A stretch of 41,561 nucleotides of DNA from Promethearchaeota archaeon (GCA_048938895.1 JBHLLU010000014.1:45390-86950), one strand, 5' to 3'; counted from the first letter of the stretch, positions 1 through 41,561 are shown. The notes: generated by a model not told the origin, from the letters alone. A program made the numbers and translations.

Positions 1-330
1 AGATTTTGAATATTTTTAAATTAATTTTTAAAATTATTAATTACTATGACAAGAATAGTAATCATAATATAAAAATCTTAACTCTTTCTGTGGAGATCTG
101 AATATTTAATGCAGGAATTATTATTATTCTATTATTGATATTGATGATTTTTAAGTATTTAAGTGATTTTATTTTCTAAAAAAGTAGAATAGATGATCAA
201 AATGCAAAATATAGCCTCTTTTTTATAATACTATCTGATATTTTTATTTTTAATATATGAATATTAAATAAATGAAACTAACCAATATATCTATAAAATT
301 CTAATTAAAAGCTCCAGTACTTTATATAAA

Positions 331-1644
331 TTAATGGGTAGCACAGGATATGCAAGGGTCAAATGCTCTAATAATTATCTGAATTCTTTTTTTAACTAAA
401 TTAATATCGCCAGTTTTATTATAGAGATCTTGAGCATATTTTGTTATCATATCATTAATGAGGGGAATGTTAATTTCAGTAGGGATGAATATTTTTGCTT
501 TTTTGATCAAATTATTATCATCTACGTAATAATGATGTAGTAACATACCTCTTGGTGCTTCAATAACGCCTAAACCCTCTGAATTTTTCAAAGATGTAAG
601 TTTTGGGAATAGTATTCTCCTATTTAGCACGGATTCTTCTAAAACCTTCAATCCTGCCTGAGACTCAGTATACATTTCTAATAACTTAAGAAAGGTAGCA
701 AACAAAACCCCTTTTTGCCAAGATTTATCAAAATGTTCAAGATAAGTATTAATACTATTAACTGCATAATTTTCGGTAATTTTGTATCGAGATATCGGTC
801 CAACTAAAAATTTTTTACTTTTATCAAAATGGAAATCAATTCCTCTTAAATTGATATCCTTCTCAAAATATAAAGGATAATTTTTTTCTGTAAATTCGAT
901 GGAGTTTCTTTCACTTTCTTTAATTTTTAAGATCCCTGTATATCGATCGAAATTATCAAAGTTATTTAAACCTAAATACATTACTTCTGGGAAATCATAT
1001 TCTTTGGGAGGGATAAGATTCGAAAATATATCAATAAATTTCTCAATTATCCATTCCAAAATATTTATCGCTTTTTGAAAATATTTTCGCGCTAGAGAAA
1101 TATTTTTACGCGAAGGTAAATAAATAATTCCTCCTGGAATTGGAGTAATCAAATGAACAGATCTTCCACCAAAAATTTTTTCGATCTCGTTACCTATTTT
1201 AATTAATTCGTATATATTTGTTGTTAATTGAGGGTCATATTTGATCAAATCGTATGGAGTCAATAAGTTTTGACTAAGTTCAAAAATTTGAAAAAGATCT
1301 GGTAAAGCTTGGAAGAAGAAATGCATAGTGTGTGATTTTATTAATTCTCCAAATAATAACAAATACCTTAAAAGAATTGATTGTTTAGGTATAGTGATTT
1401 CAAACAAATTTTCTATTGCTTTACAGCTAGCAATCGTTTGAGATGCATAACATAAACCACATATCCGAGAAACAATTTTAGGGACATCATTTATTTTTTT
1501 TCCAATTAAAAAACTTTCAAATCCTCGATTTGTTCCCATTTCGAAATTAACAATTGAGATTTCATCGTTCTGGATTAAAAATTTTACAGTTCCATGACCT
1601 TCAACACGAGTACAAACATCTATTGTCTTTAACAACACCATCAC
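331..1644 (-). CDS. mvhA: Group 3 (MvhA/VhcA-like) [NiFe]-hydrogenase large subunit, Cys-type, no C-terminal extension
   Basis: TRVEGHG, L1 RICGLC, EAPRG, L2 RAFDPCISCATH followed directly by stop. True start may be a few codons downstream (1635-1641) given the AGGTGA RBS. Confidence 0.85.
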   Translation of the reverse strand: MMVLLKTIDVCTRVEGHGTVKFLIQNDEISIVNFEMGTNRGFESFLIGKKINDVPKIVSRICGLCYASQTIASCKAIENLFEITIPKQSILLRYLLLFGELIKSHTMHFFFQALPDLFQIFELSQNLLTPYDLIKYDPQLTTNIYELIKIGNEIEKIFGGRSVHLITPIPGGIIYLPSRKNISLARKYFQKAINILEWIIEKFIDIFSNLIPPKEYDFPEVMYLGLNNFDNFDRYTGILKIKESERNSIEFTEKNYPLYFEKDINLRGIDFHFDKSKKFLVGPISRYKITENYAVNSINTYLEHFDKSWQKGVLFATFLKLLEMYTESQAGLKVLEESVLNRRILFPKLTSLKNSEGLGVIEAPRGMLLHHYYVDDNNLIKKAKIFIPTEINIPLINDMITKYAQDLYNKTGDINLVKKRIQIIIRAFDPCISCATH

Positions 1645-2399
1645 CTTCTTAATTTTGGTTTTGAAAAACGATAAAATATACCTTCATAATTTTTCAAGTC
1701 ATTAGAAAGATTAACTAAACTTAAAAAATTAATGGCATTTGAAGTAAATTCTTTTGAAACAGGACCCATACAACCTTCACATGGGAGTCCTAATTTTATA
1801 CATTTACTCTCGCACCCTTCTCGAGTTATCGGCCCCAAACATAGAATTCCTCTTTTCAAAAAACATTCTGAATTTTCTTCACCAACAAAAATTTCATCAG
1901 GATTAGGATTTATTTTGATTATAGGGGTGTTTAAATTTTTCTCCATATTTTCCCTTAATGGACAACTAGAACATAAGATTTTTTCAGAAAGATTTGTATC
2001 TTTATTTTCTATTAACCTAATCAAGATATTACCAAATAATTTTTGGGGAGGAGGACAACCAGGAATAATTCCATCAACTTCAATATAGTTTGAGATTGGT
2101 TCTATATTTCTTGAATTCGAAAGACTTAAAATTCCTCCAAAAGCAGCACACGTACCGAGGGCAAATACTCTTTTTGAATGTTTTCTAACTTCTTTTAGGA
2201 GACTAATCTCGAATTCTTCAGATATACAACCTTCTACTATTGCAATATCGCAATCTTCAATCTTTTCCATATCTAAGATAAATGGAAAAAAAATAATTTT
2301 AGTTCTTTCAAGAAATTGAGGGAAAATATCTAATGAGATTAATGCTGAGATGCAACCACTACACGATGATAAAGAAATTATTATAAATTTAGGCTTCAA
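1641..2399 (-). CDS. mvhG: [NiFe]-hydrogenase small subunit (MvhG-like)
   Basis: SCSGC, VEG, LGTCAAFGG, IPGCPP, distal CSSC and CF..GILCLGP..GC..KC..PCEGCMGP clusters; no Tat signal; overlaps both neighbours. Confidence 0.85.
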   Translation of the reverse strand: MKPKFIIISLSSCSGCISALISLDIFPQFLERTKIIFFPFILDMEKIEDCDIAIVEGCISEEFEISLLKEVRKHSKRVFALGTCAAFGGILSLSNSRNIEPISNYIEVDGIIPGCPPPQKLFGNILIRLIENKDTNLSEKILCSSCPLRENMEKNLNTPIIKINPNPDEIFVGEENSECFLKRGILCLGPITREGCESKCIKLGLPCEGCMGPVSKEFTSNAINFLSLVNLSNDLKNYEGIFYRFSKPKLRR

Positions 2400-4938
2400 A
2401 TTTGATTTCCTCCACTAAATGATTATAGAATTTATTAACAATTTCAGTAAATTTACTGCCCTCAACGGCATTCATATGTTCAAGAATTACGCGATTACTG
2501 TATTTTGGGCCTAAAATTTTTTTTAATAATTTGATTTTATTATTAATTCTTTCTACTCCATCAATGTATCTACAAGCATTCTTGTTGCATCCAATAACCA
2601 TTACTCCATCAAATCCACGTTCAAATGATTTAATTATAAAATTAATATCAACTCGACCTGTACAGGGAACTCTAACGATGAAAATATTTGGATTATATGA
2701 AATTTTTTTGAGACCAGCATCATCAGCTGCCGCATATCCACAAGAACCACAACAAAAAGCGATAATTTTTGGACTTTTTTTATACTTTGAAAGCACATCA
2801 ATTGTCTTAAGAAACTTCTCTGAAGTGTCAATATTTAGATCAATTGCATTTGTAGGACAAACACTTACACATGTTCCGCATCCTTTACATTTGAATTTAT
2901 CAATGCTAATTTTATCAGATTCAATTGTTATTGCATTATATGGACAAGTTTTAGAACATAAGCCACATAATCCACATTTTTCCTCATTTATTTCTATCCC
3001 ACTAAATTCTGCTATCAAGTAATCCTGTGAGAGTAATGATATCACTTTTATCGCAACAGTATTTGCTGTAGAAATAGTGGAATTATAATCTAAAGGTCCA
3101 AAAATGGTTCCAACTCCATATATGCCTGAAGCTAAGGTTTCTTCGCTCATGAAGCCATAATCATCCAACGTAAAGTCCATAGTTTTTCTTAATGCTTTTA
3201 AATCTCTATTTGGAATAATTGTAAGATTCAATATTATCAAATCACTTGGATATTCTATTGAGTCAGCAACAACAAACTTTTTATTATCTCTTTCGACAAC
3301 TTCTATTTTATTGACATAATGAAACCTGGAATCGCTAGATCTGAGTATAAAGTCATTGTTTTCCTTGATTTTATTTAAATCATAGAAAACATTTATGATA
3401 CATTCAGGATTTTTTACATTTATACAACTTAAATATTTTAAAGCAAGAATATCATGAAGTTTATGTTGATGATTAGATTTACCGACACATTGAACAATTG
3501 AAATTTTTTTTGCTAGTGTTTTATCAGAAATTTTTATTATTTCCCCATTTGTAAAGCCATCCGAAGAAAGCATTCTTTCAAATTCAGGGGATGTAATTAT
3601 ATCATTTTGTGGATTATAATGGTATTGCTCCAAATCTGAGTATAAATCAGCACCGATAGCAATAACTTTTACTCCAACTTTGATCCTAATTTTTTCTTGT
3701 TTTTGATCAAGATTAATTGCTTTATTTATGCAAGCACGTTCACAGATTCTGCAATTAAGACAATTTTCTATATCTTCTACATCAATTAAAGGAACATAAG
3801 GATACGAATGAATAAATGGGATATAAATTATTTTTCTATTAGTTATACCAAATTCATATTGATTGGATTTTTCTATACTACATACGTCTATACATTGTTT
3901 ACAACCAGTACATTTTTTTACATCAACATAACGAGGTTTTTTGATTAAATCAATTGTAAAATCACCGACTTCTCCTGATACATTCTCAATTTCAGTATTA
4001 GTATAAATTTGTATATTTTTTTCTTTAACTAGTTCAGCAATCAATTCAGAGATAAAACAAATAGAACAATCACCGATTTTATAGATTCGATCCCACCTCG
4101 CTACTTTTCCACCCAAAGTTGGGGATTTTTCAATAAGATATACATTAATTCCTGCTCGAGCTAAATTTAGTGCAAGCGTCATACCAGCAATTCCACCACC
4201 TATAATTGCACAACTCTTTTGTACTTCAACCCTCTTAATTTTTACATTCTTCTGAAGAATAACACGCTCTACGGCAGCTTCAATTAATAATTTTGCTTTT
4301 TCTAAAATTAGTGTACGATCTAATTTATCCAATTTAGATTGATGAACCCAACAACATTGTTCTCGAATATTTGCTATTTCAATGTTCACCCGTTCAATAA
4401 CTCCTTCAAAAATGCGTTCGAAAATATGTTGATGCGTTTTTGGTGAACATGCAGCAATGACAATTTTGTTTAAGAAATTATCTTTAACCCATTTAGCAAT
4501 CTTAATAAAATTTTTTTGTTGACATAGATTTTCAAAGATTTTAACTGAAACAACAAATTTTAGCTTATTTATATAGTTTTCAAGCGCATTTACATTAATA
4601 ATATTTGAAATTTCTGTATTACAGTTACAAATAATAACCCCAACTCGACTTATTTCACTTCCTTTTAAATCTAAATACTCATCTATATCTTCTCCCGATA
4701 AAATCCTTTTATTAATATTTAAAATTTTAAGAACCCGTTTTCCTTCTTCTGTAAGAAAATATGATTTTTTGTCTTTATCTATAAGAGATCCAATTTTTTT
4801 AAGGTGGAAGTTTAACTGCCCCGTTGTTTCTAAGCCAAGTCTTTCCATTAAATCTGTATAGGGAATATAACCCTCATTTTCTAGAAGCAGTAATATCCTT
4901 CTTCTAAATGGATGAGATAATATTGAATATATATCCAA
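2389..4938 (-). CDS. Winged-helix (ArsR-like) + degenerate HdrA + MvhD fusion protein
   Basis: N-terminal ILSHPFRRRILLLL...TGQLNFHLKK...YFLTEEG wHTH. HdrA motifs CNC, AACSP, NIREQC, GGGIAG, DCSIC, ferredoxin insert and C-terminal 2x[4Fe-4S]. MvhD motifs AFCC..CGYAAAD, RVPCTGRVD, GC....CRY. TTG start with GGAGG at 4949-4953. Confidence 0.85.
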   Translation of the reverse strand: MDIYSILSHPFRRRILLLLENEGYIPYTDLMERLGLETTGQLNFHLKKIGSLIDKDKKSYFLTEEGKRVLKILNINKRILSGEDIDEYLDLKGSEISRVGVIICNCNTEISNIINVNALENYINKLKFVVSVKIFENLCQQKNFIKIAKWVKDNFLNKIVIAACSPKTHQHIFERIFEGVIERVNIEIANIREQCCWVHQSKLDKLDRTLILEKAKLLIEAAVERVILQKNVKIKRVEVQKSCAIIGGGIAGMTLALNLARAGINVYLIEKSPTLGGKVARWDRIYKIGDCSICFISELIAELVKEKNIQIYTNTEIENVSGEVGDFTIDLIKKPRYVDVKKCTGCKQCIDVCSIEKSNQYEFGITNRKIIYIPFIHSYPYVPLIDVEDIENCLNCRICERACINKAINLDQKQEKIRIKVGVKVIAIGADLYSDLEQYHYNPQNDIITSPEFERMLSSDGFTNGEIIKISDKTLAKKISIVQCVGKSNHQHKLHDILALKYLSCINVKNPECIINVFYDLNKIKENNDFILRSSDSRFHYVNKIEVVERDNKKFVVADSIEYPSDLIILNLTIIPNRDLKALRKTMDFTLDDYGFMSEETLASGIYGVGTIFGPLDYNSTISTANTVAIKVISLLSQDYLIAEFSGIEINEEKCGLCGLCSKTCPYNAITIESDKISIDKFKCKGCGTCVSVCPTNAIDLNIDTSEKFLKTIDVLSKYKKSPKIIAFCCGSCGYAAADDAGLKKISYNPNIFIVRVPCTGRVDINFIIKSFERGFDGVMVIGCNKNACRYIDGVERINNKIKLLKKILGPKYSNRVILEHMNAVEGSKFTEIVNKFYNHLVEEIKFEA

Positions 4939-5215
4939 TCTAAAATTCCCTCCTTTTTTACTTCATTTTCAAATATTAAATCTACTCAAGTTTCCATTAT
5001 CAGAATTCACCATATTGATTGGTGATATCAAAAATGATAATGACTATTTTAGCAAATATTATGATCTCTATGATAAATATTATTGTCAATATATATAAAT
5101 GTATCCCTTTCTGTATATTCAATATGCAATAAATATCAATGAATGTTGGGGAAAATGATAAAATAGATATTGATTTTAAATTCGGATAGATTTAATTAGT
5201 CCATTGAATATCAAA

Positions 5216-5298
5216 TTGATAAAAAGATTTGTCAAAATAATGAATATTTTTCTTATCAGATTTTTTAAATTTCTCTCACCTCATTATTTAATCGGAAT
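5216..5298 (+). promoter_or_regulatory. hdrA promoter: TTGATAA-N6-TTGTCAA palindrome, TTATCAG half-site, TTTAAA TATA-like box
   Basis: Ungapped collinear match to 7769-7851 with motifs at identical offsets. Confidence 0.7.
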
Positions 5299-5386
5299 TT
5301 ACATTAAAAAGTAATTTTTTTGATTTTTCAAATTTGAAAGATTTATCAGGAAAAATAATAGGTGATATTTCTAATAGGTGGATTAA

Positions 5387-7423
5387 TTGTCTGAAATGCA
5401 GACCAATGTTAGGATAGGAGTATATATCTGTAGATGAGGAGTAAATATTGGTGCTACTATTGATTGTGATATGGTTAGAAATTATGTTGAATTACTCGCT
5501 GGTGTCATAATTGCTAGAGTAAATGATTTTACTTGCAGTTCTCCTGGACAAGCCATAATCAAGAATGACATTCTAGATTTAGATTTGAACCGGGTAGTTG
5601 TAGCAGCTTGTACTCCAAAAATTCATGAATCCACTTATCGAGCAATATTAATTGAAGCCGGGTTGAGTCCATATTATTTTCAAATGGTTAACCTGCGTGA
5701 ACAGTGCTCATTTATTCACTCAGATGATAAAAAAAATGCTACTCAAAAAGCTATAAGATTAATACAAGCAGGAATTAGTCGTGCTCGGGAATTAGAGATT
5801 ATTCCTCATAAAAAAATTTCTGTTGAAAAATCTGTTTTAGTTATTGGTGCTGGAATTGCTGGGATGAATGCCGCTTTAGATTTAGCAAATCAAGGAATTC
5901 GTGTTTATTTAATTGAAAAAGAAGCCACAATTGGTGGTAAAATGGCACAATTAGACCGAATTTACCCCACTGATGATTGTGGAATATGAGTACTCGCACC
6001 CATTATGGTAAGTACATCAAAACATCCAAATATAGAATTATTTACTTATAGTGAGATTATCGAATTTGATGGCATCCCTGGGAATTATTATGTTAAAATA
6101 CAAAAGAATCCCCGTTATGTTGATGAAAGAAAATGTACTGGTTGTGGATTATGTACAATGAAATGCCCAGTAAAAGTCCCGAATGAATTTAATAGAAATA
6201 TTGGTGAAAGAGGTGCAATTTACATACCATTTCCACAAGCAGTTCCTAAAATTGCTTTAATTGATAGGGATGTCTGTATCGAATGTAAGACTTGTCAAAG
6301 AGACTGCCCAGCAGAAGCTATCGAATTTGATCAAGAACCAGAGTTTATAAATTTAAATGTTGGAGCAATAATTATCGCTACTGGATGGGATGAATATCCG
6401 ATTATGAAGTTTAACGATTATAATTATGGCATTTATCCAAATGTAATAACACAAATAGAGCTAGAACGGATTCTTAGTCCAATTGGACCAACCAATGGTC
6501 ACCTTTGTAGGATTTCTGATGGAAAAATCCCAAAAACAGTAGCTATGATTCAATGTGTTGGCTCGAGAACCATTAAAGGAAATCCCTATTGTTCTGTTGT
6601 TTGCTGCACTGTTGCTCTTAAAAATGCTCAGTTGATAAAGCAAGAATATCCTGATATAGATATCGTTATTTTTTACATAGATATTAGAGCGTGGGATAAA
6701 GGAAATGAAGAATATTATAGGAGAGCAAGAGAAGCAGGAATAGTAATGGTTAGGGGAAAAGTAGGAGAGATTAGAGAGGATCCAACAACAAAGAAGCTAA
6801 AAGTTCGAGCTTCTTCAACTTTAACAGATGAATTCATTACTATGGATGCAGATTTAGTTGTATTATCAACAGGTATGATTCCTTCTAAAAGTACAGCAAC
6901 AATTATTAATCTCTTAGGATTAAACAAAGATTCTAATGGTTTTTTGAGTGAGATACATGGATGCTTAAAACCTCAAGAAACAAATAATTTAGGTATTTAT
7001 ATTTGTGGATGTGCTGCAGGACCTAAAAATATACCTTATTCTGTATCCACAGCATTAGCTGCGGCAAGTAAGGCGTCAACATTACTTTCGAAGGATAGTA
7101 TAATTCAAGAATTAATTATAGCAGAAATAGACGAGACTTTATGTATGGGCTGTCATAGATGTGAAAAGCTCTGTATTAATAGGGCAATGACAGTTAATGG
7201 AGAGGGTATTGCAGAAGTAGATGATTTAAAGTGTAAAGGATGCGGTGTTTGTGTTTCCTCATGTCCAGCTCGAGCAATTGATCTTAAATATTATAGAGAT
7301 AAACAGTTTGTTGAAGAAATAAAAGGAATTTCTAGTATTGAAATTAAATATAAGCAGGAATCTATTGAATCGGTTGAATTTATTGTGAAACAGATTGAAG
7401 AATTAACTCCTCATAAAGCTTAA
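5387..7423 (+). CDS. hdrA: Selenocysteine-containing heterodisulfide reductase subunit A (2 Sec, 678 aa)
   Basis: ORFs 5471-5989 and 6005-7423 are in the same frame. TGA 5435-5437 gives RIGVYICR-U-GVNI and TGA 5987-5989 gives YPTDDCGI-U-VLAPIM, both at conserved HdrA Cys positions. TTG start at 5387 after GGTGGA (alternative ATG 5396). Intact QCVGSR, CSVVCC, GCAAGPK. Confidence 0.88.
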
Positions 7424-7493
7424 ACCGAAAAAGAATGATCCTTTCATAAAATCTTAGTTGAAAGGGAACTAACCCATAGCCAGGGTTTTCGGT
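7424..7493 (+). ncRNA. Candidate 3'-UTR SECIS element
   Basis: Immediately after the hdrA stop: outer stem ACCGAAAA/TTTTCGGT; ATGA (7435-7438) then stem TCCTTTCA/TGAAAGG with GA at 7466-7467 and an A-rich loop; side hairpin CCC-N7-GGG. The core register needs a 1-nt bulge. Confidence 0.6.
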
Positions 7494-7768
7494 ATATTAA
7501 TTTTGAATAAATTTATTTAATTTTAGAATTTTGATTTATTGATAATTTTTTCTAAATCTAAAGTTTTAATTATAAAATTATATTCTACCTAAGTCAAAAA
7601 TAGACTTATTAAAGAGATTTAATTTAATAGAATTTGATTAGTATATTTAATTTTTATTTTTGTAAAAAAATTGACAAATTTCTTTTTCATTTTATATCTA
7701 TTCATTTGATATAAATCCGATTTTAAACTTGATACTCTCATTTAAAAAAAATTCACTAAAGTGATAAA

Positions 7769-7851
7769 TTGACAATAAATTTTGTCAAATACAATAAAAT
7801 TTTTGTTATCAGATTCTTTAAATTTTGAGCTTTTAATTATTTATTTGGAAT
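7769..7851 (+). promoter_or_regulatory. Promoter with perfect TTGACAA-N6-TTGTCAA palindrome, TTATCAG and TTTAAA
   Basis: Palindrome at 7769-7788, TTATCAG 7806-7812, TTTAAA 7817-7822; same layout as 5216-5298. Confidence 0.7.
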
Positions 7852-7885
7852 AGTTAGATTTATTTATTATGAGGTGAGAATTAAG

Positions 7886-8527
7886 ATGGAAGTTCTAGAA
7901 ATTAAACCTGTTAGGAATAAAGAAATTAAAGCTTATTTGGTGAATTTGTCTGAAATAAAATCAAAACTTAATAATAATTTAAATATAAATGAGTTTTTAA
8001 CTCATCAGAATATTAAATTTGCCACAATTGATTTAGAAAATGAGAATCTTAGAACTTTTACTAAGTCCTCATTAGCAAAAGTGTTGGAACAGTATAAGAT
8101 TCCTTTTTATCCTGTAGATATCCCTGAATATGTAATGGGTTATCTTATAGCAGAAATAGTAGAAAAAGAGGAACAAGTTAATGAATTAATTAAAGAATTT
8201 CTTAGTATGAGTAATAAACAATCAATAAAAGGTCTGAATTTAAAATCTTGGATTGATTTCCTCAAGGCAGAGATCGATGAAAAGAAAGTATTTTTACAGT
8301 TAAAGTTAAGACCAAAATGGATTGTGAAAAAAATTTTAGATATAATAAGACTTAGAAATGATACTGAAATCGCATTTGTCCATTTTGCTCAGGATAACAT
8401 ATTTAATGAGACGATGAAGCTTTTAAAAGATTTAAACATAAATATTAAAGAATGTGATCAAAAAAAGGAAATTATTAATTTAAATTTAATAATAAAAGAG
8501 GTGGAATTAGAACAATGGAAGTATTAG
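7886..8527 (+). CDS. Hypothetical protein paralogous to the N-terminal domain of the downstream Mtd fusion (degenerate TraB/Tiki-like fold?)
   Basis: GAGGTGA RBS favours ATG 7886. Shares MEVLE(I/L)KP, IP(F/Y)..VDI.E....YL and R..W(I/M)...IL with 8515-10191. Confidence 0.7.
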   Translation: MEVLEIKPVRNKEIKAYLVNLSEIKSKLNNNLNINEFLTHQNIKFATIDLENENLRTFTKSSLAKVLEQYKIPFYPVDIPEYVMGYLIAEIVEKEEQVNELIKEFLSMSNKQSIKGLNLKSWIDFLKAEIDEKKVFLQLKLRPKWIVKKILDIIRLRNDTEIAFVHFAQDNIFNETMKLLKDLNINIKECDQKKEIINLNLIIKEVELEQWKY

Positions 8528-10191
8528 AATTAAAACCATTAAAGAAAAAAAGTTTAAAATTAGTGTTGATAGAAAGTGAATTTCCGATAGATTGGTGGTT
8601 TGAAACAACGGCACAGAAAAAGCATGATTTAGTTTGGAATCTAAATCTAATTTCGAGGGAGTATCTTAATCTACTTGAAGAACTTATAGAAAATTATAAA
8701 CCAAATTTCGCAGTAGAGGAGAAGGGGAGTCGTTGGGAGGATACAATATCTCATGAAGATCCTATTGAAATATTATTTCAAGAACACGGGATTCCATACA
8801 AAATGGTTGATATTTCAGAAAACGCAGAATATTATCTTTCTTCAAATTTAGAAGACCTAAGAAATTTTATAAAACAATTGACAAAATCAATCAAGGATTC
8901 GCAGAAGATTGAAAAAAGTAAAGACGATTATATGTTTCTACGGCAAGTTCTATGGAAAGAATATCTACAACAAGAATATGACACACAAGAAGATGAAATA
9001 AGATATAAAGTTCGAGAAGCTTGGATGATGATGGGTATTCTTAAAATTGCAAAAAAATTGGTAGATAAAAAGCTGACAGCATTCTTTATCTGCGACTCTA
9101 AACATTTCAATGGTATAACTCAATTAGCAGAAGAATTAGCTATTGAAATTGAAGAAATTAAAGTTAAACGATTTGTTAAGGTTATAAATAATCCTGGTTC
9201 TGAGTCAGTTGAGAATATAATTAAGAAATCTTTACTCGAATTGACTCCAATTAAAGTAAAAAAGAAGGAGTCACTAGAAAAAATATGTTATTTCTTTGAC
9301 ACAGATGATAATGCGTCTCCTTTCGATATAAATATGGCATATGATGCAGGATTTGATGTAGTCATTCCTATTAGTAAGATGACTGCTGATCAAGTTCCAA
9401 AACTTGTCCAAGATGCAATTTTTTCTAGAAAGCCAAAAGCTCCCACGACATTTTTTATAGGTGGTTCAAATGTTAAAGAAGGAGAGAAAATTGCTAAAAA
9501 AGTAATGGAATCGCTAGTACCTCCTTTTGAATGCCCTGTAATAATTGATCCACGTGGATCTCATACTACTGCTTCTTCTATAGTTGCAAAAACTATAGAA
9601 ATCATAGAGAAAAATAATTTGTACGATATAAAAGGGAAAAAAGTAGTTATCTTTGGAGCTGGTCCAGTTGGAAGAATTGCAGCAATATTAGCTGCAAAAT
9701 TACAATGTAAAACTTATTTAGTTGAAACATGGGAAAAATCAAGTGAAAATTTCATTAAAAACCTAGCAAAAGAATTAATGAAAGAAGTTGGAGCAAAAAG
9801 TAATGAAATTATTGGTGTTTTTGCACCAGATGATGAAAAGAAATTGGAAATAATATTAGATGCAGATATTATTTGGACTCTAGCTGCTGCGGGTGTACAA
9901 ATCTTATCAAAAGAATTACTACTTAAAGTCCAAAATAAAATTTTAATCGATATTAATCTAGTCCCTCCTTACGGAATTGAAGGTTTAAAACCAAAAGATG
10001 ATTATAAAGAGATATATCCAAGTTTATTCGGAATTGGTGCATTAGCTTTAGGACGTTTAAAATCTAATATTGAAGCAAATATACTTAAAGAAGCATCAAT
10101 CACTAAAGGAAAAAAAGTTTTTGATTATAATCATGCATTTGAACAAGCAAATAAAATATTATTTGGGCATGAAATAAAAATTTCAACCTAA
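8515..10191 (+). CDS. TraB-like N-terminal domain fused to NAD(P)-dependent methylene-H4MPT/H4F dehydrogenase (MtdA/MtdB family)
   Basis: C-terminal half has DTD..ASPFDINMAYDAG, DAIFSR, DPRGSHTTA, Rossmann GAGPVG, AAAGVQIL, DINLVPPYGIEG and GIGALALG. Confidence 0.8.
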   Translation: MEVLELKPLKKKSLKLVLIESEFPIDWWFETTAQKKHDLVWNLNLISREYLNLLEELIENYKPNFAVEEKGSRWEDTISHEDPIEILFQEHGIPYKMVDISENAEYYLSSNLEDLRNFIKQLTKSIKDSQKIEKSKDDYMFLRQVLWKEYLQQEYDTQEDEIRYKVREAWMMMGILKIAKKLVDKKLTAFFICDSKHFNGITQLAEELAIEIEEIKVKRFVKVINNPGSESVENIIKKSLLELTPIKVKKKESLEKICYFFDTDDNASPFDINMAYDAGFDVVIPISKMTADQVPKLVQDAIFSRKPKAPTTFFIGGSNVKEGEKIAKKVMESLVPPFECPVIIDPRGSHTTASSIVAKTIEIIEKNNLYDIKGKKVVIFGAGPVGRIAAILAAKLQCKTYLVETWEKSSENFIKNLAKELMKEVGAKSNEIIGVFAPDDEKKLEIILDADIIWTLAAAGVQILSKELLLKVQNKILIDINLVPPYGIEGLKPKDDYKEIYPSLFGIGALALGRLKSNIEANILKEASITKGKKVFDYNHAFEQANKILFGHEIKIST

Positions 10192-10575
10192 TTTCGTTTT
10201 ATTTTTTTCATTTTTATTATCAATTCTGATAAATTGATTTTTTAACCATCAAAACGCCCTCAATTAATCAAGAGTTTAATGCATAGCACAATAATTATTT
10301 ACACCCCATTAAGGGTGCATTCTGGTTCAGAATTTATCAACCTTGGTATAATTTCATAAAATGTTTTGTTGAAAATGATAAATTAATTTCTAAATTCGCA
10401 ATAATGATTATATTAATACAAACATATGGATGAACGATATAGAAAAGTTTATATATAGAAAATAAACATATAGTTATTGAAACGAATAATTCTTATATAA
10501 TGCTACCAAAACCAACATTTTAAAAAAGAGGTCAGATCAACCATTATTTTTTATCATTCGATCCAAATTTTTATA

Positions 10576-11115
10576 ATGTATTGTGATGAAAGCAGAGGTA
10601 TTATTCCTCTTTTAATTTTTCCAGATGAATATATTAAAAATTCTGAACGATTAATGCGACCAATCAATTTTCACCCAATTTGGTTTCTAGATTCAGCAGG
10701 AGAAAGATGCAGTGAAAACATACATCTAATTTATAAGGGGAATATTTATTCTGCTAAAAAATTTCAGATTTTTTTGGATATGAAAAAGAGAGATTTAGAA
10801 AGAAAAGCATCACCTTTCAATATGATTGCTATTATTATGGTATTTCCTAAAGAATTAAATTATCACAAGAAATTTTTTTCAAAAATGATCTTAGATCCAA
10901 TTAAAAAAGATTTTAGAGATTATTTTCCTAAAATCATTAAATCAGAAACTATAAAAGAAGATTTAGTTAAGATCCCACGAAATGAAAGATTTATCAAAGA
11001 AGGAGATCTTTTGAAAGAAAATATTAAACAATTTTTAAAAACCATATTGAAAAATCATTTTTCCTCTATGAAATATGATTATGAAAAAGAAGATACAGTA
11101 AATCTAACTTGCTGA
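10576..11115 (+). CDS. Hypothetical protein, possibly longin/uDENN-like
   Basis: Long ORF; N-terminal (F/Y)xDExxGxxPxxxFP pattern. Frame is open upstream to 10501 without an ATG. Confidence 0.5.
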   Translation: MYCDESRGIIPLLIFPDEYIKNSERLMRPINFHPIWFLDSAGERCSENIHLIYKGNIYSAKKFQIFLDMKKRDLERKASPFNMIAIIMVFPKELNYHKKFFSKMILDPIKKDFRDYFPKIIKSETIKEDLVKIPRNERFIKEGDLLKENIKQFLKTILKNHFSSMKYDYEKEDTVNLTC

Positions 11116-11486
11116 AACAGAAATTATAATAATCTCTGGATCTCTTTAACAAATTGTAGCAAAAATTAGCAACTTGAGCTATATTATATTTTTTTGAATT
11201 ATAAATGTATTTTAATCTATTACTAATTTTAATCCTACTCTATTTACTGCTGTTAAATTTTAAAATGTTATTAAGCACCCCTATTTAGTTTGTTGAAGAT
11301 GATTCTTTTAAATGTCATTTCTATGGATAGCTTTCGCTATTTTAATTAAAAATGGAATAATGTTCAATAGATTTATAAATTGTAAATAACATATATAAAA
11401 TAGGAACAGATTCTATATCCCATAAGATTGTATTTATATCAAATGAACAGTATTCGAAAGACTTTATTTATATAAAAATAAGGAAG

Positions 11487-12815
11487 GTGTGTTTGATTTA
11501 TAAAAAAGTTTACGTTTCTATTAATGATATTGAAGATTCTGGACTCGTAAAGAAACATATATCAAAAAAAGTGAATCCCTTCGAAATGGCAAAAACACAG
11601 ATTGATATTGTTTCTGAAAAGATGCATTTAAATGATAACATAAGAGAATATCTTAAAAAAGTGGAACGCTGTTTAATTGTATCAATCCCTATTATGATGG
11701 ACGATGGAAACCTCAAAATATTCGAAGGTTACAGAGTTCATCACTCAACTGTTCGAGGTCCAGGAAAAGGAGGTATAAGATTTGACCCAAATGTTAATTT
11801 AAACGAAATAAAAGCCTTAGCTACTTGGATGACATGGAAATGTAGCTTGTTAAACTTACCTCTTGGAGGTGCAAAGGGAGGAATATGTATTGATCCTCAG
11901 GAATTATCAAGAGGTGAATTAGAACGATTAACTAGGAGATATACTTCTGAAATTATAAATTTTATTGGTCCCGATATAGATATTCCTGCCCCAGATATGA
12001 ACACTAATGCCCAAATAATGGCTTGGATTATGGACACATATTCAATGAATAAAGGTAGAGCGATCCCGGGAGTGGTCACAGGAAAACCAATTGAAATAGG
12101 GGGTTCAGTTGGAAGAGAATCAGCAACAGGTTGGGGTTTATTTTTTATTCTTGATGCATTATGTAAAAAGCTCAATTTTGATTTAAAATCATCAAAAGTT
12201 GTTATACAGGGGACTGGTAACGTTGGGGGCACTATTGCTGAAATATTATTTGAGAAAGATGTTAAAATAATTGCAATTTCAGACATTACAGGGGGTTTTT
12301 ATGACGAAAAAGGCTTAGATATAAAAGAAATTTTAGAATGGAGAGATAAAAAGAAATTTTTAAAAGATTTTAAAAAAAAGAAATACAAATTCATTTCAAA
12401 TTCACAGCTTCTTGAAATTGAGTGTGATATATTAATCCCTGCAGCAACAGAAAATCAAATCACATCCTTAAATGCTGAAAATCTAGTATGTAATATTATT
12501 TTAGAGGGTGCTAATGGCCCAACTACTCCAGAAGCTGATGAAATCTTGAATGAAAGAGGAATAATTGTTGTTCCAGATATTCTTGCTAATTCGGGAGGAG
12601 TTTGTGTCTCATATTTTGAATATATTCAGGATATTCATAGTTATTTTTGGGATATAAGTAGGATAAATCAAGAATTGAAAAAAATTTTAGTTCAGACTTT
12701 TGACGATGTTTATAGTTTATCAGAAAAAAAGGGAGTATCACTACGTATTGCCGCGTATATGATTGCGATTTCGAGGTTAGTAAAGGCAATCGAATATAGA
12801 GGGATTTTTCCATAA
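11487..12815 (+). CDS. gdhA: Glutamate dehydrogenase (Glu/Leu/Phe/Val family)
   Basis: RGPGKGGIRF, MTWKC, GGAKGG, DIPAPD, VVTGKP, IQGTGNVG, EGANGP, PDILANSGGV. Confidence 0.93.
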   Translation: MCLIYKKVYVSINDIEDSGLVKKHISKKVNPFEMAKTQIDIVSEKMHLNDNIREYLKKVERCLIVSIPIMMDDGNLKIFEGYRVHHSTVRGPGKGGIRFDPNVNLNEIKALATWMTWKCSLLNLPLGGAKGGICIDPQELSRGELERLTRRYTSEIINFIGPDIDIPAPDMNTNAQIMAWIMDTYSMNKGRAIPGVVTGKPIEIGGSVGRESATGWGLFFILDALCKKLNFDLKSSKVVIQGTGNVGGTIAEILFEKDVKIIAISDITGGFYDEKGLDIKEILEWRDKKKFLKDFKKKKYKFISNSQLLEIECDILIPAATENQITSLNAENLVCNIILEGANGPTTPEADEILNERGIIVVPDILANSGGVCVSYFEYIQDIHSYFWDISRINQELKKILVQTFDDVYSLSEKKGVSLRIAAYMIAISRLVKAIEYRGIFP

Positions 12816-12843
12816 GATCTAATTAATTAATTTAAAAGTGTTT

Positions 12844-12862
12844 TGCTCGCATGATGCGAGCA
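12844..12862. terminator. GC-rich perfect inverted repeat between convergent genes (terminator-like or REP-like)
   Basis: TGCTCGCAT-G-ATGCGAGCA, preceded by a T-run. Confidence 0.4.
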
Positions 12863-12896
12863 GATGTTAGGGAGTAAAAACTAGCCTGGAAAATCC

Positions 12897-13796
12897 TCAA
12901 ATTTTAAAGTTTATTTTATGAGTCATTTTAAAAATATCAATAAAACTTGATACATCCATTGAAGATTGAATACCTTCAATTACCTTAATTTTTTCATTGA
13001 TAAACCTCCAAAGATCTTTTTCGTTTTTTGCTAGAATTCGTAATATCATATTATGATCACCCGTCGAAGTAGCGACTAGTTGAACTTCATCAAAAATTGT
13101 TAACTTTTGAGCAACTTCCTCTAATTTTAAAGGATCAACAGAAAGGCCAAGAATAGCAATGGATTCATAACCTGCTTTAAATGGGTCTATGAGTGTATCA
13201 AATTTACGTATGATTCCATTTTTCAACATATTTTGCACTCGGTTATGAATTGTACTAGCTGCTAGATTTACTTTTTCACTTAATTCTTTGTAAGATATTC
13301 TATAATTTTCTTGTAATATATTAAGGATTTCCTTATCTTTTTCATCAAATTGGACTTTTTGAAATACTTTTTTTACTTTTTCACCTTCAGTTTTATGTCT
13401 CTCAATACTATACAAGATTGAACGTGTCAGATTGATATTATTAAGTTCATTCTTTATTAAATAGTCTTGAGCACCTTTTTGGAGAGATTCTAAAGCAAAA
13501 TCTTTATCATCTAATCCTGTTAAGATTATAATAGGAATTTCTTTAGTGAAGTTTAAAACTTTCTCTAATGTGGATTCTCTATCACTATCAGGGAGAGTTA
13601 AATCTAATAAAATAATATCATAATTATTATTTTTAATACTATCTAAACTTTCAGAAAGCCGAGAAAATGAATCTAATTTATAATTTAACTTATCTGTTTT
13701 ATTTAGAAATTCTTCAATTAAACGAATATCAGCAGAATTATCCTCAATTAATATTATATTAATTTTTTTATCTTCTATTTTTTTCACCTTATTCAA
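12897..13796 (-). CDS. Response regulator: receiver domain fused to a Lrp/AsnC HTH and RAM ligand-binding domain
   Basis: IILIEDN, ILLDLTLPD, LTG, GAQDYLIK; then DEKDKEILNILQEN.RISYKELSEKVNLAASTIHNRV and STGDHNM. Confidence 0.88.
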   Translation of the reverse strand: MNKVKKIEDKKINIILIEDNSADIRLIEEFLNKTDKLNYKLDSFSRLSESLDSIKNNNYDIILLDLTLPDSDRESTLEKVLNFTKEIPIIILTGLDDKDFALESLQKGAQDYLIKNELNNINLTRSILYSIERHKTEGEKVKKVFQKVQFDEKDKEILNILQENYRISYKELSEKVNLAASTIHNRVQNMLKNGIIRKFDTLIDPFKAGYESIAILGLSVDPLKLEEVAQKLTIFDEVQLVATSTGDHNMILRILAKNEKDLWRFINEKIKVIEGIQSSMDVSSFIDIFKMTHKINFKI

Positions 13797-14126
13797 TTAT
13801 TCTTTCTAAGAAATGTTCTTTATACTGAATAATATTCATTTTCATATATAATTGTTTTATCATTGATTATCATAATTTCAATAATTATATTTTAAACATT
13901 ATGTTGAAAGAACTAATCTTTTATAGAAATTTTAGATTATCAATATCAGTTTAGTACAACTAAATACATATACTATGTTTATTCGATAAAAATTAAATAG
14001 TAAAGAAAGACATTCTTAAAAATTAAATATTATATATATGATATTTAAGTATATGATAACACAATTCAGGTTTGGTTCTTTATTAAAAAATAATCCCTTT
14101 ACGATAAAATTTGAGAAGAGTTTAAA

Positions 14127-15200
14127 ATGATTTTAAAATTTAAGGAAGAAAAAATGCGGATATTAACAATATTTGTTTTAATCTTAATTTCATGTTTCTT
14201 AATATATTACTTCGAAGTAATTCTCGGAACTACGATCTTAGTAGCTCATTTTTTTTATTTTCCTTCGATATTATCATGTTTATGGTGGAAAAGAAAAGGT
14301 TTGATAATCCCTGGTTTTCTGACAGCAGTATTAATAGTACTACACTTATTCTTGTATAATGATTTTTTAAGTCCCGATTCAATTAATAATTACTTAAGAG
14401 GTACTTCATTAATAATTGTCAGTACAGTAGTATCATTGCTATCTGAGCAAATAACAAAAAAAGAAGTTGAATACAATGAAATAGTGTTAGATTTAAAACG
14501 TTCCAATGAAGATTTACAGCAATTTGCTTATGTAGCATCTCATGATTTACAAGAACCGTTACGTGCAATTGTAAGTTTTTCCCAACTTCTCGAAGACAAA
14601 TATAAGGATAAATTAGATGAGGATGGCAAAGATTTTATTCAATTTATCACAGATGGAGCAAAAAATATGAATATTCTCATAAAAGATTTGTTATCTTATT
14701 CAAGGATCACCACTCATGCCAGACCTTTGGAAATGAGCAACCTTGAAAATATTTTGAAAGATGCTCTGTTTAATTTGCAAGAATCAATAAAAGAAAGCAA
14801 TGCTACAATATCTTATGACGACATGCCTACTTTAAATGTTGATAAAACCCAATTTATGCAGTTATTTCAAAATCTAATTAGTAATTCTATAAAATTTCGA
14901 AGAAAAGAACCACCTAGAATTCATATAGGCGTAGAGGAGAGTATCGACAAGTGGACTTTTTCAATTAGAGATAATGGTATAGGTATTGAATCAAAATATT
15001 TTGATCGTCTCTTCAATATCTTTTATCGTTTACACACTAAAGAAGAATATCCTGGTACAGGAATTGGTTTACCAATCTGTAAGAAGATTGTTCAGAGATA
15101 TAGTGGAGAAATTTGGGTAGAATCAGAATTTGGTAAAGGTTCTATTTTTTCTTTCACAATTCCAAAAAAAAGACCTAAAAATAGCTTGTTTAAAGAGTAA
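14127..15200 (+). CDS. Membrane-bound sensor histidine kinase (bacteriophytochrome-type kinase core)
   Basis: Hydrophobic N-terminal helices; H-box FAYVASHDLQEPLR, N-box QLFQNLISNSIKF, DNGIGI, GTGIGL, GKGSIF. Confidence 0.9.
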   Translation: MILKFKEEKMRILTIFVLILISCFLIYYFEVILGTTILVAHFFYFPSILSCLWWKRKGLIIPGFLTAVLIVLHLFLYNDFLSPDSINNYLRGTSLIIVSTVVSLLSEQITKKEVEYNEIVLDLKRSNEDLQQFAYVASHDLQEPLRAIVSFSQLLEDKYKDKLDEDGKDFIQFITDGAKNMNILIKDLLSYSRITTHARPLEMSNLENILKDALFNLQESIKESNATISYDDMPTLNVDKTQFMQLFQNLISNSIKFRRKEPPRIHIGVEESIDKWTFSIRDNGIGIESKYFDRLFNIFYRLHTKEEYPGTGIGLPICKKIVQRYSGEIWVESEFGKGSIFSFTIPKKRPKNSLFKE

Positions 15201-15209
15201 TGATCTTTT

Positions 15210-15656
15210 ATGACAACAAAATACAAATTAAATGGAGCGACTCTTTTACTCGTAGAGGATAATGCAGCAGATATTCGTCTTATTAATGAAGTAATTCAAG
15301 AAATCAAAATTGTAAGAAAATTATATGTAGTAAGAGATGGTGTAGAAGCAATTGATTTTTTAAAAAAAAGAGGGAAGTTTTCAAATGCCACATCTCCAGA
15401 TATAATACTTTTAGATTTAAACTTACCAAAGAGAGGTGGTTTTGAGGTTCTAAATGAAATAAAGGAAGATGATAATTTAAAAATAATCCCTGTAGCAATT
15501 TTAACAATTTCCGATGCTGAAGAAGATATAAGGAAGGCATATAATCTTCATGCTAATTGTTATATAATTAAACCATTAGAAATGAACGAATTTAGAAGAA
15601 TTATCAATTCGATAATAAATTTTTGGTTTAAAATCGTACAACTCCCTAATACCTAA
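15210..15656 (+). CDS. Single-domain response regulator (Rcp1-like)
   Basis: LLVEDN, DGVEA, PDIILLDLNLP, AYNLHANCYIIKP. Confidence 0.9.
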   Translation: MTTKYKLNGATLLLVEDNAADIRLINEVIQEIKIVRKLYVVRDGVEAIDFLKKRGKFSNATSPDIILLDLNLPKRGGFEVLNEIKEDDNLKIIPVAILTISDAEEDIRKAYNLHANCYIIKPLEMNEFRRIINSIINFWFKIVQLPNT

Positions 15657-15942
15657 TTAATAATAGGAGTTAAGATTAATACATTTTTAAACTCATTTCA
15701 ACTTTATTCAATTTTTTGAAGTGAAAGGGGTTCATAACATTTTCCAATCTATGATTGATTATACGGGAATCCTTAATTATACCGAATCCTTTTCGATTGA
15801 TTTATATATTATGAATTCTATAATTGTTATTGAATAACTTAGATTATATGAATATTTTAAAAAGATAATTACTGAATATTATTCGGTCTGCAAATAAATC
15901 TATAATAAATTTATATTAGTAAAGTTCCTAATTCAGAAAAAT

Positions 15943-16176
15943 TTGGTGGTTGTTATAGTAAAATGTCCTAATTGTGGTGAAGAATATTCATTAGGGAGGA
16001 AAATTTTCCATGAGTGTGATGGATTTTCAATTCATCATGGTGTTGTATGCCATGGTAGATGTAAAGATTATCAATGGAATTGCAATTCGGAAAAGGTTAC
16101 TAACCAGAAAGGACGATTAATCTTTAACGATTATTTATCAAATGATGAAAAATACATTGAATCATATAAAAGCTAA
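15943..16176 (+). CDS. Small putative zinc-binding protein
   Basis: CPNC, HEC and CHGRC motifs; start codon uncertain. Confidence 0.5.
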   Translation: MVVVIVKCPNCGEEYSLGRKIFHECDGFSIHHGVVCHGRCKDYQWNCNSEKVTNQKGRLIFNDYLSNDEKYIESYKS

Positions 16177-16191
16177 TTTTTTTGCGAAACC

Positions 16192-16983
16192 TTAAAATAT
16201 TAAACCAAAAATTTGCATTAAAGAAAATACTCCTATGCTTAATGCATAAAAAGGTATAAAAAATTTCCAAATCTTATTTGGGAAAACTCTTACTAAATAA
16301 GGGGCAGAAAGGGAGGCAAAAAATCCACCAGTAAATAATGATGGAAGAAGTATAAAATCCAAATCGACCCCAGCATAACTAATTAGAAAAAAGGTCAAAA
16401 TGCCTACAAATGAAACAATTGATTCTGCAAACGATACAATAGCAGTAGCACTTTTTTCATATATTCCTGATAATATTTGTCCCATTGTAATAACGGGTCC
16501 ATATCCTCCTCCCCCAATACCTTTATTAAAACCCGCTAAAACTGAAAAGCCAATCACCCTTTTAAGTTTAATGTTTCTCTGAACCTTTAATTTTAATCTA
16601 ATAAAGCCAAAAATCCCCATAAAAATAACAAGTATCGCAACATAGGTTTTAATAATAAAACTTGGGAATTCAATAGCAAAATATGCAAGGAGAATTGATA
16701 AGAATATCGCAAAACACCCAAAAAATGCCATTATTAATGCAAGTTTTGTCGCATCATTTAGTGGATTGAAAGAATAACGAACATTCTTGAATTCATGATC
16801 AAAAATAGTATCAATAAGTCCTGTTATTGTTTCTGAAATTAAAATTGTTGGAACAACTTGAAGTGGAGTATAACCTAATAAAAATAATAACGGAGCCAAT
16901 GCAGTACCAAAACCCATTCCTGCCATTGAATCCATTGATTCAAATACAAAGGCTAGTAAGATAATATATAATATTAATTCCAT
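16192..16983 (-). CDS. TauE/SafE (TSUP) family sulfur-compound exporter
   Basis: Multi-TM; DSMAGMGFGT..AP and GIGGGGYGP repeats. Confidence 0.85.
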   Translation of the reverse strand: MELILYIILLAFVFESMDSMAGMGFGTALAPLLFLLGYTPLQVVPTILISETITGLIDTIFDHEFKNVRYSFNPLNDATKLALIMAFFGCFAIFLSILLAYFAIEFPSFIIKTYVAILVIFMGIFGFIRLKLKVQRNIKLKRVIGFSVLAGFNKGIGGGGYGPVITMGQILSGIYEKSATAIVSFAESIVSFVGILTFFLISYAGVDLDFILLPSLFTGGFFASLSAPYLVRVFPNKIWKFFIPFYALSIGVFSLMQIFGLIF

Positions 16984-16995
16984 AATTCTATAATC

Positions 16996-17151
16996 TTACA
17001 AGATGAAATAGAACATTATCATAATTAATAAATAAAATGAAATTGCTATCACAATTTTATTTATTGAACACCGTTGTATTTTCATTCTTTCTCTTATTGT
17101 TTTTGTATCTAATTCTTGTGCTTCTTTTCCTATTTCCCATTTTATTGTCAT
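16996..17151 (-). CDS. Small 51-aa protein with C-terminal TM helix (absent from ORF track)
   Basis: MTIKWEIGKEAQELDTKTIRERMKIQRCSINKIVIAISFYLLIMIMFYFIL*, ending 12 nt before the tauE start. Confidence 0.5.
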   Translation of the reverse strand: MTIKWEIGKEAQELDTKTIRERMKIQRCSINKIVIAISFYLLIMIMFYFIL

Positions 17152-17344
17152 AATGATATAATATTTAATTACAATTAATTAGATTTAATTATGTATAATT
17201 AGAAGTAATTAAAACTTTATATTTAAAGATTTCGTTTCTAAAGAGGAAAGGATTTCTACTTCTCTCTAATGGAAATTTAGGTAGAGTGATAAATTAAAAA
17301 TACCTATTTCATATAAAATTCAGTTTTCTGCTATATATACTCAT

Positions 17345-17725
17345 CTATTCTTTAATTAGATGAGAATTAGGATTCTCAAGCAAGGGGATTTCTCCATTAT
17401 TGAACATATCTATACATTCTTTAATATCCACATCTTTATTAAACACTTTAAAAATACGTATGTTTTCTGATGATAAAGCATGATACGCTTTTGAGCCTAT
17501 GAATTTCACCATAACTTCAGAGACATTATTTTCTTTGATTAATTTTGCAATGTATATTCCAAGATTACCAAATGTTTTATTTCTACTTACAGGAATAACT
17601 TTAACAGCAATAATGCTTTTTTCTTCCACAGTAATTATCGTAATACTGTTACACTTGCCAAATCGTATACTTATAGAATCATTCAATCCTCCTTCTCCAT
17701 TTGTGGGTAAAGCAATAACCGGCAT
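17345..17725 (-). CDS. NifB/NifX (FeMo-co-binding domain-like) family protein
   Basis: IALPT, RFGKC, IGSKAY..L...NI. Confidence 0.75.
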   Translation of the reverse strand: MPVIALPTNGEGGLNDSISIRFGKCNSITIITVEEKSIIAVKVIPVSRNKTFGNLGIYIAKLIKENNVSEVMVKFIGSKAYHALSSENIRIFKVFNKDVDIKECIDMFNNGEIPLLENPNSHLIKE

Positions 17726-17827
17726 TTTATCTTTTAAAATAACATCAAATATTTTCTAAGATATATTAATTAAAATGATATTAAAAACTATTGAATTAAT
17801 TATTATATCAGATGATCTAATAATACT

Positions 17828-18760
17828 CTAAATCCTAAGTCTCCAATACGTTTTGTTTAAATAGATCACTTTCTCAATTTTTTTTTGTTGTTCGAGTTGC
17901 TTTAATTTTTTTAAAATTTGGTTTTCATTTAATTTTCTTGATGAGAAACTTTCTAAAATTTGAGTTTGTCTCATTGGATGTCTTTCAATTATTGATAAAA
18001 GCTCTTTTTCAAAATCAGATGAATAAAATCCAAACTTTCCAGTTTCTGGAAAATTAATATTATTATAATCTTTAAATAGCTCATTTAAAACTGAAATAAC
18101 ATTCTTATCTGGAATTTTCACCCAAACTTCCGAAGGTGGTCTTATAGGAACATTGATGTCAATTCTCTCAGGCATGATTAGATCAATTTTTTTCTTTATT
18201 TTTAATAGATCTTCTTTCGAATCGTTGATTCCCTTCATAAGCATTATTTCAATCCAAAATTTACCTCTAAAAATTCTTTTAAAGTCTATAAGCCCTTGAA
18301 TTACAGAATTGTATTTAATAGAGGGGTGAGGTCGGTTAATTTTTATAAAAGATTTTTCATCACCTGCATCTAAACTAGGTAAAACAACATCAGCAAGTAG
18401 TAGTGCATTTCTAACTTGTTTATTATACAATATGCTACCATTAGTAATTACGCAGATAGGCTTATTTGATAAAACCTTGGCTTTTTTTATTAATTCTTTT
18501 AAATCTTTATATAAAGTAGGCTCCCCACTTCCTACAAATGTTATATAATCAAACTTTCCACCATTCTGTCTAATTGCCTCCTTCATTTCATTAATTATTT
18601 CATTTTTAGGAAAATAATTTTTTCTATTATTTGTAAAATTAGTAGTTTTTCCTAATTGACAATAAATACATTGATAGTTACAGGTTTTTGAAGGAATAGG
18701 ATCAATTCCTAATGAACTTCCTAATCTTCTGCTAGGAACAGGTCCATATACATACTTCAT
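17828..18760 (-). CDS. Radical SAM Fe-S oxidoreductase (COG0731-like)
   Basis: YGPVPSRRLGSSLG, CNYQCIYC, GSGEPTL, ITNGS, PSLDA. Confidence 0.85.
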   Translation of the reverse strand: MKYVYGPVPSRRLGSSLGIDPIPSKTCNYQCIYCQLGKTTNFTNNRKNYFPKNEIINEMKEAIRQNGGKFDYITFVGSGEPTLYKDLKELIKKAKVLSNKPICVITNGSILYNKQVRNALLLADVVLPSLDAGDEKSFIKINRPHPSIKYNSVIQGLIDFKRIFRGKFWIEIMLMKGINDSKEDLLKIKKKIDLIMPERIDINVPIRPPSEVWVKIPDKNVISVLNELFKDYNNINFPETGKFGFYSSDFEKELLSIIERHPMRQTQILESFSSRKLNENQILKKLKQLEQQKKIEKVIYLNKTYWRLRI

Positions 18761-18880
18761 ATAATTACTCTTTTTTAACTAATTGAATAATAAAGATATA
18801 ATATTGTCAAATCGAATCATTTTTAGTAAAATTGAACTTTATTCAAAAAATTTAAATAAAAACAGTTCTATATAAAATTA

Positions 18881-18894
18881 TGAATAATAATTCA
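18881..18894. promoter_or_regulatory. TGAAT-N4-ATTCA palindrome (copy 1)
   Basis: TTATGAAT-AATA-ATTCATAA in a divergent intergenic region. Confidence 0.65.
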
Positions 18895-18929
18895 TAATAA
18901 TTATTATATTATATTAAAGGTAGAATAAT

Positions 18930-19121
18930 TTGAAAAGTTATAAAGAAATAATTAAAGATGATACATTCAAGACAGATGATAACTATTTTGTCGATGCCAA
19001 AGTGTCAAAGATGTGTTGGGGATGCGAAACAAAACATAAATCAGGTTATATGGTTTGGAACTCTACAAAATTACGAAGGATTTTTTTTTGTAAAGAATGC
19101 TTTTCAAAACTAGGAATTTAA
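18930..19121 (+). CDS. Small zinc-finger-like protein
   Basis: CWGC...CKEC; AAGGT RBS before TTG. Confidence 0.55.
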   Translation: MKSYKEIIKDDTFKTDDNYFVDAKVSKMCWGCETKHKSGYMVWNSTKLRRIFFCKECFSKLGI

Positions 19122-19221
19122 GCTTAAATAATTTTGTAAACTTATTTTAAAGGAAATTTTACTTCAAAGCATTGTATAATTTATTTATTGATAATTTATA
19201 TTAAAGTAACCGATTTTTGAT

Positions 19222-19641
19222 ATGAGAGAAGAAAAGTTATTTCCAATTAGTATAAATCCTAATTTGTGCGCTAGATGTGAACGCTGTATGTATAGTTGCC
19301 CCCAAAAAGCTATATTTTTTAAAGATTCATTGCGTTATGTAGACTATGAAAAATGTAAGGGATGTTTAAAATGTGTAAATGTCTGTGAACATGGGGCAAT
19401 CGAAGTCATTTCTATTGAGCAAGGTAAATTAATGGGTTTTTTAGTTGATTCAACTAAATGCAATATATGTAAACTATGTTTGAAAAAAGGTTTCTGCTTC
19501 CAAGACCTTTTTGAACTACAAAAAGATATAAATGGAAAAGAATTGATTAAATTTAAGAAAACAGAACTTTCAGAATGTTACAAATGTTTAAAATGTTTTA
19601 GAACTTGTCCTAATAATGCAATCTTACCTGAGATAGAATAA
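19222..19641 (+). CDS. Polyferredoxin (up to 4x[4Fe-4S])
   Basis: CARCERC...CP, CKGCLKC...CE, CNICKLC.....C, CYKCLKC...CP. Confidence 0.85.
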   Translation: MREEKLFPISINPNLCARCERCMYSCPQKAIFFKDSLRYVDYEKCKGCLKCVNVCEHGAIEVISIEQGKLMGFLVDSTKCNICKLCLKKGFCFQDLFELQKDINGKELIKFKKTELSECYKCLKCFRTCPNNAILPEIE

Positions 19642-19646
19642 TATTC

Positions 19647-19952
19647 TCAAAAATTTTGGTTTGATTCTAAATTTTCTCGTATTACCATAATTTTAGATGC
19701 TAAACCTCTTCCAATAACTAATGAAGTTCCTTTAACAATTATCTCGACAGGACCTCTAAATGGAGCAGACCTTTTCATTACAATTTTGATTCCAGGAATA
19801 ATTCCTAGACAAGCAAGTCTTCTTTTTGCATTATATCCTACATCTACTCTTAATACTATGATTTCTTCTCCAGTTGGGCATTCAATTAATCTTTTAACTG
19901 GAGAGAGAGGTTTATTATAGTCAGGAAATGTATGTTTTATCTTTGGCTTCAT
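19647..19952 (-). CDS. feoA: Ferrous iron transport protein A
   Basis: RRLACLGIIPG...APFRGPV.I.VKGT.LVIGRGLA.KI.V. Confidence 0.85.
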   Translation of the reverse strand: MKPKIKHTFPDYNKPLSPVKRLIECPTGEEIIVLRVDVGYNAKRRLACLGIIPGIKIVMKRSAPFRGPVEIIVKGTSLVIGRGLASKIMVIRENLESNQNF

Positions 19953-20019
19953 GATATTGTAAAGGAAAGATATTTATTCTCTATCTATTATTTAAAATGA
20001 ATTATTATATTTAATACTA

Positions 20020-20033
20020 TTAGATGTACCTAA
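20020..20033. promoter_or_regulatory. DtxR/SirR-type operator upstream of feoA
   Basis: TTAGATGTACCTAA (TTAG-N6-CTAA); a DtxR-family gene lies about 0.7 kb away. Confidence 0.55.
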
Positions 20034-20201
20034 CTATATTAAAATTTTCTAAACCCATTTATTAGCTTTATAATAGTTTATTTCAATTTTAAATCTAAAA
20101 CTATAAAAAGAATGATTTAATTCAAGATCAATTATAATCTAGTACTTTTTTCAGACTTAGCTTAAATTTGGGTGTAGGCTTATATTTTATATTGAGAATT
20201 G

Positions 20202-20276
20202 TGAATAATCATTCACAAAAAGAGTTGTCTAGAACCTCTTTTATAATGATATTTTGGCATTCTGAATAATCATTCA
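20202..20276. promoter_or_regulatory. Two TGAAT-N4-ATTCA palindromes (copies 2 and 3)
   Basis: TGAATAATCATTCA at 20202-20215 and 20263-20276, upstream of the DUF5320 gene. Confidence 0.7.
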
Positions 20277-20339
20277 TAAAGCTTATATATGATTATTAAT
20301 TATTATAATTTAGAGATAAATTAACAAAGGTGAAAAAGA

Positions 20340-20708
20340 ATGCCCGGTGGAGATAGAACAGGTCCGAGAGGTTTAGGACCAATGACAGGTAGAGGTTTAG
20401 GCTTTTGCGCAGATTATGACACTCCAGGATATACAAAAGGCCCAGGAATGGGGCTTGGAAGAGGTTGGGGTAGAGGTCGTGGAGGTTATCGAGGAAGAGG
20501 AATTGGATATGGAAGAGGTTGGGGATGGGACTATAGATATCCCGTTTATGGCCGATATACTCCAGTAGTTCCCCCACAAATAAGCCCAGAGAATCAATTA
20601 ACTATGCTAAAAAATGAAAAAGATTATCTTGAAGCCGAATTAAACGGTATTAAAAGCGCAATAGATGAAATCTCGAAAAAAATTACTAATTTGGAAAAAG
20701 AAGAATAA
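20340..20708 (+). CDS. DUF5320 family protein (Gly/Arg-rich N-terminus, C-terminal coiled coil)
   Basis: MPGGDRTGPRGLGPMTGRGLGFC signature. Confidence 0.85.
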   Translation: MPGGDRTGPRGLGPMTGRGLGFCADYDTPGYTKGPGMGLGRGWGRGRGGYRGRGIGYGRGWGWDYRYPVYGRYTPVVPPQISPENQLTMLKNEKDYLEAELNGIKSAIDEISKKITNLEKEE

Positions 20709-20750
20709 TTTACTTCTTTTTTTTATATTTTCTTAAAAGTTGATATCAAG

Positions 20751-21131
20751 ATGGAAAAAATTCATGAAAGCTATGAAGATTATTTAAAAGCTATTTTTAT
20801 GATCTCAAGAAAAAATAAAGGGGGATGGGTATCTAATTCAGAAATTTCTAATTTTTTGAAGATTAAACCTTCTTCCGTGACCAATATGTTATACAATCTG
20901 GCTGAAAATGATTATATTGATTGGAAACCTAGAAAATCTATAAGAATAACGAAGAAAGGAAAGCAGATTGCTCGTAATACCATCAAAAATTATAATTCTT
21001 TAAAAAAATTTTTCTCAAACATCTTAAAGGTAAAAAATGATGCTTTAATAGAAAAACTATCGTGTGAAATTGAGCATCATTTAAACCCTGAAATTTCTAA
21101 TGCATTAGAAAATCTAATTGCCAATTCCTAG
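20751..21131 (+). CDS. DtxR/MntR family metal-dependent regulator
   Basis: EDYLKAI, PSSVTNM, T.KG, CEIEHH. Confidence 0.88.
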   Translation: MEKIHESYEDYLKAIFMISRKNKGGWVSNSEISNFLKIKPSSVTNMLYNLAENDYIDWKPRKSIRITKKGKQIARNTIKNYNSLKKFFSNILKVKNDALIEKLSCEIEHHLNPEISNALENLIANS

Positions 21132-21148
21132 CAATATAGTCTCCTTGA

Positions 21149-21592
21149 CTAGAAAATCTTATAATTACTATATTTTTCGATTGCGCGTGTTAAAGTTCTA
21201 ACTGCTAGTTCAGTACAGTGCTTATGATCATCCGGTAAACCCCCCAATGCATTTTCAATATCAATTGGTTTTAAGTTTTTTGCATATTCTAATGACTTAC
21301 CTTCTACCATTATCGTAGTTTGAGCTCCAGCTGCTACTGTAGCACCACATCCATCAGTTATGAAATTTGCTTTTGAAATCTTACCATTTTGAATTTTTAA
21401 AAAAAATTGCATTGTATCCCCACAGGATCCCTCATAAGCATGCCATACACTTATTTCATTGTCATCTGGTTTACCCCAATTTTTTGGATTTTTTATTAAT
21501 TTAAAAATGTATTCATTATACATCTCAATGGTTTCTTCATCTATCTCTTTTTGAATTTGCTCAATCCATTTATCCAAATCTTCTGGTGTCAT
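21149..21592 (-). CDS. IscU/NifU-like Fe-S scaffold
   Basis: NPKNWG, SCGD, DGCGA, LGGLP..HKHC. Confidence 0.85.
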   Translation of the reverse strand: MTPEDLDKWIEQIQKEIDEETIEMYNEYIFKLIKNPKNWGKPDDNEISVWHAYEGSCGDTMQFFLKIQNGKISKANFITDGCGATVAAGAQTTIMVEGKSLEYAKNLKPIDIENALGGLPDDHKHCTELAVRTLTRAIEKYSNYKIF

Positions 21593-21612
21593 TTTGATTT
21601 TATCTGTCTAAT

Positions 21613-22494
21613 TTATTTCTTTTCTAAAATTTCACGAATTTTGTTTACTATTTTTTTAAAGGCAGTTGCACTTGCATTTTCTGCATTTTTTATAACAAAT
21701 GGTAATCCCTTGTCGCCTTGAATACCAACTTCTAATTCAAATGGTATTTTGCCTAATAATCGTATATTAAAATCTTCTACTGCTTTTTCAACTCCTCCAG
21801 GAGGATAAAGATTAATATCCTTCCCACAGTGAGGACATTTAAATCCAGACATATTTTCAATGATACCAAGAATATTTCTCTCCATAATTTGCGACATCTT
21901 AATCGTTTTTCGAGCATCCATTAGTGCCACTTCCTGAGGGGTTGATACAACTATTACATTTTCATCAGGGATTAACTGTAAAATATCTAATGTTTCATCT
22001 GAAGTACCTGGAGGTAGATCACAGATTAAGTAATCTAATTCACCCCATATTGCTTCCCCCAAGAACTGTCTTACCGCACTCATCTTCATTGGCCCTCTCC
22101 AAATAACTGGTGCATCAGAATTTTCTAAGAGAGATGCCATGCTTATGACCCTTACATTTAAAGGACCATTGATGGGATAAAATCTTTTCACATCTGCATC
22201 AACTCTTGGTTTAAGCTCTGGAGAAACTCCCAACATTTTAAGTACATTTGGTCCTGTGATATCAACGTCTAAAATTCCGACCCTTAAACCAACACTAGCC
22301 AAACTTATTGCAAGGTTTACGGCTACCGTAGTTTTTCCAACGCCGCCCTTACCAGATATAACTACAATTTTATGTTTAATTTTCTCCATGTTCTTTTCTA
22401 TGTTTTTCATCAGTAAATCTTGTTGCTTCTTTCTTTCTTCCTGAATTGTTTCTTTTAGATTAATATCTGGTATTTCCTTTTCTTCTATAATCAT
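21613..22494 (-). CDS. mrp: Mrp/ApbC/NBP35 Fe-S carrier ATPase
   Basis: SGKGGVGKT, WRGPMK, DLPPGTSD, ENMS..CPHC. Confidence 0.9.
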   Translation of the reverse strand: MIIEEKEIPDINLKETIQEERKKQQDLLMKNIEKNMEKIKHKIVVISGKGGVGKTTVAVNLAISLASVGLRVGILDVDITGPNVLKMLGVSPELKPRVDADVKRFYPINGPLNVRVISMASLLENSDAPVIWRGPMKMSAVRQFLGEAIWGELDYLICDLPPGTSDETLDILQLIPDENVIVVSTPQEVALMDARKTIKMSQIMERNILGIIENMSGFKCPHCGKDINLYPPGGVEKAVEDFNIRLLGKIPFELEVGIQGDKGLPFVIKNAENASATAFKKIVNKIREILEKK

Positions 22495-22556
22495 CCACCT
22501 CTTTTTCGAATAGAAATAGGAAAAATTTAAATAATCTCGAATGTTTTTTATAATTG

Positions 22557-22570
22557 TGAATAATTATTCA
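22557..22570. promoter_or_regulatory. TGAAT-N4-ATTCA palindrome (copy 4)
   Basis: TTGTGAAT-AATT-ATTCATAA between divergent mrp and NifX-like genes. Confidence 0.7.
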
Positions 22571-22621
22571 TAATTTATAAAAGTTTTTATTTACTTATTA
22601 AAAAAAAAAGGTTGAAATAAT

Positions 22622-23056
22622 ATGGTAATTGTAGCTATCCCTTCAATGAGTGAAGGTGGATTAAATGATGAGATGAGTCCTCGTTTTGGGAGGTGCCCTA
22701 GCTTTACTTTTGTTGAATTAGAAAAAAATGAAATTAAAGCCGTTAAAACTGTTCAAAACCATGCTGTTAACACAATGGGAGGGGCTGGTGTGGAAGCTAC
22801 GCAAATTGTAGGCAATAACAATACCGATGTTGCAATTGTGGGCTTTTTAGGTCCAAATGCAGCAAATGGGCTTAATGCATTGAATATTAAAATTTTGAAT
22901 GCACCGAATAAAAAGATGACAATTAAAGAAGTCATTGACCTATATATAGAAGGTAAATTAGAACTCTTAAATACGGCAAATGTAGCTTCTCATTATGGTA
23001 TGGGTGGTCGCGGTATGGGCGGTGGTCGCGGTATGGGCGGTGGTAATCGCCCTTAA
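22622..23056 (+). CDS. NifB/NifX family protein with GMGGGR tail
   Basis: RFGRCP.F, GGAG, GPNA. Confidence 0.85.
   Translation: MVIVAIPSMSEGGLNDEMSPRFGRCPSFTFVELEKNEIKAVKTVQNHAVNTMGGAGVEATQIVGNNNTDVAIVGFLGPNAANGLNALNIKILNAPNKKMTIKEVIDLYIEGKLELLNTANVASHYGMGGRGMGGGRGMGGGNRP
22997..23050 (+). repeat. Coding tandem repeat (~18 bp x3, GMGGGR)
   Basis: GGTATGGG(T/C)GGT(GGT)CGC repeated three times. Confidence 0.8.
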
Positions 23057-23093
23057 TTAAGTCGGAGACTAATTATAAAGCAAGTATGAGAAT

Positions 23094-24011
23094 ATGGATA
23101 ACGATAAAGCCAGAGTAATTTGTATCACAGGAGGTAAAGGAGGAACAGGTAAAACTTTATGCGCTGTTAATATAGCAGTTATGTTCAGAAATAATGGATA
23201 TAAAGTGTTACTTTTAGATGGTGATGTTGAAAATCCAAACACATACCTTTTATTGAATGGAAAACTTGAATATAAGTTTGAAGTTCCCTTTTTCTTGCCA
23301 AAAATCAAAGAGGATAAATGTGCTAAATGTGGGATCTGTGCTCAGAATTGTCAGCCACATGCTTTATTATATATCGATAATTCTGTTCCCATTTTAATGT
23401 CTTCTCTTTGCTCTGGCTGCAAATTATGCTATAAAGTTTGCCCAGAAAAAGCAATCGAACAAGACTTTAAAATACTTGGCTGGATATATTCTACTGAAAT
23501 AAATGGGTTATCACTTTCAGTTGGAGAATTAAAGCCCTCAGAAGCTCGCTCAGCTGGAATTGTTGAAGCGCTCCTTGACAAAAATTTAGAGCAGAACTTG
23601 AATAAGTTTGATGTTATAGTATTAGATACTGCACCAGGCGCACACTGTGATGTTGAACTTTTAATTGATAGTGCTGACCTTGTAATTCCTGTTACAGAAC
23701 CAACGAAATTTGGTAAACTGGATTTAAAGAGAATATTAGAATTGATTAAATTATTACAAAAAGAATATAAGGTAATAGTTAATCGATCGTCATTATTAGG
23801 ATTTAGAGACCAGTTTTTAAAAGAACTTAAAGAAGAAAACATAGAAATTTTAGGAGATATTCCGATGGATGAAGACATCGTGAATTCTTATTGTCAAGGA
23901 ACGCCACTCATGGATACTAATGGAAGTTATGATAAAAATGGACCAGGATTCATTGCTTTTAAGAAAATTTATAATCAGTTAAAGGTTTGGCTAAAAAAAT
24001 TGAATAATTGA
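23094..24011 (+). CDS. MinD-superfamily P-loop ATPase with ferredoxin insert (COG1149-like)
   Basis: GGKGGTGKT, DGDVENPN, CAKCGIC, CSGCKLC...CP, DTAPGAHC, VTEPT.FG. Confidence 0.85.
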   Translation: MDNDKARVICITGGKGGTGKTLCAVNIAVMFRNNGYKVLLLDGDVENPNTYLLLNGKLEYKFEVPFFLPKIKEDKCAKCGICAQNCQPHALLYIDNSVPILMSSLCSGCKLCYKVCPEKAIEQDFKILGWIYSTEINGLSLSVGELKPSEARSAGIVEALLDKNLEQNLNKFDVIVLDTAPGAHCDVELLIDSADLVIPVTEPTKFGKLDLKRILELIKLLQKEYKVIVNRSSLLGFRDQFLKELKEENIEILGDIPMDEDIVNSYCQGTPLMDTNGSYDKNGPGFIAFKKIYNQLKVWLKKLNN

Positions 24012-24026
24012 AAAAAAATTTGAGAA

Positions 24027-24953
24027 ATGGAAAAAAAAACAGTTGGAATTCTATCAGGAAAAGGGGGAGTAGGAAAAACATCTCTTACTGCTTCATTGGC
24101 AAGCTTAGCAAAAAAGGACTCAATGATAAATGTCATGGTACTTGATTGTGATGTTGATGCACCAAACTTGGCTATAATTCTTCCACCTAAAAAGGAATCT
24201 GGTATTAATAAAACTGATACTTTTACTACACAAAAAGCAAAATTTTTGGAAGAATTATGCACTAATTGTAAGCAATGTTTTGATGAACATTTCTGTGAGT
24301 TCAGTGCTCTTAATTGGGATAGTTATAATTCTATCCCAAATATTGATTTTTTAAAATGTGAGGGTTGTGGAGCTTGTAAAGTTTTATGTCCTATGCATGC
24401 CTTCGAAATTTATCCTGTAAAGAGTGGTGAAATTGTATCATATCGTAGTAATATGAATTTTACGTTAGTCTATGGAAAAACTCAATTAGGAAGTACTACT
24501 TCTGGAAAATTAGTGACAGATGCAAAAGAATACCTAAAAAATATTGATGATTTTAAAGAAAGTAACTTGATTTTTATAGATGGACCTCCTGGAATTGGTT
24601 GTCCTGTTATTGCGACTGTTTCAAATTTAGATTATGTCATAGCAATTTCTGAACCAACACCATCAGGATTGCATGATTTAATTAGAGTTATTGAAGTAAT
24701 TAAACAATTTAATATCCCATTTGGATTAGTAATAAACAAATCAAATTTAGAAAGTCCATTTCAAGAGGAATTTAAGAAATTTATAAGAGATACAAAATAT
24801 GAAATACTAGGTAAAATTCCATTTGATTTAAAAATTCCAGAAGCAATGTCTTTTGCTAAACCTATTGTAGATTTTGCTCCAGATTCTTTAGCTAGTTATG
24901 CAATTAAAGGAATTTATAATCAATTAAAAAATTTACTGTGGAATAATAGTTAA
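24027..24953 (+). CDS. MinD-superfamily P-loop ATPase with ferredoxin insert (COG1149-like), second paralogue
   Basis: SGKGGVGKT, DCDVDAPNL, CEGCGAC...CP, SGKLV, DGPPGIGCPV, EPTPSGLHD. Confidence 0.85.
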   Translation: MEKKTVGILSGKGGVGKTSLTASLASLAKKDSMINVMVLDCDVDAPNLAIILPPKKESGINKTDTFTTQKAKFLEELCTNCKQCFDEHFCEFSALNWDSYNSIPNIDFLKCEGCGACKVLCPMHAFEIYPVKSGEIVSYRSNMNFTLVYGKTQLGSTTSGKLVTDAKEYLKNIDDFKESNLIFIDGPPGIGCPVIATVSNLDYVIAISEPTPSGLHDLIRVIEVIKQFNIPFGLVINKSNLESPFQEEFKKFIRDTKYEILGKIPFDLKIPEAMSFAKPIVDFAPDSLASYAIKGIYNQLKNLLWNNS

Positions 24954-24970
24954 GTCTAAAATAAGGGAGA

Positions 24971-25390
24971 CTATATATGCTCTTTAACAAGATAAAACAC
25001 TTTATCAGAATTACATTTAATACAATTTACTTTTCTATCCTTTGAAGCGTTTTTATCTTCCCATTCATGACCACAATCTAAACATCCGTAACCAACAAAA
25101 CTTATTCGGTAATCAATGTTACCACCAAAAACTTTTATTAATTTTCCTTCAATAAGAGCTAAAGTGTTTTTTCGGTGAGCACTTTCAAGAATTCTAGAAA
25201 ATGTAGGTTGACTTATTCCCATTTTCTCCGCTGCTGTTTTCTGATTCAAGCCAATATAATGTTTAAGACGCATAGCTTCAAATTCTGCAACAGTTAGAGT
25301 AATTAAATCTTCACTAGAAGGGGGTTCGGTTGAAAAATATATATTATTTGGTGGTTGACTGACCCATCTTCGATGTCTTCTTCGTCCTAT
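24971..25390 (-). CDS. DUF134 family HTH regulator with C-terminal Zn ribbon; probable ATA start
   Basis: Frame extends upstream of the track ATG (25273) through GRRRHRRWV...YF...LTVAEFEAMRL to ATA at 25390, with GGTGA 6 nt upstream and an in-frame TGA just beyond. AAEKMGISQPTFSRIL; CLDC/CIKC. Confidence 0.8.
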   Translation of the reverse strand: MGRRRHRRWVSQPPNNIYFSTEPPSSEDLITLTVAEFEAMRLKHYIGLNQKTAAEKMGISQPTFSRILESAHRKNTLALIEGKLIKVFGGNIDYRISFVGYGCLDCGHEWEDKNASKDRKVNCIKCNSDKVFYLVKEHI

Positions 25391-25533
25391 ATCAAATCAC
25401 CAAATATTTTAGTATAATCATATTGATTGAATCTTGATATTATATACTTAAAACTATATATTATATACTCAAAACTATTATAAATCTTTTAATCTTGATT
25501 ATCAAAATTGCTGTTATTCAATATACATAATAT

Positions 25534-25547
25534 TGAATAATTATTCA
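25534..25547. promoter_or_regulatory. TGAAT-N4-ATTCA palindrome (copy 5)
   Basis: TGAATAATTATTCA between divergent DUF134 and NifX-like genes. Confidence 0.7.
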
Positions 25548-25612
25548 TTAAATTTAAATTCTACAAAATCCTATTCATAATTAACAATAACAAATTTATG
25601 AGTGGTTAAAAA

Positions 25613-26020
25613 TTGAAAATCGCAATTAGTTCAGATTCAGAAAATGTATCTGCACATTTTGGTCGAGCTCCAAATTTTACTTTCATTACTATCGATAATA
25701 ATAAGTTAATTGAGAAAAAAGTGCTTCAAAATCCTGGTCACACTGTAGGGAGTATACCTAAATTTATAAGTGAACAGGGTGCAGAATGCATGATAACTGG
25801 AGGTATGGGACGAAGAGCACAGGATTTCTTTAGTCAATATGGTATTGAAATAATTATAGGAGTTACAGGAAAAGTCGATGATGTCATTGCCGGGATATTG
25901 GATGGTACATTAGAAGGAGGAGAGAGCCTTTGTTCTCCAGGTGGTGGAAAAGGTTATGGTGTGGAAAAAATTCACACTGAACAAGACGATAACCATGAGC
26001 ACCATCATTCTCATGGATAA
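25613..26020 (+). CDS. NifB/NifX family protein with His-rich tail
   Basis: MKIAI, SAHFGRAP.F, GGMGRRA, tail HEHHHSHG. Confidence 0.85.
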   Translation: MKIAISSDSENVSAHFGRAPNFTFITIDNNKLIEKKVLQNPGHTVGSIPKFISEQGAECMITGGMGRRAQDFFSQYGIEIIIGVTGKVDDVIAGILDGTLEGGESLCSPGGGKGYGVEKIHTEQDDNHEHHHSHG

Positions 26021-26256
26021 TTCTTCTTTCTGAATCTAAAAATAAGTTAAACATAGATTTTTTATTAATTTAAGTAAATCTTAATCAAGTTAGTTAGTAT
26101 TTCAAGTCATTTTTAATAACTCCATTAGGAAGCATATTATCCGGGTGACATTCCCCATTTTCTTCCATTTGATACCTCATGCAGCCTACTAGACTTTGTA
26201 AAACCAAATGTAAGATAAATTTATAAAGAAAAAAAATATTAAAAGTTAATTAATGT

Positions 26257-26766
26257 TTAGTTTCGAATTTGCACTTTTGGGGTAATTTTGGAAGCTCCAC
26301 CGAAATTAGTAATTACTGGACAATGGTTAAAAACTTTATCCATTAATTCATTGATTTTTTCATCTGAAGCATTAGCCTTGATTCTAATGACAGGCTCAAG
26401 CTTGTCGTAACCTGCTAGTTTTGAATCATCAATTCCAAAAATGGCACCTAAATTTATGTGGCCACGTGAAAAAACTTTTAATTCTTCTATTTTAATATCC
26501 ATAATTTTTGCCCAGAATTTGGTTACGGCAATAATACAAGCACCAATAGAAGAGAGAATTACTAATAAAGGTGATGGTCCTTTATTTGTCCCATCTAAAC
26601 CTCCTGGAGCATCAATAAGTAGTTCAAAAGGCTCTCCTGCAGGATTTCCCATTGTACATTTAACTTGCATTCCCTCAGCTAACATTTCGCATTCTATATT
26701 GAAGTTTTTCTCCCCAGCATTCCAATCTGCCTTAATGGCATCATATGTTTCTTTAAAACTTGGCAT
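26257..26766 (-). CDS. OsmC family protein
   Basis: IDAP..LDGT..GPSP, GAC, HCPV. Confidence 0.8.
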   Translation of the reverse strand: MPSFKETYDAIKADWNAGEKNFNIECEMLAEGMQVKCTMGNPAGEPFELLIDAPGGLDGTNKGPSPLLVILSSIGACIIAVTKFWAKIMDIKIEELKVFSRGHINLGAIFGIDDSKLAGYDKLEPVIRIKANASDEKINELMDKVFNHCPVITNFGGASKITPKVQIRN

Positions 26767-26791
26767 ATTCTATCATCACTTCTTATAATTT

Positions 26792-27172
26792 TTAATGAGT
26801 GTGAATTTGATCTGAGTGATTTGCACAGCTAGGATCATTCATTAGTCTCAATTGGCCATTTATTAACATTCTTAAGTTATTTTCTATACTTCCCTGTACA
26901 CCTTGGTATAATTTAATCTGAACTTGTTGAAAACCCATAAAAGGACGCATACCAATCCCTGTTAAGATCATGTCAGTAACATTTCTTTCTTTCATATTAA
27001 TTACGGGCTCCATGCATCCATTATGACCCTGGTTAGTCATTGTAAAAATTTTCTGATAACTATTCTCTTTATCAATTTCAATACCAATAAAATATCTACA
27101 ATGCCCAAAATGAGAGGATATATTATCTGAAATTTCAGTTCCATCAGAAGGAATTCCAATTATTCTACGCAT
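26792..27172 (-). CDS. NifB/NifX family protein
   Basis: SHFGHC.YF, HNGCMEPV, GIGMRP, C-terminal C..H...H.H. Confidence 0.85.
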   Translation of the reverse strand: MRRIIGIPSDGTEISDNISSHFGHCRYFIGIEIDKENSYQKIFTMTNQGHNGCMEPVINMKERNVTDMILTGIGMRPFMGFQQVQIKLYQGVQGSIENNLRMLINGQLRLMNDPSCANHSDQIHTH

Positions 27173-27245
27173 TTATTTCACACTATTTGTTCTTAAAAAA
27201 TATTCAGTCGTAATATATTAAATGGATTGATATATTTATAATTTG

Positions 27246-27259
27246 TGAATATATATTCA
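27246..27259. promoter_or_regulatory. TGAAT-N4-ATTCA palindrome (copy 6)
   Basis: TTGTGAAT-ATAT-ATTCATAA upstream of the NifX-OsmC pair. Confidence 0.7.
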
Positions 27260-27277
27260 TAATAATATATTCTTACA

Positions 27278-27322
27278 TCGAACATCATTCGACTATAAGT
27301 TAATATATCGAATAGAATTCGA
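27278..27322. promoter_or_regulatory. Tandem TCGAAY-N3-ATTCGA palindromes 30 bp apart (Lrp/FFRP-like sites)
   Basis: TCGAAC-ATC-ATTCGA at 27278-27292 and TCGAAT-AGA-ATTCGA at 27308-27322. Confidence 0.55.
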
Positions 27323-27809
27323 TAGGTTTATATATCTTAAATATTATATATTAATTGAGAAAGAAGAAATTATTTGATTATAAAAAAATTGATATTTGAA
27401 TTTTATTCGGGAATTAAGAAGGAAAAGAGAATTTTCGTGAGTTGTTAGATAATAATAGAATATTGAATAAAAATTAAAAAGAGTTGATAATAAAGATTGT
27501 ATAATGAAATTAGGGATATTAAAAACAGATATCATGGTCAGAAGAATATAAATTATCAAAATCGAAAAAATGAATTAATATATGCTTCGGGTAATATAAA
27601 AGAAGATTTCATAAATTCCATTAATCGATGGAAATATCAAAAAAAAATCGAGAAGCTTAAAGAAAACCTAGACAAGATAAGATGATCTATTCTTCGGAAT
27701 TAAGTAAATATCTATTTTATTCGAATTAAAAAAGATTGTTAATAATACCATTTCATTTTTATTCCCTAGTGAAATTCAATTAAATTAAAAATAAATATGA
27801 GGTGGTAAA

Positions 27810-28139
27810 ATGTCAAAAGTTAACATGAGCATAAATTTTTATGAACCTAATACTTATCTAGAAGATTTTAGAACTTGTATTAAAATAGACGAAAAGCTAT
27901 TGCACAAGATAAAAATTATTGTAAATGAGCTTTCAGATAAACATTATCCCTATGATGCTTTATGTTGGGCACTAGCAGAATTTCAGATGATTTTTGAAAA
28001 AGGTAAAAAAAATTTTTCGGAAAAAGAGGTAGTCAATAGATTTAATAAAATTAACGATTCTGATCTCAGTTATGAAGTAGTTTGTCAGTTAATTCCGTTT
28101 TTAAAAGTCTACCTAGAAGAAATAAAATTATATCCCTGA
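27810..28139 (+). CDS. Hypothetical protein (YDxLCWxxAE motif, loosely DUF2934-like)
   Basis: GAGGTGG RBS; internal repeat YPYDALCW / LSYEVVCQ. Confidence 0.6.
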   Translation: MSKVNMSINFYEPNTYLEDFRTCIKIDEKLLHKIKIIVNELSDKHYPYDALCWALAEFQMIFEKGKKNFSEKEVVNRFNKINDSDLSYEVVCQLIPFLKVYLEEIKLYP

Positions 28140-28183
28140 AATTATTTATTGATGAATATATGAAGGATTAGGAGGTGAATTAT

Positions 28184-28579
28184 TTGATTGAAATTTTAAA
28201 TAAAAAGAAAAAGTTAATAGGATACGTTGAGGAAAAAAAATTTTTTAATAAAAATAAAAAATTAATAGGTTATTTGGAAGGGAATATTATTAAAAACAAA
28301 AATGGTCGCACCCTCTTAATGCTTGATTCACATAATGATATTTTTTACGGTACAGATCAAGTTGGTTTTATTCTGGATTCAACAATTTGGTTTAAAGAAG
28401 AAGCTATATTTGAATTTTCCCTTCAAAAAAGAGAAATAAAGTCTAAAAACGATGAAGATATTTTAATTTTGAAAAGTAATCATAGTCAAATTGAGGATTT
28501 AGATCTGTTTGGTATTGCTATAATATTTTTTAAAAACAAATGGTGGGAAAGAGTAACAGGATTGATGATAAAATTATAG
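28184..28579 (+). CDS. Hypothetical beta-repeat protein
   Basis: GGAGGTGA RBS favours TTG 28184; repeats NKKKKLIGYVE / NKNKKLIGYLE. Confidence 0.6.
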   Translation: MIEILNKKKKLIGYVEEKKFFNKNKKLIGYLEGNIIKNKNGRTLLMLDSHNDIFYGTDQVGFILDSTIWFKEEAIFEFSLQKREIKSKNDEDILILKSNHSQIEDLDLFGIAIIFFKNKWWERVTGLMIKL

Positions 28580-28610
28580 ACAAAATATCATAATTATATT
28601 AATAAAATTT

Positions 28611-29531
28611 TTAAATTAATAAGTTTAAATTTCTTTGAAGAACTGGAAAAAACTGTTTTCCATTGGAAGGATAAAACATTTTAAGTTTCTTAGATAATGA
28701 ATTTAATAAATTATCATCAATTTTTCCCTTTAAAATCAATTTAGTTTCTTCTTCTGAAATTGTTTCTAGTCTTCTAATATTATGGAAGGCTTTTTGATTA
28801 GCAGGACACTGAAATTGACATTTCATGCACCCAATTAATGCATTATGAGCTTTTGGATTTATCCAACTGGGAATATCACCTGGAATTTCATTATATAAAG
28901 AGATACATTTCCCTGCATTAATAACAAACTCTTCTTCTTTTGCAGTAGGAATTGCACCTGTAGGGCAATTGTTTATACAAGATTCACAATTTTTGCATGA
29001 ATCCATCATTACAAGATCATTCCAATTATCTTCCTTAAAGTCATAATCTGTAAAGTAGGCATAAAGTGATATACAACTTCCCCAATCATCTATATAACAA
29101 ATGTTATTCCTTCCATATTTTCCTAAACCGCTTCTTACAGCCAATAGTTTTAAATGTACGTGAGCAAACTCGACTTTATGATCTGGTTCATCAATGATGT
29201 CATTTAAAACTAAATTTTCTAAATCTTCATATTCTAATCCATCGTCATAATAATTTGGGGGTATTATGATTTCATATTCCTTCCCATTTAATTGAAAATT
29301 AACCTGGGCTAATCTTGTTGAAATTGCTAATATTATTAATGACTTTGCCTTAGGTAATTTATCAGGAATCTTAAATTTTTTATTATTTAAGTATTTTCTA
29401 TAAGTTGGATGGAAACTGAGTTTATTTGCACTATTCAATTTATTAAAATCTTTTTGTAGATCCTCTAAATAATCAATCGAAAGAGTAGAATATTTGTATT
29501 CATAATCATCTATTTTAGTCGATAATATCAT
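28611..29531 (-). CDS. QueG/reductive-dehalogenase-like double [4Fe-4S] protein
   Basis: AVRSGLGKYGRNN, CKNCESCINNCPTGAI, CIS, GCMKCQFQCPAN. Confidence 0.75.
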   Translation of the reverse strand: MILSTKIDDYEYKYSTLSIDYLEDLQKDFNKLNSANKLSFHPTYRKYLNNKKFKIPDKLPKAKSLIILAISTRLAQVNFQLNGKEYEIIIPPNYYDDGLEYEDLENLVLNDIIDEPDHKVEFAHVHLKLLAVRSGLGKYGRNNICYIDDWGSCISLYAYFTDYDFKEDNWNDLVMMDSCKNCESCINNCPTGAIPTAKEEEFVINAGKCISLYNEIPGDIPSWINPKAHNALIGCMKCQFQCPANQKAFHNIRRLETISEEETKLILKGKIDDNLLNSLSKKLKMFYPSNGKQFFPVLQRNLNLLI

Positions 29532-29654
29532 TTATTTCTTTTTACCTTAATCATTTGGAATTCATTTTAGCTATTGTTGATATTATATAAAGCTATTTTC
29601 TAGTAATCAAACAAATTTAAATATTTTGAAGTGACAAAAAATCTGTTATGATGA

Positions 29655-30893
29655 TTAGAAGAGTGCCAATTGCACCTCTTTAAGAAGATCAACAGTAGTG
29701 AATTGATTTTTCCCCCCAGTTCTCAAGTAATTCATTGCTTTTTCAATACCTTTAATAGTTAAATCAAAAGTAGGGATGATTTGTGCAATTTTCATTTTGG
29801 TCCATGACATCCAATCATATTTCACCGGCTCAGGATTCAACCATATCACATTTTTTTTGAAATGGTTAGCAATCTCATTGATATAATAGAGTCCAGGTTT
29901 TTTACTTGTAACATCATCATAAAGGGCACCGTGAGGATTTGCTATTTCGCTACGATGCATTGTTTGATCTCCCACAATTATGACACGATAAGAGTCATCA
30001 TATTTTTTTAAAAAATCTTCGAAATCAATTGCTTGATCTATAGTTCTCTCAGCATTATCATACAAATAATTATAGATACAATTATGGAAATAATAATACT
30101 TAAAATCTTTCCAATGTGAAATATTATTTGCTGCAGAGAATAGAAGATTTACCTGATGTATGTAAATATCCATCGTTCCCCCAACATCCATCAAAAGCAA
30201 AATCTTAATATTATTCTTTTTCCTTTTATTAAAGATTAGTTCAATATCACCACCATTCCGTCCAGTCTCATAAATTGTTTTAGGTAGATCTAACTCATCT
30301 TTTTTACCAATTTCATCTAATTTTTTGAGTCGTTTTAAAGCAATTTTGATCTGTCGAGTATCAATTACTAAATCTTTCCTATAATCCTTAAAAATCCTTT
30401 TCTGAGCGATTCTTAAAGCACTGTGCATATCAGTATCTCCACCGATTCTAAATCCGTCAATATTCAATCCTGAATGCCCGAATTTTGATTGTCCTTGAGT
30501 TCCAATCCATTTATTTCCAAAATTATGTTCACCATCTTGCTCTCGAAGTAGCTTCTTAAATTGTTCTTCCATTTCCTCTAAAGTCATATTCCCAAAAAAT
30601 TCTTTAAAAGCTCCAGGTAAACGGAGGGTTTTTACATCCTTTTGAAGCCATTCCCATATTTCTTGCTTAAGATCTTCTGGAAATTCTAAACCAGCATCTT
30701 TAAAATAATTAGCGAATGCGATATCATAAATATCAAAATGATGCTCATTCTTACAGAGAATCGAACGAGAAATATAATAAAATTCTACCATGTTGTTTAT
30801 CAAACCCTTATTGAGGGCTTCCAATAAAGTCATAAATTCCGTTATACTAACTGGTAGCACATCTTTAAGGTAAAAAAAATAATCTAAAAACAT
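29655..30893 (-). CDS. VWA-domain protein (CoxE-like), MoxR partner
   Basis: LLLMDVGGTM MIDAS-like motif, YYFHNCIY, IIVGD, WLNPEP. Confidence 0.8.
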   Translation of the reverse strand: MFLDYFFYLKDVLPVSITEFMTLLEALNKGLINNMVEFYYISRSILCKNEHHFDIYDIAFANYFKDAGLEFPEDLKQEIWEWLQKDVKTLRLPGAFKEFFGNMTLEEMEEQFKKLLREQDGEHNFGNKWIGTQGQSKFGHSGLNIDGFRIGGDTDMHSALRIAQKRIFKDYRKDLVIDTRQIKIALKRLKKLDEIGKKDELDLPKTIYETGRNGGDIELIFNKRKKNNIKILLLMDVGGTMDIYIHQVNLLFSAANNISHWKDFKYYYFHNCIYNYLYDNAERTIDQAIDFEDFLKKYDDSYRVIIVGDQTMHRSEIANPHGALYDDVTSKKPGLYYINEIANHFKKNVIWLNPEPVKYDWMSWTKMKIAQIIPTFDLTIKGIEKAMNYLRTGGKNQFTTVDLLKEVQLALF

Positions 30894-31050
30894 GGAAATT
30901 TAATTCAATTCTCAGTTATTTTTATTTTCTTACTTGAAATAAATAAATATCCTTTTTTCTACTTTATTTTTTTTGAACACTTCCACATTTATGAAATTAG
31001 ATATCACCTTTTTCTCAGTTTTTAAATTGAATGAATTATGAATATGAATT

Positions 31051-31902
31051 ATGACAGAACAATATCAACAAATTTTAGTAGATTATCCTAGGCCGAAAGT
31101 AAAACGAATTACCCTAAATCGTCCTGAAAAGCGAAATCCCTTAAGTAATATAATTCGAGGGGAAATTTTTGATGCATTGCAGAAAGCAGATATGAATAAA
31201 GATATTCATGTGACAATTATAAGAGGTGCAGGCGTATGTTTTTCTGCTGGTTATGATCTCGGAGAAGATAACCGTGTTAATCGTCCATATTGGACAACAA
31301 CTTCGTATTATGCAAATTGGCCAAGACAAGTAAACCATTTATGGAGTATGATGGCGGATATGGCTAAACCTATTATTGCCCAAGTTCATGGGTATTGTCT
31401 TGCGGGAGGGTCTGAACTAGCCTCTTCATGTGATCTAGTTTATGTTGCTGAGGACGCGCAAATTGGATACCCCGCAGTTAGGAGTATGATGCCCCCAGAC
31501 CTTCAATATCCAACTTATATTATGGGATTGCGTGCAGCTATGGAATTTATGTTAACAGGATCATCAATAAGTGGCATCGAAGCCGTAAGAGTAGGCTTTG
31601 CAAATAGAGCTTTTCCTTTAGAAGAATTAGAAGATAAAACGTTAGAGATGGCGGAGAAAGTCTCAAAAATACCTCCTGATTTACAAATTTTAAATAAAAG
31701 ATCAGTGTGGCAAGCAATGGAAATTATGGGATACCGAACGCAAATAAGAGCCGGATATAATCTTCATACTCTCGGTGGTTATCAGAAATCGTCACAAGAA
31801 TTTATGAAACAACTATATCAGGAAGGGTTAAAAAAAGCTTGGAGTGATCGAGATGGTAAATGGGGTGATTATAGAACCTCAAAAAACAATGAAGAGAAAT
31901 AG
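31051..31902 (+). CDS. Enoyl-CoA hydratase/isomerase family protein
   Basis: ITLNRPEKRN, FSAGYDL, KPIIAQVHGYCLAGG.ELA..CD. Confidence 0.9.
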   Translation: MTEQYQQILVDYPRPKVKRITLNRPEKRNPLSNIIRGEIFDALQKADMNKDIHVTIIRGAGVCFSAGYDLGEDNRVNRPYWTTTSYYANWPRQVNHLWSMMADMAKPIIAQVHGYCLAGGSELASSCDLVYVAEDAQIGYPAVRSMMPPDLQYPTYIMGLRAAMEFMLTGSSISGIEAVRVGFANRAFPLEELEDKTLEMAEKVSKIPPDLQILNKRSVWQAMEIMGYRTQIRAGYNLHTLGGYQKSSQEFMKQLYQEGLKKAWSDRDGKWGDYRTSKNNEEK

Positions 31903-31960
31903 AGATGAAAATATAGCCTTTCTTTTTAATCAGTATAAAGATTTATGACAAAGTAAGAAT

Positions 31961-32812
31961 TTAAGTTGGGAATTTTAATTTTTCTATAGCAATTTCTAAG
32001 TCCTTTTCTTTCTTTATAAGGACACCTAAAAACGGAACTCCTTTTTTCAATTCATCAATAGTAATCCCACTCTTCAATAGCACTCCAATCCAATCAAGAA
32101 GTTCAGAAGTAGAAGGTAATTTACGCATCTTTGTTATAGCTCTTAAAGCATAAAAATGCTTTAAACATTGTTCTAATAAATTTTCTTTTAAGTTTGGATA
32201 ATGAAGATTACAAATATCGGCCATAAATTCTCTAGAAGGAAACTCAATCCAATGGAATACACATCTTCTTAGGAAAGCATCAGGAAGCTCTTTTTCATTA
32301 TTAGAAGTTATAATAACGATTGGTCTGGTTTTAGATTTTATAAACTCTTTAGTTTCTTTAATATAAAACTCCATAACATCCAATTCTTGAAGTAGATCGT
32401 TTGGAAATTCAATATCAGCTTTATCAATTTCATCTATAAGAAGAACCACCTGTTCATTTGAATCAAATGCTTCCCCTAATGGCCCATAAGTAATATAATC
32501 ATGAATATTATTAACATCACGATCTTCACAACCAAATCTACTATCATTCAATCTTTGGACAGTATCATACATATAGCATCCATCTATAGCTTCAGTTGTA
32601 CTCTTAATGTTCCAGATTATCAGATTTTTTCTTAAACTCAATGCTATCGCGTGAGCTAACATAGTTTTGCCTGTTCCAGGCTCTCCTTTCACAAGTAAAG
32701 GACGCCCAAGTGCAATAGATACATTAACGATATTTTTTAATTGGGGATCTGCTAAATATTTAACAGTATCTGTTTTTACGTCTCCTTTAAATTTATTAAA
32801 AGTAGCATCCAT
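31961..32812 (-). CDS. MoxR family AAA+ ATPase
   Basis: GEPGTGKT, LLIDEIDKAD, ITSNNEKELPDAFLRRC. Confidence 0.9.
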   Translation of the reverse strand: MDATFNKFKGDVKTDTVKYLADPQLKNIVNVSIALGRPLLVKGEPGTGKTMLAHAIALSLRKNLIIWNIKSTTEAIDGCYMYDTVQRLNDSRFGCEDRDVNNIHDYITYGPLGEAFDSNEQVVLLIDEIDKADIEFPNDLLQELDVMEFYIKETKEFIKSKTRPIVIITSNNEKELPDAFLRRCVFHWIEFPSREFMADICNLHYPNLKENLLEQCLKHFYALRAITKMRKLPSTSELLDWIGVLLKSGITIDELKKGVPFLGVLIKKEKDLEIAIEKLKFPT

Positions 32813-32959
32813 GTCAAAGAAAATAATTGTAAAATTAAATATTTTATGAGTTTTTTTTAAGATGTTTCTATTTTATTACTTATTGAAATTCATTCAAAAA
32901 ACTTTATTAATCATATTGATATAGTTTAAATTTAGATAAAGGAATCCATTTTTAGAAAA

Positions 32960-34054
32960 ATGCCCAATATTACATCTCTAATAACTCGAAGAATTAAGCC
33001 TATATGTGCAGTCTGGGAAATTACGTTAAGATGTAACAGCAATTGTATTCATTGTGGCTCAAAAGCGGGGGAAAGTCGTCTTAGTGAGTTGAGTACTAAT
33101 GAGGCTTTAAACTTAGTAAAAGAATTACATGATTGTGGTTATAAGGGGGTTGCGTTAATGGGCGGAGAACCTTTAATTAGAAAAGATTGGTATGAAATTG
33201 CTAGAGAAATAAAAAAACAAAAAATGGATTTATCGATTGTTACCAATGGATTAAATTTAAAACAACAAAGTCAAAATCTGAAAAAAGTAAAGCCAGATTG
33301 TGTTAGTTTAAGTTTAGATGGAGCTACTCCAAAAGTTCATGATTATATTCGGGGAGTTCAAGGATCATTTAAAAAAACACTCGAAGCAATTGAATTACTA
33401 AAGGATTTAAAAATACCTACAAGTGTTATCACAAGTGTTAATAAAATCAACCTTAAGGAATTGAATCTAATTAAGAATTTACTTCTTGGCAGAAATATTG
33501 CCTGGCAAATTCAAATATGTGTTCCCATTGGTCGTTTCCCTAAAGATTTAGTTATAACAAGAGAAGAATTTTATACATTAGCGTTATTTATAGCAATAAA
33601 TCAAAAAAAATACTCATCGAGAAGATTACCTTTAATAGGTGCCCATTGCCTTGGACATTTCTCGAGATTCATACCAAATTTAGGGTTAAGTCCATGGGTT
33701 GGATGTCAAGCCGGATTATCTGTATTAGGAATACAAAGTAATGGAAATATCAAGGGATGCTTAACTCTCCCCGACAAATATATTATAGGAAATGTACGAT
33801 CTAAGACTTTAAAGGAAATAGTGGAAAATTTAAGAGCCCAAAAGAAACTACTACCGAGTATGTGTAAAAATTGTGATTTAGTAAAATCATGCAGAGGTAC
33901 ATGTTTAGGAACTGCTTATGCTCTCAAGGATCAATACTGTCTAAGAGCTATTGAAAAAGATATTTTTAATGTAGAGCAATTATCAATTAAGAGAAAATTA
34001 GATTCCACCTATTCAAAAATTAGAAATTTTTATTATAATTTAATTATCAGATAA
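32960..34054 (+). CDS. Radical SAM/SPASM peptide maturase (splicease/PlpX-like clade)
   Basis: VWEITLRCNSNCIHCGSKAG, GGEP, AWQIQ..VP.G, W.GCQAG...LGI..NG.IKGC, CKNC.....C...C...C. Confidence 0.85.
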   Translation: MPNITSLITRRIKPICAVWEITLRCNSNCIHCGSKAGESRLSELSTNEALNLVKELHDCGYKGVALMGGEPLIRKDWYEIAREIKKQKMDLSIVTNGLNLKQQSQNLKKVKPDCVSLSLDGATPKVHDYIRGVQGSFKKTLEAIELLKDLKIPTSVITSVNKINLKELNLIKNLLLGRNIAWQIQICVPIGRFPKDLVITREEFYTLALFIAINQKKYSSRRLPLIGAHCLGHFSRFIPNLGLSPWVGCQAGLSVLGIQSNGNIKGCLTLPDKYIIGNVRSKTLKEIVENLRAQKKLLPSMCKNCDLVKSCRGTCLGTAYALKDQYCLRAIEKDIFNVEQLSIKRKLDSTYSKIRNFYYNLIIR

Positions 34055-34074
34055 ATAGAGGTGAAGTTTCAAAA

Positions 34075-34338
34075 TTGTTTAAAGATTTATTTCAAATATA
34101 TAAAATTGGTAAAGATTTGGGATTAAGTAAGAAAGAAGTAAAAAGCTTATCCCTATTTGGCAATAGCAAACACCCCGTCTTATATATTATCTTAATGATT
34201 GTATCAATTGTTGCAACTGTAATTTTAATATTCTTTTTAGGTATTCTAGCCTTCAGAAGGATATATCCCTCGGGAGCATTATATTCATCCGTTAACGAGA
34301 AGGATTTCAAACGAAATAAAGGGATTAACTTAAGATAA
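34075..34338 (+). CDS. Putative membrane-anchored precursor peptide 1
   Basis: GAGGTGA RBS + TTG; IGKDLGLSKKE leader, hydrophobic helix, YPSGALYSSV..KDFK. Confidence 0.75.
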   Translation: MFKDLFQIYKIGKDLGLSKKEVKSLSLFGNSKHPVLYIILMIVSIVATVILIFFLGILAFRRIYPSGALYSSVNEKDFKRNKGINLR

Positions 34339-34385
34339 TTAGAAATTGTAAGATTTACGATAGAGAGAAATGTGAAATTTAGAAA

Positions 34386-34685
34386 ATGTTCAAAAATTTA
34401 TTTAAGGTATATGAAATTGGTCGAGAAATAGGTTTAACCAAGAAAGAAATCAACAGATCCTTTTCTTCTGGAGATGAGACTCATAGTTTCAAAAATCAAT
34501 TCATTTCTTCTATTATTTTGGTAATCCTTTTTATTATCATTGCTGCTACAATTTATATTCTTACCATGCCTATTCATAATAGTACTCCACCCACAAATAG
34601 TACGTATCCAAGTGGGATAAGGTATTCGACTATAAGGATTAAAGATTTTAAGAAAAAATTAAAATATTACATTAAAGTAAAGTGA
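34386..34685 (+). CDS. Putative membrane-anchored precursor peptide 2
   Basis: IGREIGLTKKE leader, hydrophobic helix, YPSGIRYSTI..KDFK. Confidence 0.75.
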   Translation: MFKNLFKVYEIGREIGLTKKEINRSFSSGDETHSFKNQFISSIILVILFIIIAATIYILTMPIHNSTPPTNSTYPSGIRYSTIRIKDFKKKLKYYIKVK

Positions 34686-34715
34686 ATTATTGAATTTGGA
34701 GATGAAAAAATAAAT

Positions 34716-34967
34716 TTGTTTAGAAGTTCTTTATATTTATCCCAAATTGGTATAGAATTAGGATTAAGTAAGAAAGAACTAAAAAGTTTATCTCAATATG
34801 GTGAATTTAAGCATCCTTTTTTATACGGGATTTTAATTATTTTATCAATTTGTGTAATAGTGGTTCTAATATTGTTAGGTATTTATATTGAAAGAAGTAC
34901 ATATGCTACGGGATCTTATTACTCTAATGTAAAAAGAAAGGATTTCAAAAGAAGAAAAATAATTTAA
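34716..34967 (+). CDS. Putative membrane-anchored precursor peptide 3
   Basis: GGAGATGA RBS + TTG; IGIELGLSKKE leader, hydrophobic helix, YATGSYYSNV..KDFK. Confidence 0.75.
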   Translation: MFRSSLYLSQIGIELGLSKKELKSLSQYGEFKHPFLYGILIILSICVIVVLILLGIYIERSTYATGSYYSNVKRKDFKRRKII

Positions 34968-35010
34968 TTAAGATTTTAAATAAGCATTGAAATGTAAATC
35001 CTCTTAAAAA

Positions 35011-36333
35011 ATGAAGTTAAATGTAGGTTGTGGAAAGAAATTTGATCCAGAATATTTTAATATAGATTTATATGAGGAACTAGTTGCAGATAAGTTAATG
35101 TCTGCGATTAATCTAGATTTCGAAGACAACTCATGTGAAGAAGTTAAGGCAATCCAGATCATTGAACATTTATCATTTTTTGAAGCTATATATGCTTTAA
35201 ACGAATTTTTTCGCGTTTTACAGTTGAAGGGAAAATTAATTATTGAAATCCCTGATCTGATAAGAGCTTGTCAAGCTTTTTTAAATTCTAATAATGAACA
35301 AAAAAAAGAGGTTTTAGGATGGATTTATGGTGTACCAGATAAAGGTTTACAACACAAATTCTGTTTTCCTGAGTATTTGTTGACTGAATTATTAGAAAAT
35401 ACTGGATTTACTAATATTAAAACTTCAAAATATACGAATCTTGAAACAATTCCTATTTTAAGATTTGAATGTTATAAACCCGAAAGTTGGGAAAACGCTG
35501 AAATTTTCCAGATCTTAGCAATCATGCATAAAATTTTACAATCTGATAACCATGTTGATTTTACTAATTCTCTTTTAATTAAGGAACAAGAAGATCTTTT
35601 ATCTTTATGTCAAATTAGATTACTGGAATTTCAAAAAAAGAAAAAAAAAGAAATATTATTTGACATGTTCATCGAATCATTGATAAGATGGCCCTACTTG
35701 GTTAAAATATTATTAGAAGTGCTAAATGCTAGTTATCCAATTTTAAAAACAGATATTAAGCGTATTTCTTATGTAGCAGATCTCTTAATTCGCATAGATT
35801 TTCCAAATGTTTTATGTAATTTGCTGAAAGAAGCACCTGATTATCCTGGAACCCAAAGAATCGCATTCTTTTCAATCGAATCTTTTGCTAGAGGCATTGT
35901 AAGAAGTTTGATTTATATAACTGAGGGTAAAAATAAGTTAATAAAAAAACTTGAAGATCAATCTACCCAGATTGAATATCCTGAAATCATTTTTTTTTCT
36001 TCAAAAATTTTAGAAAAAAAGGCATCAGATTATTTTTATCTAGGAATCAAAGCTTTTTATAAAGAAAATTATACTATTGCATATAATCGTTTCCTCAGAG
36101 CTATTAAACTTTATAGAGACGATTTTTGGTATTTTTGGAATCTTGCTAAAATTTTAGTCATATTAAATCGAAAAACTGAAGCAATTAGATATTATAAAAA
36201 AACTGCTAGGTTGGTCAAATTAACCAAAATTAAAGATAAAAAAACAATCCAAAGTGAAATCAAAAAAGAACTGTATTCAGTGAAAAACAATAAAATTTCT
36301 ACTAAAGGATTCAGACCAATTTTATCTGTTTAA
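35011..36333 (+). CDS. Class I SAM-dependent methyltransferase with C-terminal TPR region
   Basis: KLNVGCG, NID, IIEHL, EFFRVL..KGKLIIEIPD; C-terminal YFYLG...AY..F..AI.L......WNLA.......AI.YY. Confidence 0.75.
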   Translation: MKLNVGCGKKFDPEYFNIDLYEELVADKLMSAINLDFEDNSCEEVKAIQIIEHLSFFEAIYALNEFFRVLQLKGKLIIEIPDLIRACQAFLNSNNEQKKEVLGWIYGVPDKGLQHKFCFPEYLLTELLENTGFTNIKTSKYTNLETIPILRFECYKPESWENAEIFQILAIMHKILQSDNHVDFTNSLLIKEQEDLLSLCQIRLLEFQKKKKKEILFDMFIESLIRWPYLVKILLEVLNASYPILKTDIKRISYVADLLIRIDFPNVLCNLLKEAPDYPGTQRIAFFSIESFARGIVRSLIYITEGKNKLIKKLEDQSTQIEYPEIIFFSSKILEKKASDYFYLGIKAFYKENYTIAYNRFLRAIKLYRDDFWYFWNLAKILVILNRKTEAIRYYKKTARLVKLTKIKDKKTIQSEIKKELYSVKNNKISTKGFRPILSV

Positions 36334-36475
36334 TCTTACCTTTAATCTTCTGATCAATTCCTAATTATCTTAAATATCTTTATGAAAAATATAAATAAAA
36401 TTTAAATAATTAAGGAGTAAACCCTACTTATCTAAATTTATTAGAAATTACATAGATTAAAGGAATGTGTATATT

Positions 36476-36868
36476 ATGTCAAAAGAAGATGAAATGTTAG
36501 AAGAATTAAAAAAAATTAGAGAAGTTCTCAGTCCTCCTCCACCACCACCGAAACCAAAAAATTTACTTCAAGAATTCAAAGAATTTATAAAACAATATAA
36601 AGTAATGGGCCTTGCTGTCGCATTTATCATGGCTCTTTACCTTGGTCGACTTGTCTCTGCCGTAGTACAAGCATTTATTTCACCAATTCTAAACAATCTA
36701 TTCTTGGTAATTGGTTTTTTAAAAGATTCGACAGTTAATGCAGACCCAGCATCATATCCATTATCGTTTAACACCACTTTATTCATTAGTGAATTAATCA
36801 CCTTTATAATTGTAGCGTTTGTTATCTTCCTCTTAGTAAAGTTGACTAAACGAATTGGGATTGAATAA
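36476..36868 (+). CDS. mscL: MscL-family mechanosensitive channel with N-terminal helix and poly-Pro linker
   Basis: EFKEFI..YKVMGLAVAFIM, LV..VV...ISP, FISELITFIIVAFVIFLLVK. Confidence 0.8.
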   Translation: MSKEDEMLEELKKIREVLSPPPPPPKPKNLLQEFKEFIKQYKVMGLAVAFIMALYLGRLVSAVVQAFISPILNNLFLVIGFLKDSTVNADPASYPLSFNTTLFISELITFIIVAFVIFLLVKLTKRIGIE

Positions 36869-36906
36869 TTAAAATTTCAATAAACAAACATTTTTTTTTT
36901 CTGATT

Positions 36907-38082
36907 TTATTCACATTGCCCTAGAATAGTAACTGAACATACCGCATAAGCTCCGCCAAGATTATGAGCTAAGCCAATTTTTGCCTTAGGAACTTGTCTT
37001 CCTTCAGCTCTTCCTTGAAGCTGTTTAGTGACTTCCTGTACCATTCTACATCCTGTACTTCCAATTGGGTGTCCAAAAGATTTGAGACCCCCACTCGGAT
37101 TTATTGCTGTTTCTCCATCCCAATTAAAGGTACCATTCTTCAATTCTTCGGCTGCTTTTCCTTGATCACAAAATTGAAGGTCTTGGCAATTTAGTAATTC
37201 AGTTATAGTAAAACAATCATGGACTTCTGCCAAATCTATTTCTTTTCTAGGATTTGTAATTTCTGCCTCTTTATAAGCCATTTTTGCAGCATCAACTGTA
37301 GCGGGAGCAGATATAAACTTAAAATCCGTATCATACCAAGGATAAGCAGTATGTACAGAGAGAGAATTCGATTTAACCAATACGTAATCATCAGAATGGG
37401 CATAAGATTCTGCTAATTCAGGACGAGTTAAGATTAAAGCCGCTGAACCGTCGCTCATAGCACAACAATCAAATCTTCCTAAAGGATCTGCAATCATTGG
37501 AGCGTGTAAAGCTTGTTCTAAAGAAATTTTCATTTTAAAATGAGCTTTTGGGTGGTAAAATCCGTTTTCATGGTTTTTAACAGCTACACGAGCTAAATCC
37601 TCTTTTGTCCAACCATATTCATGGAAACTTCTTGTAGCAAGAAAGCAAAACATTGCTGGTGCTGAAGGTCTTGGTAAGACAGGGTGACCCATAACAGTCG
37701 TGCCTGGTAGACCTCTTCCTCCCTCATCCATTAACTTTTCCACTCCACATGCCATTACAACATCATATGCACCAGAAGCAACACCAAAACATGCATTACG
37801 GAAAGCATCCATTCCTGAGGCGCAATAATTTTCACATCTTGTAACTGGTTTACCACCTAATCTTAGTGAATCTTCTAAAGTGGTGCCAGAAACCCCAGTA
37901 AAAAAATAATAAACCCCAAGCCATGCTGCATCGACTTCCTCTTTTGTAATACCTGCATCTCTCATCGCACCCTGAGTTGATTCAAAAAGTAAATCTTCTT
38001 TACTTTTATTCCATAATTCCCCATACTTAGTCGCTTCACATCCAATTACTGCTACTTTATCTTTAATACCATGAGTAACCAT
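36907..38082 (-). CDS. SCP-x-type thiolase (acetyl-CoA acetyltransferase family)
   Basis: ENYCASG, VKNH, EVHDCF, GHPIG, HNLGG. ATG 38082 chosen; the track uses TTG 38091. Confidence 0.9.
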   Translation of the reverse strand: MVTHGIKDKVAVIGCEATKYGELWNKSKEDLLFESTQGAMRDAGITKEEVDAAWLGVYYFFTGVSGTTLEDSLRLGGKPVTRCENYCASGMDAFRNACFGVASGAYDVVMACGVEKLMDEGGRGLPGTTVMGHPVLPRPSAPAMFCFLATRSFHEYGWTKEDLARVAVKNHENGFYHPKAHFKMKISLEQALHAPMIADPLGRFDCCAMSDGSAALILTRPELAESYAHSDDYVLVKSNSLSVHTAYPWYDTDFKFISAPATVDAAKMAYKEAEITNPRKEIDLAEVHDCFTITELLNCQDLQFCDQGKAAEELKNGTFNWDGETAINPSGGLKSFGHPIGSTGCRMVQEVTKQLQGRAEGRQVPKAKIGLAHNLGGAYAVCSVTILGQCE

Positions 38083-38202
38083 AATGTCCAACTCATTTTT
38101 AGACTGTTAAATATTATATTATTATTGTTAACTGAATTACAATGAAGAAGATGAATTTACTTTTAAGATTTCTGATATATATCCTTAGTAAAGAGAATTT
38201 GC

Positions 38203-39858
38203 TTAATTCCGAATTTCTTGAAACCTACTTAATACCCAGTTTTTATCTAAAGCAGCGATAAAGGGTGCAAACCTGGGTCCTCTTTCAGTTCCAAGAAATA
38301 ATTGATATAACATTTCAAAGAACTCATTCATTTCCTTACGTGATATTCCAGATTTTTCTCTTAGGATTATCATTTTCTGTTTGATTTCATCTTCTGTCCA
38401 TTTTATTCCTTCAAGTTCTTGTCCCAGTTCCATTACCGCATTTCGAATCTTTTCACTGAATTTATTCAAAATATCTGAGGGGATTTTTTCAACTAATTTT
38501 ATCTTAAGATGTTCTGGACAGTATTCTGAATTTATCCAATTCCTAGCTTTAATTAACCTTTCTTGAATATGGTCAAAAATTGTATTAGTAGGTTTAGAAT
38601 TCAATATTTCTGTATCTAGCAATTTTTGAATTGCTTGTTCAGTACCTTCCTTATCAGGCGATACTAATTGACTTAAGATGATTGCTGTCTGATAATCAAG
38701 CTGAAATCCTCTGTATTCAGGAACTTTATTATAGAATATAATTTCATAACTTCTTCGAATTGCATGAAGTTCGGATGAATCGGAAAACGAATCAACACCG
38801 TAGTAAATTCTTTGAGCTTTATCATATTCTGAAATATAGCTTGGCATTTTATCTAGTCCCAGAATGATTCGTCTTTTCGGAGGGGTTTTAAGATACATAT
38901 ATTTCAGAACTTCTGGTTCAGCATATTTCAACCACTTAGTTGGTGTGAATCCTATAAATCCTGAACTTGTCATATCACCAAAATCTTTCTTACCTTCAGA
39001 ATAACCGACCCACTCATTCCAAAATCCATATGGACCTTTATGGTTTAATACAGATTCTATTACTTCAATACAACTGTCTCGAGATCCTCCTGGGGTAGCA
39101 TGATCTTTTCCATACGGTTCAAAATGTACATTTAGAATATACCATATAGATAACCATTCAAGGCGCCAAGTAAGTTTAGCTTTACTAATATCAGACCATC
39201 CATCATTCTCACATTCGGAACAATAGTAATGGACGATATATTTATTTATATCAACTTCTAAGGCTTTGGTTGTACCAATCCGATTGCATTGTTCACATAA
39301 TGGATTAATAGGAATCCAATCTTCCGGAAAAGGATTTTCTGCTCTATATTTATTTAAAATATCTCTAATCTCTTCCTTTTTATTAATGAGTTCGATTACT
39401 AAATTTTTCATTCTTTCTTGTTGGTATAGCTCATGAGTTTTAATGATCTGGATATCTTTTCCAAACTTTGGCATTGGTACTCCAAAATCCTTCCAGAAAT
39501 AATCAACCCAGGATTTATAATTAGCGTTTGGAGAGGGTACATCGATTAACCGCCAGTTAATATATTGCTTCGCTTTTTTAGGATTTTTAAATACATTTAC
39601 TTGACCAGATCTCCCCTTCCATGGATCTGAAGTATATAGGATTAAATGATGAATTGCTTTATATCCCCGATTTTGAAGTTCATTTACAACGGAATTTGTA
39701 AGTACAATCTCCCCCCTTAAACGTCCAACATGTTGCTGACCTGATACGGATATACCACAATTACAATTAAATTCTTTTAGATCCTCCCAGCTTTCTATTA
39801 AATCATCTGTTAATTTATCAATCCAATGTTGCGGTTGCTTAGTTGATTCAACTGTCAT
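38203..39858 (-). CDS. lysS: Lysine--tRNA ligase, class I
   Basis: HWID, GISVSG..HVG, KLTWRLEW, EPYGKDH, GPRF..F. Confidence 0.92.
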   Translation of the reverse strand: MTVESTKQPQHWIDKLTDDLIESWEDLKEFNCNCGISVSGQQHVGRLRGEIVLTNSVVNELQNRGYKAIHHLILYTSDPWKGRSGQVNVFKNPKKAKQYINWRLIDVPSPNANYKSWVDYFWKDFGVPMPKFGKDIQIIKTHELYQQERMKNLVIELINKKEEIRDILNKYRAENPFPEDWIPINPLCEQCNRIGTTKALEVDINKYIVHYYCSECENDGWSDISKAKLTWRLEWLSIWYILNVHFEPYGKDHATPGGSRDSCIEVIESVLNHKGPYGFWNEWVGYSEGKKDFGDMTSSGFIGFTPTKWLKYAEPEVLKYMYLKTPPKRRIILGLDKMPSYISEYDKAQRIYYGVDSFSDSSELHAIRRSYEIIFYNKVPEYRGFQLDYQTAIILSQLVSPDKEGTEQAIQKLLDTEILNSKPTNTIFDHIQERLIKARNWINSEYCPEHLKIKLVEKIPSDILNKFSEKIRNAVMELGQELEGIKWTEDEIKQKMIILREKSGISRKEMNEFFEMLYQLFLGTERGPRFAPFIAALDKNWVLSRFQEIRN

Positions 39859-39930
39859 TTTTGATTTTCACTTCAATGAAACTTAATATTAATAAAAAAG
39901 AAGTATAAAAGAAAAAATTTATGTAAACTT

Positions 39931-41118
39931 CTAATCTCGTTGGCCTAAAATTGTAACTGAAGCAACACTGAACGCACCGCCCAAGTTATGACATAATCCC
40001 AATTTGGCATCAGGGACTTGTCTCCCTTCAGCACGTCCTTGTAATTGTTTCGTAATTTCTTGAAGCATTCTACATCCCGTCGAGCCAATTGGATGTCCAA
40101 ATGATTTTAACCCACCACTAGGATTAACAGCGGTTTCACCGTCCCAGTTAAAGGTTCCATTTTTCAATTCTTCTGCAGCCATACCACGATCACAGAATTG
40201 TAGATCTTGGTCATTGATAAGTTCTGTTATAGTAAAACAGTCATGAACTTCAGCTGCATCAATTTCTTTTCTCGGATTTGTAATTCCAGCCTCTCTATAG
40301 GCCATTTCAGCTGCCTTGACTGTAGATGGAAAGCTTGTAAAGTCTGCTCCAGGTCCATTTGGGGGCACATACCATGGAAAATTTGTTCTTGTTGAAATTT
40401 GATTCGATTTTACAACAATATAATCATCAGCATGAGCATAACTTTCTGCTAATTCAGGACGAGTTAAAATTAATGACGCTGCACCATCTGACATTGCGCA
40501 ACAATCAAAACGTCCTAAAGGATCAGCGATCATTGGTGCTTTCATGGCTTGTTCAATGGAAATTTTACTTCTGAAGTGTGCTTTCGGATGATATGAGCCA
40601 TTATCATGATTTTTCACTGCTACTCTCGCAATATCTTCTTTTGTCCATCCAAATTCATGAAAACATCTAGTTGCAGCCATCGAAAACATCGCTGGAGCAG
40701 AGGGTAATGGTAGAACAGGATGCCCAAAAATTTTAAATCCAGGTAATCCACTTGAACCCTCATCCATAAGCTTCTCGACACCACATGCGAGAACCACATC
40801 ATATGCACCGCTAACAACACCAAAACAAGCATTTCGAAATGCATCCATTCCAGAAGCACAATAATTTTCAGTACGAGTTATGGGAATACCGTCAAGTCTT
40901 AAAATATCTTCTATAGTAGCACCAGACATACCAGTAAAGTAATAATAGATCCCCGCCCATGCGGCTTCGATTTCTTCTTTCTTAATACCAGCATCTTTCA
41001 TCGCGCCTTGAGTTGCTTCAAATAGTATGTCTTCTCTTCCCTTATCCCAGAGCTCTCCATATTTAGTCGCATCACAACCAATAATTGCGACCTTATCTTT
41101 AATGCCTTTTACTGTCAA
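39931..41118 (-). CDS. SCP-x-type thiolase, close paralogue of 36907-38082
   Basis: Same motifs; GGAGGTGA RBS favours TTG 41118 over GTG 41127. Confidence 0.9.
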   Translation of the reverse strand: MTVKGIKDKVAIIGCDATKYGELWDKGREDILFEATQGAMKDAGIKKEEIEAAWAGIYYYFTGMSGATIEDILRLDGIPITRTENYCASGMDAFRNACFGVVSGAYDVVLACGVEKLMDEGSSGLPGFKIFGHPVLPLPSAPAMFSMAATRCFHEFGWTKEDIARVAVKNHDNGSYHPKAHFRSKISIEQAMKAPMIADPLGRFDCCAMSDGAASLILTRPELAESYAHADDYIVVKSNQISTRTNFPWYVPPNGPGADFTSFPSTVKAAEMAYREAGITNPRKEIDAAEVHDCFTITELINDQDLQFCDRGMAAEELKNGTFNWDGETAVNPSGGLKSFGHPIGSTGCRMLQEITKQLQGRAEGRQVPDAKLGLCHNLGGAFSVASVTILGQRD

Positions 41119-41132
41119 TTTTTTCACCTCCT

Positions 41133-41561
41133 CTAAAATCTCCCTCTTACTGGTCTACATTTCCAATAGTAGTTCATAAAGTCTCCTCCTTCATGTTCTT
41201 TTCTGAAGGTTAATTCCACTTCCATTCCGATTTTTACATTTTCCTCTGGATTCTCGATTTCAGTCATGTTTAGTAGAATTCTTCCGCCATCATCAAGATC
41301 TATTACACAACGTGGAATTGGGGTATCCATATAAGTTCCTCCGACTAAATGATCAAGTGTATATGTAAATATTGTTCCCTTCAGTGTTAATTTGACGAGT
41401 TCCATTTGATCATCGGCTCTACAGACAATACAAGAACGGAATGTACTTGGATATTGAACGGTCCCACAATTCTTACATTTATTGCCATACATTTTGTAAA
41501 CTGAAGGAGTATCACGCCACATAGTCACAGCTGAACTTTTTCTTACATATCTATCTTTTTC
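41133..41561 (-). CDS. Zn-ribbon + OB-fold (DUF35) domain, 5'-partial; likely C-terminus of a longer thiolase-associated protein
   Basis: CKNCG..QYP....CIVC, GTIFTYT, IGMEVELTFRK; frame is open to the window edge. Confidence 0.8.
   Translation of the reverse strand, partial: EKDRYVRKSSAVTMWRDTPSVYKMYGNKCKNCGTVQYPSTFRSCIVCRADDQMELVKLTLKGTIFTYTLDHLVGGTYMDTPIPRCVIDLDDGGRILLNMTEIENPEENVKIGMEVELTFRKEHEGGDFMNYYWKCRPVRGRF

What the first reader, a model, noticed from the sequence alone, without database searches (positions are those of the whole stretch)
32960..36333. Candidate new Asgard RiPP-like system: rSAM/SPASM + three membrane-anchored peptides + methyltransferase-TPR
Seen: five co-oriented genes with gaps of 50 nt or less. 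The three 83-99 aa paralogues share a leader MF..IGx(D/E)(L/I)GL(S/T)KKE..GxxxH, a variable hydrophobic helix, and a conserved C-terminal Y(P/A)(S/T)GxxYSx(V/I)xxKDFK with a basic tail. Known: SPASM enzymes flanked by tandem short paralogous ORFs are a hallmark of RiPP clusters. Inference: the enzyme recognises the leader and modifies the two invariant Tyr, possibly with methylation. No RRE, protease or exporter is present, so the products may remain as modified membrane proteins.
Basis: partly seen in the sequence, partly recalled or inferred. Interest (0 to 1): 0.9.

Follow-up and report, generated by a model that had tools for sequence, protein, structure and literature searches.

The report
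Radical-SAM cassette modifying tyrosine peptides
An operon in an Asgard archaeon encodes a radical-SAM enzyme, three small membrane-anchored peptides and a methyltransferase that together look like a peptide-modifying system; the same system occurs in many other archaea and some bacteria and is probably related to enzymes that cut a tyrosine out of peptide backbones.

Summary
Five co-oriented genes lie at 32960-36333: a rSAM/SPASM enzyme, three 83-99 aa paralogues and a methyltransferase with TPR repeats.

Comparative genomics supports a RiPP-type reading. In 400 genomes of the phylum, 73 of 75 with a strong peptide match also hold the rSAM orthologue. In the loci I fetched the genes are adjacent.

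The system is not confined to Asgard archaea. Thor-, Hod-, Hermod-, Hel- and Heimdallarchaeota, Thermoplasmatota, two DPANN lineages, Elusimicrobia, Syntrophia and Myxococcota carry the same rSAM clade. Their precursors share a leader helix and a Tyr core. They are soluble, membrane-anchored, lipoprotein-like or fused to a Kunitz domain.

Natural methyltransferase-rSAM fusions exist.

The universal core element is x-Tyr-Gly; it is x-Tyr-Ser in the window's lineage. The nearest curated rSAM model is TIGR04103, which by recall is the PlpX splicease family, at 202 bits against a cut-off of 725.

My best reading is a splicease-like variant that acts on anchored or exported peptides. The chemistry is unproven. 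Precursors and enzyme clade have no curated family. I rate it a new variant of a known kind, interest about 0.6.

The parts
32960..34054 (+). Radical SAM/SPASM maturase, 364 aa. The CxxxCxxC motif is at C25/C29/C32 (nt 33032-33055). Seven SPASM cysteines lie at C249-C327 (nt 33704-33940). There is no N-terminal RRE domain.
   Evidence: Pfam Radical_SAM 1.7e-29 (residues 20-169) and SPASM 2.9e-7. These cysteines are invariant in 39 orthologues (positions). The best NCBIfam models are TIGR04103 (202 bits, cut-off 725) and TIGR03913 (157 bits, cut-off 592).
34075..34338 (+). Precursor paralogue 1, 87 aa, TTG start. Leader IGKDLGLSKKE at nt 34105-34137. Hydrophobic segment at residues 34-60. Core YPSGALYSSVNEKDF at nt 34264-34308, followed by a basic tail.
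   Evidence: The AF2 model has helices 2-14, 19-24 and 34-63, with the core as coil. A GGTG lies 9 nt upstream of the TTG (read).
34386..34685 (+). Precursor paralogue 2, 99 aa. Leader at nt 34416-34448. Core YPSGIRYSTIRIKDF at nt 34605-34649.
34716..34967 (+). Precursor paralogue 3, 83 aa, TTG start. Leader at nt 34746-34778. Core YATGSYYSNVKRKDF at nt 34902-34946.
35011..36333 (+). Class I SAM-dependent methyltransferase (residues 1-159) fused to a helical domain (160-330) and three canonical TPRs (331-430).
   Evidence: AF2 model pLDDT 92.1, pTM 0.89. Foldseek top hits are 3l8d, 2p8j and 1vlm at E about 1e-5. VIA-align gives 3sm3 Z 13.8 over residues 1-159 and 1na3 Z 13.6, rmsd 2.1 over 86 aa, for residues 335-429. 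G6, G8, D19, D27, E52 and H53 are invariant in 37 orthologues.

Best explanation
This is a RiPP-type post-translational modification operon. Each of the three small proteins is a precursor built in three parts: an N-terminal two-helix leader (..IGxELGLxKKEI..), a hydrophobic segment of about 24 residues that serves as membrane anchor or signal, and a C-terminal core Y-P-x-G-x-x-Y-S-x-(V/I)-x-x-x-D-F.

Shown: the gene set is conserved, co-located and in some organisms fused. The leader and core are the conserved parts of the precursors. The enzyme is a complete rSAM/SPASM protein.

Inferred: the cytoplasmic rSAM recognises the leader helix directly, since it has no RRE, and acts on the second, universally conserved Tyr. 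The most likely reaction is the one known from spliceases: excision of a tyramine unit at x-Tyr-(Gly/Ser). [quoted passage not shown] The methyltransferase-TPR protein adds a methyl group at an unknown site, with its TPR domain holding the peptide. The modified core is then inserted or exported by the general secretion machinery. It either stays anchored at the cell surface or is released, plausibly as a protease-inhibiting ketoamide.

My odds: the peptides are substrates of the rSAM, about 0.8. The chemistry is tyramine splicing, about 0.4. The confidence value below covers the whole statement.
For: (1) Co-occurrence. Of 75 genomes (out of 400 in the phylum) with a peptide match at E<=1e-4, 73 have an rSAM orthologue at E<=1e-40. 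The two exceptions are a hit at a contig end (G244) and a genome that is 52% complete (G393).
(2) Adjacency. In 40 fetched loci the peptide profile hits 29, always beside the rSAM. The methyltransferase is present in 37 of 40. In 13 of 20 loci of the window's family the last peptide ORF overlaps the methyltransferase start by 4 nt.
(3) Thermoplasmatota carry the same enzymes with soluble 57-126 aa precursors consisting only of leader plus core. The core is tripled in L092 and the whole leader-core unit is doubled in L088.
(4) Natural fusions of methyltransferase and rSAM/SPASM exist: P0228 and P0257. Their rSAM halves are 40% and 36% identical to the window's enzyme.
(5) A tree of 126 rSAMs puts all rows linked to the methyltransferase or the motif, except one regex label (L154), in one clade of 92 rows (SH-like 97). 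Precursor type follows the enzyme phylogeny.
(6) Splicing. The top NCBIfam model is TIGR04103. PlpX is described as a SPASM subclass found with Nif11/NHLP precursors (PMC11002830, passages). Equating that subclass with TIGR04103 is my recall, not a call.
(7) The residue after the universal Tyr is Gly in 19 of 25 Thor-like cores, 8 of 10 Thermoplasmatota cores, 2 of 2 Syntrophia cores and 18 of 26 'YGVY'-type precursors.
(8) Outgroup rSAM loci carry small ORFs with spliceotide-like motifs (x-L-Y-G-V/I). YG density is 0.54 per 100 aa near the rSAM against 0.21 farther away. Published splice tags have P-L-Y-G-L-P and A-G-Y-G-V-V (PMC10533398, passages).
(9) The Syntrophia precursors fuse a Kunitz/BPTI protease-inhibitor domain (1e-13) to the core. 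Spliceotide ketoamides are protease inhibitors (PMC11626197, passages).
(10) The leader is predicted to be helical. A leader helix activates binary spliceases (PMC11414181, first of four parts and passages read).
(11) The complex prediction of rSAM plus clusters plus SAM with peptide 1 gave weak support. The score was 0.51 and the best of 3 controls 0.00. The mark was reached by 58 of 80 solved complexes and 2 of 110 mismatched pairs, but at 0.60 or under by only 7 of those 80 and by both mismatches that passed. The runs agree in at least 54% of contacts and the partner's pLDDT is at least 56. My own alignments and the ligands differ from the calibration.
Against: No modification has been observed; everything here is computational. 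The rSAM scores 202 bits against TIGR04103, far below the cut-off of 725, and TIGR03913 scores nearly as well (157-221 bits across the clade). Enzyme-level assignment to spliceases is therefore not established.

None of the three window peptides has Tyr-Gly. The window's lineage has Tyr-Ser in 43 of 44 cores, and Elusimicrobia have Tyr-Tyr or Tyr-Phe in 4 of 4. I do not know whether spliceases accept a non-Gly residue there.

A second Tyr, in Y-P, is conserved in most lineages and the splicing model does not explain it. Spliceotide clusters are not known to me to include a methyltransferase-TPR partner.

The core is predicted to lie on the far side of a membrane segment from the leader in several lineages. 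That requires modification before insertion. In the window's family the flanking charges do not settle the topology: median +3 in the 15 residues before the segment and +5 in the tail after it.

The complex score is only a weak pass. Only 7 of 33 outgroup loci have a nearby ORF with two or more YG.
Confidence: 0.5

Rival explanations
1. The substrates and logic are the same but the radical chemistry differs. The rSAM/SPASM enzyme makes a Tyr-centred cross-link (a cyclophane, Tyr-Tyr or Tyr-X bond, as in triceptides, ryptides or the PqqE Glu-Tyr link) or another change such as epimerisation or hydroxylation. The methyltransferase then caps it.
For: Two Tyr separated by a P-x-G turn are invariant in the window's family (Y64 and Y70 in 44 peptides). 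TIGR03913 scores almost as well as TIGR04103. Cross-linking maturases (WgkB, mycofactocin MftC, PqqE, DynA) are all in the hit list at 1e-20 to 1e-36. Ser, Tyr or Phe after the second Tyr in some lineages fits a cross-link better than the strict x-Tyr-Gly rule. Two or three tandem rSAM paralogues in Thermoplasmatota and Myxococcota suggest more than one reaction.
Against: No partner residue is conserved across the family. The first Tyr is missing in L094 and L098. The residue two places after the second Tyr is Gly in several lineages (Y-G-G, Y-A-G, Y-T-G), which rules out a three-residue cyclophane to a beta-carbon there. In 'YGVY'-type relatives the two Tyr motifs are 40-80 residues apart, with membrane segments between them.
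Confidence: 0.3
2. The peptides are precursors of a small peptide-derived cofactor, in the manner of PQQ or mycofactocin. The Tyr core is modified, excised and methylated. The membrane segment only holds the precursor in place.
For: The core is very strongly conserved across two domains of life. 'G-V-Y' in the YGVY-type relatives recalls the mycofactocin precursor's C-terminus (from my own knowledge). The mycofactocin rSAM model hits at 3.7e-33. A methyltransferase is present.
Against: Neither the window nor the fetched loci hold a peptidase or further tailoring genes. Copy number varies from 1 to 7 precursors per locus, and flanks and tails are variable. Cores are fused to a Kunitz domain or repeated within one ORF. 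The Tyr is not C-terminal. TIGR03962 scores 115 bits against a cut-off of 265.
Confidence: 0.07
3. The small proteins are not substrates. They are membrane subunits, tethers or regulators, with a helix-turn-helix-like N-terminus, for an enzyme pair that acts on a lipid, cofactor or other small molecule.
For: AhbD and NirJ-type tetrapyrrole rSAM models hit at 1e-36 to 1e-42. The nearest structural matches of the methyltransferase domain are small-molecule and tRNA methyltransferases. The leader gives a weak Sigma70_r4-like match of 3.6e-5, below cut-off, in L088.
Against: Soluble 46-65 aa relatives have no membrane segment. Conservation is confined to the leader and a 15-residue core. Cores are repeated in tandem. 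The best-scoring rSAM models are peptide maturases. The core is appended to unrelated passenger domains.
Confidence: 0.08

Closest known systems
Spliceotides: PlpX/RhaX-type rSAM-SPASM tyramine spliceases with their x-Tyr-Gly precursors
   Same: Both have a rSAM/SPASM enzyme without a fused RRE, next to one or several tandem precursor genes. TIGR04103 is the best-scoring curated model. A Tyr followed by Gly and then a branched or hydrophobic residue is conserved in most lineages of this clade, like the published tags P-L-Y-G-L-P and A-G-Y-G-V-V (PMC10533398). The leader is helical, like the activating helix of binary spliceases (PMC11414181). There is a link to protease inhibition through the Kunitz fusions (PMC11626197).
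   Different: The TIGR04103 score is far below the family cut-off (202 against 725 bits). The window's peptides have Tyr-Ser, not Tyr-Gly. A second conserved Tyr-Pro motif is present. A methyltransferase-TPR partner is conserved and sometimes fused. Precursors carry a membrane anchor, signal or lipobox between leader and core, or are multi-pass membrane proteins. There is no Nif11/NHLP leader and no Y protein. Scott et al. 2022 (Chem 8:2659), said to list bacterial and archaeal spliceotide clusters, could not be read. I cannot say whether this clade is in it.
[quoted passage not shown]
   Same: It is the second-best, and in some relatives the best, curated rSAM model at 157-221 bits. It is also a SPASM enzyme with small partner proteins in one operon (PMC12114271, one passage).
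   Different: The score is below the cut-off of 592. The window's peptides match neither DUF1842 nor DUF1843, nor any other Pfam or NCBIfam family. No chemistry for that family came up in my calls.
Mycofactocin (MftA/MftB/MftC, with MftM methyltransferase) and PQQ (PqqA/PqqD/PqqE)
   Same: In both, a rSAM/SPASM enzyme acts on a conserved Tyr in a short ribosomal peptide, and a methyltransferase lies in the pathway. Both models hit: TIGR03962 at 3.7e-33 and PqqE at 4e-20.
   Different: There is no RRE protein (MftB/PqqD), no peptidase and no C-terminal Tyr. The precursors are multiple, variable paralogues with membrane anchors. Scores are below the cut-offs (115 against 265 bits; 72 against 381 bits).
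TIGR04133 rSAM/SPASM family ('rSAM_w_lipo')
   Same: It is a SPASM enzyme whose short model name points to a lipoprotein partner. That reading of the name is mine, from recall. The Elusimicrobia members of the present clade have lipoprotein-like precursors. The model hits at 2e-43.
   Different: The score is 149 bits against a cut-off of 425. The precursors here are defined by a leader placed in front of the signal and by a Tyr core.

Membership tests
rSAM/SPASM-dependent RiPP cluster (generic) | Radical SAM core with CxxxCxxC plus a full SPASM domain (seven-Cys pattern) | tested here: met
   Pfam Radical_SAM 1.7e-29 and SPASM 2.9e-7. C25, C29, C32 and C249, C267, C302, C305, C311, C315, C327 are invariant in 39 orthologues.
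rSAM/SPASM-dependent RiPP cluster (generic) | Short precursor gene or genes beside the enzyme, with a conserved leader and a conserved core | tested here: met
   Three ORFs of 83-99 aa lie 20-47 nt apart. The leader and core are conserved and the middle is variable. Soluble leader-core relatives exist. Co-occurrence holds in 73 of 75 genomes.
rSAM/SPASM-dependent RiPP cluster (generic) | RiPP recognition element (PqqD-like), fused or separate | tested here: not met
   The Radical_SAM domain starts at residue 20 and no other domain is present. None of the five genes or the neighbours has a PqqD-like hit. An RRE is not obligatory for RiPPs.
rSAM/SPASM-dependent RiPP cluster (generic) | Dedicated leader protease and/or exporter in the cluster | tested here: not met
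   The neighbours are AAA/VWA, enoyl-CoA hydratase, MscL, thiolases and class I LysRS. None is conserved across the fetched loci.
rSAM/SPASM-dependent RiPP cluster (generic) | Enzyme-dependent modification of the peptide | not testable with these tools
   This needs co-expression and mass spectrometry.
Spliceotides / tyramine spliceases | Enzyme belongs to the PlpX family (described as IPR026482; I take TIGR04103 to be its model, from recall) | tested here: not met
   TIGR04103 is the top model but scores 202 bits against a cut-off of 725. The whole clade and its outgroups score 155-302 bits.
Spliceotides / tyramine spliceases | x-Tyr-Gly splice motif in the core | tested here: not met
   None of the 3 window peptides has Tyr-Gly; they have L-Y-S, R-Y-S and Y-Y-S. 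In the window's family 43 of 44 cores have Ser. In sister lineages Gly dominates: 19 of 25, 8 of 10, 2 of 2 and 18 of 26.
Spliceotides / tyramine spliceases | Activating helix supplied by a Y protein or by the leader | tested here: inconclusive
   The leader is predicted as helices 2-14 and 19-24. The complex prediction gave only weak support: 0.51 against 0.00 for the best control. No contacts were given.
Spliceotides / tyramine spliceases | [quoted passage not shown] | not testable with these tools
   This needs an experiment.
Triceptides (three-residue cyclophane-forming rSAM enzymes) | Aromatic-X-X motif whose third residue supplies a beta-carbon | tested here: not met
   In the window the third residue is S, T or N. 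In relatives of the same rSAM clade it is Gly (Y-G-G in L098 and L099, Y-A-G in L094, Y-T-G in L093). The position is therefore not conserved as a cross-link partner.
Mycofactocin system | MftC-family rSAM, MftB RRE, and a precursor ending in Val-Tyr | tested here: not met
   TIGR03962 scores 115 bits against a cut-off of 265. There is no RRE and the Tyr is not C-terminal. The MftM match to the methyltransferase has E 0.091.
Class I SAM-dependent methyltransferases | Rossmann-like fold with the GxG motif I and an acidic residue after strand 2 | tested here: met
   The AF2 model matches 3sm3 at Z 13.8, rmsd 3.0 over 150 aa, and Foldseek gives E about 1e-5. G6, G8 and D19 are invariant in 37 orthologues. 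The Pfam Methyltransf_11 hit is below cut-off in the window copy (16.1 against 21.2 bits).
TPR repeat proteins | Tandem 34-residue helix-turn-helix repeats | tested here: met
   Residues 335-429 superpose on an idealised 3-TPR protein (1na3, Z 13.6, rmsd 2.1 over 86 aa) and on the TPR domains of Sti1, Sgt2, Tah1 and PP5. Pfam TPR_2 is sub-threshold at 20.9 against 27 bits. Helical repeats reach middling Z easily, as the tool notes.

The most novel reading that the evidence does not exclude
This is a previously undescribed class of modified peptides and proteins found in many archaea and some bacteria. Its RiPP leader sits in front of a membrane anchor, signal peptide or lipobox. A cytoplasmic radical-SAM enzyme, with a methyltransferase-TPR partner, therefore edits a C-terminal Tyr core before the general secretion machinery displays it on the cell surface or releases it. 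The same core is added to real proteins such as Kunitz inhibitors and to multi-pass membrane proteins. If the chemistry is tyramine splicing, this would be natural backbone splicing of membrane and secreted proteins in the closest archaeal relatives of eukaryotes, using a Tyr-Ser site that has not been reported.
Probability: 0.3. Interest if true: 0.85.

Novelty: new variant of a known kind. Interest (0 to 1): 0.6.

Why it matters
If this reading is correct, the cassette extends rSAM peptide editing from secreted natural products to membrane-anchored and exported proteins, and it does so across Asgard archaea, Thermoplasmatota, DPANN archaea and several bacterial phyla.

It would also explain how a RiPP system can work without its own protease and exporter: the leader is placed in front of a general secretion signal.

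The soluble 57-aa Thermoplasmatota precursors offer an easy experimental entry point. A splicease that tolerates Ser after the Tyr, or that acts with a methyltransferase, would widen the toolbox for putting ketoamides into proteins.

For genome annotation, the analysis defines a precursor family that has no Pfam or NCBIfam model (406 clusters at 90% identity for the window's lineage alone). It also defines a family of about 350 methyltransferase-TPR clusters at 50% identity.

Tried and rejected
Chance or mis-called ORFs are rejected. The peptides are conserved in frame in 75 genomes and 406 protein clusters.

The stop codons that flags inside peptide matches are, on my reading of the coordinates, the genes' own stops, because the profile runs past the short C-termini. 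I did not pursue recoding.

Neighbouring AAA (MoxR-like)/VWA genes and MscL as parts of the system: they accompany the cassette in only some loci of the window's family (AAA in 8, VWA in 6 and MscL in 5 of 20) and in none of the distant loci. I treat them as local synteny.

An RRE, protease or exporter in the window: none was found.

Expression: for RNA runs holding the region, no RNA holder was listed.

The search for related loci with the methyltransferase alignment failed because no stretch was conserved enough. I used the rSAM alignment instead.

Literature: searches for TIGR04103 (0 papers) and IPR026482 (1 paper) did not let me verify that the two names denote one family. The Asgard + RiPP + radical SAM search (4 papers; one read by passages), the Lokiarchaeia/BGC/RiPP/SPASM search and the SPASM/precursor/lipobox/RiPP search listed no description of this cassette. 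The search combining spliceotide or splicease with Asgard, Thor or Thermoplasmata names showed no listed paper with both kinds of term. Scott et al. 2022 is not held, and supplements are closed. Both may bear on whether this clade has already been catalogued.

The TIGR04103 control search found no true member in 14 control genomes. I could therefore not place a bona fide splicease in the tree.

My regex labels miss some precursors, for example Myxococcota cores ending N-L, leaderless Helarchaeota peptides, and ORFs hidden by longer overlapping frames in GC-rich Elusimicrobia. They give one label (L154) in the outgroup that I did not resolve.

The VIA-align and Foldseek lists show generic methyltransferases and TPRs only. 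The absence of any particular family from those lists is not evidence.

Full report
WHAT IS THERE. The window (29% G+C) is contig C102:45390-86950 of a 4.65-Mb, 174-contig genome. At 32960-36333 five ORFs lie on the + strand with gaps of 20, 47, 30 and 43 nt.

The first ORF (364 aa) has Radical_SAM (1.7e-29, residues 20-169) and SPASM (2.9e-7) domains and nothing else. Its CxxxCxxC motif (C25, C29, C32) and seven SPASM cysteines are invariant in 39 orthologues.

The next three ORFs (87, 99 and 83 aa; two start with TTG) are paralogues, 40-54% identical to the first.

The fifth ORF (440 aa) gives only sub-threshold Pfam hits. A confident AF2 model (pLDDT 92, pTM 0.89) shows a class I methyltransferase fold at residues 1-159 and three canonical TPRs at 331-430. 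The SAM-binding residues G6, G8 and D19 are invariant.

The genome has only this one locus. The neighbours are housekeeping genes: a divergent AAA/VWA pair, enoyl-CoA hydratase, MscL, thiolases and class I LysRS. There is no protease or ABC exporter.

IS IT A UNIT? I searched 400 genomes of the phylum with the peptide profile and with the rSAM protein. The peptide matches 90 genomes at E<=0.01, and 75 of these match at E<=1e-4. The rSAM matches 110 genomes at E<=1e-40.

Of the 75 strong peptide genomes, 73 have the rSAM. The two exceptions are a hit at a contig end and a genome that is 52% complete (handle lists typed by hand).

I fetched 40 loci around rSAM orthologues. The peptide profile hits 29 of them, always next to the rSAM. 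The methyltransferase-TPR is present in 37 of 40. It is missing in two loci where the contig ends and in one distant rSAM, and it lies 5 kb away in L068.

A 15-residue regex for the core gave 63 six-frame matches. All fall in 30 of the 40 loci, on the rSAM strand. In 13 of 20 loci of the window's family the last peptide gene overlaps the methyltransferase start by 4 nt.

The methyltransferase profile finds 348 clusters at E<=1e-30 among 1.84 billion representatives. Two of the listed proteins are natural methyltransferase-rSAM/SPASM fusions: P0228 (728 aa) and P0257 (834 aa). Their rSAM halves are 40% and 36% identical to the window's enzyme. The three gene kinds therefore form one functional unit.

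IT IS WIDER THAN ASGARD. The protein atlas assigns the methyltransferase clusters to Archaea, most commonly Promethearchaeota, with one cluster assigned to Thermoplasmatota.

A scan of one genome per prokaryotic species with the rSAM alignment returned 80 named loci. Local searches and a tree of 126 rSAMs (FastTree, SH-like supports only) show one clade of 92 rows (support 97). It holds every enzyme linked to the methyltransferase or to a Tyr-core peptide, apart from one unresolved regex label (L154). None of the 28 lowest-ranked loci (L133-L160) has the methyltransferase.

Inside the clade, precursor architecture follows the enzyme phylogeny.
(i) The window's family (26 rows, support 100) has leader, one hydrophobic segment, and the core Y-P-x-G-x-x-Y-S-x-V/I-x-x-x-D-F with a basic tail.
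(ii) Thorarchaeota-like genomes have a longer N-terminus and the same layout, with core Y-x-P-G-x-x-Y-G/A-S-I-x-P-x-D-F.
(iii) Thermoplasmatota with two tandem rSAMs plus the methyltransferase have soluble 57-126 aa precursors: a leader (L-G-x-K-L-G-L-x-x-x-x-I), about 20 residues, and the core G-P-P-x-Y-P-G-x-x-Y-G-T-V/I-S-I-x-D-F at or near the C-terminus. The core is tripled in L092 and the leader-core unit is doubled in L088.
(iv) A clade of 22 rows (support 99) from Hod-, Hermod-, Hel- and Heimdallarchaeota, Undinarchaeota, Nanohalarchaeota and Thermoplasmatota has 120-170 aa multi-pass membrane proteins. These carry the same leader, a G-Y-P-F/Y motif after the first segment and x-Y-G-V-Y near the C-terminus. 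In a Helarchaeota genome the precursors are instead three soluble, leaderless 46-65 aa Lys/Pro-rich peptides with the same two motifs.
(v) Elusimicrobia have a shorter methyltransferase and lipoprotein-like precursors: leader, hydrophobic stretch ending in a lipobox-like Cys, linker, and core Y-P-C-G-T-K/R-Y-Y/F-T-V-S.
(vi) Syntrophus and Smithellaceae have no methyltransferase nearby. Their precursors run leader, signal-like segment, Kunitz/BPTI domain (Pfam 1e-13 and 1.3e-4, both above cut-off) and a C-terminal Y-P-V-S-K-Y-G-G-V-S/G-I/L-R-D-F.
(vii) Myxococcota have two rSAMs, a methyltransferase and repeated P-P-P-Y-A-P-G-T-x-Y-G-L-V units.

None of the precursors tested matches a Pfam or NCBIfam family. 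All named homologues of the window's peptides are 'hypothetical'.

HOW IT PROBABLY WORKS. The conserved parts of the precursors are a short N-terminal helix pair and the Tyr core. The AF2 model of peptide 1 has helices at 2-14 and 19-24 and a membrane helix at 34-63, with the core as low-confidence coil. Everything between leader and core is free to vary from nothing to a folded domain. That is the signature of leader-guided maturation.

The rSAM has no RRE, so it must read the leader itself, or the TPR domain does. Because the methyltransferase is absent from some lineages, the rSAM alone must suffice there.

A complex prediction of the rSAM (with three clusters and SAM) and peptide 1 gave weak support. 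The score was 0.51 against 0.00 for the best of three controls. Runs agreed in at least 54% of contacts and the partner's pLDDT was at least 56. By the tool's calibration a pass at or below 0.60 is weak, and my job differed from the calibration.

Only the second Tyr is universal; L094 and L098 lack the first. The residue after it is Gly in most lineages, Ser in 43 of 44 cores of the window's family, and Tyr or Phe in Elusimicrobia.

The best curated model for the enzyme, for the whole clade and for its outgroups is TIGR04103 ('nif11-class peptide radical SAM maturase 3'), closely followed by TIGR03913. Both are far below their cut-offs.

PlpX, the founding tyramine splicease, is described as a member of a SPASM subclass found with Nif11/NHLP precursors (PMC11002830, passages). 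That this subclass is TIGR04103 is my recollection and was not verified.

[quoted passage not shown] Their products inhibit proteases (PMC11626197). Binary spliceases are activated by a leader helix (PMC11414181).

Outgroup rSAMs in my tree sit next to small ORFs with L-Y-G-V/I-type motifs. These resemble published splice tags.

Together with the Kunitz fusions, this makes a splicease-like reaction at the second Tyr the single most likely chemistry. I put it at about 0.4. A Tyr cross-link or another radical reaction is the main rival, at about 0.3. The role of the conserved Tyr-Pro motif and the target of the methyltransferase remain open.

The C-terminal TPRs resemble the peptide-clamping TPRs of Sti1, Sgt2, Tah1 and PP5. 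Helical-repeat matches are easy to obtain, however, and prove no function.

WHERE THE PRODUCT GOES. In Syntrophia and Elusimicrobia the hydrophobic segment looks like a signal peptide or lipobox placed behind the leader. This is my reading of the sequences; I ran no predictor. General signal peptidases and the Sec system could then replace the missing protease and exporter.

In the window's family the segment is 19-38 residues long (median 24). The flanking charges are +3 in the 15 residues before it and +5 in the tail after it, as medians over 44 peptides. I cannot decide between a surface-displayed core, a cytoplasmic tail-anchored core or a released cationic peptide.

NOVELTY. The components are of known kinds: a rSAM/SPASM RiPP maturase, probably of the splicease supergroup, a class I methyltransferase and TPRs. 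A paper states that spliceotide clusters have been predicted in bacterial and archaeal genomes (PMC11626197, citing Scott et al. 2022, which I could not read).

As far as my searches went, the following have not been described:
- the leader-anchor-core precursor family;
- its Tyr-Ser form in the window's lineage;
- the conserved and sometimes fused methyltransferase-TPR partner;
- the use of the same core on multi-pass membrane proteins and on a Kunitz domain.

I therefore rate the finding a new variant of a known kind. 'New Asgard system' is too narrow on taxonomy and too bold on novelty.

Noticed in passing
window 29655-32812 (- strand): A VWA (CoxE-like) gene at 29655-30893 and an AAA ATPase (MoxR-like by domain hits) at 31961-32812 both lie on the minus strand upstream of the cassette, separated by a plus-strand enoyl-CoA hydratase gene (31051-31902); the AAA gene is divergent from the rSAM gene. 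AAA is found near the cassette in 8 of 20 loci of the same family and VWA in 6 of 20, and neither in distant loci. This is probably synteny rather than part of the system.
   Followed up: partly
window 36467-36868 (+): An MscL homologue (Pfam 1.5e-16) carries an N-terminal extension of about 30 residues that contains a run of six prolines. It lies just downstream of the cassette here and in 5 of 20 related loci.
   Followed up: no
window 21613-24953: Three P-loop ATPases of the NUBPL/Mrp/ParA type lie here. Two of them carry inserted 4Fe-4S ferredoxin motifs.
   Followed up: no
window 36907-38091, 39931-41127, 41133-41528 (- strand): Two thiolase paralogues and a ChsH2-type OB-fold (DUF35-like) gene flank a class I lysyl-tRNA synthetase at 38203-39858.
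   Followed up: no
L099:5553-5981 and L104:5577-5981: Precursors from Syntrophus and Smithellaceae combine the leader, a signal-like segment, a Kunitz/BPTI protease-inhibitor domain and the C-terminal Tyr core. The rSAM gene follows directly and no methyltransferase is nearby.
   Followed up: partly
L088:5291-5671; L092:5612-5869; L128:8055-8363: Precursors carry repeated units: two leader-core units in one ORF (L088), three cores behind one leader (L092), and repeated helix-plus-core units in Myxococcota (L128).
   Followed up: partly
L074:10521-11034 (- strand): A Helarchaeota genome has three leaderless, soluble, Lys/Pro-rich peptides of 46-65 aa between the methyltransferase and the rSAM. 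They carry G-Y-P-F/Y near the N-terminus and Y-G-V-Y near the C-terminus.
   Followed up: no
G177 (L047, L048) and G225 (L043, L059): Some genomes of the window's genus hold two cassettes that belong to two different rSAM subclades of 8 and 18 rows. The window's genome has one.
   Followed up: no
L138:5564-5722; L148:5591-5875; L129:7058-8420; L144: Outgroup rSAMs from Methanosarcina, Methanothrix and uncultured bacteria lie next to small or Gly/Tyr-rich ORFs with several x-Y-G-V/I motifs. These look like uncharacterised spliceotide-type clusters.
   Followed up: partly
P0200 (790 aa): A protein whose methyltransferase domain matches the profile is fused to family 2 glycosyltransferase domains. 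The methyltransferase module therefore also occurs in unrelated contexts.
   Followed up: no
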